Shown here one piece after another: positions 1 through 64,000 of a stretch of DNA of 64,000 bases. This DNA is from Oopsacas minuta. Lineage: Eukaryota > Animalia > Porifera. The stretch lies in the NCBI GenBank assembly GCA_024704765.1, contig JAKMXF010000055.1, forward strand, positions 64,255-128,254. The letters are read 5' to 3'. Each line of letters starts with the position of its first letter. The stretch's first letter is position 1. The translations under genes and the position numbers were made by a program. A model generated the notes under the pieces. That model searched no databases. It saw only the letters and a list, made by a program, of their open reading frames with translations, and was not told where the DNA came from.

Positions 1-130
1 GTAGAGCTACCTTACAAATAATTACTTAATTGTCCAATACAATTCACCATTACCCGAACCATAGTGCACAACCGTAAACAAATACCCAGCTACGCCACTG
101 CAGACTACCTCAAAATTTGGTCAGAAATGC

Positions 131-390
131 GACTTGTTTTGGAATTAGATGTGCCCTTATTCAAGATAAGGGGGAGACAGTTGTAATTGCTTATGATTAA
201 GTTAATTCAGGCTCTTCAAAATGTGACAGTAAAAGGGACTTGTTTGGAAATTAGGTGTCCCCTTATCCAACTAAAGGGGAGACAAAAACTCATTGCTAGC
301 TATCAAGCCAATTTCCGGCAACCTCAAAATGTGACAGATAAAGGGACTTGTTTTGAAATTAGCTGTCTCCTTATCCATGATAAAAGGACA
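131..390. repeat. Three degenerate tandem copies of a ~107-bp unit
   Basis: Core GACTTGTTT..GAAATTAG.TGT.CCCTTAT.CA recurs at 131, 237 and 345. Confidence 0.75.
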
Positions 391-398
391 CAATATGC

Positions 399-644
399 GT
401 ATATTTATACACATATGATGAAAAGTGTAACTTGTACGTCTTTGCCGTTAGTTTCATAATAAATATAGTTGCACGATTTGGGAGCATATAGAATTGACTG
501 GTTTGTGTAATTGAAGAGCAACAAAGGAAATATCGAAAAATAATTCAAATAATAGATTGATTGAGGTATGCGAATTAAAATACATACAAAGATTGAATAC
601 TTCATAATAGTAAAAATACACTAATTATACGGAAATAAGGAAGG
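399..644. repeat. 246-bp direct repeat (intron/exon edge next to PCM1-like fragments); second copy at 21957-22202
   Basis: Near-identical sequence; the two 66-aa track ORFs at 405-605 and 21963-22163 differ by one residue. Confidence 0.9.
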
Positions 645-816
645 AGTTAGTAAAGAGAGGGAATGGTTGGGGACTAATACCGTGAGGAGTAGTATCGTAG
701 TGTGCAGGAGGCTAGCATGTATGATAAATGCTATACTGTTGATGTAAGGAAGTAGTGGCTACAGGAATGTGAGGTTGTTGTGTATCCATAGATTGTGTCA
801 TCTGATCCTTTTGCTA

Positions 817-1544
817 TTGCAGAAAATATTCCCAAATCTCAGATAGAGCAGGAGTAGAATGAGGGACAGAGTAATGGATTGGTACATCTTACCAGTCCAT
901 TACCTCATTGCCTGTCCCTATGTCCATTGCCTCATACTCTGGATCTATGTCAATAGGCGAGGCTTCAGGAGCTGTATGCTGTTCTGGTACCAGATCTTGT
1001 TCCATAGTGCTAATGTTACCTTTCCTATTTTACAAAGTGTAATCAATCAATCAATTTGGATAAATAACTTTCAAGTTAAAACAGAGTATTTCCCGAATAA
1101 GCGCCAGATCACTTATGTATATAATCGCACGAGGATACCACGGCGATTATTCAGGTATAGAAATCAACGCTATTTTCAATTTCCTATGACACTACCCTTC
1201 AACTTCAAAAACCCTTTGCCACTTAATCTCAACATAGCCATGTTGTGACCTCAGGGATACGATGGTGCAAGTAACATGAGGGGATATTTTCTATCTAGGA
1301 TGTCCATAAGTATGCTAAGCCTGAATATTGTAAAAAGTAAGATAATATTAGCACTATGGAACAAGATCTGGTACCAGAACACCATACAGCTCCTGAAACC
1401 TCGCCTATGGACATAGATCCAGAGTATAAGGCAATCGACATAGGGACAGGCGATGAGATAATGGACTGGTAAGATGTACCAGTCCATTACTCAGTCTCTC
1501 ATTCTACTCCTGCTCCATCTTAGATTTGGGAATATTTCCTGCAA
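817..1544. repeat. Inverted duplication, arms 817-1014 and 1347-1544 (~198 bp), of a stop-containing acidic pseudo-exon (STMEQDLVPE...MDW*)
   Basis: Arms are reverse complements with scattered mismatches; the track ORFs 859+ and 1251- share MDWYILPVHYLIACPY. Confidence 0.85.
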
Positions 1545-2492
1545 CAACAAAAGGAACACGACACAATGTATGCTGCTCTTATGCCTATTCTAGTGTTCTT
1601 GGGAAAATATACATCCACTAACAGGGCCGTAGCAACCAAACTAAAAGTAGTCAGGTTAATAAGAAGGCCAGTTAGGTAGATTGATGGGCTTGGCATTTTT
1701 CATAAGGACCAGGCTTTCTTGAAACTTTCTCTACTGTACCATAGGAATATCCAAATGAAGTAACACGTCATCGTCTTTGAAATATTTCCAACAAATGAAC
1801 ACTTTTGCCATTTCCATGCATTATCTCTATGGAGAAATCTTCGCCATTCATCTGGCAATTCTTTTGACCAATGATTCGCCATTTCAAACACTTTGATAAC
1901 TAATCTCGTAAACAGTCTCTCGTCTTCCTCTTGTTCTTCAATTGAAATACACTCTCCCCCTCCCAGGACGAAACAGTTAGGAACTAATACAATAAAACCT
2001 TCCTTAACTGTCTCCATTTGCTTCATTTAGTGACCAGGTTTATCTATCGCTCTCTTCTTCATTTCCTTGGTTTAGTGACTTCTCCTTTGTATACAATAAC
2101 GATAACTTGGTTACAGTATCCAGTATCCATTTGCATTTATTCTTGTTAACTGAGTACACTTTATCTATGTGTCAGTCCTTTGAATTATCCTATAATACGG
2201 TCAAGACACTCTCCCTTGTTTCCTTGTTTTAAAAAAACAAAAACAAAGTCACTTCTCAGCTATAATCCAACAAAACTACACTCCTGCCGTCCACACTATT
2301 ATCTACTCATTCTCCACATAAAATTTCAACGATAAATGCCATGTTATCAGTTACTTACAGCCTATTTATATAGCCACTTCTTTCCATCACTTAAATTATA
2401 TTTTATTATATATTCCATTTTTTATGTTTATTCATGGAAATCGTTACTAGTTAAAAATATACTAAAATAGAATCGTTGTATTATATATATAT

Positions 2493-2827
2493 TTAGTCAG
2501 AATCTTTATCTACTGTAGGATTACTCTCTAACCTTGGTATTTGTACTTGTAGCTCAGTCTCTCTCTTGTTAGCCTCTGATAACAGAATCTCTAACTCATT
2601 AACCGTGTACTTTTCCTGTTCTACCTGGTCCCTTGAAGTAGTAAGGTCTGTTTGCCTGGAATTAACTGCTAACTCAGCATCTGCTACTTCCTTTCTTAGC
2701 TTACTTATTGTTTCAGATAATTCTGTATTGATTGAAACCATCTGTTCTAACTTAGTAATGGGCTCACTCAACTATAAAAAGGAAATTATGAGATCGAACT
2801 CAGTCAAAATGTATTATAATAATCAGG

Positions 2828-2875
<48 letters not shown>

Positions 2876-3476
2876 GACTTACTTGTTTGGTGTAATACTC
2901 TACGTCGTTTGTGAGTTTAGCATTTTCCAATAACACATCTTCTAACTCTTGTTTCTGGTTACATAGCTCTGATTTTTTGCTCAGAAATTCTTCTCCTTAT
3001 AACTCAATCTCTTTCCTACTGTCTCTAAGCTCAGCTTTCAAATTATTCGCTTCTTGCAGGTGATCATCTACAGAGTCACCAGCTGTATTCGTTAACTATA
3101 AATTGAAATTAATACACATTTCTCATTTAGTGAACAGATTTGAATTTACCTCCCGATTATCTTTGAGTACATCCCTCTCTCTTCCAGCTGTTTTCAACTC
3201 CTCTATCTCCTTAGGATATCCTTCTACCAGTAAGACCAATTGCTGGTAACGTTGTCTTGAAAGCTCTTTATCCTCCCTAACAGATGATAGTTGTATATCT
3301 TGCTTAGTCCTGCTCTCTTTCTCATCAGTATACTCTATGCGTAGAAGTGATAGAGAGTTGCTCAGAGCCTCAATTTCATCTGATGTATTAGGTAGAACTT
3401 CTTGGAATTCTTTAACTTTATATTCCTTAAACTGATCTAGATTCTCCTCACATTCTTTCAGAGATTCCTCCAATTT
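2493..3476 (-). pseudogene. Three-exon coiled-coil gene fragment with an in-frame stop
   Basis: E/K/L-rich exons at ~3476-3150, ~3095-2882 and 2772-2493 with GTAAAT/GTAAGT donors and TATAG acceptors; TAA at 2999-2997 in KEIEL*GEE. Confidence 0.65.
2828..2875. repeat. (ATT)16 microsatellite inside an intron
   Basis: Seen directly. Confidence 0.95.
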
Positions 3477-3540
3477 CTAAATCACAAATATTCATAATAA
3501 CATTAACAAGTTATTTACCTATCTAGTTATATGTGAGAGG

Positions 3541-4622
3541 TTATTCGAGGGGAAATACCTCTGAGATGTCACTCTCATCTTCATCACAAACACCTATTTG
3601 TATTGCTTCAAAGTCATCAGGTTTGTCAACGAGTGAGTGGATAGAGTATAATGCTTCAGACACCTGATAAGCTTTGAGAGACACTTCGCTCATCAACCTT
3701 CTCACTTGATCCGGACAGGTTACTGTCCAGGTAGTAGTGTCTGAGGAGAACATTCTGGCTGGGAGAGTACACGCTCTCTTGTCTCCTCGCCACTTGTGTA
3801 CAAGGTATGAAAGAAAAAGGGGCGGGGGGAGGTTGTGGAATAGCAGAGAAGGCTTCAGCATCGATCAGATCACAATTTTCATCATCATTAATCACACGCT
3901 TCAGACAACTCAGACCAGATTTTCTCAGATAATCACTATTGAGTAATTGAGCTACACGAATAAGCTCCAGCATGTAGTAGGGACGTGTTTCATTCTGTCT
4001 TACCAGAGAGGCTACCTCTGAGTATATCCGTTCCCTCACTTGATCCAATACAGGAGACTCAACACCTGGGGAAACCCTCTTCTGTGAATTGTGACGAGTA
4101 ACATGACCAGATTTCCTTCTGGGGGAAGCAGGAACAGCATTCACTTGTAGTTGTGGTTGTTTTCTGTAACAGTGTATAGGAGTGACCTCCCGTCTAGAAA
4201 GATTATCACGAGCTGAGAGCACACGGTGTTGAGATGATATCATACTATCTGAGAAAGTTAGATCAGTTTGAGTACAGCTAGTAGTTACAGGCACACGAGC
4301 CTCCGGTATCCACTGGTTAACCCCGGTGTAAAGCAGGATCAGGACCAGGACCAGGAGTAGGTAAGCTCTGGTACATATTAGCATCAACTGAAGAGGGATA
4401 GAAGCCAGGAGTAGGTGTAGAGTAGCTGAGAAGGACAGGAGGAGCAGTCTGAAAGCAAGGAGTGACTGGAAGGGAGTAAGGAGCACTAGGGAAAGTAGTA
4501 CCGTGAGGAGTAGTACAGTAGTGTATAGGAGGATAGTATGTAGGATAACAGCTACACTGTTGATATAAGGGAGTAGTGGCTACAGGGATGTGAGGCTGTT
4601 GTATAGACAGAAATTGTGTCAT
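3541..4622 (-). pseudogene. PCM1: PCM1 C-terminal-domain-like fragment, frameshifted
   Basis: RIYSEVASLVRQNETRPYYMLELIRVAQLLNSDYLR matches the PCM1 motif TIYSEVATLISQNESRPHFLIELFHELQLLNTDYLR; split over three frames (4622-4317, 4486-3656, 3861-3541). Confidence 0.7.
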
Positions 4623-4964
4623 CTGTTCGGCTAAAATACAGAGGGGTCAAATGTGTGAAAATATACACATTAGAAAACTTTTAAATGTGTACAACTAGAG
4701 GTCACTACAAGTACACATGCCAAATTTGGTGTCTTAACTTAGAAAGGTGTGAACAGTAGAGCGCAAACATAGACGTATATATTATATATACTCAACCATC
4801 TTATAACTGAGCCACTATACTATGCAATACTATTAATCGGCATAGCAAAAATAGAATATACAATTACATACTCAGAGTGCATTACTTAGATTTACAGCAG
4901 CTTGGTATTTGTTTCGCTTAGCAAACAAAAGTAACATTGCAATGCCATATAAGTAAAAAATTGA

Positions 4965-5150
4965 TCATTCGGGTTTCTTACTGAGTACTTGAATAGGTAC
5001 GAGTCTTGAATAGAGATATCTATTTGCTACAACGGAATTATCATCTATAGTTTCTACGATACACTGGTACTCTCCTGTGTCTAACTCCTGGGTGTCTCTG
5101 AAGAGTAAAGTTCCTTGGTGGGGAGATACGTAACTCACTCTACCTATTCT
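4965..5150 (-). pseudogene. Isolated immunoglobulin-domain exon fragment
   Basis: GTLLFRDTQELDTGEYQC fits the Ig L-x(5-6)-D-x-G-x-Y-x-C motif. Confidence 0.65.
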
Positions 5151-5539
5151 GATCATGATATCGAAAGTTTTGAACTAAACATACATTCTAATAGTTTAGA
5201 GCAAATTTATCCTAAATCCTGTGCTTTTCTTTTAAATGGGGGGATGATCACTCTCAATGTACTTGTGTTCCTGACTATCCGTCAAATTCACACTCTCATC
5301 CTCAGTCACAAACTGACGGTGAGTGTTCTGTGTCTCAGAGGCGAGTGCGTCATCTCTAGCCTGATCTCTTATGTCTCCTTCACAATTAGAAGCAACCTCT
5401 CCCGATTGTGATCCCAATATCCCAAATTTTCAACTTAAGAAGCGTTCTAATAGTTTAGAACAAATTGTCCCTCCCCAATCGTGTGTTGTTCTGGACTGAT
5501 TCATTAAAATATAATGTTTTCACATATATTAATTCTTAA

Positions 5540-6308
5540 TATTCAAAATCATGGCAGAGAATTTATTTCAACTTCTAGTAAGGAGTAATCGAGTAAGGGA
5601 ATTATAATTTTGATATTTTCAAATCTATATTTATAATATTTGAAAAAATATTAATCTGATCCAGGATCCCATAATCAGTCGGGTCCAGTGCATTGCGGTA
5701 TTTTCTTGGGGGTAGGGGAGACTTGCTCCCCTTGAAAAAACAAAAGTACATGACCCTGAGATGCACTACCAGTCTGTCGGCTGAACATTTTTCTGCTTGA
5801 AATTGTTGTATATTACGACAGTAATTCGATCTTCCCTAAAGTTTCCATATAGATATGAAATTCCCGTATTACCTTGAATATTCGCCCCCCCTGAGGACAT
5901 AATCATACCTATGTTTATAAATATACATATTGCATAAACATAGGTATGATTATATCGGAATAATCGTGCTTACAAAAATCTAAATTTCCCTCTGAAGGGT
6001 GCTTGAAATTCATAATCGCCCCGCGGATTATTCGAGGTAATACGATATGCAATCTTTACTTGATTGTATTAATTTTGTGAATATTAGTATGAAAATGCTT
6101 TTGTAATGGTAAATTCGGTGATTAGAACTTGCGGAAAGTTTTAAGTTGATAGTGATAAAAGTGTATATCTCGACTAAACTGATTATGAATCCTGGATCAG
6201 ATAAATATTTTTCAAATATTATACATTAAATTTGAAAATATCAAAATTATAATTCACTTACATTACTCCTTAAGGAAGTTAAAATAAATTCTCTGTCATG
6301 ATTTTAAT
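5540..6308. mobile_element. Foldback/MITE-like element with ~140-bp diverged terminal inverted repeats and nested internal hairpins
   Basis: 5540-5682 pairs with 6176-6308; perfect 20-bp stem at 5899-5918/5934-5953; a third arm copy lies at 6408-6521. Confidence 0.55.
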
Positions 6309-6464
6309 TTCAACTAAATAGACCTAATAGTTTAGAGAAAATTTCCCTTCCAATCCTTTATCTTAACTGACTTGTCTTAAAATTTATTGTTTAATATTAT
6401 TTCTTAATATTAAAATCATGACAGAGAATTTATTTTAACTTCCTTAAGGAGTAATGTAAGTGAA

Positions 6465-7447
6465 TTATAATTTTGATATTTTCAAATTCAATTTATATAT
6501 TGAAAAATATTTATCTGATCCGGGGGAAATTTTCTCTAAACTATTAGGTCTATTTAGTTGAAAACTTTCGATATCATCATCAGAATGAGTAGAGATGGCT
6601 TCTAACTGCACAGCTTTCTGCTTAGTCAAAAGTTCAAGAGGGAGTGAAATGTTGTTAAGCTGAGCCAAATTTCGCAAATCGAAATAATATTTAGCGTATA
6701 GACTTAAAGGGACATTAACATCGAATTGTAATAGGTCTAAAAAATATCTTTCCATTTCATTGTTTGGATCAATCTTGTTAACTTCCAAAGCAGAAAATGA
6801 CAAAGCTTTGGAATTTCAGCTTTTGGAAGCTTACAAGTTGATGATGTCAATATTCGTTTCCAAGTAAAAACTGAAATATGAATCCCTGCGTATATAAGAA
6901 GGCGCTCCAAATAGATAAGAGAAATAATTGCACATTCTGGTGTCAAGTTTGCTGGATGAAAAAGATGCTTCATGAATTTGTATATGGTCTTAGCTTCTGG
7001 AATAAGGCAGCTATCGAAACAAATTGCATTGTGACTTGAAATTGGGTGTAAACGCTCATCAAAAACATCCAAGTTACGAGGTTGTTGATTATTAGAATCG
7101 AATATGAGTAAATTATGCACTGCTAACGCTACTGATTTTAGGGTATGCTTCACATTTGGTTGTGCGACTGTATTTGAATCGATAAAAACACTACTGGTGG
7201 AGGAGGATTTCCGAATTCCTTTATGATTGCCAATTATTGTTAAGTGGCTGTTGTTGCAATGAAATGAGTGGAGGAACAAAGTATCCTCTAGTGTAATGAT
7301 ATCTTCACATTGACTAATATGTGTTGTTGAAGGGTCTATTGGAATGAAAGAAGATATTGTATAAGTTTTGCATAGGGGTCTGTTCAGGTGTCTATAGGCA
7401 AAATTAAATAAATCGACCCTTGCTAGCGTAGCAACTAGATGTGACAT
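6465..7447 (-). pseudogene. CCNY: Cyclin Y-like gene, intronless here, disrupted by a 91-bp internal inversion
   Basis: RKSSSTSSVFIDSNTVAQPN, DVFDERLHP, LTPECAIISLIYLERLL, WKRIL and NEMERYFLDLLQFDVNVPLSLYAKYYFDLR match cyclin Y; two frames. Confidence 0.85.
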
Positions 7448-7638
7448 AGGAATTTGAAAATAGCTACATACGTAGTTAATACAACAATTAACTTGAGTGA
7501 ATGACTTATTAATTAATCACACATTCAATGATTAGATACAGCAAGCCTTAAGAATAATAATTCAATATTAATTAGTTACGAAGTAATTTCTGGTATTATG
7601 TAATGCGAGAAATATGGAAATTTAAAGAAAACAAATTA

Positions 7639-8265
7639 CTACAAAGTTATAACGTCAATTATAGAAATGAGTATTATATAACTCACATTGCGGATAGAAG
7701 ATACCAGGAAAGGATCTGGGTAAAATCCAGACATCAATAAGGATTGTTGTTGCTGTACTTGAGCGTCTATGATAGCTTCCAAGAGTGGAAAATTGTTCGA
7801 AGAAGGGATACAATCTGAAACTAACATAGCATTCTCGCCTTTATATATATGGTGTTGGCCAAAGCTTATTCCTTCTGTCCAGCCGATTTCATCACTATTG
7901 AATCCGGCTTCTAGTACTGAAAATGGTCCTGGAAACCAAACAGAAGGATAGGAACAATGGTCCGACCTCTCTTCAGTAGAGCTATTAGCCATAACCTGAG
8001 TTTTCTCATGAATCGTCCCCATTATAGAATTAACTAAAACTGAATCTAAAGATGGTGTTTGAAGATCTCTAGGACCATCTTGATATCTATCTCTCAATTC
8101 GTCGCTTACTTTCGGTACATACATACTTTTATCTGAGTCTTGGTCATTCATAGAATCGGAAGGAAGTCTACGTCGAACAGAGGTTCTCTCAGTTTCAAGA
8201 TTTGGGTAGGATTTGTGGCTGCTAGATCTCTCTACTTCAGATGGCATACTGCTTTTATCGCTCAC
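7639..8265 (-). CDS. 208-codon open exon of an unidentified S/D-rich protein
   Basis: Open frame with a CTATAG acceptor at ~8266 and a GTGAGT donor at ~7685; no motif recognised. Confidence 0.4.
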   Translation of the reverse strand: MSDKSSMPSEVERSSSHKSYPNLETERTSVRRRLPSDSMNDQDSDKSMYVPKVSDELRDRYQDGPRDLQTPSLDSVLVNSIMGTIHEKTQVMANSSTEERSDHCSYPSVWFPGPFSVLEAGFNSDEIGWTEGISFGQHHIYKGENAMLVSDCIPSSNNFPLLEAIIDAQVQQQQSLLMSGFYPDPFLVSSIRNVSYIILISIIDVITL

Positions 8266-8720
8266 TATAGAATATGGAAATGTAGGTAAACATGTAAATC
8301 AGGAAAGTAGAGAGAAGATTATAGCAATATATTAGCAAATTGATGGGAAGTAGATATAAGAATGTCTTGTCTACTATGGCGAAACCTCTATAAACGGCCC
8401 AAAATACTACTCAGTTCCCCATTCTTGCTAAATTCCAAAGTTCATATGTATGGGACGAGGTACCATGAATTCGCTCCATATATTTTCTCTCCGTTTCCAC
8501 GTGTGTGGAGGTTTCACTGCAATAGGAGGGAAAATTCGCCTTTCGGTAGGTTTTTGGAAGACAACAATCAACATAAACACGAAAAGGCGAGACAATTGGC
8601 ATAGTTACATCAATTGTATCATGGTTTGTGCGAAGGAAAATAAAAATAAAGAACTATAGAGGATAAATACATGTGGAATGGAATTGAGTTGAGGTACATG
8701 CATTTGTTCGGATAATAAGA

Positions 8721-9120
8721 TTGTCAGGAATTAGAATTTCCTGAATTGTAGCAAGTCAGAATGGATTTTCAGACTGTTGTCAAAGTTTTAAAACAAAAAA
8801 TCGATGGTCTGCCATTCTGCAAACTTTACTAACAATTAGCCAACAAAAGTCCACCCAAACACAAAATTACCATGAAGTCCACATCCACGCCCCTAGGTAG
8901 CTTAATAACGAGTACAAATGAAAACTCCCAGATCCATAAGGTAGTCAACTAAATCTCTAATCCCCTCCCAATGGTACGGGTTGATAATTACCACAATAAA
9001 AAGTTTTTGCCGGGCCTGGTTATGCCACGCGATATCTCGGAATAGTAGATTCTGACTTGTGACAACAGTCTGAATTCGATTCGAACTTGTTACAATTCAG
9101 AAAATTCTAACTAATGACAA
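8721..9120. mobile_element. Old MITE with ~65-bp degenerate TIRs
   Basis: TTGTCAGGAATTAGAATTTCCTGAATTGTAGCAAGT...TTCAGACTGTTGTCA at the left end is mirrored at 9056-9120; no clear TSD. Confidence 0.5.
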
Positions 9121-9340
9121 CCTCAAAATTCGAACTAAAGCAGCGCCCCCATTGAGTTCTATTAATAGTAACACTATGGCAACAATAGAGCACAAATATA
9201 TCCAAACTTATGTATGAATAACAATGACGTCTGATTACCTTATAAGGAAATAGAATAGACGCAATGATATTTACATTCTTGTAATTTGAAATTTTAGAAA
9301 TTAGTGCGGGTATTATGAATTATATTTTAAAATTCGAGCA

Positions 9341-9775
9341 CTATTCTCTATAGAACTTACAATTCGATCTTTCGCTACTTTCTACCATCCTTAATTCCTG
9401 GGGACCTGCATTAATAATGTTCTCAGTATCCTGACGGACTTTACCTAAACTCTCTTCTAAATTCAAGTCGTTTGAAGGTCGAGATTTTTTAATATTCATA
9501 TCAACCACACAGTCTTCAGGGGCATCTGCTGGAATACGGCGTTTGTGTGAAGAATTCGAGTTAATGCTAGTTTGGGATTCAATCGAATTAGTAACGATAA
9601 TTTCAGAATTTCTTAAGTCTTCTATCTTCTGTTTTTCAATAAATTTGAAATCATCACCAATTTTAACAACTGTAGAAACTTGGGAAGGACACATTACATG
9701 TTCAGTCTGTGATGCTTCTCTTGTATAATTTCTTCTGAAGGCATTTAATCTTGGAGATACCTGGTTCACGAGCAT
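9341..9775 (-). CDS. 144-codon exon of an unidentified protein
   Basis: Open frame in AT-rich DNA; no motif recognised. Confidence 0.35.
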   Translation of the reverse strand: MLVNQVSPRLNAFRRNYTREASQTEHVMCPSQVSTVVKIGDDFKFIEKQKIEDLRNSEIIVTNSIESQTSINSNSSHKRRIPADAPEDCVVDMNIKKSRPSNDLNLEESLGKVRQDTENIINAGPQELRMVESSERSNCKFYRE

Positions 9776-11144
9776 AAGAGCCTAACATGTAATCTGTTTC
9801 CCTTGACTCACGTTGGTTACTCTCATGTGATCCAAAACACAATTAAACCAATATTCCAAAAGAGTATAATTAATAGTATGGAATTACCTGAGCCAGATCC
9901 AAGATTAGATCGAGCGCTCGGACACAGCTAAGTAAAAGATAAAACAGATGTAAACACAAAACAAAGATTGTTAATATTTGAAAAAAGATAAATGGTAAAG
10001 GGAATAATATGAAATAAAAAATATCCGACAACTAACCTCTCTACATCTCCCTGTGCCTGTGGAAAATACAAATATTTAATCATTGCAAATAAAATATGAT
10101 AAAATTCACAGTTAAATATTAATTAATATGAAATTATACAATAGATTATACGACGGTTATATTACTACAACGTGACATACGTTATGTGTATAATAACGTG
10201 GCTTACAAGTTGAAGAATTCGTATAATTGCAGATAATGAAAATAAGTCAAATTATTATTCTATCTGTTGTAAGGAAAATTGGCCCGTGTTGAGGCAAATG
10301 TCTGTCTACATTTTCCATATGCGATCTGAAACACGAATTGATAAACCATATTCAGTTAGGGGTTACTCACCATTTTATCAGGAATAATTTCCTACTAGTC
10401 AGAAAAGTTATGCACTTTCTAGCCAGTTTCAAGCAAATTCGAAATAGCACCGTACACGTCCAACGCATAACTTGAAACCCATAATAGATAAGCACCGACA
10501 TTTTGAAAACACGATTAAAAGATAAACAAATAACAATTCTATTAAAAGATTATAACTAACATTAGCTTATACTATTAGTGTATTAGTAATTGTATTTGTG
10601 TTTGACAGATAATAATACAATAACTACACGCAAGTTCATTAGTAAAGGAAATAGGTTAATAGAAGTGTTACTATATTGAAAATATATCCAATATTGTATA
10701 TTTGTTCATTCCTGAAGAAATACTATTAACTTCTAATCCGCAGAAGATAGATTGAATTACTTATTAGTATTTGTTGGGTTTGTTACCATATGTCTGATAA
10801 TAATCTCATTAGTATGCTCTACTAGTGTAATAATTCGATCGTAATTAACCATTTTTGGAACGGTGCTAAGAATTATTGATAATCCCAAATCGGTTACAAT
10901 TGCTTTCAAAGCGTATTTCCCAAAAATATGTCAAAAAGTATTTGGGGAATTATAAATCAGTTAGCATGAGTATCCCTCCTGAATGCTTAGCACATATATT
11001 TGCTATACAAATTAAGTTCGTTTGTCTCATCATTATGGGTCAATCATTCCATTGAATTTTGATGTATTCAAGCAAATGCTGAGCTCAGTATTGTTGTAAA
11101 TACAATTATAATAGCCACAAGGTTTACCTTAATACTTCCTAATG

Positions 11145-13477
11145 CAGTGGTTCTCAAACTTTTTCTCATTGCGTACCCCTCAAGCTGGATCTTGTGTGTG
11201 ATGTACCCCTTAAAATGGCCTGCACTGTAAATATTAGGTTTACAATCCCTTTTACCCAGTTGTGAAAAATAAGAGTGTTTTTTTATTCTAGCAATATAAA
11301 TAAAGTAGATAATTAATTAGTGGGAAGGATGTGCTTGCATGTTGTGTATCAGGCTATCAATTCGTGGCACAGTTTTTGAAAGGGCCAGACGGAGATCAGC
11401 TTCCACAGACAACCGCGCTCGAAATTTGTTTTTAATTAGTAATAACGCTGAAAATCCTTGTTCACAAAGGTAAGTACTTGGAAACATCAACAAGATTTTT
11501 ACTGCTCTATCTGCCACGTTGGGATATATCAAGCTCATTTCGCACCAGAACTTTGTGAGTGCGAGTGTTTCAAATTGATCTCGGGCAATAGAATCATTGA
11601 CTAATTCAACAAATTCCTCTTGGACTCTGTCTGGTATAGAACTTACATCGCATCTAAATGGATTTCGAATCATTTTCATGTCCAGGTCGCTCAAGTCTGG
11701 GAAGTAAGTTTGAAATTCATTTCGCATTGCTGAGAGGTGAGCCTTTACTAGAGCACCTATACTTTGATCTGTAGTACCCTCTTCTCCAAGAGTTGCTGAG
11801 AGGCTTTCAAAAAAATCGAACTTTCCCACGGTTAACTTTGCTTCCCAGAGTTCTAACTTCATAATAAATGCCCGAATCTTGTCCACACAATCAATCACGG
11901 TAGTAAACCGTCCTTGGAGGGACTTGTTGAGCAAGTTGATCCGCGAGAAGAAGATATCATTTAAGTAGGCGAGTTTTTTCAGCCATTCTTTGTCTGAGAG
12001 TTTGTCGAAGAATACTTTTGACTTCTCTTTCCCATCTCGTTCAAAGAATTCAAGCAATTCGTTTTTCAGTGAATATACTCGAGAGAGCATGTTCCCTCGT
12101 GAGAGCCAACGAACTTCAGTACAGAACAGCAAATTCTGATGTTCAATATCTAATTCTTGGCACAATAGGCGGAACACACGTGTATTAGGAGCACTGGACT
12201 TGATAAAATTGACCATGGTGACAACATCATCAAGAACAAGTTTAGATCGGATGGAAGTGTTTTAGACGCAAGAGCGTATCGGTGTATCATACAGTGATTG
12301 TGTTTCGAAACGGGATTCACTGTCTTTACCCGAGCTCGAAATCCCGAATTAATTCCAAGCATAGCAGGAGCACCATCTGTTGTGCAAGCAGAAACATTCT
12401 TCCAGGATAGTCCCATTCTATCAAAGTAATCAGAGACCTGCTGGAAGACATCTTCTCCTTTTGTAGTTGTTTCCAAACAATGGCAAAATAGGAACTCTTC
12501 CTTGAAGTCCCCGTCTTTGATGTACCGTGCAAATATCAGTAGTTGTGCACAACTAGAAACATCCGTTGACTCATCAAGTTGAATTGAAAATGTGTTCAAC
12601 GGGGCTCCCAAAATCTCAGCAACTACCTGCTGCTCAACGTCATCTGACATATCTGTAATTCGGCGCTTGATTGTGTCGTTCGAGAGAGGCGAGTTTCTTT
12701 TCGGCGCTATCTCCCGAAATGCAGTGCACGATGTCCTTACAACAGGGGAGTATAAGATTTTCTGCAATCGTATGTGGTTTCTTTTCTTGAGCGAATCGCA
12801 AAGCCACCATGTACGAGGCACGAAGACCTGCTTGAGTCTGTTGACTTTCTTGTCCTCTGTGATCTATACTGATTCGCTTTACTCCTACCTCTTGGTGCTT
12901 GAAGAAATCTATATCCTTATCTGCAAGATTTGGGTGGCACCCGCTTAAATGGCGTTTTAGAAAACTTGGTTTCATCGAGCCCTCAGATAGCACCTTATGA
13001 CATATTACACATTGTGGTAGTTCCCGTCCCTCTTTAAGTATGGATGTAAATCCATATTTGATATAGTCTTCATTATACTTCCGTTTCTTAGCAGATTCCA
13101 TATGAATTTGGTGATAAAGTCAAGGTCTCAAAGAAATACTCTTCTAATTACCATTTTATAAGAACAATACGATACATGAGTGGGTGTGATATTCAAATCA
13201 ATATGAGTTGACACATATGTACGGACAATGGAATCCTTAATTAGCATAACTTCAAACAATAAATATTCAAGGGTGATAATAATTAGTGATGAAACCATTG
13301 TAACTGATACATATTAATTATTTGGCATGAAATAACTATCTATGTGCTGAGTCTGTTGACATGATAGTGTGTAACTCGAAATATTTGTATATGATTAGTA
13401 CAGAATTGATATGATTAGGTGAAACACCGACGCACCCCTAGGAAAAGTGCTGGCGTACCCCAGTTTGAGAACCACTG
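11145..13477 (-). mobile_element. Full-length hAT (Buster/Charlie, ZBED5-type) transposon, 2333 bp
   Basis: Perfect 16-bp TIR CAGTGGTTCTCAAACT at 11145-11160 and 13462-13477; 8-bp TSD TCCTAATG at 11137-11144 and 13478-13485. Confidence 0.97.
11317..13101 (-). pseudogene. hAT transposase with two frameshifts
   Basis: BED finger (CVICHK...LKRHL), QLDESTD, TTDGAPAM, HCMIHR, TEVRWLSRG and FPSTYLCEQGFS spread over three overlapping ORFs. Confidence 0.93.
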
Positions 13478-13526
13478 TCCTAATGATATAGGGAAGTATA
13501 ATGTGATTCTAGGGATATAAGTATAT

Positions 13527-13770
13527 AATTATAAATCAGTTAGCATGAGTATCCCTCCTGAATGCTTAGCACATATATTTGCTATACAAATTAAGATCGT
13601 TTGTCTCATCATTATGGGTCAATCATTCCATTGAATTTTGATGTATTAAAGCAAATGCTGAGCTCAGTGTTGTTGTAAATACAATTATAATAGCCACAAG
13701 GTTTACCTTAATACTTCCTAATGATATAGGGAAGTATAATGTGATTCTAGGGATATAAGTATATAATTAT
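13527..13770. repeat. Second unit of a 238-bp tandem duplication; the first unit (10948-11144 plus 13486-13531) is interrupted by the hAT
   Basis: About 3 mismatches versus 10948-11144; contains the single-copy TCCTAATG empty site. Confidence 0.9.
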
Positions 13771-14044
13771 TCTAAAAAATAGATGTCAATTCGGGTCTTA
13801 GGGAGGAGTGAGGGGCGCTTTGGCACCTAACTTGGTACCAAGCCAGAGGAAACTCAAAACTTCATTGGCCTTATGCGTATATAACATTCCAATTTTGATG
13901 TCAGAAATTGTATATCGCTGTTACTGACATTCATTTGTCCTCCCTTAGGGTGTTATGTGTTAATAGGTAATAATTGTCACCGATAAAGTGATGATAATAA
14001 TGTCCAAAAGTTATTTACAGGCATAAGCGGCAATATTCTCAGAA

Positions 14045-14460
14045 ATGTCTCACCTTTGGAACTGGGTCTCCATTCCGTCTCCCTTTCTTACAACAACACC
14101 AGAGTAAACCCGCGATGACAGATAGAGCAACTATAATAGCTATTCCGGTAGGTATTAATGAGTAGTAATAGAGATCTGGATATTCTAAAATGATAAACCA
14201 AATGAATAACGATACTTGTATTAGGTAACAGTGATATTCGCCTAATAGCAAGTTCATACATTAGTAAGGGAAATGTCCACATACGACTTGCTAATAGGTG
14301 AAGTCCACAGTATATAAGTTCCCCCTTCTAAACGGGAGAACAGGAGAGTTCGCTATTAGCTACCATCCTCTACCTCCTGGAAACTTGCTAAATAATGGCG
14401 AACACTCCTGTAGATCAATACAACGAAGTACTCATTGAAATGTGGGCGAATGCACGTGCG
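14045..14460 (-). pseudogene. Single-pass receptor fragment: degenerate Ig-like exon plus transmembrane exon
   Basis: LIPTGIAIIVALSVIAGLLWCCCKKGRR hydrophobic helix with a basic stop-transfer tail; stop-ridden TLLFSRLE..G.Y.C-like exon upstream. Confidence 0.5.
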
Positions 14461-14812
14461 TCAATTGCGGACTCACTTTTATAATCACAATCCTCCAGTA
14501 TACTCCATCTGATAAAATCAAACTTGACAAAATCTCACTCATTTCGTAATACACAATTGACTAATTCTGTAATAGAATATTGAATTGTATACAAACTGAA
14601 ATAACATACTATCCCCAATCAAAGATCACTTATATAACTATACAAGGCTAATGAGCTCTTTACTATTGAACATTTGGTCAATCATATATTATTAGCGATA
14701 ATTAATGGAATTTTGGCCCAAAATACTAATTCCAATTAATTAATATTAGTATAAACTCACCAAAAGCATTCATCTGTAAGTGTGTATAGTATTTGAGAAG
14801 GTGAATTACCCG

Positions 14813-16131
14813 TTAATAATATATTGGTCGGTTTGATATATCTCTATGTACACAATTCTGTGAGTGTAGATACTTTATACCTTTATAAAACTGGATGACG
14901 TAATCGTCTACAATTGAGATATCATCGTCGGTTAGTTTGCTTATTTCTGTCGAGACTTCATTTCGTTCTCTAAGCCATTCTTGTAAATTTGTTTTACACA
15001 GTTCAAGCTGTACACATATCATAGGCTGCAATACAGGCTGGAGAGGAGGAGCAGGAATTAGTGGTTGGCGGTGTCAATCTTGTGCTACAATACGCGTTTC
15101 AGGTTGTTGACGGGTTGGTACGTGTTGCCGATCAAGTCAAATTTCTTTTCTAAAACCTGGCAATGCTTGGGGAAGAAGAATAACATCAGAATCAGAGCTA
15201 GAATCAAATTTTTGACGCTTTGCTAACTGTATTTCTCTCGACCCATTTGAGTCATTAGAATACATTATGTTGCTATCGACGAAACGTAACAAATCTGTTC
15301 CAACAGAGTTTTCATCTTTTTGTCCAGAATTATATCGTTCTTCACCATGATCCTTGATAGAATCGTCATAGTATTTATTAGAGAGTTCCTACTTAGGCAT
15401 CTAGTTAGTCCTGTGTCGTTGGAATCATCTTCATGTCCCAGATTAGACCTTTTAGATACTGAAGAGGCAGATCCGGTCTCACAAGCAGTGCTTTCGATTT
15501 CGCTAGTACCATTTCCAGCATCCTCTCTTTTATCAATTTCGTAATCTAACCAGACACAATAGTCTCTAATCACATTTTCATGACTCAACTTGGCTAACAA
15601 CTGCACTTCTCTCACAAATTCGTGTGGATTCCCCCTCAATTTAATCTTTTTAATCGCATACTCACTATTATCCAGCTTATTTATAACTCTCACTACCACA
15701 CCATGACCTCCTTTGCCCACAGAAATTTGTCTTCCATACTCTAATTCGAGTCTTGAAGTATGCCAAACGTTTCTGGTTTCACCAATTATATTAGATATGC
15801 TAAACTGACTCACATTATAAGGCTGTACTCCATACACTACAGCATCAGAATCCGGTATAGCTAGACTACCTCTATGCTCACCAGCTGACAGTTTAGCAGA
15901 AGCAATAGATAACTCTTTTCTGTACTCCCATCTGAGGGTAATAGGAGGTTCTGTATCCTTCATGTCAAAATATTCTAGATCTGTCTCCAGAGCAGGTTGC
16001 TGCTTCTGCCATACGAGTTTAACTTCAAACTTATCTCCCTTCGTGATATCACGAGGCTGAGAGCGTGTATAAGGCACTTCATGATGTCGTTGTATCAACT
16101 CTACTTCAGGTTGATGAGCTATATAAGTCAT
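14813..16131 (-). pseudogene. eIF2-alpha kinase family (PERK/HRI/PKR-like) fragment, N-lobe to catalytic loop
   Basis: VGKGGHGVV, YAIKKI, REVQLLAKLSHENV, acidic kinase insert, ICVQLELCKTNLQEWL, GIKYLHSQNCVHRD then truncation; the insert carries frameshifts and stops. Confidence 0.85.
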
Positions 16132-17373
16132 ATATATTAGACGTAATTGTACTTATCATACAAGTACTAGTTTAATCATAAGCATAACTCACATTCTCGG
16201 AAGTTCGTACGCGTGGAACCAGTTTAGGCTGAATCAATGGGTTTGTAGGAGAAATAGCATCGGCGGTATAAGAGGGAGATCTTATTTCAATATCTCTGAA
16301 CCTGGAATCACTAGCATGTCTCGTAATAGGGGTATGAGTTTGTTTAAATGGAAGCTGTCCTGGCTCACTAGGAGGGGGAGAGGGAGAGGCACGAGGAGCG
16401 TACTGCATCTGAGAGGATTGAGAGTACACGAAACGAGTTGTGTCATGGGGTAGGGAGCTGATACTGTATATTGGGCTACTTTTGGATGGAATAAACCCGA
16501 TTGTATGTTACTGGTTTCAAAGAGTTGATTTGTAGGCCCCTCCTGTACATAGGGTGCTATTTGATGGTTGCTAGATGAAACTAGATCTCTTCCAGCAGGG
16601 GTAGGCTTTTGATTGGGAGGAAAGGGTATCCGTCTAAACATTTCTCCTTCTAGGGCCTGTGAATAATCTATAACAATAAACAAGGAGGAAAGGAATGTAT
16701 AATCTCAATATTTGATGATAATAATAAGAAATATTTGTTATATCAGTCAAGAAATATAGATTTAGTGGACATATTGACGGATTCAGAGTATTCCACATCT
16801 TTAACCATTATCCTTAATCAATTATTGAATTAATATTAGAAAATTCAAATATTCTTTCTAACAAGTATTTTAGTAATTTTTATGGCAAACAAACAAAAAA
16901 TTGCTAATTAGAATATTAATAAAAATATATTATATTCATGCCATAACAACGAGTCATACCTTCAGGAATGTAGGGTCGTATTGCACCATCGATTCTTGTT
17001 CACCCAACAGGAGCACTAAAGTCGTTTTTGGAGGATATGAAATGTTCCGAGTGAGTTGATGGGAGGAAATGTGTAGTCTAACTTTGCTCTCTTAACTGAT
17101 CGCCTATATAATAGATAATTTGATTCAAACATGCTTCCCTCACCCTTATAGTAGTAGGTGTTATCATACGTAGTATATTGTCTACATGGCATCCAATCAA
17201 ATCGACAACAATATATATATGTACATGTATAGAGCACAAACAGGATCCAAAGAACTGTTCAGTGAATTGGGCCCATCGGCCACCATACATGTCTCATAAG
17301 ATTATCTTTCGCTAATTCTGAATCAAATTTATCCCATACATGTAGCACTCATATCATACCTCTGTACTGATGT

Positions 17374-18109
17374 AACTTTCTCCTCCTTCTCAGAAGGAGA
17401 TTGTCGGATCTGATCGAATTTCGCTTTCAAGTCAGCATGCTGACCCTCAATAACTCTCCTGATTTTCTCCTTGGCTAGAAGAACCTCTTGGTTATTCGAG
17501 CTCTCAGGCACATTTCCATCAGAATATGCCAGAGGTTGACTCACATGTAAACGCTAATAGTTTCAGAAATCAGTATATTAATGTTATTCTCATTCTAAAA
17601 CAAGAGTTATACAATGTCATCTATGATAAATAGGAATTAATAATCAAATAGATATTAAACAATTTGGAAATTCCTCCAAGACTATAATCAGTGAATGAAT
17701 TGTTGATGGATTAGGAGTATAATGTCAGTTCATTAACATCATTACTTGCATAATTAAGCCACTGTTATACAAGTTTGTTGCGTCACGCTTAAGTGGACAA
17801 TTGTGGCCGACACAATGAATATTCGAGTCAGAAAGTGTCAAAATTCTATGTATAAATGAATGATTAAGTCTTTTTCTACGCTATCGACAGCACCAATTGA
17901 GTTAATAGTGTCGTATTAACAAATTTTCAATATTCCTCTACTAGCCAAATTACGTGTGTTAAATAAATCATATTGACTACCTCTAGTTGTAAGAGCATTC
18001 AATTCTTGCAGTCTAGCATTATAACTTATAAAGAACATAATTATGGGAATAAGTCTCTAGTGATAAATACTAACTAGCAAGTTAACTCTATAACTAAAGG
18101 GGAAATACT
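17374..18109. repeat. ~735-bp direct repeat carrying the start of a coiled-coil gene (MSQ..AYSDGN...KIRRVI); copy at 55820-56555
   Basis: Long identical tracts; paralogous ORFs at 17329-17544 and 55700-55990. The adjacent 56556-56760 matches 19274-19485. Confidence 0.85.
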
Positions 18110-18332
18110 AATAGTCATCAGCTAGCTAGGACTGAGGTCCTGTTATCCAACTCAATTGGTTGTACTCTCATCTCTTCAATCTGTTCAGCTATTTGCTCGA
18201 GTTTATTCTGTATAAACTCTTGACATCCTCCATCACATAAGTTACACAACTCATCGCCTGATAGTTGTAAACTCGCATCAAACTCCTCCCACTGTTCAAT
18301 TCCTTGTTCATAGTATTCAATAACTGTTTCCT

Positions 18333-18600
18333 GTAGATCTGTGAAATCGTCAAATTCGTTTTCAATGATGGCTAGAAGTTGGATAGCAATTTCTGTGGTT
18401 ATAATATCACGCCAGCAGGAAATAGGCAAAGGTTATTGTATACATCCACTTACATCCGAAAGTGGATGTATACAATAACCTTTGAGGAAGAGGATGGCAG
18501 TTTAGATGGGTATGAGGACGCTGGTATTATAACCACAGAAATGGCAATTCAACTTCTAGCAATCATTGAAAATGATTTTGAAGATTTCACAGATCTACAT
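18333..18600. repeat. Fold-back: ~75-bp outer arms plus a perfect 25-bp apical stem
   Basis: 18427-18451 is the exact reverse complement of 18460-18484 (8-nt loop); 18333-18407 pairs imperfectly with 18525-18600. Confidence 0.85.
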
Positions 18601-18728
18601 TCACTCATAATCTCGTATTCTTGATATTTATTGCATTCGTATTGTGAGAGAAATTCCCTTGCCCTGTTAAGTTCGAATTGAAACTTGTCACATATAAATA
18701 GGAATTCGAGTTGATCAACATAATCCGA

Positions 18729-21101
18729 CATTGTATGAGCGATGCTAAGCCTCTACTGCGTTAGTAGTCCTGGGAATTCCCCCTGAGGAATTTCCTTTCT
18801 CTTAAGGCCAATCTTTATTTCCAAGCAGTTACCCAATTGCTTATCTGGCATGTAGGTGCTCATTAGTTCTCTTCACTATTGTCAACCCCCTTAGTCTGTA
18901 ATCTTGCTTTACACTGAAAATTTGGAAGGTACCTGTAGTCCACATCCGATAAACTATACTATTATTTGTATAATTAGCAATGACCACACCTAGGGGACCC
19001 CCTCCCGATTACAATTCGGCATTGTCCATGCCCACCAGTGATGTATATTATAGGGCTCTGCAGAGAGAAAACTGGGAGTTACGACTCAATCTCCAATGGA
19101 TGACCAGTAAGTCTAAGCATTATTTTGATGGATTCTATTTTCACATTTTGCACTAATATTTAGGACAGAGGAATATATGGCAATCTAGGGCGGAGAGAGC
19201 TGAAGCGGCCCAGTCCCATAACTGCCTGAAGGGCGTCACAACCATCCCCCATATCCTTGAATGTTTGGTGCAACTCTTTGAATTGTTCCTTCTCCAACTT
19301 CTTAAATTCACTGAGTGGAGAAAGATGATTTACATAACTTTGTATCCTCATAGGGGCTAATATATATTTCAATTTTGATCAGACTAATACCATAACTAAT
19401 ATGTCATATCCCGGCAGCCCAGCGTATCCCGGTAAAATAATACGTAGGAGTGGCTGTGACCAGCTGTTCTATGGTAACGCAAATACCTCCCTACAGGAGC
19501 TGCACTAACAACACAAATATAAGAACAAAACTGAACTCAAGGTTCTTACTAGCTAGAATGCATAAAATAAAACCTGCAACTGTAAATATTTGAATAAGAA
19601 AATAGAAAAGAGACTGTGGTAACGAATTGCTGTGAGGCATTCGATGCGTGTGACTTCCCAATAGGAGTGATTCGTGGTGGTGAGTCTGTACTTTCAAAAT
19701 CGGGGGAGAAGTTAAGAGGAGGAATGTTACCTCGGTTTTAAGAGAGGAGGAAGTATTTGATTATCTAGGCATGAATTGTCTGTTTTGAACCGTATCATTG
19801 TTGGATTGTATTGAAATCAAGCGTTGTTCGCTCAAATAGTATTAGCACAATGCATCAGCAATCTGGAAAAAATACGAATAACAATGAAATTCAGATAAAA
19901 TTATATTTGTATTATAGATTAGATAAAATGGGGTTTATTGGAGTAAAAAATGGGGTTTCAATTTTCTGGAAATGACCCCTATGATAATGTAGGACCTTAA
20001 GGGTTTGAGACTCTGTTATTGCATAACTAATAAATTCGGAAACTTTCATAAGATGTGTTGAAGATTTAGAAATTAAACCTCTAACAAAATGGATAAAAGG
20101 ATGAAAGGAAATTTGAATTAAAAGAATGTATGAAATTGAAAATGAAAATTAGAAGCAAGTTCTGGTTCCAGAGGGGTACATATAGAGGCTTATCTATATG
20201 GAGATGAACTAATATATGTATAATTTGTAAACACCTAAAAATATGTGTTATTCATGTATCAAACAAATATTTGAAAATGTTCCAGAATTCACTTATGTGA
20301 CGTCATTAACGTCTTATCACTTTTCAAAAATGTGTTTTCTCAGATGTTATTACAAATTTTAGTATTTGCTAATAAGAGTCTCTACATCACTATGTTAGTT
20401 CAAATACAATATTCACTAGTCATACAAATCTCAGGTTTCATAGAGGATATTCATAAATGTGTATATATAAACGGAACTCACGATATTTCCTTCGTTTGGT
20501 CTCTGCCCTGTCGCCTCCCCCCATGCCTCCGTAGCGAATTATTTCGCTATGGCCCAGCCCACAACTACCATAAAGACGCCCAAAGAAATAATGACGCCCT
20601 TCAGGCAGTTATGGGACTGGGCCCCTTCAGCCTTCACAGCCCGCCCTTGCCATATATCCCTCTGTCCTAAAAATTAGTGCAAAATGTGAAAATAGAATCC
20701 ATCAAAATAATGCTTAGACTTACTGGTCATCCATTGGAGATTGAGTCGTAACTCCGAATTTTCTCTCTGCAGAGCCCTATAATATACATCAGTGGTAGGC
20801 ATAGATAATGCCGGATTGTAATCTGGAGGGGGACCCCTAGGTGTGGTCATTGCTAATTATACAAATAATAGTATAGTTTATCGGATGTGGACTACAGGTA
20901 CCTTCCAAATTTTAAGTGTAAAGCAAGATTACAGACTAAGGGGGTTGACAATAGTGAAGAGAACTAATGAGCACCTACATGCCAGATAAGCAATTGGGTA
21001 ACTGCTTGGAAATAAAGATTGGCCTTAAGAGAAAGGAAATTCCTCAGGGGGAATTCCCAGGACTACTAACGCAGTAGAGGCTTGGCATCGCTCATACAAT
21101 G
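18729..21101. repeat. Inverted duplication, arms 18729-19238 and 20592-21101 (~510 bp), with a 1.35-kb spacer
   Basis: Arms are near-identical reverse complements over the outer ~400 bp. Confidence 0.9.
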
Positions 21102-21470
21102 TTACCATCCCAACATTTGGCGTTTCATCATTGCATTGAAGCGAGAACAAAAACTTGTATAAGTAAAACACAGACTAACTTTATTGCTGGAGAAAAGCCT
21201 CCAAAACAACAAAAGGATAAAACTAATGAAGAAGACTTAATAGTCGGATATCCGGATACTTTCATACATTAGCCATGGAATATATACGTAGAGTGGCACA
21301 TAGAATTGGCCTAAACGAGACATAAAACTAGTGCACACTCTCCTTATCATTACTTATCATTTTGTTTCAATATTTCCCATTCATTAATCTAGCATTAACA
21401 GTAAATATTTACCACTTTCTACTATACATCTTAATAACATAACCAAATGTCTACGTACCGAACAGTCCGT
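20880..21470 (+). mobile_element. Internally deleted MULE (Mutator-like) remnant
   Basis: FKCKARLQT (FLYWCH-like) followed by IPRTTNAVEAWHRSYN and HPNIWRFIIALKREQ (MULE C-terminus). Confidence 0.65.
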
Positions 21471-22182
21471 ATCCCAATAAAGATCTTTTTCATGCTCCAA
21501 TAAATAAGCATTAAAATCACCAGCAAAATCACATGTCAACTAATTACAGCCAGACTCCTCCGTCTATTTCCTGCTCAAGGGAATTCTGGAGGGGAATTCA
21601 TCCAATTGGTCTCCTCATTACAATCCTACACCTGGTGTTCCTACTCTCTTTCCTTCATCCACACTTGTCACATTCAAGAAATTAAATAATTTTGTGCTAA
21701 TTATTGGGGAAAACAATACGATCGATCGTTAAATAGAAATTAGACAAGAAATCACTAAGAAATAGGAATTAATAAAATTATGTAATTTGTAATTATTATT
21801 ATTAATGACAATTTCCGAACTTATGGGTGTATACAAAATTCCAATTCTTATACATTGTGAATAGACAAAGGATTTGGAAAATTGATATTATCCACATTGG
21901 CTATGTACTGGATAGGCTCCTCCAATTATATCAAATTTTCTTCACCTCTTTTATGAGTATATTTATACACATATGATGAAAAGTGTAACTTGTACGTCTT
22001 TGCCGTTAGTTTCATAATAAATATAGTTGCACGATTTGGGAGCATATTGAATTGACTGGTTTGTGTAATTGAAGAGCAACAAAGGAAATATCGAAAAATA
22101 ATTCAAATAATAGATTGATTGAGGTATGCGAATTAAAATACATACAAAGATTGAATACTTCATAATAGTAAAAATACACTAA

Positions 22183-22560
22183 TTATACGGAAATAAGGAA
22201 GGCCTCTTTTCTCTCCTTCACCTGCTGCTGTCTCTCTGACATCTGTGCACAAGGTAGGAAACAAGCAGGTGGAGGTGGTGCGATAGCAGAGAAGTCGATC
22301 ACATCAGGATTCTGATAATTATTGATCACACGATTCAGAGAACTCAGACCACATTGTATCAGATAATCAGTATTGAGTGATCGAACTGCACGAAGAAACT
22401 TCAGCATGTGGTAGAGACGTGTTTCATTCTCTGATATCAGAGAGGCTACCTCTGAGTATATCTCTTCCCTCACTTGATCGAATGAAGGAGACTCAAGACC
22501 TGGGGAAAACCTCTTCAGTGAATTGGCACTAGTAACAGGAGCAGATTTCCTTCCAGGAGC
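22183..22560 (-). pseudogene. PCM1: Second, diverged PCM1 C-terminal-domain-like fragment
   Basis: DQVREEIYSEVASLISENETRLYHMLKFLRAVRSLNTDYL; paralog of 3656-4486. Confidence 0.65.
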
Positions 22561-23034
22561 AGCAGGTAGCAACAAGGGTACAATTGCAGAATCTTACACC
22601 CCCCCCAACTTTTTTAATGTGGTCAAAAATCCCTATATGCACCGTTCAAGAACTCGTTGAGAGAAGTTGATAGAGCTAAAGAAATCCAAAATCGGATTAA
22701 AATTGACAAAGTTACGAAAAATTTACTCCCTAAGCCAAATCCTATGGGGAAAATTGTATTACTCACTATAGTCAAATTGTATTGATTTATACATTCCACT
22801 ACCATAGGAATGCTCATAATGTTGATATTGCGGTTATACACGCGTGTTACTCTACTCTTTCATGTTCATTTGTTTGCTATTCAGTGTATTTCACTGCAGG
22901 TAATTCTGGTTACTTTGAAGGAAAGCTGGTTATTACATAATTCTGTCTGCAACACTAAATATACAATGCAACATTTCATTTCATATTATGCATGCAACTA
23001 AATTGCATCCTGTATGTGAAGTCGTTCAAACGTA

Positions 23035-23259
23035 CCATACTTGCCAACTGTTCCGTTGGTTGGCGGGACACCACGATTACTCGCCCCGAATATGTGTTGA
23101 CTGCCAATGAGGCTAATGTCCAGCCAAAACTTGACAAAACCCTAATTGTCCCTCTATTTTGTAGTCCAGTCTAATACAAATATGCTGCATCCGACGATGT
23201 CCCGCTCAATTAGCCCCTTCTGTCCCGCATTTTATCTTCACTCATGTTGGCAAGTATGG
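23035..23259. mobile_element. Small MITE with a 14-bp TIR
   Basis: CCATACTTGCCAAC at 23035-23048 and its reverse complement at 23246-23259; no TSD found. Confidence 0.5.
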
Positions 23260-24359
23260 GGTTGACACTTGCCCTGTGTAATACCCCGATAATGTTTAGC
23301 CAGTGCAGAGCAAAAGTATCAAGTTTGGATAGCTAATATAATACGGGTGGTATTTCTTGCCTGAACCAAATGTGCGGGGTCAAATGTCTATTATAGATAA
23401 ACTTGAGCAAGTGTAATCAGTTTGTAACTGCAACACATTCTCATTATAACGAAGTGTTCTGGACTGGTACGGAACCCGGTTACATTTCGTGATCTGCAGC
23501 ATTAGGATATATGCGGAGTAAGATCAATACTTTCAAGCTAGAGGAGGTTTGTGAATCACTTTGTTATAGCGTGAGTTTAGTCATATAATTGATGTTAGCT
23601 TATAACGGAAATTTACAGTACTGGCCCTTATGAGGTCGTGTAACAGGTTCGGCGGTCGCTCCGAACCAATAATTAGCAATGTATATTAATGGTGAGATGT
23701 GATGAATGCTGCAACAGTAAGTTTGTGATTCTTGCGTCCCTACAATGCCAGTATTATTAGACAGTCAACTCCGCTTAATTAGGACAAATTCAGGTAATCG
23801 AGTGAGAATTAGTAACTCACTCAAGACGATTCTCTCTTGATTTAGGAAGTTGTAATAAGCTACGTACTAGGTACATCGCCTAATTTGGGATTAATGTGGC
23901 CAAATCAAATTCTATTTACTAGTTATTGTTATCGGAAGACAATATAACGATCCGAATGAGAAATTTATTTGATTATGGGATTATTTACATAAATTTTCTT
24001 TACAACCAACAATCACCTAAAATATGGTAAATATGCTTGAGATTAAACATGAGAAGTGTGGTAAAAATATGTAGTTTCAGATGTAATTTCTATTGTATAG
24101 ATTTGTTGATGTGTTCATAGTTATACCAGTATCTATTACATACAAAATTTAGTATAATTGGAATGCTGTTTGCTGGTTACTGAGTTGAACAACAAATGGT
24201 TTAGGAAAGTGGCATGCAAACCACATGTAATTATTACTTATAATTAAAGAATACATTCCAAACGATCAATCTTAAGTCAAGTATAAAAGGAATATCAGGG
24301 AAATATAACTAACAAATCCTAATTATTCGAGTTGTGATATTTCTATTATAAAACCCTTA

Positions 24360-24985
24360 ATGGCAGTTGCTCCATCGTTTCAACCTCTGCTGGTTCCTAC
24401 AATATTTCCAGTTATTGAAGAAATGACCTTAAAACAACTTTTTCGTAATATCACTATTGATGAAGATACTTGTATAGCATGGCTCAAAAGTAACGGACTT
24501 TTAGCTACTGGGATGATGTGCAAATGCGGTAGAATTATGAGACCCGGAACATTTTCAGGTATTGCAGATGGAAAGGGGTGGAGGTGCCCGGAAAGTCATG
24601 CAAGAAATTCGCTTCGATGAGGATTGGCTCATTCTTTGAAGGTGCTCATATACCGTTAACTGAGTTGGTAGAATTTCTCTATTTCTGGGCCGATAATCTT
24701 CAAACTACTGCCTTTTTACACAAGAATCTGGGGTGGGGAGAGCATACTATAACAGACTGGAAGAACTCCCTCAGAGACCTATGTGTTGAAGAATTTTTAG
24801 TCAATCCTCAACCAATTGGAGGGCCTGGGCATATTGTAGAAATAGATGAATCAAAGTTTGGACATCGAAAGTATTCAAGAGGTCGTATGCTATCAGGTCA
24901 ATGGGTATTTGGAGGAATAGATAGAGAGACAAAGGATACCTTTATGATACCTGTTCAAGACAGGTCGGCTGCAACATTAGTCCCT
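24360..24985 (+). pseudogene. Merlin / IS1595(ISXO2)-like transposase, frameshifted and 3'-truncated
   Basis: N-terminal CKCG...WRCP..SC zinc ribbon, SFFEG, IGGPGHIVEIDESKFGHRKY, WVFGGIDR; frameshift at ~24590. Confidence 0.88.
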
Positions 24986-25190
24986 CCTAGAATTTTAGCT
25001 AATAAGGCCCCAGGTGCATTGTCCGCACAAAATGCTATCATACTCTCTATATTTAATTGATATTTCGAAATAACCCCCAAAAGCATGTCTGTAACCTGTT
25101 GAGTTTTCTCACCTTCTAGATGAATAAAATCTAAGAGCTTATTCTGAATGCCGTCTTAGTTGAAATAGCGTACAATAATAGGGAATGTCT

Positions 25191-25500
25191 TTAATTCAGT
25201 ATGATTTGAAGCATCAGTTGGTGATGAAACTTTATCACTGATTTTGATTCAACTAATAGCTCTTCAATGCTTAGAGGTGCTAAAAGGCCAATTAAAATGC
25301 TTTCAGTTTTGGTTCTAGCAGAATGAAAGTTCTTGGCCATTTCAGAATCAGAAAAACAGACTGAGATAGCACAACTCTGGATTAACATAGCTAGACGAAG
25401 GACACTCCTTATTTCAGAGGTAGCATTCTCTGGTAGACCTAGAGCTACCGCTTTTATAGCATAGCAATCCTCTGTTACTGTTCCTGTGGACTTCAAGTAC
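25191..25500 (-). mobile_element. hAT-like transposase remnant; partial copy at 35953-36085
   Basis: FSDSEMAKNFHSARTK...LAP resembles the FPDSEIAK.F...RTK segment of hAT-like transposases. Confidence 0.5.
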
Positions 25501-26228
25501 TTCCAAACTTCTCAAATGCATCCACCTTCACAACCCATATAGTATATAGAATAAGATATTCACATACTTGCTGATTAGTCTCCCAAGATTCATGGATTAT
25601 CCCCGAATTTTCATACAAATCAAAGGAAGAAATTGATTTTTTCAAATAATTGTTTGAAATTGCTATTCAAGGATGGAAACTTGGAAATACCGAAATTTAG
25701 CAAAGAGATTATACAAATAGGTTTGCCAGTAATTAACTGTCACATATTGCCTAGTTTGTATACTGCCTTCATCTTCCTATAATACTTCTGATTTCCTTCT
25801 AGAATCCTTAAATTCAACCATTTCAACCCTAAACACCACTTCATTCACTCCAAAATAAACAAATGTTTCAAGCAATTGTCAACATACTAGACAGCAATTA
25901 GTCAGGTTTGCGTTGCATGTTGCACTGTATAGTTAGTAATTCAATCAAACATACTGTGATTAAGTCACCAATTCAAAATGCACTATCTCTATGATTCTCT
26001 GAAGCTTTCCGTTCTTTTGCAATAAACTACACTCCAAATAGTAAATAAACAGAACTTACCTCTACTAGAACTAGCACAAAATACCAGCTGTTAAGGTGAT
26101 AGCCTCGGCAGCCGGAATACCTCCTACGAATATCGTACAAATATAGACAAAATATTTGTTGTTGATATTCATGTCGCGGCACTTGACTTCGTGTATTAAT
26201 TGAGTTATTCATTCTAGGTTAATTTGAC

Positions 26229-26747
26229 TTGATTAAGGATGTTGAGGAGTCAACAGCCCCAGAACAACCCCCTCCACCTATTTCACCACCTCAAAAAGTC
26301 TCCAGGAAGCGTAAACACACAGAATCCGAATGTAATACACCACAAACTTCACCATCAAAGCACTCTATGTGTCTACGTAGTTCCTCAAAGTCCCCTCCCC
26401 ATCCTGTCACCACCTCCAAAACGCCGCAAACGCCACAATATCCAGTTACTCCTAATAATCCTACTGGAGGTTATTTAGAGTCGTCGTCCAAGACACCGCG
26501 TAGGCTTTCAATAATATCCTCACACACCCGTATACGCAAAAAATTGGATTTTAATCCTCGCTCTCCAGGGGGAACTTTTACTTCACTATCAGACTTATTC
26601 GATTACGATGATTTTCTCGTAAAGAGCCACAAACAAAAAGAAATAGTCCCCCTTCAATTCCCAGCATCAGTCCTACTAAATGTTCTCCCGTCGCAGAAAG
26701 TGAATTTCTATCTCCATACTTCTGCCAAGAAGAATTGGTATAAATAA
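26229..26747 (+). CDS. S/T-P-rich orphan protein exon with an RKRK NLS-like motif; frameshifted paralogs at 36427-36941 and 60066-60580
   Basis: SRKRKH, repeated TP/SP sites, LDFNPRSPGGTFTSLSDLFDYDDF. Confidence 0.5.
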   Translation: MIKDVEESTAPEQPPPPISPPQKVSRKRKHTESECNTPQTSPSKHSMCLRSSSKSPPHPVTTSKTPQTPQYPVTPNNPTGGYLESSSKTPRRLSIISSHTRIRKKLDFNPRSPGGTFTSLSDLFDYDDFLVKSHKQKEIVPLQFPASVLLNVLPSQKVNFYLHTSAKKNWYK

Positions 26748-27047
26748 TAGTGTAATATTAGTAATCTCTTTTAATTACATTATGTTGTAAGGGAATAATG
26801 ATATGATCCTCCCTTTATCATATATCGTGTCAGGTATTTGGGCAGTGATTGTTTGTTGTTAAGCAGCTAGAGACATAAGTGTCTCTTTAGCAAAAGTATT
26901 GCTTGTTCGGAAATCTACTGAGTGTGATATCGTCCCGATTAAAGTTTAGATCAGTTACTTCACTTGTGGAGTTTTGAGGAACACATTAATACCTTCAAAG
27001 TCAGTTGATATCTTCTCCAGAACTGAATATATTTCCCCTCAAGTTTA

Positions 27048-27796
27048 ATGATAGGTTTTCAGGAATTAACATACTGGTGGCGGCTGTGTGTTATTAAATC
27101 ATTCATGACTAAACGAAAACTATTCAAATCCAATGTAAGTCGCGGCCAACTCCGACAGTTTCCAAACTTGATGCAAAATCAGGTCTCAACCGAATATCTT
27201 CTGAGATACTGTGGTCATCTTGACAATCTTAAGGAAAAATTTTGTAGAACGTTTCGCCGACGTTATCAACATGGAGATACCGGGATGGATTATCCGTCCG
27301 TATTCGTGCGATTTGCAACAGGTACCTATTGAACTTCAGGAATCACTGATTGATTTACACAGCGATGATGTAGTGAAGTCTTCGTTCCCTGAACAATACT
27401 ACAACATTTTGTGGTGCAATATTGCTGATCAATACCCTGCTCTATGCGCCAGCGGGAAAGTAATGATATTGTCTTTTCCAACATCGTACCTCGTGGAGGA
27501 GGGTTTCTCAACCGTTGTTGGACTTCTCACAAAGAAGAGGAATAGGCTGGAGATAACCAAACATGGTGGTGACCTTCGGCTCTTCTTGAACAAATTCAGT
27601 CCTGATCTGAAAAATATTCTAACTGGGCACCAGACTCAACCTTCACACTAGACTTATACAAATGAAAAATGTAAATAAATTATGCCTTAGCATTTGATAA
27701 TATAATTAATATACAAACGGGATGGGACGAGGGGGAGGTGAGGGATGGCCCGATCATCGAAGGGGGCGACCGACAGAAAAAGGTTGAGAAACGCCG
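27048..27796 (+). mobile_element. 3' half of a Buster-type hAT with its right TIR; copies end at 37989 and 63750
   Basis: ILSFPTSYLVEEGFS, KKRNRLEI, DLRLFL...PD, QPSH*; terminus AAAAGGTTGAGAAACGC(C/T)G. Confidence 0.85.
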
Positions 27797-28481
27797 GTGT
27801 AGAGGGTTTATATATACACTATTATGTGAATAACACATTCAAGAAGAGTAATAAACTAATAATATATTGAATAATATTTGCATTATACTATACCCACAAC
27901 AGATAAACAGATATTCCGCTTATAATCAAGTCGTTGAGAGCCAGTCTTAAGACTGGCTCTCAACGACAATATATATGGATAGGGGGACGTGGATCGTTTT
28001 ACTGATGAAGTGGGGGATTTCGCAAGCATGCTGCCGCTTTCTGGAAGCGGAAAGGGTTGCCATCAGAGGGGGAGGAGGAGAATTGGTTGCCTCAGGATTA
28101 TTTGAAGTCGTTGGAATCGGAATCTAGTAAAGAAAATATACTATACCTACAACAGATAAACAGATATTCTGCTTATAATCAAGTAATATATTCGACTTCA
28201 AACTATAAACGTTACACAATGCTACAGGGGGAAGGGTAGTAAGCAAAGTAAGACAATCCAAATTTCATTTTATTACAAAATATTTGTAGGATAACTTCCA
28301 TTAAGCACAATTTTAGGAATACTACTCCCTGTCTTATGGGATTGGGTTATTGTGCGAATTTACTCAATATTAGTTCACAGTTCAATCTTATCGGTCTCAA
28401 AGTATTCTTAGGGACTGGCTCTCAACGACAATACATAGGATCATATAAGGAATGAATGAATTAGCTAACAAAGTAAAGTAT

Positions 28482-29322
28482 TCAACTAGGAACACCTGAG
28501 TAACAAATACTAACAAATATATTAAACAAATTTTTCATCACAGAAGAAAGGAGACCGAACTTCACTTTCTGGAATGGGAGAAGAATGAGGAAGAAAGATG
28601 GCGATAGAAGAGGGACTGTATTTTCTTTTCGTAGGGGGTTCTCTTGCGAGAAAGTCATCATAGTCGAACAGGTCGGATATTGAAGTAAAACTTCCCCCTG
28701 GAGACCGAGGGTTAAAGTCAATTTGTTTGGGTTTACGAGTGTGCAACGATCTCCTTAAAGACCTGCGCGGAGTCTTGAAGGGGGACTCTATAACACATCC
28801 AGTAGCAATATTGGGAGGGGACTTTGGGGAATTGCGTAGACACATAGAGTGTTTTGAAGGGGAAGTGGGGGGGTGTCACCGGGATGCTTCCGCTTTCTGG
28901 AAGCAGAAAGGGTTGCCATTGGAGGGGGAGGAGGAGAATTGGTAGTTGTGGGAATCGGAATCTAGTAAAGAAAATAAAATAAAACTCGTCCATAATAGCA
29001 TGTATACATTCACAAATTCTGGTGTACTCACTCTTGGTGGTGGAGCAGTACTTTCACGATATAACAAGATTTCTTCTCGAAGGGAGTCACATATCATTAA
29101 AGAATTATCTAGTTCCCTCTTCAATCCTTTACTAGTTATTAATAGAGCTTGCTTTTCACCCTCCAACTGTTCCCTCTCAGTCTCTTCTATTTTAGTATTA
29201 TTATTCACTATTTGTTTTTTCAATATGTGATTATCTTTAGTGAGTTTCTTAATCAGTTCACGTAGATCAGCTGTTAGTTCGTCATTCACTACCTGTAATA
29301 TCTTATATAATATTTCAAACAT
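28482..29322 (-). pseudogene. More complete member of the S/T-P orphan family: coiled-coil exon, short intron, NLS/SP-rich exon
   Basis: Coiled coil ending STAPPPRVSTPEF, GTGAAT donor and TTTACTAG acceptor, then ASRKRKH.DTPTSPSKHSMCLR...IDFNPRSPGGSFTSISDLFDYDDF. Confidence 0.55.
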
Positions 29323-29469
29323 TAAATAATTGGAGAAATTCCTATTTACAATTTGTATATTATTCCTATTTAAGTCACATTGAAGTGTCTTAAACTATTT
29401 TAGCTATTCTTAGACAATTCGTTAGTGGATTTTGGGAAAATTTTAACGCAGAATATAATGAAGGGATTA

Positions 29470-30009
29470 TCAATGATCAGTAAGATAGATGAAACTAACT
29501 TTCTTAGAATCTTCAATTAGGATATTTTTCTGAGTTCCATCCGTTCCTACCAACGTATTACGGTATACAATCTTTGGTTTATTCAACTTATCCACTCCCT
29601 CTTTCTCCTTCTCCTTCTCCTTCTTCTCGAGGAATTCTTTCAATAGCTCTTCTTTCTCGCCGTCAATAGCAAGCTCTATTTCCGGCATTTTCGTTCCTCT
29701 TTGATAAGGAGCCACGTGGAAGGTGTGAATATCCGCAGAAAGATTTACATCATTAACACTTAGCCATCCGTCATGCCCTCCAGGAGACAGTTGTGTCTTT
29801 GTTTGGAATCTAGCATCTTTCTCTGACCACAACAAACTGATTCTTTTACCATCTTGTGTGAACAGCTGTACTTCTTTCTCGAGAGTAGCTCTCTCCTTTG
29901 TCCAGAAGAGTAGTACCTTAGGTAGCTGTACTGGATTGTCAATTGACCCGTGGAAGTGCTCGGGTTCTAGAAGCAGTAGGAAAATTAACTTTTTCCAAAA
30001 TACAAACAT
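29470..30009 (-). CDS. 179-codon ORF/exon of unknown function with a KE-rich tract
   Basis: Open frame; no family recognised. Confidence 0.35.
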   Translation of the reverse strand: MFVFWKKLIFLLLLEPEHFHGSIDNPVQLPKVLLFWTKERATLEKEVQLFTQDGKRISLLWSEKDARFQTKTQLSPGGHDGWLSVNDVNLSADIHTFHVAPYQRGTKMPEIELAIDGEKEELLKEFLEKKEKEKEKEGVDKLNKPKIVYRNTLVGTDGTQKNILIEDSKKVSFIYLTDH

Positions 30010-30407
30010 TTATCATAGAAATAAATGCAAATACTAACCAAGCTATTTTTAGCCAATATAGTAATTTATAATAATAATAAACAAGCATAAAGCAACAGGA
30101 ATTCTGATTTCATAGCTCATACAAGAAATGAGCCAGTTATAAACTTTCAAAGTTAAACAATACAAATGATCCATGGACCCGCTGGATTAGGAATTTTTTA
30201 CCTGTTAGAATCGATAAGATCGCCAAATTATAGTCCAATCATATAACTTAATACAAAACTTACAGTCTGTCAACTAATTATTTAGAATTTTTGGGTATAT
30301 ATTTCTACTATGATGTTAGGAGGAGAAGGTCTTATAATCAAAGGAATACATAAAAATATCATAAAATTTAATAATTAATACTTTCTCCACTCCCCTCTAT
30401 GATCAGA

Positions 30408-31353
30408 TTACAGCGAGACGTCATTGACTTCCAATATGGAATAAGGAATTCTGGCTCTATGTTGCCCCAAATCTCTTACAACTTGCATTTTAATTCTGCT
30501 ATTGTCTTGGGCCCCTTTTTCACAATTGTTTGCTTCAACCATCCAAATAGGTTTTCTATCGGATTCATATCCGGGCTTTGTGATGGCCATGGCATCTTAT
30601 TTGGTACATTTTTCTCGATCCACTGTCTGGTGAATTTTGAAGTATGATTTGGATCGTTATCCATTACCAATCTCCAGTCATTACCATGAAAAACCTCTGC
30701 CTGCCTTACTAAATGACCTTCCATTATCGAAATAAATAACTGGCTATTCATGCTTTCCTTAAATATGCAGAGTGGGAAATCTCCCATAGATGAAAAAGCC
30801 GCCCAAACGTTGATTTTGGGGGAATGTTTTGTTGTTCGACATAATCTTTAAATCCTCTCTTAGTCCACATTCTTATCCTTCCTCTAGCCAGCCATATCGA
30901 CATTTCATCTACAAAGATGGTCTTGGCCCAATCTTTAACAGGGTATTTGTACTTTCTAGCCCACTTGACACGATAAATTTTGTGCATTTCACTCAACATT
31001 GGGGCTAGAGTAGGGTAGGGTTTAGAGTAGGACATATCTTTCAAACCTCTACGAACTGTTTCGTGTGAGACGTCTGGAGCAAGGTTTGAGGCAAGAGATC
31101 TCAAAGACATATGTGGGTTATGTCGAATATGCGCAGCCAAACTCTTTTTAATTGAATTGCGAAGGGTACGAGGCCTACCAGCACCTGCTTTATGCCGGAG
31201 GGAAGAACCACTCGAAATTCTCTTACGGATATTGTATACTGTAGCCAAACTAACAACTGCCATCTTCGATATTTCGATATATGTGAATTTAGAAAGTGCT
31301 AACAAGTGGTGCACGGTATCTCTTTTTCCGAGCTGTGATGTATTTAAGATCAT
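30408..31353 (-). pseudogene. Tc1-family (DD34E) transposase, frameshifted
   Basis: HTH with GRPR linker, TIFVDE, MDNDPNH, WPSQSPDMNPIENLF; TIRs not located. Confidence 0.92.
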
Positions 31354-31757
31354 TTCTAAGAACAGTAGCTAGAAAAAGTAATAGAACCAAAAAGATTTAA
31401 AAGTATGACGTCATCATGGCAAGAGGGTCCCAAAAAATATTTATAAGAAAATTTTTGGTACTTGAGAGCAGATGTATGATAAAAATGCAAAACAGTGATA
31501 TATAAAACGGATATATCTTAAGAGTATAACTTCAATATAAATGTATGACTTGGTTCTATTATTACTGAGTATATTCTAAATAATTAGTCGACAGACTGTA
31601 TATACGTATTCCAATATTTGTGTAAAATAGTTCCAAAAATAAGAACTTACAAATATTTACATATAACGCTAGCGTATCCATAAATGAAGCAAATTATAAT
31701 CTAAAATTACAACTACAGATGCCATAAATAATTAATATTACTTTCCTATACACATAC

Positions 31758-32189
31758 CTGAATACCTGAATGACTACACAGATAGAAATTAAATTCTGTT
31801 GGATGAGTAATACCTACATCTACTATAGTACCAACTGGGATGTTACCAGATTTACCACATTGATCGTTCTTCTCTCAACAGAACAGATGGGTGTGGTGTC
31901 TCTTCTGGACGGTAACGAATGTAATGCCAGGCTTGTAGTCAGCTTCTAGTTCACTACAAGCTTCTCTTACTGCTCTCAATTCTTGATTCAATACCTGTGA
32001 CGTAAATAGACTCACTACATTATAACTACCATACTTTCAACCCTCTCTGAAGCTTAAACCTGGCAGATTTGTAGAATTAAACCAATAGATCTCTGACAAT
32101 AGCAGCTAGCTCTGCTATTATCTCTTGTCTATGTTGCTGCACACGGACTGAGGCACTGTAACGACTGGGATGAGCGTCCATACTTCCAA
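31758..32189 (-). pseudogene. AGO: Argonaute PIWI-domain fragment (miRNA-class AGO-like) with stops
   Basis: Manual translation gives [44 protein letters not shown] ... [72 protein letters not shown], then a GTATGT donor. Confidence 0.9.
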
Positions 32190-32295
32190 CTAACTAACAA
32201 TACAAGAAAGAGTGTAAATAGAGAATTGAAATGTTATAACGGGTATTCGGACTCAGCCACTTCTGACCCTGTTGAATATTGGAGAGAATAATACC

Positions 32296-32423
32296 GGTAA
32301 CAGTGGATACAGGTAGCAATGGATACTAGTAACAGTGGATAACGGTAGCAGTGGATACAGGTAACAATGAATACTGGCAGCAGTGGATACTGGTAACAAT
32401 GGACACAGGTAGCAGTGGATACA
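32296..32423. repeat. Minisatellite, 8 x 16 bp (GGTA[A/G]CA[G/A]TGGATAC[A/T])
   Basis: Seen directly. Confidence 0.93.
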
Positions 32424-32719
32424 GGTACCAGGGGCATCTATTGTATGCCAGTTATAAGAACCATGGATATGTACTAATTGAATAATGATGTCTGCCACAA
32501 TGCTACACATTTTCTCACCTATACACGATTTGTAAAGACGGAAACTAAGAAAGAAAAGTTAGGGAAAAATACAAAATAAAATGTTTGTATTTACCAAATT
32601 AGTATTCAACAAATCGCTTCATTTGTTTATACAAAAGCTAGCAATATAATTTGACCGGGTAAGTCTTATCGTACTCTTATCGCCCCTCCTAGGGCTAGGG
32701 AGTATGGGAGTCGGGACTC

Positions 32720-33640
32720 TCAGGCTCTTGAAGACATTCTTGGACTCACTGCGTCGTTCTTCCGCCTGAATAGAGCAAAGCTCTTCCTCTTTGCTTTCTT
32801 GTCAGAATTCGAAGATTCCTGTTGAGACATTAAATTGTTAAGTGACGCGTTAAGTAGTTTCCAAGCAACCGAATCACTCTGAGGAATTTGTAGAGTATTA
32901 GCCATTTTGTGATAATCACGTGAGTTATCAAAATATAGGACAGCTCCGTGGAGACCTCTGGACTCAATGTTGCCAGTGCAACCACCCAGACCAATGGGAT
33001 GTAACCATAAGGAATTCTATCTTTTGGACCAGAAGGGTAGATCTGTCCGGTCCGTGAATGATTGTCTCTGCTTGTTTTCTAGAATATTCATCTCATAGTT
33101 GAGGGAACGGAGAGCAAACATTCCCTACTGGAGACTATTCCTGTGGGAACTCTCAACCATTCCTAAACTGGTACTTAGTTCCTTCTTGGACAGATGTTCT
33201 AGCACCCTTCCGTCTACACAGCATTGTCTAGAAATAATAGGAAAATTAATAACAACAAATACACGTGTTAACTAACAAGTAAATAACAACAAACCTGAAA
33301 TTAGTGTTGTACTGAGTTAGACCTAGAGAAGGCAGCCAATGAGAAGCTATCCACTCGTAGTCAACAGCTCTGTAGGTGGGGTAGAGACAAGGGGTACTAG
33401 CTTTAGAGAGACCTGCCCTCTCTTGGACAGCATTCATGGGGTTGAGTCTCAGGAGAGGCTGTAGTATTCCCAGTTCTTGTTCGTAGTCCCTCTTGTCCAT
33501 TGACAGGAGCATAGGAACTGTTTTGCATTGCAATCTGACTGCATCTCCCACTGACCCCGGTAAACCCCTGCTCCACCGCTACCCACGCCTGAAGAGCCCC
33601 TGGAGATCATAACAGGAATTGTGTGTTCTCTCATTCCACA
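32720..33640 (-). pseudogene. PPFIA: Liprin-alpha-like triple-SAM region, two exons, with stops
   Basis: EQELGILQPLLRL, YEWIASHWLPSLGLTQY, CVDGRVLEHLSKKEL, SHRNSLQ*GMFALRSLNY, GLHGAV, LQIP. Confidence 0.8.
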
Positions 33641-35211
33641 AATGAGATTGATGCCTGTAGTCTAGCTAGTCTCCCTTCTGGCGCCTCACACACACCTACA
33701 GAAGAGGGATCTCTTTTGTACCCGGGGACTTAGTTTCGCTAAAGGAACTGATTATCCGTCGGATAGAGAATTTCCTCTTGAGTGATTTCTTGCGGAAGCG
33801 GGACATGTAGAGCTTGGGAGCTACTGACTCCAATTCTGTCCTATCAAAGAGGGACTCATCCACTATATGTGAGTTATCAGATATTGTGGTACCGGTTATT
33901 TACAGTAGTGTTCGCCTAATAGCAATATTGCTCAATTTGTAAGTTACTTTTAGCCCCTAAGTGAGTATTTCTTGTATATTTTGTTCCTCTAATAGCAAGT
34001 TAGATTATTAGTTAGCAAATTCCGTTCAAAAATACGACTTGTTATTACTCAAACACCACAGATAATGCATATTGATTACACTGTGCTTTATAGTGTATCT
34101 AAACAATATACTAAAGTAGTATTACGAATGGAAATATCAAAGAGTTCAAATGTTCATTGAAACTTTCGTGATCGGGTTATCGGTCCTGTAGATTGCTTAG
34201 GTGTTAGTGTGATTTTGGAATTCATATTTCTACAACAATCAGGCATTGGTACAATATTCTTGGAGCGGATAGATCCTTGCCTAATTAAAGCATCTAAAAT
34301 ATCTTTCCCCTCAACCATCACCATGTACTTCTCAACTCTCCCAACAGAATTGCGTTTTCCCAATTTCAATTTGCATCTTTTGGGAGTCTTTGGAGGAGAT
34401 GAAAAGGTAACCTCCTTAATACTATAATTCCGAAACTTCCCTTTCCCTCTGAGCGAAGACATAAATGCTCTCATCTCAGTTTCCTTTCCCAATCAACTTC
34501 CAGAAAGCGGACGCATGCTTGTGACATCCCCCCCACTCACAAACAAAGCACTCCATGTGTCTACGTCCCTATATATTGTCGTTGAGAGCCAGTTTCCTTT
34601 CGATTACATGTACATTAAGATAAATATCCCGAAAGGACAACAAACTTCTATTTGTAAATTAGTATTATATTGTAAATACCAATTTTGCTAACGTCAACAC
34701 TAAATCCCGCCTAAACAACTCAACCACAAATTTATGAACCCCAAAGATGTCACAAAGGATTCACATACCCAATAAATGAATCAGGTTGAAACCTGAAACT
34801 GGACTTGTAGCTACGGTCCTGTAGTATAATAAGTATAGTTTGCCTAAAAATGCCAAATACACACTGGCCTTCTCGAGAACATATCTAGCCGTATAGTAAG
34901 TAGGCTATTGTATCTTCCTCTAGCGAAGTTAAGATGGAAAATAAGAGAAGGAAGTTTCTAGGCGGGATAGTTGAATACTAGCGCTACGCTTGCTAGTACG
35001 CTGTACGACAGCTTACTGCTCCGCGTTAGCTTATCGAGTTATTGGCCGCGTAGCGACCAATAACTTGAGCCAATAATATACCCATCTGACTTGGCCCATA
35101 TTATATCCTCTGCTTTATGGAAGTAAAATAAACATACACAAGGAAGGGGTGTAGAAATGTAGTTCAACAATCTTAATATTACAAATCCAATATTTATCAT
35201 AAGTACACAAA

Positions 35212-35442
35212 TTATCCAGTAACAACTTATGATTCTACTCGACACTCATCGTTATCCTTTAGTATTTTAAAGTATCCTCCTAAACTGCCCCATGATGTAC
35301 CCCAAGAATTGGCACAGAGCCAGTGAGGTGTAGCATAACTATCTACACCCTAGCCCATGATCTTTACGGTATGTACTCCGATCAGTGCTCCGTATGTGTA
35401 CTTGTATACTCCTTTACTGTATGCATAGAAGTCTTCTTATAC
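35212..35442 (-). pseudogene. CTSB: Cathepsin B-like (papain C1A) last-exon fragment
   Basis: V*EDFYAYSKGVY..GVHTVKIMG*G...[25 protein letters not shown]; catalytic His and Asn motifs present, with stops and a frameshift. Confidence 0.82.
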
Positions 35443-38400
35443 CTGAAAATAAATATTTTAACTAGAATATTAGCAGAATAATTAATTTAGTAAATTATGA
35501 ATTCAAACGTGACGTAACGAATCAAATACACTGAAACCTTCACAAACGGGGCATATGGAAACGGAATAGCACTTTTCGCCGTCTCTGGCACTCGTTTGTC
35601 TTAGGTTACACTGTATTTTAAATCTCAATGTTGTCCGAAATATCTTAAAAATTGAGTTGACTGTGAAACTGGTAACAGCTGTGAGCTATAAATATGATAT
35701 GTGTATGGAAATTCAATCAACTTGAGTTAATTTCAAATTTCAAAGCCAAATCTTGGCTCATCTCTGTGAAAAGGTGACGAAATGTTCTCCCTATGGTATA
35801 CATTGATTCATTCAATGATGAATTGAAGAAGTTGAGAGGCAAAACGGACGTGAATCATCACTCACATATAAAGCAGTCTCAACTGGACCTTTGGTATATA
35901 TTTCATACATTATCTTATTGATACCACTGAGTGAGTAAGCACCATATACAGTATAGCACAACTCTGGATTAACATAGCTAGACGAAGGACACTCCTTATT
36001 TCAGAGATAGCATTCTCTGGCAGACCTAGAGCTACCGCTATCATATGCATAGCAATCCCCTGTTACTGTTCCTGTAGACTTCAAGTAGACAGCAATTAGT
36101 CAGGTTTGCGTTGCATGTTGCACTGTATAGTTAGTAATTCAATCAAACATACTGTGATTAAGTCACCAATTCAAAATGCACTAATTCTATGATTCTCTGA
36201 AGCTTTGCGTTCTTTTGCAATAAACTACACTCCAAATATTTAATAAACAGAACTTACCTCTACTAGAACTAGCACAGGATACCAGCTGTTAAGGTGATAG
36301 CCTCGGCAGCCGGAATACCTCCTACGAATATCGTACAAATATAGACAAAATATTTGTTGTTGATATTCATGTCGCGGCAGTTGACTTCACGTATTAATTG
36401 AGTTATTCATTCTAGGTTAATTTGACTTGATTAAGGATGTTGAGGAGTCAACAGCCCCAGAACAACCCCCTCCACCTATTTCACCACCTCAAAAAGTCTC
36501 CAGGAAGCGTAAACACACAGAATCCGAATGTAATACACCACCAACTTCACCAACAAAGGACTTCATGTATCTAAATAATTCCTCAAAGTCTCCTCATCCT
36601 GTAACGACCCCCAAAACACCCAAAACACCACAAACTCCTGTGACTCCCAATAATTCTACAGAATGTTGCAAAGAGTCCCATCTCAAGACCCCGCGTAAGC
36701 GTTTGATGTTATCGTCCCTTCCCCGTAAATGGAAAAACAATTGGAATTCAATCCTTCCTCTCCAGGGGCAACATCTACATCACTTTCGGAGTTATTCGAT
36801 TACGATGATTATCCCGTAAGAGATCCACAAAGGAAAAATATACTCCCCCTTCTAATCCCATCTTTAGTCCTAAATGTTCTCCCATCGCAGAAAGTGAATT
36901 TCTATCTCCATTCTTCTGCCAAGAAGAATTGGTATAAATAATAGTGTAATATTAGTAATCTCTTTTAATTACATTATGTTGTAAGGGAATAATGATATGA
37001 TCCTCCCTTTATCATATATCGTGTCAGGTATTTGGGCAGTGATTGTTTGTTGTTAAGCAGCTAGAGACATAAGTGTCTCTTTAGCAAAAGTATTGCTTGT
37101 CCGGACATCTACTGAGTGTGATATCGTCCCGATTAAAGTTTAGATCAGTTACTTCACTTGTGGAGTTTTGAGGAACACATTAATACCTTCAACGTCAGTT
37201 GATATCTTCTCCAGAACTGAATATATTTCCCCTCAAGTTTAATGATAGGTTTTCAGGAATTAACATACTGGTGGCGGCTGTGTGTTATTAAATCATTCAT
37301 TACTAAACGAAAACTATTCAAATCCAATGTAAGTCGCGGCCAACTCCGACAGTTTCCAAACTTGATGCAAAATCAGGTCTCAACCGAAGATCTTCGGAGA
37401 TAATGTGGTCATCTTGACAATCTTAAGGAAAAATTTTGTAGAACGTTTCGCCGACGTTATCAACATGGAGATACCGGGATGGATTATCCGTCCGTATTCG
37501 TGCGATTTGCAACAGATACCTATTGAACGAAAGGAATCACTGATTGATTTACGTAGCGATGATGTAGTGAAGTCTTCGTTCCCTGAACAATACTACAACA
37601 TTTTGTGGTGCAATATTGCTGATCAATACCCTGCTCTATGCGCCCGCACGAAAGTAATGATATTGTCATTTTCAACATCGTACCTCGTGGAGAAGGGTTT
37701 CTCAGCCGTTGTTGGACTTCTCACAAAGAAGAGGAATAGGCTGGAGATAACCAAACGTGGTGGTGACCTTCGGCTCTTCTTGACCAAATTCAGTCCCGAT
37801 CTGAAAAATCTTGTAACTGTGCACAGACCCAACCTTCACACTAAACTTATACAAATGAAAAATTTACATAAATTATGTCTTAGCATTTGGTAATATAATT
37901 AATATACAAACGAGATGGGACGAGGGGGAGGTGAGGGATGGCCCGATCATCGAAGGGGGCGACCGACAGAAAAAGGTTGAGAAACGCTGGTGTAGAGGGT
38001 TCATATATACACTATTATGTGAATAACACATTCAAGAAGAGTAATAAACTAATAATATATTGAATAATATTTGCATTATACTATACCTACAACAGATAAA
38101 CAGATATTCCGCTTATAATCAAGTAATATATTGGACTTCAAACTTTCTTAGAGAGTGGCTCTCAACGACAATATATACGGACGGTGACACATGGAGCGCT
38201 TTGCTGGTGAAGTGGGGGGGGTGCCACAAGCATGCTTCCACTTTCTGGAAGCGGAAAGGGTTGCCATCAGAGGGGGAGGAGGAGAATTGGCTGCCTCAGG
38301 GTTATTTGAAGTCGTTGGAATCGGAATCTAGTAAAAGAAAATAAAACAAAACTCGTCCATAATAGCATGTATACATTCACACATTCTGGTGTACTCACTC

Positions 38401-38753
38401 TTGGTGGTGGAGCAGTAGTTTCACGATATAACAAGAGTTCTTCTCGAAGGGAGTCACATATCATTCGAGACTTATCTAGTTCTTTCTTTATCCCATCTAA
38501 TTCTATTTTCCTTTCATCTCACATTCTCTTAATTTAGTCTCAAAGTCAGCTGATTCTTATATCCGGTCATCCCCTCTGATAGCATATTCTTGTTTCAATG
38601 TATTAATCATATTTTGTAACTCGATCACTTTCTCTCTTTTCTTGACAACCTCTTCCTGCTGCTCTCTCAATCTATCCTCTTGTATACCTGTAATCTTTTG
38701 AAGACTGGTCAATTGCTGAGTGAGATCTGTGTTTTCTTTCTCTTTGTCATCCA

Positions 38754-39570
38754 ATCGGGAAAATGGGAAAGTAGGAGAAGATGCCGCCTTAGTCTGGCCC
38801 AGCTCAGAAAACATTTATTTGCCCAAGAAGTATGGCTGCCAGTCTTGCTTCTTCACGTGTAATGACCTTTGTGTCATCACCGAACACGTGGAGAAGCATG
38901 TGCTGGCAGTCCGCCAACAGGCCCCCCAAGATCGCTATCATCCAGTATACGATCTGGCGGTGAAACACTACGATTAATGATCTCTCCAATCAAATTTTTT
39001 AATTACTAAGTAAATTTATGTTTTAGTCTAGTATTTTTATGTTTAGTGTAGATTTGTAGATTTTTGTAATATTAGTTCCAATATTTAATCAATAAAGTGA
39101 ATATAGTATTTCCCTCACTTTCAATTATATTGAGAATATTCCGTTGGGTTGGGCGCAACTGATACAATCTGAAGAATTGTTCGCCATTATCATGTACGCA
39201 TAGTCGTAATCACAAAGAATGGCAGTAGCACCACTTATTGAACGACATTCACATTATATAAGAATCAATATATTTATCATTCAGGGTATGAAACCTGATC
39301 CACTTCTCGAATAGTTGAATATCATGACCTACATTCAACCAAATTCCATTAGAGTTTGTTCCTTGGCATGCTTGGAATGTTTATTCTGATTTCAAATCGG
39401 TGTCATGAGAGTTTGTATTCATTCTTATAATTGAAATATGTATTCTAAGTTCACATCGGCGTTATGAGAGTTTGTTTATTCGTCCACGTGAAATACTTAT
39501 TTCCAACAACAAAGGGGTGTTGTTTCAATGTGTTCCCCTACCTTCTACTTTCTTATAGACACTACCAGAA
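38754..39570 (+). repeat. ~820-bp direct repeat with a terminal exon encoding a C2H2-like finger; copy at 41689-42513
   Basis: Near-identical copies; CQSCFFTC.DLCVITEHVEKH. Confidence 0.9.
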
Positions 39571-40921
39571 GCGCACATATACTCGGGCTAGTTACGTCCA
39601 TTGTCACTCTCACAGACTAAATCTCGTACTACAGCATGTTGCCACTAAGGATGAAGATTTAAAGGTGTTTTTAGTTTGACAAATAATCTTGTGACCTTTT
39701 ATAGATACCCTAAACGCAACGCTATCTTAAAACGAGCACAGAAAAGACTTCGTTTGGGGAAGCAGTTGGTCTCACTTCCTCGCCCGATAGATATTAGGTG
39801 GCTATCTAATGCGTTAACAGTAGAAAGAATTGCTATCCTCTTCCCTAGCATTATTGAAGCACTAGAAGAATTGGAAGCTATTCCAGATATCCAAATCCAG
39901 GCACAATCTCTTTTACATCATTTGCGTTCCAAGAAATTTATATTCATTTTGAACATCCTTTCTAAGATACTTGATGTAGCCGAATGCTGCACAAAAACTC
40001 TTCAGAGCCATTCTTTGGCACTCGATAATGCTGTTGGATTTATTAATGGATTACGTGACTTACTAATTATGTATAGAAGTGAAGAATATTTTTTTGAAGT
40101 TTTCAAGTTGACAGATGAAATTGCATTTAAATTCGAAATCACAGCTTGGGATTCCAGAACTGAAAGAGTTCGACATGTTCCTCAACGTTTTGATGATTAC
40201 TTTGATTGTAATATTAGATATACAAAGACAGTACGTTCTGTTGAAGATTTGAAAATTATTTGGCACGATTTATATGACAACTTATTAGGAGATATTGATC
40301 GTCGATTTTCTGAAGATAGTATGAGCTTTTTTCATTGTACTCATAATATACTAAATAGAAATAATTACTGCGAAAGTGAATTGACTCAACGATTCAATAT
40401 AATCATTCCCGAAAGTGAAGCAATTATGTTTAATGCATTTTCTCAACGTTCCCTCGTAGAGACACCAATTTTGCTGGACCTGACTTCTATTTGCGATCCT
40501 AACATATTTGATAATATCTCAAAATTGTTAAATATTCTTGTAGTTTGTCCAGTCACAACAGTATGCGTTGAACGTCTATTCTCTACTGTGAATCTAATCC
40601 ACAGTTCACATCGAGCGAGTATGTTGACAACAAGATTGTGCAATTTATCACTACTCTCTTTTGAAACAGATATAATAAAGAAGCTTCAAGAAACTCCTCT
40701 TATAGTAGAAAAAGTTATGCGAAAGATGGTCAAGAAGTAGTATGCTTGTAGTTAATATTAGATTTGATGATTAGATACCTACTAGGAATAGATACTAGTT
40801 TTTGTAATCCTAGCTTCATTACTAATTGTTCTAGATCATTTTGCCTTCTAAGATTTATTGCCCCCCCATTTAGGGTTTGTTGCCCCCCCCCCCCCCAAAT
40901 TTAAAGTTTGTTACGCCACTG
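39571..40921 (+). mobile_element. 5'-truncated hAT (ZMYM1-like) with transposase C-half and right TIR
   Basis: YVHCHSHRLNL, IRWLS, VTTVCVERLFS..RASM; 354-aa ORF at 39676-40740; terminus GTTACGCCACTG after poly-C tracts. Confidence 0.88.
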
Positions 40922-43094
40922 ACTTGGCATTTACCAAAATGTGACAATACTTCCCAAATTGGGTGTCTAAGATTACTGAAAATAATCACTCCTAAACCTT
41001 CAATAATTTCTACAAAATCCTTTACTTTATTATTTTTCTTCGATTTTCTCAAAACTATGTTTTCATGAATTTCATAATTTACTTTTCAGAATTACTTTAG
41101 CTTTGTTATTAAATGTAAATAAAATTTGTTTATTATTGACTTTTTGTGTTGTTTGGAATATTTTACGATTTTTATTAATTATCGCACGCTACTGATCCTT
41201 TACAATATATGAGTTTAAATCTCACGCAACAGATCCCCCCTCTGGTTATTTCTATCCACTAATACGAATTTTTGTATTTTTATTGGATTTTTTTGGCTAA
41301 TTATTATAATTATTCGTAAGCGTTAATAAATACATTAATTTAATTCAATGCTTGAGGATTAGAAGATGTAATTCATAGTTATTTACATTCTTCTATTTCA
41401 TTCATTGGCATATTCTGATATTCGAATGGATTGGATATTGATCTTACGTGTGGGCATACCTTGTGTCAGTCATCAATAGCCTCTTCCGGTGTTAGTCACA
41501 GTTTAGAACTATTGCTTTAGGTAATCAGTACTATTCAACTAGGTGTCTGGTTAACACCTATTCAAATCTGACAAGAGCATTCTAATATATTGGCTATACC
41601 CGGGCGCGTATAAATACAATTATTATAAACTGAAAGACAAATACAAATGCTAATCATTTTTATTTCTATAGTATTATTATTCCGAAAGATCGGGAAAATG
41701 GGGAAAGTAGGAGAAGAGGGTGATGCCGCCTTAGTCTGGCCCAGCTCAGAAAATATTTATTTGCCGAAGAAGTATGGCTGCCAGTCTTGCTTCTTCACGT
41801 GTGATGACCTTTGTGTCATCACCGAACACGTGGAGAAGCATGTGCTGGCAGTCCGCCAACAGGCCCCCCAAGATCGCTATCATCCAGTATACGATCTGGC
41901 GGTGAAACACTACGATTAATGATCTCTCCAATCAAATTTTTTAATTACTAAGTAAATTTATGTTTTAGTCTAGTATTTTTATGTTTAGTGTAGATTTGTA
42001 GATTTTTGTAATATTAGTTCCAATATTTAATCAATAAAGTGAATATAGTATTTCCCTCACTTTCAATTATATTGAGAATATTCCGTTGGGTTGGGCGCAA
42101 CTGATACAATCTGATGAATTGTTCGCCATTATCATGTACGCATAGTCGTAATCACAAAGAATGGCAGTAGCACCACTTATTGAACGACATTCACATTATA
42201 TAAGAATCAAATATATTTATCATTCAGGGTATGAAACCTGATCCACTTCTCGAATAGTTGAATATCATGACCTACATTCAACCAAATTCCATTACAGTTT
42301 GTTCCTTGGCATGCTTGAAATGTTTATTCTGATTTCAAATCGGTGTCATGAGAGTTTGTATTCATTCTTATAATTGAAATATGTATTCTAAGTTCACATC
42401 GGCGTTATGAGAGTTTGTTTATTCGTCCACGTGAAATACTTATTTCCAACATCAAAGGGGTGTTGTTTCAATGTGTTCCCCTACCTTCTACTTTCTTATA
42501 GACACTACCAGAATTTTCACCATCCAGTTTACACTCTAAATTTGCTGTCCAATTTTGTGTACTTTTTTTTCTTATTTTTCCCTAACTACATCATTGGTTC
42601 TAAGTATGTTGTTTTTGCATTTCCTGCAAGAGTTATTCTATATCTTTTGTGGTTGAATTTCTGATGTAAACTGAACTAGAACTATTCTGATCTTGTTTTT
42701 CAATCATGATAGAACATTTCTATAACCTCTAGTCTTACTTCTGTTAGAATCCTAGCATCCAATACCCAAGGTTGTCATTACTCTATTATCCATCACATTT
42801 TATTGTTCGTTGGCTTGGTTTTTCCTTCAGCCACAAACATTTTTCAATTCTCAAGGAATTGCCCTAATTGTGGCTGCTGATAACTGATTATTTGTACATG
42901 AATCAACTTAATAAATCCCTACCCCTAAACCAGGCACGTAGCTACGGGGGGGCAAGGGGGGCAGTCGCCCCCCCAGATAAATTTGGAAGTTTTCGTTTTT
43001 ATATACAATGTAGTTAGCTTATTAGTAATATTGCTCTATTAGCAACCAGCTTTCGGGTCCCAAACGGGATTATAATGTTAATTTCGTTGCCCTA

Positions 43095-43548
43095 TTAGNA
43101 TTTCGGAATTTCAAAGGAAATTGTCAATGATAGTGAAAGTTTTGTGAGATCTTCTACGCTATCAAATAGTAGTTCTGTGCATACAACCAAGCTCGGCTCA
43201 CGACTGTATGCCTCTCCAGAACAGCTGATCTCTAGTCACTACTCTTTTAAGACTGATATTTTCAGTTCTGCCCTAGTGTTCCTGGAGCTATTTTACCCAT
43301 TGACATCAGACAATGAAAAGTGTAATGTCTTCAGTGATGTTAGAGAGAGCAAGATTGCCACAGAATTTCTAGAAACCTTTCCATTTCAATCCTCTCTCAT
43401 TTTAGAAATGGTGAATTTGACTTGGCGTGATCGGCCGGATGCCGCCATGGTACTCAATAGATTATTAATAAACAGTAAGGATCCAGCTAAAGAAGTTTTA
43501 TTACTGAAGAAACGAATTGCAGAATTGGAAGCGCAACAACGATGTTGA
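43095..43548 (+). pseudogene. eIF2-alpha kinase-like C-lobe fragment
   Basis: GATTTCGGA (DFG) at ~43100, HTTKLGSRLYASPEQ, KTDIFS, LELFYP, DRPDA. Confidence 0.8.
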
Positions 43549-43829
43549 AGAATACAGTAAGAACTTAACAATTTTGTATTTTTATGTAACAAATTTGACT
43601 AACAGTGTTAACCCAATATATTTCATGTTTTTTTCTGGAATATTCAACTTTATTTATAATTTTTATTATTAATTATTTTTTGAAGGTTTGTGCTAATTTA
43701 GGGATGGATAGTTCTGTACTAATTTCATTATTAACGATTCATCGTGCGTAGTATCAATTCGCCAGGGCTGTCTATCTGTAATTCCTGTGATTTCTTAGGA
43801 TGAAATAGAAATTCTCACTAGTTATCATA

Positions 43830-43977
43830 TCTATATTATTATATCTCAATTGTTGTTTGTCCGTTGCCAAGGAAAGGATTTACGTTATGCAATTTTGAAA
43901 TTGCCGCATAACTATGCATTTATCGTGTTTATCAAAGGAGTAAATAGCTTTTGCACTAGCACAAGATAACTATCTAG
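43830..43977 (+). mobile_element. Non-autonomous Helitron-like element (short copy)
   Basis: A|TCTATATTATT start and CTAG|T end; shares GTCCGTTG.CAAGGAAAGGATTTACG with 58646-58932. Confidence 0.6.
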
Positions 43978-44378
43978 TATGTGAGGCTAGTGTAGATGAG
44001 GAACTCTCTCCATCGTTTAAGTGGCTAATAGATGGAATCCTTTGCAGGTGAATATAGTGCCTTATCACCGCTATAAATATACTGAGAGTGATCATCCTCC
44101 CATTTATCCCTCCTCCTCTCCCACTCTCTCTCTTCCTCGTGTTAAACAACAAGCTCGTGCTCGTATCAATGAGGTGAGTAAAGAGATTGATACTCTTAAG
44201 CTGGGACGGGGGGCTGATGCTAAAACTAGTGTTACTCAACAGGTATTTCCCGTCTAATAACCTCTCACATGTAACTAGATAGCTAAATACCTTGTGAATG
44301 TTATTCTTAATATTTTGTCTTTTAGAAATTCGAGGAATCTCTGAATATGAGCCCTTCTTCTTCTCGGGCTAGTTCTCC

Positions 44379-46239
44379 CAGCACGGTTACAGCTGCGTAC
44401 AGCCATTACCATAGAAACCATTGATAAATGTTTTTGGGTTGCATAAAATGCCCTATTAGCAAGGGTGGGGGATAAACCAATGATTGAATTCATAATATCA
44501 ATCCCACTTTTACCAATCCCAGCAAGCTTACCACCCAATACTTGTAACATATTGTGACCAAACATTATTTTATTATCTCCCTCAGTGGATTGGGATCTAG
44601 GGAGCGAATAAAATTCTGAAGAATGTCGACACTGTTCGCAGATAATATACTAATGCTTGACAACACCATTCGTATAACAGGATTGGTACAGTCCTAAATT
44701 TCCTTTCATACAATATTTACACATAGAAACTTCAGCTAAACTGTTTTCAAGTATACTTATGTCAATAAGAACTTGACCATCGACCTTTGACAAATTTCTA
44801 GTTACTGGTTTTTCCTTCCCAATCTGAAATATATCCATATCTTTATGCTGAATACCACCGATACAACTACGACTAAGTTTACTTTCAGAAGTAGTGAGAC
44901 AAACTTCAGAGATGGCTTCTAATTCACACAGCTCACTGTCAACATTATCATCCAACTTAGGGGACTTACTTCGTAGTTCCAACTCTTCAAAATCAGAAGT
45001 CAAACTTGATTGGCCGAAAGAGGTAGGAGGTCGGATAGTTTTCGGATTGAAACGATGAACAAAACTTTTCTTACTTTTTTCTTACCATAAACAAATCAAT
45101 TTGGAGGAATATAAGCAAAATTTGAATCTGTTGCAGTAAATTGTGCAATAGACGAAGAAGGTTGTACAAAATCAAAATTCTTAGGAACAGTATTGACGAA
45201 CAATGAATCATCATTCTTATTTCCGTCACCCTTTGGACCCGGGTTTAGTTCTACACACCCAATTACAAGTAACATTGAGATCACACAAGCAAGAAGAGCT
45301 ATGCCTGACGCAATTTCTAGTTGAAAGTGCTGGGAGAAGAAGAACATTATTCTCTTTGAATTGAATAACCCAATTTTAGCTCTCCAGAGCTCCAAAGCGA
45401 TCATTGATAGAGAAAAAATGACAATAAATATGCTAAAGGTTTGAAGAGAAGGGATTGGTAAGAATAATTGCAAACACAAATGGAATATAGGGATCAATAT
45501 AAATTTCGCGAATAAAAAAGATAACTATGAAACCCAGCAGGGTAAAGCGAGTTTGTTAATGACTAATAAGTAGGATACGGTACATTAAATTTAGGTGCTG
45601 GCCCTAGAGTTTTATAAGGTTTTTTCCTCCATCTGAATAGACTCTCCCTTGTCCAGCCGCATTTACTATCGCTTACTCTGTAGTTCCAGGAAGGATAATG
45701 AAAATGTACAAATTCTTCCTCTGAACTAGGAAGCTCTGGTAGTGACTCTGAGGATTCTGTAACCGTAAAATCCTCCAGCTTCATCCTTTTCGCTGGAGTC
45801 TCTTCAGTTTTCTCCAATCCCCATTTGCGGGTTGTATATGTACATCTTGAGGCTCTCCCTCTGTTTTCAGGTGGGAGATAGCCTGGTGGAGACGTTTGGG
45901 ATTTTGAAAATTCTCGAGACATTCTTATATATTCTATTGGAACATGTGCAAAATTATATCAGCATTGGGGTATATCGAATACTTCAGTCAAATTTCATAA
46001 TCAGACAATCAAATTGTGACACGTGTTGAGATGCGTAATTATTTGTGAGATATGGAAATATTTTAAAGAAGTCATCAGAATATATAACGGCAAAATGCGA
46101 AAAATATTTGAGATATTAATTCAAAACAGCCCAGAAATCTTGGAAAACTTCCTAAGAACCCAAGAATCCAATAAAACAGAAAATATTAGAATTTCAAAAA
46201 TTTCTGAAAATTATGCATATTATATAGGATACTTCCCCC
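44379..46239 (-). mobile_element. 5' part of a TTAA-targeting DNA transposon (Kolobok-like by inference)
   Basis: Terminus GGGGGAAGTATCC (minus strand) next to TTAA at 46240-46243; degraded transposase N-half (QVLIDISIL...CKYC...G; AGIGKSGI...IIGL). Confidence 0.75.
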
Positions 46240-46243
46240 TTAA

Positions 46244-46445
46244 ATAGACGTGAATTCAATGCTCTTGATTTGATATAATTGACAATTTTAACAGCATCAT
46301 CAAATACCATGTGTAATTCTGGGCTCATTTTCTTAGTTGCCAAGGCTTGTTTATGAATCATGCAATGTTGCCATTTTAAATTTGGATTTACTGACTTAAG
46401 GTGAGCAATAAGACCATTTGTGTGTCCTGTTATTGAGGGATCATT
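46244..46445 (-). mobile_element. hAT (ZBED5-type) transposase fragment upstream of the TTAA insertion site
   Basis: SITGHTNGL...QHCMIHKQAL...VKIVNYIKSRALNSRLF. Confidence 0.85.
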
Positions 46446-46606
46446 TGGATTTAGCATATATGGAATTTATCATAATTCATACATACATACTAAGACTATC
46501 GAACATTTACTAATCAATTGAATAACATACCTATGTTGAAAACAAATTATCGTATAAAGGTAACAACCTAATAGTAATTGCAATAGAGTTAAGGTAAATA
46601 CTTGCT

Positions 46607-46720
46607 TATTTATAGTTGAGTGAGTAAGAAGAGTAGATGTGCCTATTGTATTATTCTAAAGTTGTGACTATGGATTAAGTGAAGTGAGTAGTGGAAATTC
46701 TAGAATATTCCAGAATGTTC
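46607..46720 (-). promoter_or_regulatory. Putative heat-shock promoter in the element's 3' region: five-unit HSE plus TATA box
   Basis: TTCtaGAAtaTTCcaGAAtgTTC at 46698-46720; TATAAATA on the minus strand at 46614-46607; CT-A-TT initiator-like site 30 nt downstream (46584); AG|GTATGT donor at 46531|46530. Confidence 0.65.
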
Positions 46721-46821
46721 TTTTTGTCTAAAAATAGAACTCCTTCTAATAATAGTGATATACGGCAGTTTTGACCTATATACAGCCTGCCAAAGGGCTT
46801 AGAAATCTGTTCGTCATTCTT

Positions 46822-49239
46822 CTATAATAGTTCTGTGACTTTGTCTTCTTCTACTTGTGTGTGAAGGTCCATGATTTCGTCATGAAGACGCTGTATCTCT
46901 GTATTGGACTGTTCTCGATGCTCCGTTTGGAGTAGTTGTATGTCTACTGTGGTGGAGCACATACTGGAGGGAATATTTGTGAAGATAGCTGGGTCTCCAG
47001 CTGGTAGCCAGCTTTTTCTATAACTGGGCAAGATCTGGTAGTCAAATAGCCAGGCGGCTATTGACATTATATTACCAGTGAAGAGGGGATCTTGAGCCTC
47101 TAGTTCCTCTATAGAGGGTTCCTCCATTAAGGTAGGAAGGTAACAACTCTTCTCGTTTAATATAGTAGAAAGGGGAGAAGCTAGAAGTAAATTGCTGCTA
47201 GTGCCTTGTACTGGGGCCCCCACTCTGAGGGGGTGCTCTATGTCATGATGTGAGCCAGATCCGCCGACTGGTCCTGTGCCTCTAAATTGGGTCGTAATGA
47301 GATCATGCCAGGACATGTTTATAGGCATGATGTTGAACCTGGAGTTGGCCTGGAACCAATCTGGTCCATTGGGATTGCTTCCCCAGCTGTCGACACTGAT
47401 GTCGCTATGTAGAGCGGAGTGGTCTGAGTCGGGTAATGAGTGGTCCGGACTTGGTGGCATGATAGTGGTGTCTCCTTGATTGTGAAGTGGGACTTCGTGG
47501 CCGATGTTGGAAGGTATATATGTAAGTGTCCAGGTTGGACTTGGCCTTATGGTTGGTCGGTCCCCGATGACGTCATGCATCAGGACCTGGTTAATATGTA
47601 GAAGTTCCGAGGAGTTTAGTGTTCCAGCCCAGAGATCTTTATATGGCGAGTGGTGACTGTGGATTTTACGCCATGTTTTGGACTGGCGGAGCCAGTACCC
47701 GAATTGGTTCTTTAAGAACATGTGGCCAATTGGGTCTCTAGGGTCGAAACCTTTGGCGTAGTGTATTTTGTCCAGGATTAGATCGTGAATCTCTGGAGGG
47801 TAGCCTCTTGCTGGTAGAGATTTTGTGAAGCGTTGCCATACTTCCAGGAATAGGATATTGTTAGACGTAAATATGATGAATCTAATCACCATGATAATGA
47901 GATATCCAAAGTGAAGTCTTGGACTTATCGCATCATAGAGGGGACTAAATAGATTAACCCAGGTGGGTTTTATGTGCACTCTATATTGGCCGGTATGGTT
48001 TATTTCAAAGCCTAGCCAGGCTGCATAGTTATCTGTGCCGGCGTGTTGGATGGTGATTAGCTGTCCCTCTCTCTTGTAGCTTTCCTGTAGTGAGTTGATG
48101 ACTATGTTGGTGTCGTGTGTAGGTGGTATAATCACAAGGATGTCATCGAGATATCTCCCGTGCCACACGTCAGGGTGTCTTTTACGGAATTCTAGGTCCA
48201 ACATAAAAAGCGTGAAGTCCGCTAGAAATGGCGCTGCTGCGCTTCCTTGAGATAGGCCACTCACTTGTTTGTATACTATCTTGTTGACCTGTACGTATGT
48301 GTGTTCTAATAAGTATAAGGATCGCGCCCATACGTTCATGTAGACAGGTAGGAGTTGTGCTGGTACGTATTCAAAGAAATATTTAAATGTTCTATGGACC
48401 ATATTGTGCTTTATGGAAGGATAGCAACCCTCTACATCTAATTCTACTAGGGAGGGGGGCTTTCCATAGTACTGTAGCATACTATCAATGGTGCGTGAAG
48501 CTTGGTCCAGTCCTACGTACTCATATTCAGCATGGATTTCATGGAATCTGAAGAGAGTAGTCAATTCTTTTAAGAAGGAATAGCCAAAGAAGGATATAAA
48601 CTTTGCTGAGGCCTCTAGGTATGAGAATCCCTGTACAAGAATTCTTCCGGGTACTGGGATGCGATTCTTGTGTATTTTAGGCATCATATAAATCTTGGAT
48701 GCGTTGATTTTGTCATAAGAGGATGGATTTGTAACTACTTGATATTTTGATGGATCGTTGATCACCAAACCTCTTTGCTGTTGTAACCATTGTTTGCTGT
48801 GAATACACAATCCCATGCCCTTGTCAGTTTTCCTTATATGCGGGCCTCGCCTTCTTCTTGCATAATAAAATAGCTGTGTTAGTCCCACTGTGAGTGATGG
48901 TGGGAGGAGTTTTGAGCGAGTGGGGAGACTGTTTCTACTTACGTCAATATGCGCGTGGGATCCTAACCACAATAATTGAAGATATGTATCGTTAGGACAG
49001 AGTTGTTCGAAATCCCGATTTCTGTATTCATCCAGGTGTTTGCTGGTATAGTCGAGAGCGACCTCTAGACCCATCTCTCTCACTGCGGTTGGTGTTGCAG
49101 TGTACCATCGGCCTTGGAGAAAGAGTGTGCACATAGTTGACCAGGTTTTGAGCTGTGCCCCGAGGAGGGGTGTGTCCTCCTCGGGGCTAAAAACAAGAGG
49201 CTCTTCTTCTAACTGCGAGACTTGAATAGATCCGGACAT
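46822..49239 (-). CDS. Penelope-type reverse transcriptase, 805 aa, no GIY-YIG domain, ~300-aa unknown C-terminal extension
   Basis: KTDKG, YMMPKIHK..PGRILV, LDVEGCYPSI, YKQVSGLSQGSAAAPFLAD, RYLDD, WLGFEI, RGYP thumb. Confidence 0.9.
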   Translation of the reverse strand: MSGSIQVSQLEEEPLVFSPEEDTPLLGAQLKTWSTMCTLFLQGRWYTATPTAVREMGLEVALDYTSKHLDEYRNRDFEQLCPNDTYLQLLWLGSHAHIDVSRNSLPTRSKLLPPSLTVGLTQLFYYARRRRGPHIRKTDKGMGLCIHSKQWLQQQRGLVINDPSKYQVVTNPSSYDKINASKIYMMPKIHKNRIPVPGRILVQGFSYLEASAKFISFFGYSFLKELTTLFRFHEIHAEYEYVGLDQASRTIDSMLQYYGKPPSLVELDVEGCYPSIKHNMVHRTFKYFFEYVPAQLLPVYMNVWARSLYLLEHTYVQVNKIVYKQVSGLSQGSAAAPFLADFTLFMLDLEFRKRHPDVWHGRYLDDILVIIPPTHDTNIVINSLQESYKREGQLITIQHAGTDNYAAWLGFEINHTGQYRVHIKPTWVNLFSPLYDAISPRLHFGYLIIMVIRFIIFTSNNILFLEVWQRFTKSLPARGYPPEIHDLILDKIHYAKGFDPRDPIGHMFLKNQFGYWLRQSKTWRKIHSHHSPYKDLWAGTLNSSELLHINQVLMHDVIGDRPTIRPSPTWTLTYIPSNIGHEVPLHNQGDTTIMPPSPDHSLPDSDHSALHSDISVDSWGSNPNGPDWFQANSRFNIMPINMSWHDLITTQFRGTGPVGGSGSHHDIEHPLRVGAPVQGTSSNLLLASPLSTILNEKSCYLPTLMEEPSIEELEAQDPLFTGNIMSIAAWLFDYQILPSYRKSWLPAGDPAIFTNIPSSMCSTTVDIQLLQTEHREQSNTEIQRLHDEIMDLHTQVEEDKVTELL

Positions 49240-49253
49240 AGACAGCTCGACGT

Positions 49254-51977
49254 CTATGTCCGGCGACCTTTTGGCTGTTTAGTATTAGCAGAGTTAGGAT
49301 ATAGTTGGTGAGTGCAGAATTGTCTTCTGTGGCCGTATCTTCCACATCCGTTGCACTTTATACTTGGTCTGCCACAAGCTGTGGAGACATGGCCAGGCCT
49401 CTGGCAATTGTGACAGATTAGGGGGTTACGACCCCTGATTGTTTGTGCTCTGTCGAGTTTAGGAGAGTAACTTCTACTTCTGCTCTTAGACCTGAATCTG
49501 GTGGGAGCTCTAATATTGGCTCTGAGGTTGTAAGGTGAACGGCTCCTAGTTTGTGATGGAGTAGGGCTTCTTCCTCTGGCTGGTGACTTTGTTCTAGATC
49601 TTGATCTTCCTTGTTGGTGTCGGACTATATCGTTGGTAGTCCAGTTACTGCCATAGGAGTTGTTAGATGATCTGCTTCGTGACCTAGTGTCACGCCATCT
49701 ATTGTTTCTTCTTCTGTTTCCTCTAGTAAATGAGCTTCTAGAGGTGGAGTTGGATCTCCTTGATCTATTACTTCTAGAGCTGGATCTAGAGAATCTTGAG
49801 GGAGATCGGCCTGATCTGCTAGAGGTGGTGGACCAGGAGGATGAGGTAGATGAGGACCTGCTGGACCTGGATGATCTAGAGGATCTTGAGGAGGCTCTAG
49901 AGTTGGATCTGTAGCCTCTTCTTCCTGGGAGCCTAGATATAGATGGAGATCTGGAGCGAGATCTGCTCCGTTGTCTTGTTCTCCTTGATTTTCTCTGAGT
50001 TGAATTTCTATTATCTCTGCCAGTACTCTTTGGTCTCCGGAAGGTTGTAGAGTCTCTTCTTCGGGAGTTACGTCCAGGGACTGCCTCAGCGTTGTTGGGA
50101 TTAGTGAGGACAGCTGGCTCGAAGACCTTTCCGTCTTGGCTGACGATGTTGAGGTCAGCATCATGATAAAGGTAGGTATGCCTACTTTCACTGAGTTTCT
50201 TGGCATATCTTTGCTGTAGTCGACACTCTCCGTTCAGGTGTACTACTACTCCAGGCATCTTGGTGACTGTAAGGCCGCTAGGATCTGCGTCAGAGATCTC
50301 GTAGTACTTCCAGCTGTGGAGGTAACAGGGGCCGTACTTACAGTGTATATTTCGATGGTCGTTGCCATCGAAATGCCGGTGGTATTGGCAGGTTTTGTCT
50401 CGGTTTCCTAATAAGATGTTGACATCTGCGAAGATGTAAGCTGCTTTTCTGCGCTCATCTTCTTTAAGGGCCTTTGCCATATAGGCCCTTTCCCACTGCT
50501 CCGTAGCTTTCTCTTGTACTGTTACCAGAGCATTGTGTATATCCTGGTAGACAAATAGAATTATCCCCCAGTCTTTTATTCTCAGCGCACTCCCATCTCT
50601 CATTTTTACATCTTCTGAAGAGATTCTGAGTACGTCTATGGCGTCTCTTCCTAGCAACCAGCTCTGTTGGCTTACTGGTAGAAAGCGGAAGGTGCTGCAT
50701 CTTATCTTGTCTGTGACCAGTCGTAGAGCTTTTGGAATGTTGTTTCTGATTTCCCCGGTGATAGTTTCTTTTAAGACGATATTGTGTGCTACCATATCTC
50801 GTAGCTTCGTCATTATCCTCTTGGTTGTGGAGTTGGCTAAGATGTCTCCATCTTCCATTATGCTAATGTTCTCCACATGGTCTGTTAGCATGAAGGTGTT
50901 GATAATTTCTTCTGCTCCGGGATAGTACTCGACTGTGAGTGAGGTGTCTTCCGGTAGGGCATTTAACTCTTCAAAGATGGTCTTGAAGTAGTTTTTCTGG
51001 ATTGATGTTATTAGGTTGTTAAGCTGAGACGAGAGGACAATAAGATGGGAGGTTTCGTTCTGAATCATTGATATTGTGTTGTCCAGCAGCTTGGCTGCGA
51101 CCTCCTTCTTAAATTCGTCTCGCTGACGGGTGGCATGATGTCTAGCGAGGACTTCTTTCTCTGCGTCTTTCAGCCAAGAGGTAGGTATTATAGATCGGAG
51201 GTTTCTGTATTCCTCCTCATCTAGATTTGGGTCGATTCCGACCTGGGTCACCCAGGCTTCGACGTACTTTCGGGACTTTTCCATCCTGTCGAGCCTGTGT
51301 CCTAGAGAGTATAATTGTGTATACTTCTTCTGCAGTTCTGTGGTCTTTCTCTTGAGGAAGGCGTTGGTGAATTTCCTAGTGTGGTTTTTGAGAAAGGATA
51401 TTAAGGTTTGCTTCTTGTGTGATCCTGACGGTCGGAGTCTCAGATTGTCTTGGACGATCTTTCTTAAGAAGCCGGTGTCAAAACCGTATCGTCTATTATC
51501 CTCATGAAGAGAGGAATATTTATTTACTCCCAGTTCCCGTATGTCAGGACGGGATTCAGCAGCTGGGTGTACATTTAATTGTACTGTCTTTGACTTCATT
51601 ATCCCAGGCTTGGTAGGGACTGGGTTCATTCCTGCAGCAATGTCTTCTAGTAGAGCAGCCAGTTCGTCATCTAGTTTTCCGGATGCTCTGTACATCTCTA
51701 TGGTGTCCGCTATGTGAGGCTTCTTGGGGATGAATGGCGCGGCATCGCTATCCAACTTTGATGTGGGGAGCGCATTCATCCTGAAGCGGTCTTCTTCTAT
51801 GAGTGCAGACAGCTGGGCTGTGTCTGCAATGTGCGTGACTTTTCTCGCACGGGGTTCTTCTGTCGATGAGGATGGGACAGACATCTCATCGGGTGACTTA
51901 GTTCGCACGCTCGACATGGAGGGTGCATCTGGAGTGAGTCCATCTGGTTTGGAATAGTGAGCGAGGAAATGTCCCAA
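49254..51977 (-). CDS. Gag-like nucleic-acid-binding ORF1: coiled coil, Cys/His cluster, RS domain, two CCHC zinc knuckles
   Basis: CHNCQRPGHVSTAC and CNGCGRYGHRRQFC; long RS/SR tract; the track start is TTG, the first ATG is at 51917, and the frame is open up to 52133. Confidence 0.85.
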   Translation of the reverse strand: MGHFLAHYSKPDGLTPDAPSMSSVRTKSPDEMSVPSSSTEEPRARKVTHIADTAQLSALIEEDRFRMNALPTSKLDSDAAPFIPKKPHIADTIEMYRASGKLDDELAALLEDIAAGMNPVPTKPGIMKSKTVQLNVHPAAESRPDIRELGVNKYSSLHEDNRRYGFDTGFLRKIVQDNLRLRPSGSHKKQTLISFLKNHTRKFTNAFLKRKTTELQKKYTQLYSLGHRLDRMEKSRKYVEAWVTQVGIDPNLDEEEYRNLRSIIPTSWLKDAEKEVLARHHATRQRDEFKKEVAAKLLDNTISMIQNETSHLIVLSSQLNNLITSIQKNYFKTIFEELNALPEDTSLTVEYYPGAEEIINTFMLTDHVENISIMEDGDILANSTTKRIMTKLRDMVAHNIVLKETITGEIRNNIPKALRLVTDKIRCSTFRFLPVSQQSWLLGRDAIDVLRISSEDVKMRDGSALRIKDWGIILFVYQDIHNALVTVQEKATEQWERAYMAKALKEDERRKAAYIFADVNILLGNRDKTCQYHRHFDGNDHRNIHCKYGPCYLHSWKYYEISDADPSGLTVTKMPGVVVHLNGECRLQQRYAKKLSESRHTYLYHDADLNIVSQDGKVFEPAVLTNPNNAEAVPGRNSRRRDSTTFRRPKSTGRDNRNSTQRKSRRTRQRSRSRSRSPSISRLPGRRGYRSNSRASSRSSRSSRSSRSSSTSSSWSTTSSRSGRSPSRFSRSSSRSNRSRRSNSTSRSSFTRGNRRRNNRWRDTRSRSRSSNNSYGSNWTTNDIVRHQQGRSRSRTKSPARGRSPTPSQTRSRSPYNLRANIRAPTRFRSKSRSRSYSPKLDRAQTIRGRNPLICHNCQRPGHVSTACGRPSIKCNGCGRYGHRRQFCTHQLYPNSANTKQPKGRRT

Positions 51978-52549
51978 TCTGGCGGCTGAGATGTTGAATC
52001 CAGTGAGGAAGGTAAGAGGGGCTTCTGTGACAACATCTCGGTCTTTGCCTTTTGAGGTAGTATAGCTGAAACCAATGCTGGCGTACCAGTACGGACATCT
52101 CCCGCATTGTCTGCAAAGTATTGCGAAGCTGATCTAGACGAGTTCCTAATATAGCGGACGATGAGTGCTCGTCTGGTGACATAAAAGAAATCGAGGAACT
52201 CCTTGTCGGTCCAATTAAGAGTGGAAATGATCCCGTCCAGGACGAAATCCTCTGTAGTAGGGTGTATTCCTCCCATGTTGAGTCCTTTGGCTCCGAGTCT
52301 TGCGAAGTCTGTTCCTTCTCCGACCCATACTCCTCTTCCATACATGCCAATGCCTCCCGAAATTGCACTGCCAGGAGGGTATATAAGCTCCTCATCATCA
52401 GTTTGTATAAGATCTGGGGGTCTTGTAACTGGTATGCCATCAAGAGAGGGAGGGGGATTTTCACCTGTAAATATTCTAAGATGTGGTCTACGTGGTGGAA
52501 TAATATCATCAGTAGACACAGAAATGATATCGGCTTCGTTAGTCGCCAT
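51797..52549 (-). CDS. ORF0 of the retroelement, 250 aa, overlapping ORF1
   Basis: ATG in a strong context (A at -3, G at +4) 6 nt inside the 5' repeat; no known motif. Confidence 0.55.
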   Translation of the reverse strand: MATNEADIISVSTDDIIPPRRPHLRIFTGENPPPSLDGIPVTRPPDLIQTDDEELIYPPGSAISGGIGMYGRGVWVGEGTDFARLGAKGLNMGGIHPTTEDFVLDGIISTLNWTDKEFLDFFYVTRRALIVRYIRNSSRSASQYFADNAGDVRTGTPALVSAILPQKAKTEMLSQKPLLPSSLDSTSQPPDWDISSLTIPNQMDSLQMHPPCRACELSHPMRCLSHPHRQKNPVREKSRTLQTQPSCLHS

Positions 52550-52599
52550 AATTTTCTATGTTGAAAACAAATTATCGTATAAAGGTAACAACATGTTGT

Positions 52600-53196
52600 C
52601 TAAAATAGATCTAATGGAACTGTCAACAGACCAAGCAAATTTTCTTTTAGTTTATTGCTAAGATTCGTTTCAGAAATTGACTGAGTTGCAAAAGGAGTAG
52701 TAATCCAAGTATTTGTCAAATCTCTTAGATCTATTTCAGAAAAATACTTCAGAAAAGTATTCGCAAGTATTGTTAGGTGATTGCTAATTATTACCATCAC
52801 TCTCCCTGTGAGAACTACATTTTCAATGATAAGATTGCTGAGCGAATCAAAAGTGGTGATATCTCCTTTTTCAACTTGAGTAACCCCCTAATACAATACT
52901 TTCTTGTAAAAGCCTTTCACTTTGTCATGTGCCTGAAAAATATTAATATCAAATCCTTGCAACTGAAGATTTAGCTCGTGTATTTTACTGAATACGTCTG
53001 TAAGATAAGCTAATTGACAAACCCAGTCTTCGTCCAAAAATGAACTTTCAAATCAGATTTCATATCTGAGAGAAAAGTACATACTTCGTGTCTCATTTCA
53101 AAAAGTCTCGTCAAGACTCGTCCTCTCGACAACCACCTGACCTCAGTATGCAACAATGATTGCGTGTGGTTTGCCCCCATTTCTTCACACATTATT
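52600..53196 (-). mobile_element. hAT transposase fragment downstream of the TTAA insertion site
   Basis: KIMCEEMG...HTEVRWLSRGRVLTRLFE...YFSE...WITTPF; joins 46244 in frame across a single TTAA (SRLFKIMCEEMG). Confidence 0.85.
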
Positions 53197-53200
53197 TTAA

Positions 53201-55600
53201 GGGGAAAGTATCCTGAAACAACCTTATAGTGAAAGTATTTGATAAATTTGGCCCAAATTTCTAGTAGGTTTCTGACCCCCTTCGATCCTTCCAAAAATGC
53301 ATTAATATTAGCAAGTATTAAAAATCTAAATTCCTATTTGAAATTTATGGATCAAATTTCTAGAAATAATTTAAAATTTTCAAAAGGCTAATTACATTCA
53401 ATAACTGTTTTAAAACGTTCAATACATTTACAAATAGCTTTTCTACTCACTCGATTTTCTATAAAACAACCAGGAAGTAATTTTGGATTTCCCAAGCTTT
53501 GGTTGAATTTACATGTGGGCATTAAAAATATTTTATTTAAATTATCGTATTTTTAGACTTTAAATCAAAGTTCGAAAGATTAGAAAAGTTACAAAACTGC
53601 CTAAGCTACCAGAATCCGTTTACAAATCAGTAATCGGTAATATATATTTAAAATTATGATTTTTAGACATGGAAATTTTTACATTCTGAGATAATCGCCC
53701 AGAAAGTAAGAAATTTACATAGAATGATGTTTTCAATAGTTTAAAGGCTGGAATATGCTAGTATACTAAGAATACAACTAAATACAATAATATATTACAA
53801 GAGAACACAACTATACTATCGTAAAAGATACATAAATAGGGTATATCTATGATCGCTGACACGTAGGACATATCCATAGCTCTTCCGCATTTACACACAA
53901 AACACTACCATAAATATTATTCAGACAGAAATTATGAAACCAGCTATTACACACATCAAAACAGGTCCAATCAAATACATCTATCTTAGCAACCTTTTTA
54001 CTATTAGATTTAGCACCACTGTTCTCATCACCACCACACAACATACAACAAACATCACTACTAACACTTACATGTGAATATGCACCACTCTTATATCCAT
54101 CACCTAATCTCTTCCTCCTGCGTTTGGATTGCTTTATTGACCATCTACGTTTCGTGTACTCTTTACCTTTCTTTAATTTGCTAAAATCTATTCTATCATT
54201 ATCAGACGAACTACAGAAGCGTATAAAGGATTGTGAAGGTTGCAATCCTAACTCCCTAACTAAATCTGTAATACCAGCAAAACCATCATTGTACTTAATG
54301 ACAGCGAGGCTTGATCCAAAATGCATCAGGTCCAGGTCAATTGCTCTTGTTTTAGGAATAAAAGACCAAATGACATTGTGCAAACTTTCATTCAAGTTTG
54401 ATGTCCTACCCGCCTTCACCTTATCTAAAAATGAAAGTGTCATATAGGGTCCTAGGATTTCAATGAGCCGGTCTTTGCATGATTGAGAGAGAGCTGTTGG
54501 ATGTGAAGGTATGGGATCTCCTAAGAATTTTGCTCTCCTATAGTGACACCAAGAGCTCTCACCTTCAGGACAAAACTGATGCATTTCGGAGCAATTCTCG
54601 TCTGTAGCTGCTAAATGGTAAACTATGGCCAATAATAAATCCCGAATTTCAGGTAATGTAGAAGTAGAATTAGATTTTATGGTATAACCATACAGGGAGG
54701 TGATTTTGTCAATAGTAGAGTCTGATAGTAATTCGATGTCAAAACTACTTTTATCTAAATCACTATCGTCCCATTTTTCCCTTACTAATTTAGAGTCACG
54801 AAACGTAAAAGGTCTATAAGCCTGCCTAATATGCTTCTTCGCTTTCTCAGTTTTAGCTACAGCCAACTCATGTAGCATCAATGTTTTTTGAGAAGCTATA
54901 AATTGCTTCTGTTTTTCCACCAAATGTATTTTGATACGTTTTTGCACGTGACTAAGGCATTCCTCACGTGAAATAACAACTCCATATTCACCATAAATAT
55001 CAATGTCGACCAAGATATTCATACTTTTGTCATCCCCATCCGCAACCACAGTAGAATATAATAATTTTTGGTCAATAGACTTACGAAAACAACAGGAGCT
55101 AACTTAGACTCTAAAGCCACGGAAGTATAATCCCCATATTCCTTTGCTTGGCATGTTTCCCGTGCTCGACTAGCCATAGGAAATAATCCTCCTTAGACAA
55201 CCTCTTGCTTTTAGAGCTTCTTGTTTTTCGACACAATATCAACAACCGTTGCAAGCAACTTCAAAGCTTAGTATTTAGCCGCTTTCTATGGAAATGGCTG
55301 CAGCAAAACAGTACCTCGCAAATCCGCCACCACCTTTCCCTGTCCTTTTTTGATAGGCACCATCATACGAAACTGCAACACTCAGAAATTCATCCCCTTG
55401 TTTTATGATACATGTTTCTCAACTTTTCAGCAGCACGGTTACAGCTGCGTACAGCCATTACCATAGAAACCATTGATAAATGTTTTTGGGTTGCATAAAA
55501 TGCCCTATTAGCAAGGGTGGGGGATAAACCAATGATTGAATTCATAATATCAATCCCACTTTTACCAATCCCAGCAAGCTTACCACCCAATACTTGTAAC
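53201..55600 (-). mobile_element. 3' part of the Kolobok-like transposon with catalytic region and PHD finger
   Basis: AVSYDGAYQKR, ADGDDKS, EECLSHVQKR, TSNLNESLHNVIW and a C-terminal PHD-like finger (ORF 53847-55049); terminus GGGGAAAGTATCC at 53201-53213 beside TTAA at 53197-53200. Confidence 0.8.
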
Positions 55601-56897
55601 TGTTGTTAATATTTTGAAGTTAATATTTCCTAAGGTGTTCGTACCTAATCACACAAGATTTATAAATTGAGTTACTGTACATGGAAAATATGTATTTATT
55701 TATTTATTACCCAACTTTGGCTGATTTAGATTGTACGTCTCGTTGAGAAGATTGATATTTCTAGCACACATATCTAATTCATGCAATCTTGCAATCAATA
55801 TTTCATCCAACTCTTGGTGAACTTTCTCCTCCTTCTCAGAAAGAGATTGTCGGATCTGATCAAATTTCCGATTCAAGTCAGCATGCTGACCCTTGATGAC
55901 TCTCCTGATTTTGTCCTTGGCTAGAAGAACCTCCTGGTTATTCGACCTCTCATGGATATTTCCATCAGAATATGCTGGAAGTTGACTCATATGTAAAGGC
56001 TAATAGTTCCAGAAATCAGTATATTAATATCTATTTGATTATTAATTCCTATTTATCATAGATGAAATTGTATAACTCTTGTTTTAGAATGAGAATAACA
56101 TTAAACAATTTGGAAATTCCTCCAAGACTATAATCAGTGAATGAATTGTTGATGGATTAGGAGTATAATGTCAGTTCATTAACATCATTACTTGCATAAT
56201 TAAGCCACTGTTATACAAGTTTGTTGCGTCACGCTTAAGTGGTCAATTGTGGCCGACACAATGAATATTCGAGTCAGAAAGTGTCAAAATTCTATGTATA
56301 AATGAATGATTAAGTCTTTTTCTACGCTATCGACAGCACCAATTGAGTTAATAGTGTCGTATTAACAAATTTTCAATATTCCTCTACTAGCCAAGTTACG
56401 TGTGTTAAATAAATCATATTGACTACCTCTAGTTGTAAGAGTATTCAATTCTTGCAGTCTAGCATTATAAGTTATTAAGAACATAATTATGGGAATAAGT
56501 CTCTAGTGATAAATACTAACTAGCAAGTTAACTCTATAACTAAAGGGGAAATACTCTTTCAATTGTTGCTTCTCCAACTTCCTACACTCACTGAGTGGAG
56601 GAAGAGTATTTTGGTAACTTTATATCATAGAGGCTAAGATATATTTCAATTTTGATCAGACTAATACTGTAACTAATATGTCACATCCCGGTAGCCCAGC
56701 GTATCCCGGTAAAATACTGCGTAGGAGTGGCTGTGACCAGCTGTTCTAGGGTAACGCAAAAATTTATTCAAGTCATATTATTGTATTATATAAAATGACT
56801 TGAATGAATATTTGCTGCTAGACTGCTGGATTTCGCACGGCGCGCGGACGTACATATCACATCGTCCATGCCATTAGGGCATCTCCCTATAGGAGCT

Positions 56898-57121
56898 ACT
56901 AAAACTAAGAAATATGATTATGAAACCAAGAAATATGATTATAAAACTAAGAAATATGATTATAAAACTAAGAAATATGACTATGAAAACTAAAACTAAG
57001 AAATATGACTATGAAAACTAAAACTATGAAATATGACTATGAAAACTAAAACTATGAAATAAGATTATGAAACTAAGAAATACTAAAACTATAAAATAAG
57101 ATTATGAAAACTAAAACTATG
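56898..57121. repeat. AT-rich minisatellite built on AAAACTAAGAAATATGA(T/C)TATG variants (~21/28-bp units)
   Basis: Seen directly. Confidence 0.85.
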
Positions 57122-58645
57122 TGGAATTCGTTGGTGTTACCTGTTGGACAATAAAGGAGTCATATTAATTTCCTATTAAGTATTTATCGTGTATCTAACT
57201 CACATTATCATCTTTAGATTCCACGATTTCTTGACCTGTACTAGAAAATACGAAATATTTATAACAGGAAGTCTGTATCTGCTATTTCCANGTGGAACTC
57301 GGATTGTATTATAAGTAATTAAAATTTGGTTTGAAAGATGTATGTGTTAACCAAGTGATCCGAAACTGACAGTAAAACCAAAATTGGGAAGTCGAAAAAA
57401 CATGATTAGATGAAGTGATAATGTATTCTATTCCTGTATGATTATTTTTCCCTATAGAGCCAACTCAATTAAACCAAGGGTCACACTCGTCACTCTTCTT
57501 TAATGTATTTCTCGAATGCTTCAACACTACAACACTCATCTCTCATTTTCTAAACTGCAAATTTTAATTTTTATAAAAGTATTGAATTTATTATAATTTA
57601 TTTATTTATTATTCTATTATTAGAATGGAATTAAATCGCTTTTGAATTGCAAATAATGTTCAGCATACGATATAACCGATGAAAAAATATGTTACGGTTT
57701 GGGGCCATATTGTAGAATTCGGGACACTCGATATACATAGATATTTCGAATTTTGAATTTATATATCTGAGTTGGATATAACGGGATTTGACTGTAGCAG
57801 GTATATTATGCCAGCAGGATTATAATATATGCAAAGCTAAGCCTTGTAATAATACTTTTAGACAGATTCAAATCGCGTTTGAGATAGAACAGACAGTCTA
57901 ATTATTACTATAATATCTCTTGGAAAATCCTACATAAAATAGCAATTATGATTCTACGCAGCAACAGACAATAAGTATATCAGAAATTATGTTTAACTCC
58001 ATTTAATAGCAATTGGGTGATATCTATCCAGTATTGTCAATTCTGGAGTTATCAGCACATATCCTCCTATCCTCTCACAGGGCTCACAGAATGAGCATAG
58101 TCCGTCTTATCACAAGATCAGCTCTTTGATAACATCCGTTCAAGGTACAGACTTACGTATACTAACAATTATTGTATGAACTATCCTCAGTTGCGTAGTT
58201 AGCCAGCCATTACTGGTGGGGTACAGGTTATTATGCTGGGACATACTTAAAATTATTCCACATTCTTTACAATCTGAGCATTAACAAATAGGAAGAAATA
58301 TCCTTTCGAGTGTACTTTGTTGCCCCATTCTAGCCGTTAAGAAGAAGTCTCCCCGCTTGTTTCAAGATTTCAATTATTTGTTTACTTTATATTTCATGAA
58401 AACAACAATAAATTTACATATGATTAATTATATTAAAAGTGTGAAAATCGGATTCAGTATATGCGATATATTTATTTTCTTGAATTCTGTTTATTTTTTG
58501 TTAACTCGATAAATGCAAAATCTTGTAATTGCTAGATTTGAGTTCAATATAGCATTCGATAAATCCTTTCCTTGACAACAAACAAACAAACAAACAAACA
58601 AACAAACAAACAAACAAACGGACGAATAAACATAGCAATTAAAAA

Positions 58646-58932
58646 TCTATATTATTGAATCTCAATTGTTGTCTGACTGCTTGTTTGTTTGTTTGTTTGT
58701 TGTCCGTTGTCAAGGAAAGGATTTACGGTATGCAATTTTGAATTTGTCGTATAACTATCTATTTATCGTGTTTATCAAGGAAGTAAATAATAATTCAATA
58801 AAACTTCACTAAATTTATCGAACATGTTTAATCCGATTTTCACACTTTTGGATTAATCATATGGAAATTTATTGTTGTCTAACTTGAGGAAGTAAGCTGT
58901 CGCGCAGCTACCTAGCAAGCGAAACTCGCTAG
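58646..58932 (+). mobile_element. Non-autonomous Helitron-like element with a (TTTG)n tract; an inverted partial copy with (AAAC)n lies immediately upstream (~58420-58625)
   Basis: A|TCTATATTATT start, subterminal GC-rich AGCGAAACTCGCT stem, CTAG|T end. Confidence 0.65.
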
Positions 58933-59402
58933 TATAGATTACTTATGTTATAATTATATTCGTTTGTTATTTTGTTAATGTTTTCAGGCAAAGGAGTCCA
59001 TATCGAGCTACACAAGGTATTGGATATGCAAGAGATGAGATTTACTGCGATACACACACAAAAGATTAGCATGACAGGAGGGAGGTTCAAAACGATAATT
59101 AAATCAAAAAGATTGCTATAAGCACCTATGATATTCACAAAATAACTCAAAAATTCCCCTTCCTGAACATTAGTATATTGATTTTTTCCATTATTTATAT
59201 CTTAATACAGCTGATTCTTATTTATTGCTTAGTTTAGCATTCTATCACTAGCTAATTCCTATATATTCTAGTATTTCATTTGTTGTAATCTTATTTATGT
59301 TTTATTGTTGTTTACTATTGTACTATAGCACCTATAGTCCTTCATTCCCTTCATTAACTCTTTGTTAATTTTATCTCCTTGTTTAGATCTAGGTTCCTAA
59401 TA

Positions 59403-59522
59403 ATGGCTCCTAATGTGTAGACGGATAAATACCACATCAAGGGACACTAGGGCTATACCACATCTACTCTAGACTGGTGTGAGGAGAACTATATCGTGTT
59501 ACATTATGTCGCAGAGTTCTAG
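59403..59522 (+). pseudogene. ACER3: Alkaline ceramidase 3-like first-exon fragment with stops
   Basis: MAPNV*TDKYHIKGH*GYTTSTLDWCEENYIVLHYVAEF* versus the ACER3 motif GYWGPTTSTLDWCEENY.V..YIAEFW. Confidence 0.8.
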
Positions 59523-60756
59523 ATACAATTTCTCTTCTAACAAACTTATATCTAAACCTCGCAATGAATATAGGAAAATAGAAATGGGATTTCCTCATCT
59601 AGCATAGAGGTCGTATTAAATATGACTTTAGTAGAAAGGACCCCTCTTTCCTTTCTCTCTCAGGAGAGCAGAGTTCTTCTCTTTCAATTCTCTCACTTCA
59701 TCTTCCCACTTATTCTTATCAGTCAATGCATCCTGTAGCTCTCCCGAAGCTGAGATATTGTCCTTGATAAGTTGGGCTACTACTTTCTTTAATGAGACAT
59801 TGTCTCTATTTACAATGCACTATTTCTATGATTCTCTGAAGCTTTGCGTTCTTTTGCAATAAACTACACTCCAAATATTTAATAAACAGAACTTACCTCT
59901 ACTAGAACTAGCACAAGATACCAGCTGTTGAGGTGATAGCCTCCGCAGCCGGAATACCTCCTACGAATATCGTACAAATATAGACAAAATATTTGTTGTT
60001 GATATTCATGTCGCGGCAGTTGACTTCACGTATTAATTGAGTTATTCATTCTAGGTTAATTTGACTTGATTAAGGATGTTGAGGAGTCAACAGCCCCAGA
60101 ACAACCCCCTCCACCTATTTCACAACCTCAAAAAGTCTCCAGGAAGCGTAAACACACAGAATCCGAATGTAATACACCACCAACTTCACCAACAAAGGAC
60201 TTCATGTATCTAAATAATTCCTCAAAGTCTCCTCATCCTGTAACGACCCCCAAAACACCCAAAACACCACAAACTCCTGTGACTCCCAATAATTCTACAG
60301 AATGTTGCAAAGAGTCCCATCTCAAGACCCCGCGTAAGCGTTTGATGCTATCGTCCCTTCCCCGTAAATGGAAAAACAATTGGAATTCAATCCTTCCTCT
60401 CCAGGGGCAACATCTACATCACTTTCGGAGTTATTCGATTACGATGATTATCTCGTAAGAGATCCACAAAGGAAAAATATACTCCCCCTTCTATCCCCAT
60501 CTTTAGTCCTAAATGTTCTCCCATCGCAGAAAGTGAATTTCTATCTCCATTCTTCTGCCAAGAAGAATTGGTATAAATAATAGTGTAATATTAGTAATCT
60601 CTTTTAGTTACATTTTTGTTGTAAGGGAATAATGATATGATCCTCCCTTTATCATACATCGTGTCAGGTATTTGGGCAGCGATTGTTTGTTGTTAAGCAG
60701 CTAGAGACATAAGTGTCTCTTTAGCAGAAGTATTGCTTGTTCGGACATCTACTGAG

Positions 60757-62869
60757 CAGGGTTTGGTTTTGCCCTGTCCAAAACTGGTTTGGGCGGACAG
60801 TGGGAAAAACCCGGTTTTTACCGGCCAAAACTGGGCAAAACCGAGCAATACTGGTCAATTCTATACCCTTCAATAATAAGAATACCTATATTACTTGTTG
60901 ATATCTTATTTTGCTTTGGGAATATACTATTGACACTGGCTTACAATGTGAACAGTAAAGTGATCATAAAATGTGTGGTTTCAACCAATTAATATACTAA
61001 TAAAGTATTCGTACATATATACTTTCTAAACAGGTATAATTATCCAAAGCATTTGTGATATTATAGAAATTGACTACTATCGTGCAGATTGTATATCTTA
61101 CTTACATAAATTGACCAGTTTGAAATGGCACAAGGAGGAAGGCCCATTGATTCAGTATGGAAATTTTTCATCAAAGTTGAAGATGGTGGAAAAATACGAG
61201 CAAAGTGTATAAAATGTAGTGCTATGATCAGTGCAAAGGCTGGGAGGCTTAGAACTCATCTTGAAAAATGCTCTCAAAGCCAACTCCAAAATAATTTTCC
61301 TAAAGACGACCTTCTTGAAATATTAGTACCTTTTAACAGTAGTGACACAACTATACCACCAGAAAAACGTGTATGTCATAAGATCATTCAATCCAAGTTG
61401 AATGATCTGGTTATACACCTCCTACAAGGAAAAGTCCAGCTGGAGGTCTTCTTGATAAGACATTTAATGAAGTAACCACCATGACTGCTTCAGCTCTGGA
61501 AGGGAAGGATGTTACTCTAGTGCAGGATGGATGGAGTGACATACACAACTCCCCTGTAATTGCCCATTGTGTACATTCAGGAGAAAGATCTTATTTTCTG
61601 AATTCTGTTGACACTGGATCAAACAAGAAAACTGCTACTTATTGTACTTCTTTAGCTATCGAAGCGTCCAAAGAAGCAACCGATAAATTTGAGTGTAAAG
61701 TTGTTGCTGTCGTTACTGACAATGAACAAAAAATGCAGTCAATGCGCTCAAAGTTGAAATTGCTTGACAGCTCACTTTCAGTATACGGCTGTGCATCGCA
61801 TTTATTGAACCTGTTGGGGAAGGATATCACCCCTTCGCAAATTATTTCTCATATTACAGAGATAAATAAATATTTTCGCAACCATCACAATCCTGGAGCC
61901 CTCCTATCTGCACAAAAGGGATCCCTTAAACCTCAATTACCAGTCGTGACACGGTGGAATAGTCAATTGGAGTGTATCAAGACATACCTGACAAATAGGC
62001 CTTTCCTTTTGAACATTCTGGCACAACATGAAGATGTTATCGACTTGTCTATTGCAAATCTAATCAACAACGTTGGCCTTTATCGTGAGGCTAAAAATCT
62101 TTATGACCAACTCAAACCGATTGCAACATCATTGGACAAGTTACAAGGGGAAAAGTCTAACGTTGCAGATTCTTGCGAAGAGTGGATGAAATTAATCCAG
62201 TTAGACGAGCTGAAAAGTCACCTAGGCAAAATTCAGAAACGATTCAAACAAGCAACCACACCTACTCACTTCCTAGCCAACATGAACAATCCGAAGTACA
62301 TGGGGCAGAGGCTTTCATGTGAACAACAAGAAGAAGCGAGGGGTTCGCTTATTCAACTAAATGCTTCTCTTTTGCCGCAACTTTATCAGTTTCAGGCAAA
62401 AGAAACACCATTTCCCGCATCTATATTTGAATGCACAGATGCATTAGATCCAGTAACTTGGTGGAAGGCCATTAAAAATCGAAAAACTTAGTAGCTGATG
62501 AGTTTTGTGATTTAGCTATCAATTTATTAATCCTACCGTCAAGTTCCGCAAGTATTGAAAGGATTTTCTCGAATTTTGGTTTAATTCAAACAGAACTACG
62601 GAACAGATTGGGAATCGATAAAGCGAGCAAATTAGTAGCTTGTTATAGAGAATTGAGAGGATGCCAAGAACTAGAGTGGTAACGAATATAGGTTAATTAA
62701 ACATCCATGTATTGTTATACTTTTCTTACTATCAACAAGTATTTATTCAGCATATAAAATATACAAGTAACATGCACTAGTATTAAAATTAGGTTTTGAC
62801 CAGTTTTATCCAGTCAGGAGGTTTTGGACAGGACGGTTTTTACCACATGGACAAAACCTGCCAACCCTG
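60757..62869 (+). mobile_element. hAT transposon (2113 bp) inserted in composite unit copy 3; transposase disrupted
   Basis: 8-bp TSD CTACTGAG at 60749-60756 and 62870-62877; imperfect TIR CAGGGTT(T)GG; BED finger, QDGWSD, TRWNS, SSASIERIFS; the empty site is present in copies 1 and 2. Confidence 0.95.
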
Positions 62870-64000
62870 CTACTGAGTGTGATATCGTCCCGATTAAAGT
62901 TTGGATCAGTTACTTCACTTGTGGAGTTTTGAGAAACACATTAATACCTTCAACGTCAGTTGATATCTTCTCTAGAACTGAATATATTTCCCCTCAAGTT
63001 TAATGATAGGTTTTCAGGAATTAACATACTGGTGGCGGCTGTGTGTTATTAAATCATTCATTACTAAACGAAAACTATTCAAATCCAATGTAAGTCGCGG
63101 CGAACTCCGACAGTTTCCAAACTTGATGCAAAATCAGGTCTCAACCGAATATCTTCTGAGATAATGTGGTCATCTTGAGAATCTTAAGGAAAAATTTTGT
63201 AGAACGTTTCGCCGACGTTATCAACATGGAGATACCGGGATAGATTATCCGTCCGTATTCGTGCGATTTGCAACAGGTACCTATTGAACGAAAGGAATCA
63301 CTGATTGATTTACGTAGCGATGATGTAGTGAAGTCTTCGTTCCCTGAACAATACTACAACATTTTGTGGTGCAATATTGCTGATTAATACCCTGCTCTAT
63401 GCGCCCGCACGAAAGTAATGATATTGTCTTTTCCAACATCGTACCTCGTGGAGAAGGGTTTCTCAGCCGTTGTTGGACTTCTCACAAAGAAGAGGAATAG
63501 GCTGGAGATAACCAAACGTGGTGGTGACCTTCGGCTCTTCTTGACCAAATTCAGTCCCGATCTGAAAAATCTTGTAACTGTGCACAGACCCAACCTTCAC
63601 ACCAAACTTATACAAATGAAAAATTTACACAAATTATGTCTTAGCATTTGGTAATATAATTAATATACAAACGGGATGGGACGAGGGGGAGGTGAGGGAC
63701 GGCCCGATCATCGAAGGGGGCGACCGACAGAAAAAGGTTGAGAAACGCTGGTGTAGAGGGTTCATATATACACTATTATGTGAATAACACATTCAAGAAG
63801 AGTAATAAACTAATAATATATTGAATAATATTTGCATTATACTAATACCTACAACAGATAAACAGATATTCCGCTTATAATCAAGTAATATATTGGACTT
63901 CAAACTTTCTTAGAGAGTGGCTCTCAACGACAATATATACGGACGGTGACACATAGAGCGCTTTGCTGGTGAAGTGGGGGGGTGCCACAAGCATGCTTCC

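Follow-up and report, generated by a model that had tools for sequence, protein, structure and literature searches.

Comparative evidence for an outward-facing promoter, leader exon and splice donor at the 3' end of a putative Penelope-like retroelement in the glass sponge Oopsacas minuta

A retroelement of the glass sponge Oopsacas minuta ends in a compact module that points out of the element and consists of a TATA box, an initiator, an ATG-free leader and a GT splice donor. In copies of the family the same kind of leader is found joined to the first ORF, and the 3' module is conserved in relatives. From these two observations we conclude, by comparison of sequences, that the promoter, exon and donor are real and in family use, so that what began as motif spotting is now a comparatively supported feature. 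The account we favour, with a probability of about 0.5, is that this is the 3'-terminal expression module of an endonuclease-less Penelope-like retrotransposon, that its leader would be spliced onto a downstream copy, and that a heat-shock element (HSE) has been added here. The heat-shock part is real as sequence and private to the copy described; its function is predicted.

The element and its class

The window (the whole 64,000-nucleotide stretch of O. minuta DNA analysed here) is rich in transposons. The element runs along its minus strand from 52592 to about 46440, a length of about 6.15 kb with three ORFs. Its parts, in the order in which the element is read, are these:

52556-52592, minus strand: 5' leader copy (R, 37 nt), an exact 37/37 direct repeat of 46531-46567
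51797-52549, minus strand: ORF1, 250 aa, poorly conserved, with 35% identity to L135
49254-51977, minus strand: ORF2, gag-like; Arg/Ser-rich region, and two CCHC knuckles (zf-CCHC, weak) close to the C-terminus
46822-49239, minus strand: ORF3, reverse transcriptase (RT), 805 aa, RVT_1 E=9e-10, stop codon at 46824-46822
46693-46720, no strand assigned: HSE of five perfect and one imperfect alternating nGAAn units, from triplet positions and a pattern search
46667-46675, minus strand: ATCCATAGT, a degenerate copy of the family's upstream motif ATCCATGGT, from comparison with eight relatives
46608-46615, minus strand: TATA box TATAAATA, with a TATA box at the matching place in L001, L002, L003, L004, L006, L008, L009 and L136
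46573-46584, minus strand: initiator region and predicted transcription start; GCAATTACT is the counterpart of the relatives' TATCGCA(T/G)AA in the module alignment
46531-46567, minus strand: 3' leader copy (R), the body of the leader exon, repeat of the 5' copy
46525-46530, minus strand: 5' splice site GTATGT, directly after ...CATAG; AG/GT(A/G) stands at the same place in L001, L003, L004, L006, L008 and L136
46440-46530, minus strand: 3' tail of about 90 nt, its end approximate and set by homology to the terminal block ...AAAATGATAGAGATT(T/A)TAGC

The first-pass annotation had picked out five perfectly alternating nGAAn units downstream of the RT stop, a TATA box, an ATG-free exon and an AG/GTATGT donor. 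All of them are present at the places given, when the minus strand is read: the stretch 46584-46531 contains no ATG, and the exon-intron border AG/GTATGT falls at 46532-46531/46530-46525. Beyond the element itself the window holds no other sequence resembling it, and the window copy is the only intact copy that we detected in the O. minuta genome. L135 (KAI6660767.1) is a second, decayed O. minuta copy with 68% nucleotide identity.

A database search for ORF1 homologues returned the self-match alone, and ORF2 homologues are present in L001-L005, L008, L009 and L135. ORF1 and ORF2 overlap by 180 nt (51797-51977) in different frames, and the homology of ORF2 to its relatives begins at about residue 48-66; the overlap and the late start of homology suggest a programmed frameshift or separate initiation. 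Relatives of the RT are few, with 59-67% identity; the contigs that carry them are large, eukaryotic and taken from ENA metagenome assemblies.

ORF3 carries the motifs TDKGMG (DKG), then PKIHK...PGRILV, and RYLDD, and the DKG motif is diagnostic of Penelope-like elements, or PLEs (PMC8557442). A DK(N) motif is common to the distant relatives in the alignment consensus. Although phmmer of ORF3 against the PDB gave no match, a profile built from the family together with distant relatives matched group II intron, retron and telomerase RTs there, and no retroviral RT. An exhaustive search produced 342 remote matches, among which P0128 has an N-terminal GIY-YIG domain and P0074 a weak C-terminal GIY-YIG match (E=0.089), and these placements are the two PLE domain orders. 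ORF3 itself has no Pfam GIY-YIG match and no recognisable endonuclease, so that the element would be at most of the EN- type. Its C-terminal 356 aa yield an AlphaFold pLDDT of 37 and no recognisable fold; for the C-terminal third the prediction is mostly disorder, with a terminal helix. Searches of the window, L001, L003, L004, L006 and L008 revealed no hammerhead or other Rfam family; the Naiad and Chlamys PLEs are also without a hammerhead (PMC8557442). Partial tandems and inverted 5'-truncated copies, which are a PLE trait, occur in L008, L004/L005 and L002, though not at the solo window copy. On the strength of the DKG motif, the PDB and remote matches and these insertion signatures, with no endonuclease found, we call the element a Penelope-like, endonuclease-less lineage, an assignment made by motifs and remote matches and not by a labelled-reference phylogeny.

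Other classes fit less well. An LTR or DIRS structure was rejected, because the repeat measures only 37 nt and the diagnostic domains are lacking: no rve or RNase H domain was found, nor a tyrosine recombinase or a repeat layout of DIRS/Ngaro type, and the segment before the 3' R is unlike the tail. The traits of Athena and Coprina elements were not seen either, since the insertions lie in hAT, Harbinger and Tc1-like sequences and the 3' ends have no telomeric repeat.

One distant RT relative is set in a different kind of DNA. P0041 (652 aa, about 25% identity) occurs together with a 573-aa ORF in L010-L014 (JGI metagenomes 33000568xx), on a unit of 6878 bp with a GC content of 53%. One contig holds 1.4 units at 100% identity and three contigs have terminal overlaps of 101-127 nt, which indicates a circular replicon or a perfect tandem; one or the other is found in four of the five contigs examined.

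The surroundings of the window element are a dense transposon mosaic (hAT, Mutator-like/PHD and others) with many repeats at 90-99% identity. The sequence GGATACTT(C/T)CCCC stands beside TTAA, in inverted orientation, at 46228-46246 and 53205-53222; both sites interrupt a FAM200/hAT-like ORF between ...SRLFK and CEEMG..., and they resemble the two termini of piggyBac-type insertions (TTAA target) placed in two hAT copies. One flank of the retroelement is the C-terminal part of one hAT copy and the other flank the middle part of another, so the two do not continue each other. The region is bracketed by an exact direct repeat of 170 nt (44379-44548 and 55431-55600, 11,052 nt apart). An acceptor-like ...AATAACAG/G stands at 46426-46440, about 100 nt past the donor, and is followed by a hAT-fragment ORF (46457-46194); the outward promoter and donor could yield chimeric transcripts with such flanking sequence.

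Leader copies and 3' modules across the family

The last 37 nt of the leader (46567-46531) recur, identical at every position, at 52592-52556, which is the extreme 5' end of the element. What follows is different at the two ends: GTATGT after the 3' copy, and AAAATT and then the ATG of ORF1 after the 5' copy. Because the two copies diverge exactly at the AG/GT border, the integrated 5' end resembles a spliced leader-ORF1 product. The 5' leader copy, too, ends in a pyrimidine-rich tract and AG.

Three other 5' ends tell the same story. L003 has a 43/44-nt leader at both ends, 6174 nt apart and unlike that of the window in sequence; its 5' copy runs into TACC-ATG of ORF1, and its 3' copy into GTAAGA. 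The inverted copy of L004, L004(-), begins with CGCATAAAC and has 48 nt of leader immediately before the ATG. L135 opens with what corresponds to window positions 46578-46568, followed by the leader and then AA-ATG, so that its leader starts 11-14 nt upstream of R; this 5' end directly abuts the stop codon of a Tc1/mariner ORF. The leader is thus joined to ORF1 at four 5' ends (window, L003, L004(-) and L135), and the tail is present on none of them. From the leader joined to ORF1 in four copies, set against the leader followed by GT in the 3' modules, we infer a further PLE trait, transcription that starts within the terminal repeat and a 5'-UTR intron that crosses the junction.

We rejected a target-site duplication as the source of the 37-nt repeat, since splice signals border each copy, the leader repeated in L003 is a different one of 44 nt, and the 3' copy is set about 90 nt inward from the element's end. 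A scan of metagenomes for a 15-mer of the leader gave 120 chance matches, some of them bacterial-type contigs from human-gut metagenomes, and none is related at the DNA or protein level; no contig was regarded as human DNA, and none entered the further analysis.

The 5' ends of L135 and L004 place the start of transcription at or above 46578, 31-37 nt below the TATA box. A start near 46584 had been proposed from the window alone, and this fits, the L135 leader matching the window from 46578 onward, within a few nucleotides of that position. It follows from a start at or above 46578 that the window's own 5' leader copy is short by 11-17 nt. Its repeat indeed begins 11-17 nt below the predicted start, and this copy is either 5'-truncated or began elsewhere.

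The module itself is found at eight related 3' ends, each with a TATA box and a ATCCATGGT-like upstream motif (L001, L002, L003, L004, L006, L008, L009 and L136). Six of the eight (L001, L003, L004, L006, L008 and L136) keep the full layout, namely the TATA box, TATCGCA(T/G)AA about 31 nt further on, a leader ending in a pyrimidine-rich AG, and then GT(A/G), with the donor 78-107 nt from the TATA box. The other two, L002 and L009, keep the TATA box and initiator, and the remainder downstream has decayed. In every leader, pyrimidines make up 60-85% of the 20 nt that precede the AG. When a profile of the promoter module (about 100 nt) was searched against sponge loci amounting to about 200 kb, no module was found away from an RT; every one was attached to an RT. 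The claim that an outward-facing promoter, exon and donor serve the element has therefore gained from the comparison: the leader is at the element's own 5' end, the join is exact to the AG, and the module is kept in relatives.

In all eight relatives the ATCCATGGT-like motif precedes the TATA box by 29-84 nt, and it is often present twice. Its recurrence there suggests that it is probably the ancestral upstream promoter element of the family.

The tail past the donor is also part of the element, as its shared terminal block attests. In L003, and at two tandem junctions in L008, the tail ends with this block. Module and tail of L008 directly abut a 5'-truncated copy, on both strands, and both junctions come after ...AAAATGATAGAGATTTTAGC; in L003 the Harbinger flank resumes after the block. 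The L003 3' flank had been a candidate for Harbinger coding sequence with a 10-bp duplication, which we rejected because the same block ends the tail at the two L008 junctions. The window tail retains only ...AAATCCAAATGAT, to about 46440, where a hAT-like coding flank begins. No poly(A) tail was found at the element's 3' end, and a motif scan of the tails detected a poly(A) signal in L004 only. The terminal block is a candidate for an RT recognition or priming site.

In coordinates, the block ...AAAATGATAGAGATT(T/A)TAGC, with the related forms ...ATACGAGATTTTTGC and ...ATACGAGTTTTTTAGC, is located at about 10685-10714 in L003, at 7690-7665(-) and about 8895-8920 in L008, and in the tails of L001 and L006, and it marks the element's 3' end.

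Copies are arranged in ways familiar from PLEs. In L004/L005 an inverted 5'-truncated copy abuts a 5' end. A perfect palindrome with about 28 nt per arm (L004, 3640-3700) lies between the 5' end of the inverted full-length copy and the 5'-truncated copy, and it is a fold-back junction of the PLE-insertion kind. A junction of a tail with a full-length downstream copy, which would preserve the unspliced intron, was found in no locus examined. The first-pass annotation had further proposed that in tandem copies the promoter would drive the next element. The partial head-to-tail tandems of the relatives agree with this; the window copy does not exemplify it, having no upstream tandem partner. It is solo, with a 5' flank formed by a hAT-like ORF that has no TATA box, and L135 is likewise a solo insertion.

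The heat-shock element

Perfect TTC/GAA triplets stand in 5-nt phase at 46698, 46703, 46708, 46713 and 46718 (plus-strand coordinates), and a sixth, imperfect unit (GGA) begins at 46693. The array includes CTGGAATATTCTAG (46713-46700), which fits CTnGAAnnTTCnAG, the classical HSE consensus. The six-unit pattern with at most two mismatches matches once in the window, against a chance expectation of 0.01 per window, and it was reached in 1 of 100 shuffles. The TATA box lies 78 nt below the last unit, and the array about 110-140 nt upstream of the predicted start. Promoters of the hsp70 type have at least three contiguous inverted nGAAn units, a core promoter within about 300 bp of the HSE and a start about 30 nt past the TATA box; the window copy has each of these, with five perfect units and one imperfect and a predicted start. 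Judged by this layout the HSE would most likely recruit heat-shock factor (HSF) and so make the window module heat-inducible.

The relatives do not share it. At all eight related 3' ends, an HSE (three units, one mismatch allowed) is absent within 350 nt upstream of the TATA box; these eight form the comparison set, L135, the second O. minuta copy, being without its 3' part. Lack of conservation in other copies was what the first-pass annotation itself said would refute its reading, and at the level of the family conservation is indeed lacking (0/8). Heat control is therefore not a family trait, and the HSE, as far as the sequences compared go, is an addition in the lineage of the window copy, private among the copies examined.

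Between the RT stop and the HSE, a TATATA sits within an inverted repeat (GGCAG...CTGCC, about 46775-46800). Together with the HSE, which is independent of orientation, it might form an antisense promoter pointing into the RT gene.

Two explanations would take the heat response away from the element. The HSE may be inert, either a chance or recent palindromic AT-rich run or a site acting only antisense or on neighbouring DNA, with the promoter, leader and donor real all the same; this we consider possible but doubtful, and it is independent of whether the leader acts in cis or in trans. It would account for the missing HSE in eight of eight related modules, which share ATCCATGGT instead, and a TATATA on the far side of the HSE (about 46778-46786, in the inverted repeat) could serve an antisense start. 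Matches of three units are, moreover, commoner in the window than chance would have it (six against 0.88 expected), so local composition favours such words; two further ones (33077 and 43633) are unrelated AT-rich sequence. However, five perfect units in phase fix 15 bases, and the longer pattern retains its expectation of 0.01 per window even with two mismatches. Three units are all that HSF binding requires, and the array stands about 110-140 nt upstream of a start that is independently supported. The other explanation is that HSE and TATA box are part of a heat-shock gene of the host, situated downstream of the element; the combination of HSE, TATA box and 5'-UTR intron does resemble hsp promoters. 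We rejected it as having next to no chance of being right: the minus strand downstream consists of hAT-like and other transposon fragments with no chaperone domain, relatives in other hosts keep the TATA box, leader and donor immediately after their RT stop, and a second copy of the leader forms the 5' end of the element.

Mechanism, alternatives and known systems

The anatomy is established: the motifs, the splice-exact duplication of the leader, the conservation of the module, the tandems of the relatives and the PLE-like RT. The mechanism that we propose for it would work as follows. The module comprises upstream elements and a TATA box, with an initiator about 31-37 nt further on, then an ATG-free leader of about 50 nt with its pyrimidine tract and AG, and the GT donor. 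Transcription would begin in this 3' module and run outward from the element. Where a head-to-tail copy lies downstream, the leader would be spliced to an acceptor just upstream of ORF1. Because the leader ends in a pyrimidine tract and AG, the resident 5' leader could itself be that acceptor, in which case splicing would regenerate the leader-ORF1 join exactly. The spliced RNA would then read leader-ORF1-ORF2-RT-promoter-leader-tail and could be the template for new insertions. By analogy with DIRS-1 and ONSEN, the HSE of five to six units gained in the lineage of the window copy would add HSF-dependent induction. We infer the actual start site, cis-splicing across the tandem junction, HSF binding and heat induction from this anatomy.

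The leader might instead act in trans. The module would be a spliced-leader (SL) type of gene making a short capped RNA, composed of the leader and a tail of about 70-150 nt, and the leader would be trans-spliced onto read-through transcripts of any copy, with the pyrimidine-AG at the copy's 5' end as acceptor; in a variant, the leader is, or derives from, a host SL. We think such a role unlikely, though the host makes it worth weighing. Hexactinellids perform SL trans-splicing (PMC7986045), for which reason a trans-acting, SL-like role for the module remains a reading, and in Aphrocallistes vastus the leader motif is about 37 bp long and exists in many variants (PMC10282587), where the repeat here is 37 nt. 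A solo copy would gain a defined capped 5' end without an upstream promoter, and the window and L135 copies are in fact solo and without an upstream module. The layout is that of an SL gene in having a short leader exon and then a GT donor; leader and tail together come to about 120-200 nt, and the tail is without a poly(A) signal. All the leaders end in an acceptor-like pyrimidine-AG, which an acceptor needs and the end of an exon does not. Several findings speak against it. The tails of the window, L001, L003, L006 and L008 contain no Sm-type site, and that of L004 a single AATTTGA match, with no RAU(3-6)GR site conserved among them; the window tail folds into no stable structure (z = -0.68); no Rfam SL family was matched; and a TATA box with initiator is a promoter of mRNA type, not of snRNA type. 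The module was not found apart from an RT in the sponge DNA searched, and the partial tandems of PLEs already give a route in cis. If the element nevertheless owned its SL gene, which we regard as improbable, it would exploit the trans-splicing of glass sponges and be freed of a 5' promoter, and its donor RNA would be heat-inducible here.

Weaker than this is the reading of the element as a circular, pararetrovirus-like DNA, in which the repeat would be the terminal redundancy of an over-unit-length transcript, as in the pregenomic RNA of caulimoviruses and hepadnaviruses, and the promoter would only seem to face outward. The order R ... promoter-R, the Arg/Ser-rich, nucleic-acid-binding tail of ORF2 and the circular or tandem unit of the distant relative P0041 are in keeping with it. 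However, the GT and the 70-150-nt tail follow the 3' R alone, so that a circle with one R would need splicing; no RNase H domain was found, the RT belongs to neither the retroviral nor the hepadnaviral type, and the relatives sit in chromosomes, with 5' truncations and tandem or inverted arrangements as in PLEs. We consider a circular form very improbable. Our preferred reading is still the 3'-terminal module of a Penelope-like element, spliced in cis.

The comparison provides evidence at the DNA level for the use of a retroelement's 3'-end promoter: four integrated copies, belonging to at least two hosts, have the leader spliced to their first ORF. The element also represents a Penelope-like lineage of glass sponges that had not been described before; it has neither endonuclease nor hammerhead, its gag-like ORF is of CCHC type, and its 3' end holds the TATA-leader-donor module. 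Solo copies leave behind an outward-firing and possibly heat-responsive promoter with a splice donor, and neighbouring sequence could come under stress control. Since the host uses SL trans-splicing, the family is a test case for mobile elements that exploit or feed that machinery. Were the trans-acting reading true, part of the diverse hexactinellid leaders may come from such elements, or the elements may have captured a host SL gene.

The strategy of a 3' promoter is already known, and the window family is a variant of it. Penelope of D. virilis and Chlamys-3_cRei start transcription in the pLTR and have a 5'-UTR intron that spans the border between pLTR and body (PMC8557442); there, as proposed here, a promoter in the 3'-terminal sequence serves a downstream copy and the intron crosses the junction, and partial tandems, inverted 5'-truncated copies and a DKG motif in the RT are further common ground. 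Unlike them, the window element has neither a GIY-YIG endonuclease nor a hammerhead, and it has two extra upstream ORFs, one of them CCHC gag-like, as well as a TATA box and an HSE. Copies in this family carry an already spliced leader, whereas Penelope and Chlamys-3 carry a pLTR with its intron, and PLEs are noted for intron retention. Athena and Coprina resemble the window lineage in a PLE-type RT without endonuclease and in possible upstream ORFs (PMC8557442, PMC5537684). They are found at chromosome ends, with reverse-complement telomeric repeats at the 3' end and hammerheads; the window family is interstitial, inside transposons, its 3' end is ...GATAGAGATT(T/A)TAGC, and no hammerhead was found. 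The CCHC gag-like ORF sets the window lineage apart from all described PLEs.

The 3' promoter of HeT-A transcribes the element that follows it in the array (PMC5537684). HeT-A and TAHRE are thus alike in having a sense promoter at the 3' end, and new copies there begin with a piece of the upstream element's 3' end; unlike the window element, HeT-A is a non-LTR element (LINE-type), confined to telomeres, without leader splicing or an HSE. Metazoan SL RNA genes, those of hexactinellids included (PMC7986045, PMC10282587), are like the module in that a short non-coding tail and a GT donor come after an exon of about 37-50 nt with no ATG; the module differs in having no conserved Sm site, a TATA promoter of mRNA type and a constant attachment to an RT. 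The promoter is also like those of hsp70 type regulated by HSF, in that an alternating nGAAn array stands upstream of a TATA box and an untranslated leader; unlike them it drives a retroelement leader and no chaperone gene, and its HSF site is predicted. Plant ONSEN is an LTR element with an HSE, and DIRS-1 of Dictyostelium is a tyrosine-recombinase element with inverted repeats. DIRS-1 is reported to have a heat-shock promoter in its terminal repeats (Zuker et al. 1984, pmid 6326136, cited in PMC2685390). Both resemble the window copy in an HSE-bearing retroelement terminus, which in them drives stress transcription and here is predicted to do so. In DIRS-1 and ONSEN, however, the HSE is family-wide and experimentally tested, whereas that of the window is private to one copy and known from sequence.

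Follow-up and report, generated by a model that had tools for sequence, protein, structure and literature searches.

The stretch of Oopsacas minuta DNA analysed here, 64 kb in length and referred to below as the window, raises the question of what kind of element joins a telomerase-like reverse transcriptase (RT) to a Gag-like protein at a chromosome-internal site, and of how such an element might be expressed and spread. Among mobile elements, endonuclease-less (EN-less) Penelope-like elements (PLEs) stand closest to telomerase, and earlier descriptions, from rotifers, fungi, plants and protists, present them as telomere-bound. The explanation that we put forward, and that as a whole we consider likely, is that the window harbours a copy of an EN-less PLE lineage known so far from hexactinellid sponges only. 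This lineage is a new branch within the known PLE class, rather than a new kind of element.

Three ORFs on the minus strand, here named A, B and C, are flanked by two identical 37-nt direct repeats (Table 1). ORF-B and ORF-C are the longest two ORFs of the window, and the long coding block that an earlier note had singled out from the letters alone is real. The bounds given there, 46531-52592, coincide with the outer edges of the perfect repeat, and we likewise set the 5' end at the outer edge of the 5' leader copy, but the element reaches about 91 nt further on its 3' side. There its end was set by means of the conserved 3'-terminal motif of its relatives together with the resumption of hAT coding sequence. 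The description of the element as intact is uncertain for the ORF-A/ORF-B part because these two ORFs occupy different frames. The apparently interstitial setting held up; no telomeric repeats occur at the ends of the element or anywhere in the 64 kb. The flanks of the window copy are not collinear, the surrounding 11-kb segment appears circularly permuted, and no clear target-site duplication was found at either full-length copy (the window copy and L003).

Table 1. Features of the sponge element, in window positions and in the order in which they are read on the minus strand.
Feature	Position	Strand	Remarks
Whole element	46440..52592	minus	about 6.15 kb; 3' end good to about 6 nt
5' copy of 37-nt leader	52556..52592	minus	perfect direct repeat; predicted exon 1 of spliced transcript
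ORF1 region	49254..52549	minus	two overlapping frames; frame relation from coordinates
ORF-A	51797-52549	minus	250 aa; begins MAT
ORF-B	49254-51977	minus	907-aa open frame; -1 relative to ORF-A; 180-nt overlap with ORF-A
RS-rich block of ORF-B	49458..50072	minus	aa 636-840; 58% Arg+Ser
Two CX2CX4HX4C zinc knuckles of ORF-B	49314..49415	minus	aa 855-868 and 875-888
Putative -1 frameshift signal	49232..49274	minus	site, spacer, hairpin
ORF-C	46822..49239	minus	805 aa; -1 relative to ORF-B
RT with N-terminal PLE motifs and thumb	47620-48861	minus	ORF-C aa 127-540
Conserved C-terminal domain of ORF-C	46825-47619	minus	aa 541-805; no recognisable fold
Predicted promoter in 3' UTR	46576..46614	minus	TATA and initiator
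3' copy of 37-nt leader	46531..46567	minus	perfect direct repeat
Tail	46440..46530	minus	opens with donor-like GTATGT; closes with partial family 3'-terminal motif

The class of the element is set by its RT. ORF-C matches Pfam RVT_1 (E 9e-10) and contains the motifs DKG (aa 139-141), PKIHK (aa 187) and YLDD (aa 363), of which DKG, named as diagnostic of PLEs (PMC8557442), is conserved throughout the sponge family. Profile alignment with hhalign of this family against 73 distant PLE-type RTs gives a probability of 100% and an E-value of 1.3e-38 over aa 127-495, DKG region included; DK and K.HK are near-invariant in the distant set, DK being present in at least 90% of its members. A PDB profile search with ORF-C returned group II, retron and TERT RTs, and no retroviral ones. 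The AlphaFold model of ORF-C, confident for aa 130-540 and poor for the C-terminal tail, was compared with PDB folds: telomerase fills the best 16 matches, and TERT, group II and retron RTs all rank ahead of the retroviral ones. The nearest detectable outgroup comprises EN-less RTs of about 550-700 aa, Rotaria proteins among them, with 20-28% identity, and the pairwise distances to all outgroups are saturated. By motif, profile and fold matches, the RT of ORF-C is of the PLE/telomerase type, in line with the earlier note's reading of its motifs as PLE-type, and would belong to the clade sister to telomerase RT. A conserved 265-aa C-terminal extension of the RT was found in the sponge family only.

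Upstream, ORF-B is Gag-like, as had also been proposed. It combines long helices, which are expected for the ORF1 of EN-less PLEs, with a conserved Cys/His block, the RS-rich block and two CCHC knuckles; the Pfam zf-CCHC match is sub-threshold and the AlphaFold model is poor (pLDDT 42). The RS-rich block is kept as a feature in L001, P0166 and P0167, and L001 has both knuckles as well. No recognised signal accompanies the change of frame between ORF-A and ORF-B, whose counterparts are fused in a single ORF in one Vazella relative, and the frame difference may be a single frameshift mutation. Between ORF-B and ORF-C, an in-frame CCA_AAA (49268-49274) is followed by a spacer of 4-5 nt and a 12-bp hairpin (49232-49263) that contains both the ORF-B stop codon and the ORF-C ATG. 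Across six copies, 91.7% of the hairpin cells are paired and 6 of the 12 pairs show compensatory changes, a score reached by none of 500 shuffles; the A_AAN site ahead of the hairpin is conserved, and a canonical slippery heptamer is present in only two of the six. From the DNA alone, this comparison argues strongly that -1 ribosomal frameshifting at the A_AAN site and hairpin would yield ORF-C as a fusion to ORF-B. In EN-less PLEs, a frameshift can set off ORF1 (PMC8557442 Fig. 1 legend; PMC6431247).

The 3' end of the element points to its mode of expression. Downstream of the RT stop lie a TATA box, TATAAATA (46607-46614), and, after a gap of 21 nt, an initiator-like TATTGCAATT (46576-46585), followed by the 3' leader copy and a splice-donor-like GTATGT (46525-46530) with which the tail begins. 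TATA, initiator, leader and GT donor succeed one another in seven of eight copies, the eighth having TATA and initiator, and L003, L013/14, L015, L018 and L027 share the TATA, a spacing of 21-22 nt and a TATCGCA-type motif. Read from DNA, with strong agreement among copies, this is a predicted promoter in the 3' UTR. No poly(A) was found at the 3' end of the element, and the 3' ends of six copies share a conserved motif that differs from telomeric repeats. The leader, 37-43 nt long in the full-length copies found, terminates at the 5' end of the element in a pyrimidine-rich stretch and AG, 6 nt ahead of the ORF-A start codon. Read at the DNA level, the window copy and L003 have processed 5' ends, and in these two independent copies the terminal redundancy, which in the window copy consists of the 37-nt repeat only, stops exactly at the splice donor. 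The Vazella locus L018 presents the unspliced head-to-tail layout, in which an upstream copy is succeeded by leader, donor, tail, leader and ATG.

These features suggest a cycle of the following form. Transcription would start some 40-75 nt ahead of the GT donor and, in a head-to-tail setting (a tandem, or a truncated upstream copy acting as pseudo-LTR), would continue past the tail into the unit that follows. The tail and that unit's leader copy would then form an intron, removed at the pyrimidine-AG closing the leader. Reverse transcription of the resulting spliced, terminally redundant RNA would give copies of the form leader, ORFs, promoter, leader and tail, as in the window, and we therefore infer that the 37-nt repeat is exon 1, a minimal pseudo-LTR (pLTR). 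For this repeat, a target duplication and an LTR were rejected in favour of a leader exon, given the conserved TATA/initiator/leader/donor module and the unspliced form of L018. As solitary full-length copies, both the window copy and L003 have no promoter upstream of their 5' leader, and the window copy is probably silent unless it is read through from outside.

The same module could alternatively be an element-borne gene resembling a spliced-leader RNA, the leader of about 40 nt being trans-spliced onto an acceptor that shortly precedes ORF-A. Even a solitary copy with transcription entering from outside would then gain a defined 5' end. In glass sponges, a few percent of mRNAs are reported to bear leaders that measure about 37 nt and differ widely in sequence (PMC10282587), and the window leader has this very length. 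The module also comes with a TATA and initiator of its own, together with a donor and a tail of 90-150 nt that closes in several copies with a U-run motif loosely like an Sm site, and the solitary copies in the window and at L003 lack an upstream promoter. Yet shuffled sequences fold as well as leader-plus-tail RNAs do (z about 0), the latter show no Rfam match to spliced-leader RNAs and no canonical Sm site, and no further occurrence of the leader was found in the window or in JGI metagenomes. The cis arrangement of L018 accounts for the processed ends without trans-splicing. We regard the spliced-leader alternative as quite unlikely and retain cis-splicing from a 3' promoter.

The relatives of the element bear on whether it is mobile at all. 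They include a sequence from O. minuta itself (P0011, 75% identity) and the transcriptome-derived P0168 of Vazella pourtalesii (EukProt EP00800). It might be argued that ORF-B and ORF-C are domesticated host genes, derived from gag and RT. Copy number per assembly is low, and purifying selection acts on the intact ORFs (dN 0.38 between the window and L001 ORF-C, with dS saturated). Moreover, an ORF-B homologue stands without an adjoining RT at L018 and L019, and an ORF1 homologue is transcribed in Vazella, one transcriptome-derived protein constituting the sole evidence of expression. Nonetheless, copies are scattered over unrelated contexts, the interior of other transposons included (L003 within a Harbinger-type transposase gene), have terminal leader repeats and in several cases frameshifts, and their partial forms are 5'-truncated (L001), arranged head-to-head (L002, L015, L016/17) or, at L018, preceded directly by a truncated upstream copy. 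Domestication is hence very improbable, and a mobile element remains our reading.

The earlier note had seen no GIY-YIG or AP endonuclease, protease, RNase H, integrase or tyrosine recombinase motif and no canonical hammerhead ribozyme, and both observations stand. Pfam and NCBIfam at E<=1 and PDB searches revealed no GIY-YIG, AP or REL endonuclease, nor any of the other activities, and GIY-YIG in particular had no match in ORF-A, ORF-B or ORF-C. This excludes the EN-bearing PLE clades, but not the PLE class. It had been envisaged that full copies elsewhere might retain a GIY-YIG lost here, in an otherwise ordinary EN-bearing PLE, and two of the 73 distant RTs do carry this domain (P0128 at the N-terminus and P0092 at the C-terminus). 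Those close relatives whose sequence extends to the C-terminus (L001/P0002, P0162, P0005, P0006, P0015, P0019 and P0021), on the contrary, share a conserved EN-less tail ending at the same helix, and an exhaustive search produced no longer close relative. A loss confined to this copy is thus largely refuted and retains hardly any credibility. The EN-less state appears instead as a property of the lineage, because every relative reaching the C-terminus closes with that same domain, although ORF-B or the ORF-C tail, where the AlphaFold models are poor, may hold a novel nuclease. Integration might use 3'-OH ends supplied from elsewhere, whether at pre-existing breaks or nicks or through a host nuclease. 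The hammerhead ribozyme is present in most PLE clades. Here, Rfam searches yielded neither it nor any other family, both over 45800-53400 with E<=10 and, at the gathering score, over the window and eight related loci; Naiad and most Chlamys PLEs lack it likewise (PMC8557442).

An integrated circular, terminally redundant replicon of pararetroviral type might account for the redundancy, the TATA box just upstream of the repeat, the Gag-like protein with CCHC and Arg/Ser-rich block, the seemingly permuted 11-kb surroundings and the contig of one relative that the assembler closed as a circle, but it is scarcely tenable given an RT that is telomerase/PLE-like and not retroviral, caulimoviral or hepadnaviral, the absence of RNase H and protease, the 5'-truncated copies, the partial tandem of L018 with its spliceable junction and the precise end of the redundancy at the donor in two independent copies. 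Two further classes were rejected: a non-LTR retrotransposon, since the R2 RT (ranks 32 and 40) comes behind all TERTs in the fold comparison and there is neither an AP/REL domain nor poly(A), and an LTR or retrovirus-like element, given a repeat of only 37 nt, no protease, RNase H or integrase, and the low rank of retroviral RTs.

The EN-less PLE lineage proposed here occupies an early-branching animal host and chromosome-internal sites, and it does so without telomeric 3' repeats or a hammerhead ribozyme. Its Gag-Pol-like frameshift layout, CCHC knuckles and sponge host widen the known architecture and host range of PLEs, and sharpen the question of how a nuclease-less, telomerase-like RT reaches DNA ends inside chromosomes. 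The promoter-leader-donor module, found in both spliced and unspliced form, provides a clean DNA-level case of the pLTR/intron logic, for which Penelope and one Chlamydomonas element had been the only demonstrated examples, and supports the view of an ancient origin of this logic in PLEs. Each copy, even if solitary or truncated, would bear an outward-firing 3' unit (promoter, first exon of about 40 nt and donor), and it is conceivable, if unlikely, that some of what has been taken for spliced-leader trans-splicing in glass sponges draws on such modules, whether by cis- or trans-splicing. Were this the case, the lineage would supply host genes with 5' exons, and possibly glass sponges with the leaders themselves.

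Comparison with known systems places the element among them by parts. HeT-A and TART of Drosophila have a Gag-like CCHC ORF and a 3'-end promoter from which, in head-to-tail arrays, the next copy downstream is transcribed, and the sponge element had been likened to them on both counts. Its promoter is indeed predicted, from TATA and initiator in eight copies, but the arrangement is typical of PLEs and not specific to HeT-A/TART, which differ in their non-LTR (jockey) RT, telomere confinement, poly(A) tails and lack of a leader-regenerating 5'-UTR intron. With retroviral and LTR-retrotransposon gag-pol, the element shares a CCHC ORF upstream of an RT ORF in the -1 frame, with slippery site, spacer and stem-loop, whereas protease, RNase H, integrase and LTR are missing and the RT belongs to another clade; the likeness is functional, and not by descent. 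Athena of bdelloid rotifers and Coprina of fungi, protists and plants, compared by description, have a PLE RT without endonuclease, two to three ORFs in 4-6 kb and a long-helix upstream ORF. In the sponge element, by contrast, a telomeric setting, reverse-complement telomeric repeats at the 3' end and a hammerhead ribozyme are all missing, an RS block with two CCHC knuckles closes ORF1, and the RT carries the C-terminal extension. Penelope of Drosophila virilis and Chlamys-3_cRei of Chlamydomonas initiate transcription within a pLTR (the 3' part of an upstream copy) and have a 5'-UTR intron spanning the pLTR/body boundary (PMC8557442). They resemble the sponge lineage also in 5'-truncated insertions and tandem and inverted partial copies, but consist of a single ORF with a GIY-YIG endonuclease, while the full-length sponge copies represent the spliced form, with the pLTR reduced to a leader exon of 37-43 nt. 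Chlamys-2_cBra, a PLE of Chara braunii, has an upstream ORF with a gag-like zf-CCHC domain (PMC8557442), likened to ORF-B by description only; it belongs to the green-lineage clade with N-terminal EN and has a canonical hammerhead. A literature search of limited scope found no account of this lineage nor of sponge PLEs with such an architecture, in keeping with the note's failure to recognise the combination. The latter is nonetheless unusual yet precedented, because a gag-like ORF is present in Chlamys-2_cBra and EN-less families arise inside EN-bearing PLE clades.

The two longest ORFs of the 64-kb window are ORF-B and ORF-C, which together with ORF-A occupy the minus strand of a Penelope-like retroelement (PLE) of ~6.15 kb. 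The region of the element differs from its surroundings in G+C content (0.40-0.47 versus 0.31-0.39) and shows a strong strand skew. ORF-C, the reverse transcriptase (RT), matches RVT_1 in Pfam, and ORF-B, the main part of the Gag-like upstream region, matches a zinc knuckle below threshold. ORF-B contains two CX2CX4HX4C knuckles, a 205-aa block with 58% Arg+Ser, and long helices at aa 192-245, 286-340 and 467-517. Its best-conserved block, at aa ~500-625, displays an invariant Cys/His pattern and is 64% identical even to L001, a related locus on another contig; Pfam and PDB searches with this block returned no match, and it is a candidate zinc-binding domain. ORF-B lies in the -1 frame relative to ORF-A, which it overlaps by 180 nt. 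A canonical slippery heptamer was sought in this overlap and none was found, and in the glass sponge Vazella the counterparts of both ORFs are joined in a single ORF. The frame change in the window copy may reflect either one frameshift mutation or a second programmed shift.

Features of the element, its surroundings in the window and related loci (L numbers, on other contigs)
Sequence	Feature	Position	Strand	Remark
Window	ORF-A	51797-52549	minus	250 aa
Window	ORF-B	49254-51977	minus	907-aa open frame
Window	Cys/His block of ORF-B	49950-50470		candidate zinc-binding domain
Window	ORF-C	46822-49239	minus	805 aa
Window	37-nt perfect direct repeat	52556-52592 and 46531-46567	minus
Window	hAT-like transposase, later part	~52600-53330		5' of element
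Window	hAT-like transposase, adjoining earlier part	~46240-46440		3' of element
Window	177-bp direct repeats	44379-44555 and 55431-55606		99% identical, spacing 11052
Window	Repeat nest	25888-28138, 36086-38343, 59808-64000		pieces of ~1-2.3 kb, 89-98% alike
Window	820-bp direct repeat pair	38754-39570 and 41689-42513		2.9 kb apart, 98%, LTR-like
Window	ORF resembling protein kinase C-terminal lobe	43144-43548	plus
L002	Inverted repeats between head-to-head copies	2883-4224 and 6933-8274		1342 nt, 100% identical
L015	Inverted repeats between head-to-head copies	6110-7665 and 9863-11418		1556 nt, 100% identical
L016	29-nt perfect palindrome at head-to-head junction	3640-3700
L001	Two copies of CCATGGTC(C) motif	10378-10410
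L002	Two copies of CCATGGTC(C) motif	9890-9935
L018	Two copies of CCATGGTC(C) motif	7717-7750
L027	Two copies of CCATGGTC(C) motif	10670-10710
L018	3'-terminal T-run motif	7925-7950
L013	3'-terminal T-run motif	~2040-2060
L001	3'-terminal T-run motif	~10590-10605
L015	3'-terminal T-run motif	8895-8920
L003	3'-terminal T-run motif	10690-10717

Judged by the relatives of the element, the window is most probably DNA of a hexactinellid sponge. The glass sponge Oopsacas minuta accounts for one close fragment, a protein, and a homologue of ORF-A+B occurs in the transcriptome of Vazella pourtalesii (EukProt EP00800) and is exactly encoded on an ENA contig. All the remaining close relatives come from long contigs in ENA metagenome assemblies, where eukaryotic transposons (Harbinger, hAT, Tc1, P-element-like, Helitron) surround them. 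Between the window and L001 both ORF-C frames are intact, with a dN of 0.38 and saturated dS; the L001 element is 5'-truncated within ORF-B. Other copies are more disrupted: ORF-C shows one or more frame changes in both L003 and L002, and ORF-B two or more in L003; L002 also contains an inverted duplication, ORF-B of L016/17 is split into three pieces, L015 consists of rearranged partial copies, and L018 (the Vazella locus) and L019 carry an ORF-B homologue with no RT adjoining it. The protein P0169 represents a 12-member near-identical cluster, a truncated piece of RT that sits within a larger repeated segment and yielded no element ends. The inverted structures of L002, L015 and L016 may be of PLE type or may be foldbacks of long-read assembly. 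A 5'-truncated RT copy of the family is found in L027 (ctg47174_316x_c, 20532 bp), a contig closed as a circle by the assembler at 316x coverage, which also carries an 867-aa piggyBac-type transposase and shares ~4 kb around the RT piece with L026 at 98% identity; either a tandem array or a circle outside the chromosomes could account for this. A distant endonuclease-less (EN-less) relative, P0041 (652 aa, ~21% identity), occurs in L020-L023 (JGI metagenomes 3300056801/819/823/832) after a 573-aa ORF1 with an Arg/Ser-rich C-terminus; the gene pattern there is a head-to-tail repeat with a period of ~6.9 kb, and in three samples the contigs measure 7.0-7.1 kb.

In a PDB search, a profile built from the RT and its relatives matched RTs of group II introns, retrons and telomerase and did not match retroviral RTs. 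The AlphaFold model of ORF-C is confident over aa 130-540, and its best 16 PDB matches are all telomerase RTs, followed by group II, retron and DRT structures, with R2 and HIV RTs lower. In an exhaustive protein search the RT fell within a tight family of 50-75% identity, separated by a gap from a second layer of ~300 proteins of 22-30% identity, mostly 550-700 aa long. A set of 73 of these distant proteins shows little or no variation at a DK dipeptide and at K.HK; a GIY-YIG domain is present in two of the 73, N-terminal in one and C-terminal in the other. The EN-less members of the distant group include proteins of the bdelloid rotifer Rotaria found by profile search, which are probably Athena-type. 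Profile-profile comparison of the sponge family with the 73 proteins gave a probability of 100% (E 1.3e-38) over aa 127-495, a stretch spanning the DKG region, RT motifs 1-7 and the thumb. Since this match includes the DKG region, and the DKG motif is diagnostic of PLEs (Craig et al. 2021, PMC8557442), we accept ORF-C as a predicted RT of PLE type. A neighbour-joining tree, built without the named PLE clades, placed every outgroup at a saturated distance of more than 2 substitutions per site; its bootstrap failed and its sister group is not credible.

ORF-C lies in the -1 frame relative to ORF-B, and the junction has the appearance of a recoding signal. In each of the six copies examined, a 12-bp hairpin holds the ORF-B stop codon in its 5' arm, and in the window the 3' arm contains the ORF-C ATG. 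Across the hairpin alignment 91.7% of cells are paired, as against 21-39% in slid controls, and six of the 12 pairs show compensatory changes, with a covariation score reached by none of 500 shuffles. An A_AAA, A_AAC or A_AAU stands in frame 5 nt upstream of the stem in every copy; canonical heptamers occur in L015 (C_CCA_AAA) and L017 (G_GGA_AAC), and the window has G_CCA_AAA. In the two copies checked, those of the window and L001, no more than 2-3 codons of open -1 frame precede the A_AAN site. We infer that ORF-B and ORF-C are made as a Gag-Pol-like fusion by -1 frameshifting, and PLEs in which ORF1 is separable by a frameshift with a pseudoknot are on record (Craig et al., PMC8557442).

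The direct repeat at the element ends is hereafter called the leader. L003 provides a second independent case, with a 43-nt repeat carrying one indel in the same layout. In both, a TATA box and, 21-22 nt on, a TATCGCA-like initiator precede the 3' leader copy, and a consensus splice donor adjoins its downstream edge, reading GTATGT in the window and GTAAGA in L003; the 5' leader copy closes with a run of pyrimidines and an AG, and the ORF-A start codon, which opens MAT in all copies, comes 4-6 nt later. TATA, initiator, pyrimidine+AG-ended leader and GT donor follow the RT stop also in L001, L013/14, L015, L016/17 and L018, and L027 retains TATA and initiator but not the donor. No promoter lies upstream of the 5' leader in the window copy. 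The L018 locus appears to preserve the unspliced form: the end of ORF-C is followed by a 3' UTR with TATA and initiator, the leader, GTGAGT with a ~107-nt tail ending in the family terminal motif, four nt, a second leader copy that starts inside the initiator, and two nt before the ATG of the ORF-A+B homologue. Joining the donor to the AG that closes this second copy would give 5' ends identical to those of the window and L003, and the start of the second copy would mark the RNA 5' end at the initiator. In Penelope and Chlamys-3_cRei transcription starts in the pseudo-LTR (pLTR) and a 5'-UTR intron crosses its boundary (PMC8557442); the L018 arrangement has this organisation, here read from DNA alone. 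Given the unspliced L018 form, the processed 5' ends of the window and L003 and these counterparts, the 37-nt repeat is most plausibly exon 1 of a spliced, terminally redundant RNA. Its interpretation as a target-site duplication was rejected: the window and L001, with RTs only 59% identical, agree in all of the first 15 nt of the leader, independent copies have TATA and initiator before and a donor after the 3' copy, and in L018 the repeat belongs to the element itself. An origin by insertion into a spliced-leader gene, in the style of SLACS/NeSL, was rejected because in L003 a Harbinger-type transposase gene supplies both the 5' flank and the sequence past the tail. Searching the literature for the start of the leader gave no match, and the nine matches in a leader scan of JGI metagenome contigs were all chance ones lacking TATA or donor.

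The tail 3' of the donor is part of the element, its terminal motif being common to L003, both arms of L015, L001, L013 and L018. The window copy has just the beginning of this motif, after which hAT coding sequence takes over again; this places the 3' end of the copy near 46440. The bounds proposed in the earlier note, 46531-52592, coincide with the outer edges of the perfect repeat and fall short at the 3' side. No copy has a poly(A) tail. The terminal motif closes with a run of 4-6 T and then (A)GC, loosely like an Sm site or a Pol III terminator, and could have a role in 3'-end formation or RT recognition. Between RT stop and TATA box, the 3' UTRs of four loci hold two copies of the CCATGGTC(C) motif; the window copy is without them.

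The earlier note had also read the element as endonuclease-less, and profile searches recognised no nuclease in ORF-B or the ORF-C tail. Pfam and NCBIfam found nothing beyond the RT. The ORF-C tail (aa 541-805) has a low-confidence AlphaFold prediction, yet it keeps 50-60% identity in every relative reaching that far, with sharply conserved short motifs and a terminal helix; it bears no nuclease signature, had no match in a PDB profile search, and in an exhaustive protein search showed no relatives beyond the sponge family. ORF-B also went unmatched in the PDB profile search, and its AlphaFold model (pLDDT 42) was too poor for a fold search. A tail devoid of nuclease signature in all relatives reaching it, together with an ORF-B without any match, argues that the EN-less state belongs to the lineage. 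Because no nuclease was found, the likeliest model is that the element would prime reverse transcription on DNA ends made by others; either ORF-B or the tail of ORF-C may nevertheless hide a nuclease. At the window 3' junction the terminal motif matches the target over 5-6 nt, and this might, as a conjecture, represent microhomology priming. The L003 copy sits within a Harbinger-type transposase gene whose coding sequence resumes on the far side. A 14-18 bp target duplication there was rejected, the supposed 3' copy lying within the conserved tail, and after correction of the 3' end no clear duplication was found in L003.

The flanks of the window copy are not collinear: of one hAT-like transposase, the C-terminal part is encoded on the 5' side of the element and an earlier part on the 3' side. 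Both pieces stop at TTAA beside outward-facing inverted CCC/GGG-type ends that are piggyBac-type-like, and the 177-bp direct repeats enclose the permuted segment. On this arrangement, 44379-55606 resembles an 11-kb unit that is either tandem or circularly permuted. The kinase-like ORF is possibly a host exon adjoining the repeat nest.

In the literature searched we found no description of an interstitial, non-telomeric setting combined with an RS+CCHC Gag with frameshift hairpin, a lineage-specific RT tail and a sponge host. Taken singly, every feature of the sponge element has a precedent among PLEs: the EN-less two-ORF build in Athena and Coprina, the gag-like CCHC upstream ORF in Chlamys-2_cBra, the absence of a hammerhead in Naiad, and the pLTR promoter with its intron in Penelope and Chlamys-3.

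What the first reader, a model, noticed from the sequence alone, without database searches (positions are those of the whole stretch)
46531..52592. 37-nt terminal repeat looks like a spliced 5' end and an unspliced 3' end of the same exon
GTTGTTACCTTTATACGATAATTTGTTTTCAACATAG (minus strand) is followed by GTATGT at the 3' copy but by AAAATT-ATG of ORF0 at the 5' copy. The simplest reading is that the 5' end is cDNA of an RNA in which the promoter exon was spliced to ORF0. Alternatives: (a) a long TSD in an exon or spliced-leader-like target, as with CRE/SLACS elements; (b) since the 37-mer also ends like an acceptor (TTTTCAACATAG), back-splicing could give a 6025-nt circular RNA holding all ORFs. 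A 12-bp palindrome ACAACATGTTGT straddles the 5' junction, hinting at fold-back or template switching.
Basis: partly seen in the sequence, partly recalled or inferred. Interest (0 to 1): 0.8.

Follow-up and report, generated by a model that had tools for sequence, protein, structure and literature searches.

The report
Spliced-leader repeat on sponge Penelope-like retroelement
The 37-base repeat is the first exon of a new glass-sponge Penelope-like retrotransposon, unspliced at the element's 3' end and spliced onto the first gene at its 5' end, so this copy was made from a spliced RNA longer than one unit.

Summary
In detail: two exact 37-mers lie 6025 nt apart on the minus strand. One is followed by GTATGT, the other by AAAATT-ATG.

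The window comes from the glass sponge Oopsacas minuta. The unit is a full-length retroelement that really ends 91 nt beyond the 3' copy, at about 46440.

ORF2 is a Penelope-like (PLE) reverse transcriptase. It has the DKG, PKxHK and RYLDD motifs, and its predicted fold matches telomerase best. It has no endonuclease, and no hammerhead ribozyme was found.

Four to five divergent relatives in other assemblies carry the same 3' module: TATA box, a conserved block, a leader ending in a pyrimidine-rich stretch plus AG, a conserved GTRNG donor, and a 71-150-nt tail with a conserved terminus. A second full-length copy (L004) repeats a different 43/44-nt leader. That leader ends at exactly the same exon/intron boundary.

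So the repeat is not a target-site duplication. It is an exon, spliced at the 5' end and unspliced at the 3' end.

The most likely source is a transcript that started in an upstream 3' module (a PLE partial tandem, as seen in L128). Trans-splicing of an SL-like RNA remains possible, because glass sponges trans-splice a leader of about 37 nt. A back-spliced circle is unlikely.

I rate it a new variant of a known kind.

The parts
52556..52592 (-). 5' copy of the leader (3' part of exon 1), joined directly to the ORF0 exon (AAAATT-ATG)
   Evidence: same arrangement in L004:6347-6389
52588..52599 (.). 12-bp perfect palindrome across the 5' junction (5 nt of inverted leader start plus AT)
   Evidence: larger analogue in L005:3634-3689; PLE palindromes in PMC3846280
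51797..52549 (-). ORF0, 250 aa, no detectable relatives or domains; starts MAT as in L004 and L005
49254..51977 (-). ORF1, up to 907 aa, overlaps ORF0 by 181 nt in another frame; long predicted helices, Arg/Ser-rich stretch, two CCHC knuckles at the C-terminus (gag-like)
46822..49239 (-). ORF2, 805 aa: Penelope-like/TERT-like reverse transcriptase without endonuclease; starts 14 nt after the ORF1 stop
46568..46821 (-). 3' UTR that doubles as the promoter region of the 3' module
46607..46614 (-). TATA box (TATAAATA), aligned with TATA boxes of six related 3' modules
46574..46585 (-). conserved block TATTGCAATTAC about 30 nt after the TATA box; likely start-site region, so exon 1 probably begins 12-17 nt before the 37-mer (inferred)
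46531..46567 (-). 3' copy of the leader, ending in a pyrimidine-rich stretch plus AG
46525..46530 (-). 5' splice site GTATGT; G+1, T+2 and G+5 conserved in five of five 3' modules
46440..46530 (-). tail, 91 nt, ending in the conserved terminal motif (46455-46440); true 3' end of the element, about 12 nt shorter than in relatives

Best explanation
Window 46440-52592 (minus strand) is a young full-length copy of an undescribed lineage of Penelope-like retroelement in the glass sponge Oopsacas minuta. It has three ORFs, a TERT-like reverse transcriptase, no endonuclease and no hammerhead ribozyme. Its 3' terminal module contains a TATA promoter, a short first exon (the leader), a conserved 5' splice site and a 70-150-nt tail. 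The conserved end of that tail is where reverse transcription starts. The template RNA began in such a module lying upstream of a copy, in a PLE-style partial tandem or pseudo-LTR. The leader was spliced to the acceptor just before ORF0. The transcript then ran through the body into the copy's own 3' module, where the same donor has no partner and stays unspliced. Copying that sense, spliced, longer-than-unit RNA gives leader-ORFs-promoter-leader-GT-tail, so the 37-nt repeat is an exon seen twice. In a head-to-tail pair of such copies, the pyrimidine-rich AG end of the downstream leader can itself serve as the acceptor, which would regenerate the same RNA. Shown: the anatomy, its conservation, the PLE-type RT, 5' truncations, and partial-tandem and inverted arrangements. 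Inferred: the transcription start, the splicing event, and the tandem master copy.
For: The repeat is exact and non-random. L004 repeats a different leader with the same boundary: AG then TACC-ATG at the 5' end, AG then GTAAG at the 3' end. Donors are conserved in five modules: GTATGT, GTACGT, GTAAGA, GTAAGC and GTGAGT. All leaders end pyrimidine-rich plus AG. The TATA box and a conserved block align in six modules. The tail terminus is conserved. It is the common 3' end of the 5'-truncated copies L001, L128 and L129, and of the roughly 190-nt solo module L129:13750-13944. On the minus strand of L128, a 309-nt 3' fragment with promoter, leader, donor and tail is followed directly by another copy. 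This is a partial tandem of the required kind. The RT is PLE-type: DKG, PKxHK and RYLDD motifs and the thumb; 25% identity over 322 aa to an RT with a C-terminal GIY-YIG domain; the top 15 Foldseek matches are telomerases. There is published precedent: in Penelope and Chlamys-3 the start site lies in the pLTR and a 5'-UTR intron spans the pLTR/body boundary (PMC8557442). PLE reverse transcription initiates internally, which produces a tail (PMC11167929).
Against: No RNA data were available. None of the three full-length copies (window, L004, L005/6) has an upstream 3' module, and no intron-bearing master copy was found. The 37-mer starts 47 nt after the TATA box, not about 30. The 5' boundary varies, and in L005 it reaches into the TATA-equivalent region. 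PLEs are known for keeping introns, not losing them. The host clade performs SL trans-splicing with a leader of about 37 nt. The window copy has no TSD, and its flanks are not contiguous in the target.
Confidence: 0.6

Rival explanations
1. Trans-splicing. The 3' module is an SL-RNA-like mini-gene (promoter, leader, donor, short intron part). Its RNA donates the leader in trans to the acceptor before ORF0 on element transcripts, so even solitary copies read through from host promoters would gain the leader. The leader may even be a host spliced leader.
For: Hexactinellids trans-splice. The Aphrocallistes vastus genome paper reports a leader of about 37 bp with many variants (PMC10282587). All three full-length copies lack an upstream module. 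A solo roughly 190-nt module exists (L129b). Leader plus tail is 128 nt in the window (108-194 nt in relatives), within the range of SL RNAs. The leader ends like an acceptor, which would allow repeated trans-splicing, as with the relict leaders of dinoflagellate genes (from my own knowledge).
Against: No tail contains an Sm site. The leader-plus-tail folds are no better than shuffles (z about 0). No Rfam SL family matched. Leaders differ strongly between lineages, including within one sample (L004 versus L129b). The window holds no leader copy apart from the two at the element. The published sponge leader sequence could not be obtained for comparison.
Confidence: 0.2
2. Template switch without splicing. 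The RNA starts at AAAATT, and at its 5' end the reverse transcriptase jumps to the leader of the 3' module (an R-like strong-stop transfer, or the terminal redundancy of a pararetrovirus-like genome).
For: This family shows template jumps and palindromic junctions. Terminal redundancy is a common retroelement device.
Against: In two lineages the jump would have to land exactly on a conserved AG|GT boundary. There is no homology between the ORF0 5' end and the tail that could guide it. There are no LTR, PBS, RNase H or integrase features.
Confidence: 0.07
3. Back-splicing of the 3' donor to the acceptor before ORF0 makes a 6025-nt circular RNA that is the template.
For: The donor and an acceptor-like leader end are correctly placed.
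Against: The tail lies outside such a circle. Yet it is conserved, ends every copy including the 5'-truncated ones, and appears in the L128 partial tandem. So the template is linear and includes the tail.
Confidence: 0.03
4. A long target-site duplication, or site-specific insertion into an SL-like target, as in CRE/SLACS/NeSL.
For: A direct repeat flanks the unit, and those elements have TSDs of about 49 bp in SL genes (from my own knowledge).
Against: The flanks are unrelated: hAT pieces in the window, a Harbinger pseudogene in L004, and others elsewhere. The leader sequence differs between lineages but matches within each copy. The donor and tail are conserved, and in L128 the tail abuts element sequence. 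The RT is PLE-type, not non-LTR.
Confidence: 0.03

Closest known systems
Penelope (Drosophila virilis) and Chlamys-3_cRei: PLEs with the start site in the pseudo-LTR and a 5'-UTR intron spanning the pLTR/body boundary (PMC8557442)
   Same: PLE-type RT. Promoter and first exon lie in the terminal (3') region. The donor lies at the end of that region. There is a tail beyond the repeat. Copies show 5' truncation, partial tandems, and inverted copies with palindromic junctions.
   Different: Here the full-length copies have lost the intron at the 5' end, so the terminal repeat is only the exon (37-44 nt or more) and not a pLTR. The element has three ORFs with a CCHC gag-like ORF1. It has no GIY-YIG domain and no hammerhead ribozyme. 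The tail is longer (71-150 nt) and is intron-like rather than the start of the ORF.
Endonuclease-deficient PLEs (Athena, Coprina) and EN-minus offshoots of Neptune/Chlamys
   Same: The RT has no endonuclease. There is an upstream ORF with coiled-coil-like helices.
   Different: Those elements sit at telomeres and carry reverse-complement telomeric repeats and hammerhead motifs at the 3' end. This element is interstitial, in DNA-transposon debris, with a different conserved 3' terminus.
SL-gene-specific non-LTR elements (CRE, SLACS, NeSL-1)
   Same: A leader-like exon followed by a donor flanks the element as a direct repeat.
   Different: The RT clade is different. Here the repeat is carried by the element and is not a duplicated target. 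Insertion sites are unrelated.
Recycled cDNAs with relict spliced leaders in dinoflagellates (my own knowledge, not checked here)
   Same: A leader ending in AG is fixed in DNA at the 5' end of a retrocopy and can act as the next acceptor.
   Different: Those are host genes carrying the host SL. Here the leader is encoded by the element's own 3' module, and trans-splicing is unproven.
L1 twin priming and template-switch chimeras
   Same: Head-to-head 5'-truncated copies (L005/6, L002, L128). Possibly also the permuted hAT/MULE flanks of the window copy.
   Different: Perfect palindromes lie at the junction, as described for PLEs. There is no poly(A).

Membership tests
Penelope-like elements (PLE) | RT of the PLE/TERT clade with diagnostic motifs (DKG, PKxHK, RY[VL]DD, extended thumb) | tested here: met
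   Motifs appear in ORF2 and in the family consensus. ORF2 aligns colinearly with RTs that carry GIY-YIG domains. Foldseek's top 15 matches are telomerases. No formal phylogeny with reference PLE clades was made.
Penelope-like elements (PLE) | GIY-YIG endonuclease (EN+ clades) | tested here: not met
   No Pfam hit in any ORF. ORF2 residues 542-706 are predicted disordered with no nuclease fold. ORF1 is mostly long helices. EN-minus PLEs are accepted members of the class.
Penelope-like elements (PLE) | Partial tandems (pLTR), inverted 5'-truncated copies, palindromic junctions, frequent 5' truncation | tested here: met
   Seen in relatives: L128, L005/6, L002, and the truncated copies L001, L129 and L131. 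The window copy itself shows only the 12-bp palindrome.
Penelope-like elements (PLE) | Tail extension beyond the terminal repeat | tested here: met
   A 71-150-nt tail with a conserved end. It is also found on the 5' side of a truncated copy in L128. It is longer than the canonical 30-40 bp.
Penelope-like elements (PLE) | Hammerhead ribozyme in the terminal repeat | tested here: not met
   Rfam found nothing at gathering threshold in the whole window and nothing at E<=1 in 46380-46900. Naiad and Chlamys PLEs also lack it.
Penelope-like elements (PLE) | Intron retention after retrotransposition | tested here: not met
   The 5' end is intron-less in the window and L004 (and probably L005, whose 3' module is disrupted, so the boundary cannot be placed). 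Only the donor and tail persist at the 3' end.
SL RNA gene / spliced-leader trans-splicing | Leader exon followed by a GT donor | tested here: met
SL RNA gene / spliced-leader trans-splicing | Sm-binding site and stem-loops in the intron part | tested here: not met
   No RAU(3-6)GR motif in five tails. Folds are no better than shuffles. No Rfam SL family matched.
SL RNA gene / spliced-leader trans-splicing | The same leader on many unrelated mRNAs | not testable with these tools
   No transcript data. The published sponge leader sequence is not held.
Site-specific non-LTR elements in SL genes (CRE/SLACS/NeSL) | Repeat is a duplicated target; the same target at every insertion; non-LTR RT with a REL endonuclease | tested here: not met
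   Flanks are unrelated. The leader differs by lineage. The RT is PLE-type.
LTR retrotransposon / pararetrovirus / DIRS-Ngaro | LTRs or split repeats with RNase H, protease, integrase or tyrosine recombinase | tested here: not met
   Pfam finds only RVT_1 and a weak zf-CCHC. There is no RNase H or integrase fold in the ORF2 model.

The most novel reading that the evidence does not exclude
The 3' module is a working SL-RNA-like gene. Glass-sponge spliced leaders (about 37 nt, many variants) would then be encoded, or at least seeded and dispersed, by the terminal modules of these Penelope-like elements. Every 5'-truncated insertion would drop a promoter-leader-donor mini-gene. This would tie the origin or spread of SL trans-splicing in this lineage to a retroelement that also uses it to cap its own RNA.
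Probability: 0.12. Interest if true: 0.9.

Novelty: new variant of a known kind. Interest (0 to 1): 0.6.

Why it matters
PLEs are the least understood class of eukaryotic retroelements. Open questions include which RNA they copy, why they keep introns, and how pseudo-LTRs and tails arise.

This sponge lineage preserves a record of its template. The exon is spliced at the 5' end and unspliced at the 3' end. That pattern argues for a sense, spliced transcript longer than one unit, started in a terminal module, and argues against an antisense or unspliced template.

The lineage also extends PLEs to glass sponges, with an unusual gene set: three ORFs, a gag-like ORF1 and no endonuclease. No paper in the held library links PLEs to sponges.

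The host clade has spliced-leader trans-splicing. That makes a link between a retroelement terminal module and SL RNAs directly testable with existing RNA data.

Tried and rejected
1. Long TSD. Rejected by the comparison with L001, L004, L128 and L129.

2. A 10-bp TSD (ATGTACAAGC) in L004. I first accepted it and then withdrew it: the downstream copy (L004:12657-12666) lies inside the tail, which ends at 12714. L004 therefore shows no clear TSD and probably a small target deletion.

3. TSD in the window. No 7-mer or longer is shared between the 108 nt upstream and the 200 nt downstream.

4. SL-RNA features. There is no Sm site, no stable fold and no Rfam family.

5. Hammerhead ribozyme. None found.

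6. Finding the leader elsewhere. A 15-mer scan of the metagenome contigs (JGI, ENA and GenBank records) gave only chance matches. GTDB genomes and IMG/VR hold no relative of ORF2. There are no other element fragments in the window.

7. Published sponge leader sequences. Douris et al. 2010 and the A. vastus supplement are not held, and a text search for the sequence found nothing.

8. ORF0 and ORF1 function. No relatives of ORF0. No families or solved relatives for ORF1.

9. More 5' ends. L130 and L131 are decayed fragments.

10. Steps deliberately not taken. No contig was taken to be human.
Full report
**The observation.** The 37-mer occurs exactly twice in the window, at 46531-46567 and 52556-52592 on the minus strand. 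None of 100 shuffles produced a match. On the minus strand the 3' copy is followed by GTATGT. The 5' copy is followed by AAAATT and the ATG of ORF0. The palindrome ACAACATGTTGT (52599-52588) straddles the 5' junction. Between the copies lie three intact ORFs of 250, 907 and 805 aa. G+C there is 0.40-0.47, against about 0.35 in the flanks.

**Source.** The ORF2 protein is on record once, on NCBI GCA_024704765.1 contig JAKMXF010000055.1. That accession prefix belongs to the glass sponge Oopsacas minuta. The assembly was made with Canu. Its repeats are mostly DNA transposons and unclassified elements.

**What the element is.**
- Pfam sees only a weak RVT_1 match in ORF2 and a weak zinc knuckle in ORF1.
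- The word-based protein search found four relatives at about 60% identity, all in ENA metagenome assemblies. The exhaustive search added fragments of the same family. Beyond that it found only RTs at about 25% identity.
- The aligned family shows the DKG motif, PKxHK followed by GRPIV, RYLDD, and a long thumb ending in RGYP. DKG is a diagnostic PLE motif.
- Among the distant hits, P0136 has an RT plus a C-terminal GIY-YIG domain. [quoted passage not shown] These are the two known EN+ PLE architectures.
- ORF2 aligns colinearly with P0136 over 322 residues at 25% identity.
- The AlphaFold model is confident for residues 130-540 and disordered for 542-706. Its 15 best PDB matches are all telomerase reverse transcriptases. 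This fits, because PLE RTs are the sister group of TERT.
- There is no endonuclease domain and no hammerhead ribozyme.
- ORF1 is predicted to be mostly long helices. It is followed by an Arg/Ser-rich stretch and two CCHC knuckles. An upstream gag-like CCHC ORF has been described for one Chlamys PLE.
- I therefore file the element as a PLE-type retroelement of a new, endonuclease-less, three-ORF lineage. No reference phylogeny was made.

**Comparative anatomy of the ends.** I read the 3' ends of the window copy, L001, L004, L128 (both strands) and L129. All have the same module:
- a TATA box;
- about 30 nt later, a conserved block of the form TATYGCA;
- a leader whose last 20 nt are pyrimidine-rich and end in AG;
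- a donor (GTATGT, GTACGT, GTAAGA, GTAAGC or GTGAGT);
- a tail of 71-150 nt with a conserved terminus, CTAAAATCCAAAATGAT followed in most copies by AGAGATTWTAGC.

The window tail stops at ...AAATGAT (46440), about 12 nt short of the others.

The tail belongs to the element, not to the flank. Its downstream neighbours differ in every copy. On the minus strand of L128 it abuts ORF2 sequence of another copy.

Several copies end in this same 3' terminus and are 5'-truncated. L001 starts in ORF1. L129 starts in ORF1, and L129:13750-13944 is a solo module of about 190 nt. This is the signature of target-primed reverse transcription starting at the tail.

**The key test.** L004 is an independent full-length copy with a different leader.
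- Its 5' copy (6347-6389) is followed at once by TACC-ATG of ORF0.
- Its 3' copy (12521-12564, one indel) is followed by GTAAG.

In two lineages with different leader sequences, the 5' repeat therefore ends exactly at a conserved AG|GT boundary. A TSD cannot explain this. A TSD would be target sequence, unrelated between insertions, and would have no reason to end at a donor. Splicing explains it directly.

The 5' boundary is not fixed. It is 37 nt in the window and 43 nt in L004. In L005/6 it reaches about 77 nt, into the TATA-equivalent region. The number 37 therefore has no special meaning. The first exon probably begins 12-17 nt upstream of the 3' copy, near 46579-46584. This last point is inference.

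**Mechanism.** Published PLE anatomy gives a direct precedent. In Penelope and in Chlamys-3_cRei, the start site lies in the pseudo-LTR and a 5'-UTR intron spans the pLTR/body boundary. PLE reverse transcription begins internally in the RNA, which creates a tail.

The minus strand of L128 shows the arrangement this model needs. A 309-nt 3' fragment (9973 to 9665) carries promoter, leader, donor and tail. It is followed directly by another copy, although that one is truncated.

I therefore propose the following sequence of events:
1. Transcription starts in an upstream module.
2. The leader is spliced to the acceptor before ORF0.
3. The RNA runs on into the copy's own module.
4. Reverse transcription starts at the tail.

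In a head-to-tail pair of present-type copies, the intron would be the tail plus the next leader. The pyrimidine-rich AG end of that leader would be the acceptor.

None of this is shown at the RNA level. None of the three full-length copies has an upstream module.

**Rivals.**
- *Trans-splicing* of an SL-like RNA made from the module would remove the need for tandem master copies. The idea is prompted by the host. Hexactinellids trans-splice, and the A. vastus paper reports a leader of about 37 bp with many variants. Against it: no Sm site, no stable fold and no Rfam SL family, and strong differences between leaders. I could not obtain any published sponge leader sequence.
- *A back-spliced circle* is unlikely, because the conserved tail lies outside it.
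- *A template jump without splicing* would have to land on the donor boundary twice.
- *A site-specific SL-gene insertion* is excluded by the unrelated flanks.

**The junctions.**
- In L005 and L006, a full 5' end on one strand faces a copy that starts with 27 nt of the same 5' sequence fused to ORF2 codon 320 or so. Together they form a perfect palindrome with 27-nt arms and a 2-nt centre (L005:3634-3689).
- L002 and L128 also have inverted truncated copies.
- PLE papers describe such palindromes and relate them to self-priming.
- The window's 12-bp palindrome is a small version of the same thing. On its own it would be weak evidence.

**Insertion site of the window copy.** No TSD is present. 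The flanks are pieces of one hAT-like pseudogene, but in the wrong order. The upstream flank (53200-52600) encodes a later part of the transposase than the downstream flank (46439-46240). Between those two parts, in the original gene, a Mutator-like element (PF20700) had inserted at TTAA, with inverted ends at 46226-46244 and 53196-53214. That element is now split. An exact 170-bp stretch (44379-44548 and 55431-55600) is present at both outer ends.

The block 44379-55600 is thus a circular permutation of hAT-plus-MULE, with the retroelement at the join. One possible explanation is end-to-end template jumping between the element RNA and a read-through RNA of the hAT/MULE locus. Another is capture at DNA breaks by an endonuclease-less element. 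I could not test either.

**Housekeeping.** No contig was taken to be human. The metagenome loci were only screened for the context of the 15-mer. The alignment tools print a consensus line, which I did not use.

**Verdict.** The thing is a new variant of a known kind: a PLE. Its main open question, cis- versus trans-splicing, can be answered with existing RNA data.

Noticed in passing
window 44379-55600 (170-bp exact repeats at 44379-44548 and 55431-55600): The retroelement sits at the join of a circularly permuted block: 170 bp, the second part of a MULE, a late hAT part, the element, an early hAT part, the first part of the MULE, then the same 170 bp. The reading frames show that the MULE was once continuous across the 170 bp. 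The origin is unexplained. Possibilities are template-jump chimera, break capture, or re-integration of a circle.
   Followed up: partly
window 46226-46244 and 53196-53214; ORF 53847-55049 (-): A Mutator-like transposon of about 4.1 kb (PF20700, E 6e-6) is inserted at TTAA inside a hAT-like transposase pseudogene. It has inverted ends of about 14 nt (within the 19-nt, 95%-complementary inverted repeat, whose last 5 nt are the duplicated TTAA-site). The hAT reading frame continues exactly across the insertion (...SRLFK | IMCEEMG...).
   Followed up: partly
L005:3634-3689 and L006:4384-4441: A perfect palindrome with 27-nt arms lies between a full-length 5' end and a copy that begins at ORF2 codon 320 or so. 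Both cDNAs appear to end at the same RNA 5' terminus.
   Followed up: partly
L128:8115-13557: A compound insertion: a minus-strand partial tandem, a head-to-head plus-strand copy, a 17-nt-stem hairpin after its tail (about 10920-10966), and then a further 5'-truncated copy.
   Followed up: partly
window 49500-50100 (-), ORF1 residues about 660-850: A long Arg/Ser-rich stretch lies ahead of two CCHC knuckles. It resembles the RS domains of splicing factors and the Arg-rich tails of some capsid proteins. Whether it bears on the element's use of splicing is unknown.
   Followed up: no
3' UTRs: L001:12378-12415, L002:11853-11930, L129:10500-10515, L005:5232-5320, window near 46680: A recurring motif ATCCATGGTC (ATCCATAGTC in the window), sometimes within hairpins, lies upstream of the TATA box. 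A similar TCCAT occurs near the tail end.
   Followed up: no
L004:6318-6327 and 12657-12666: A 10-nt identity exists between the Harbinger flank just upstream of the element and a stretch inside the tail. The tail of L004 also seems to carry a small internal duplication there. This may be chance or a trace of microhomology use.
   Followed up: partly
window 49239-49256 and 51797-51977: ORF2 starts 14 nt after the ORF1 stop. ORF0 and ORF1 overlap by 181 nt in different frames. No obvious slippery site was seen, so how the three ORFs are expressed is open.
   Followed up: no
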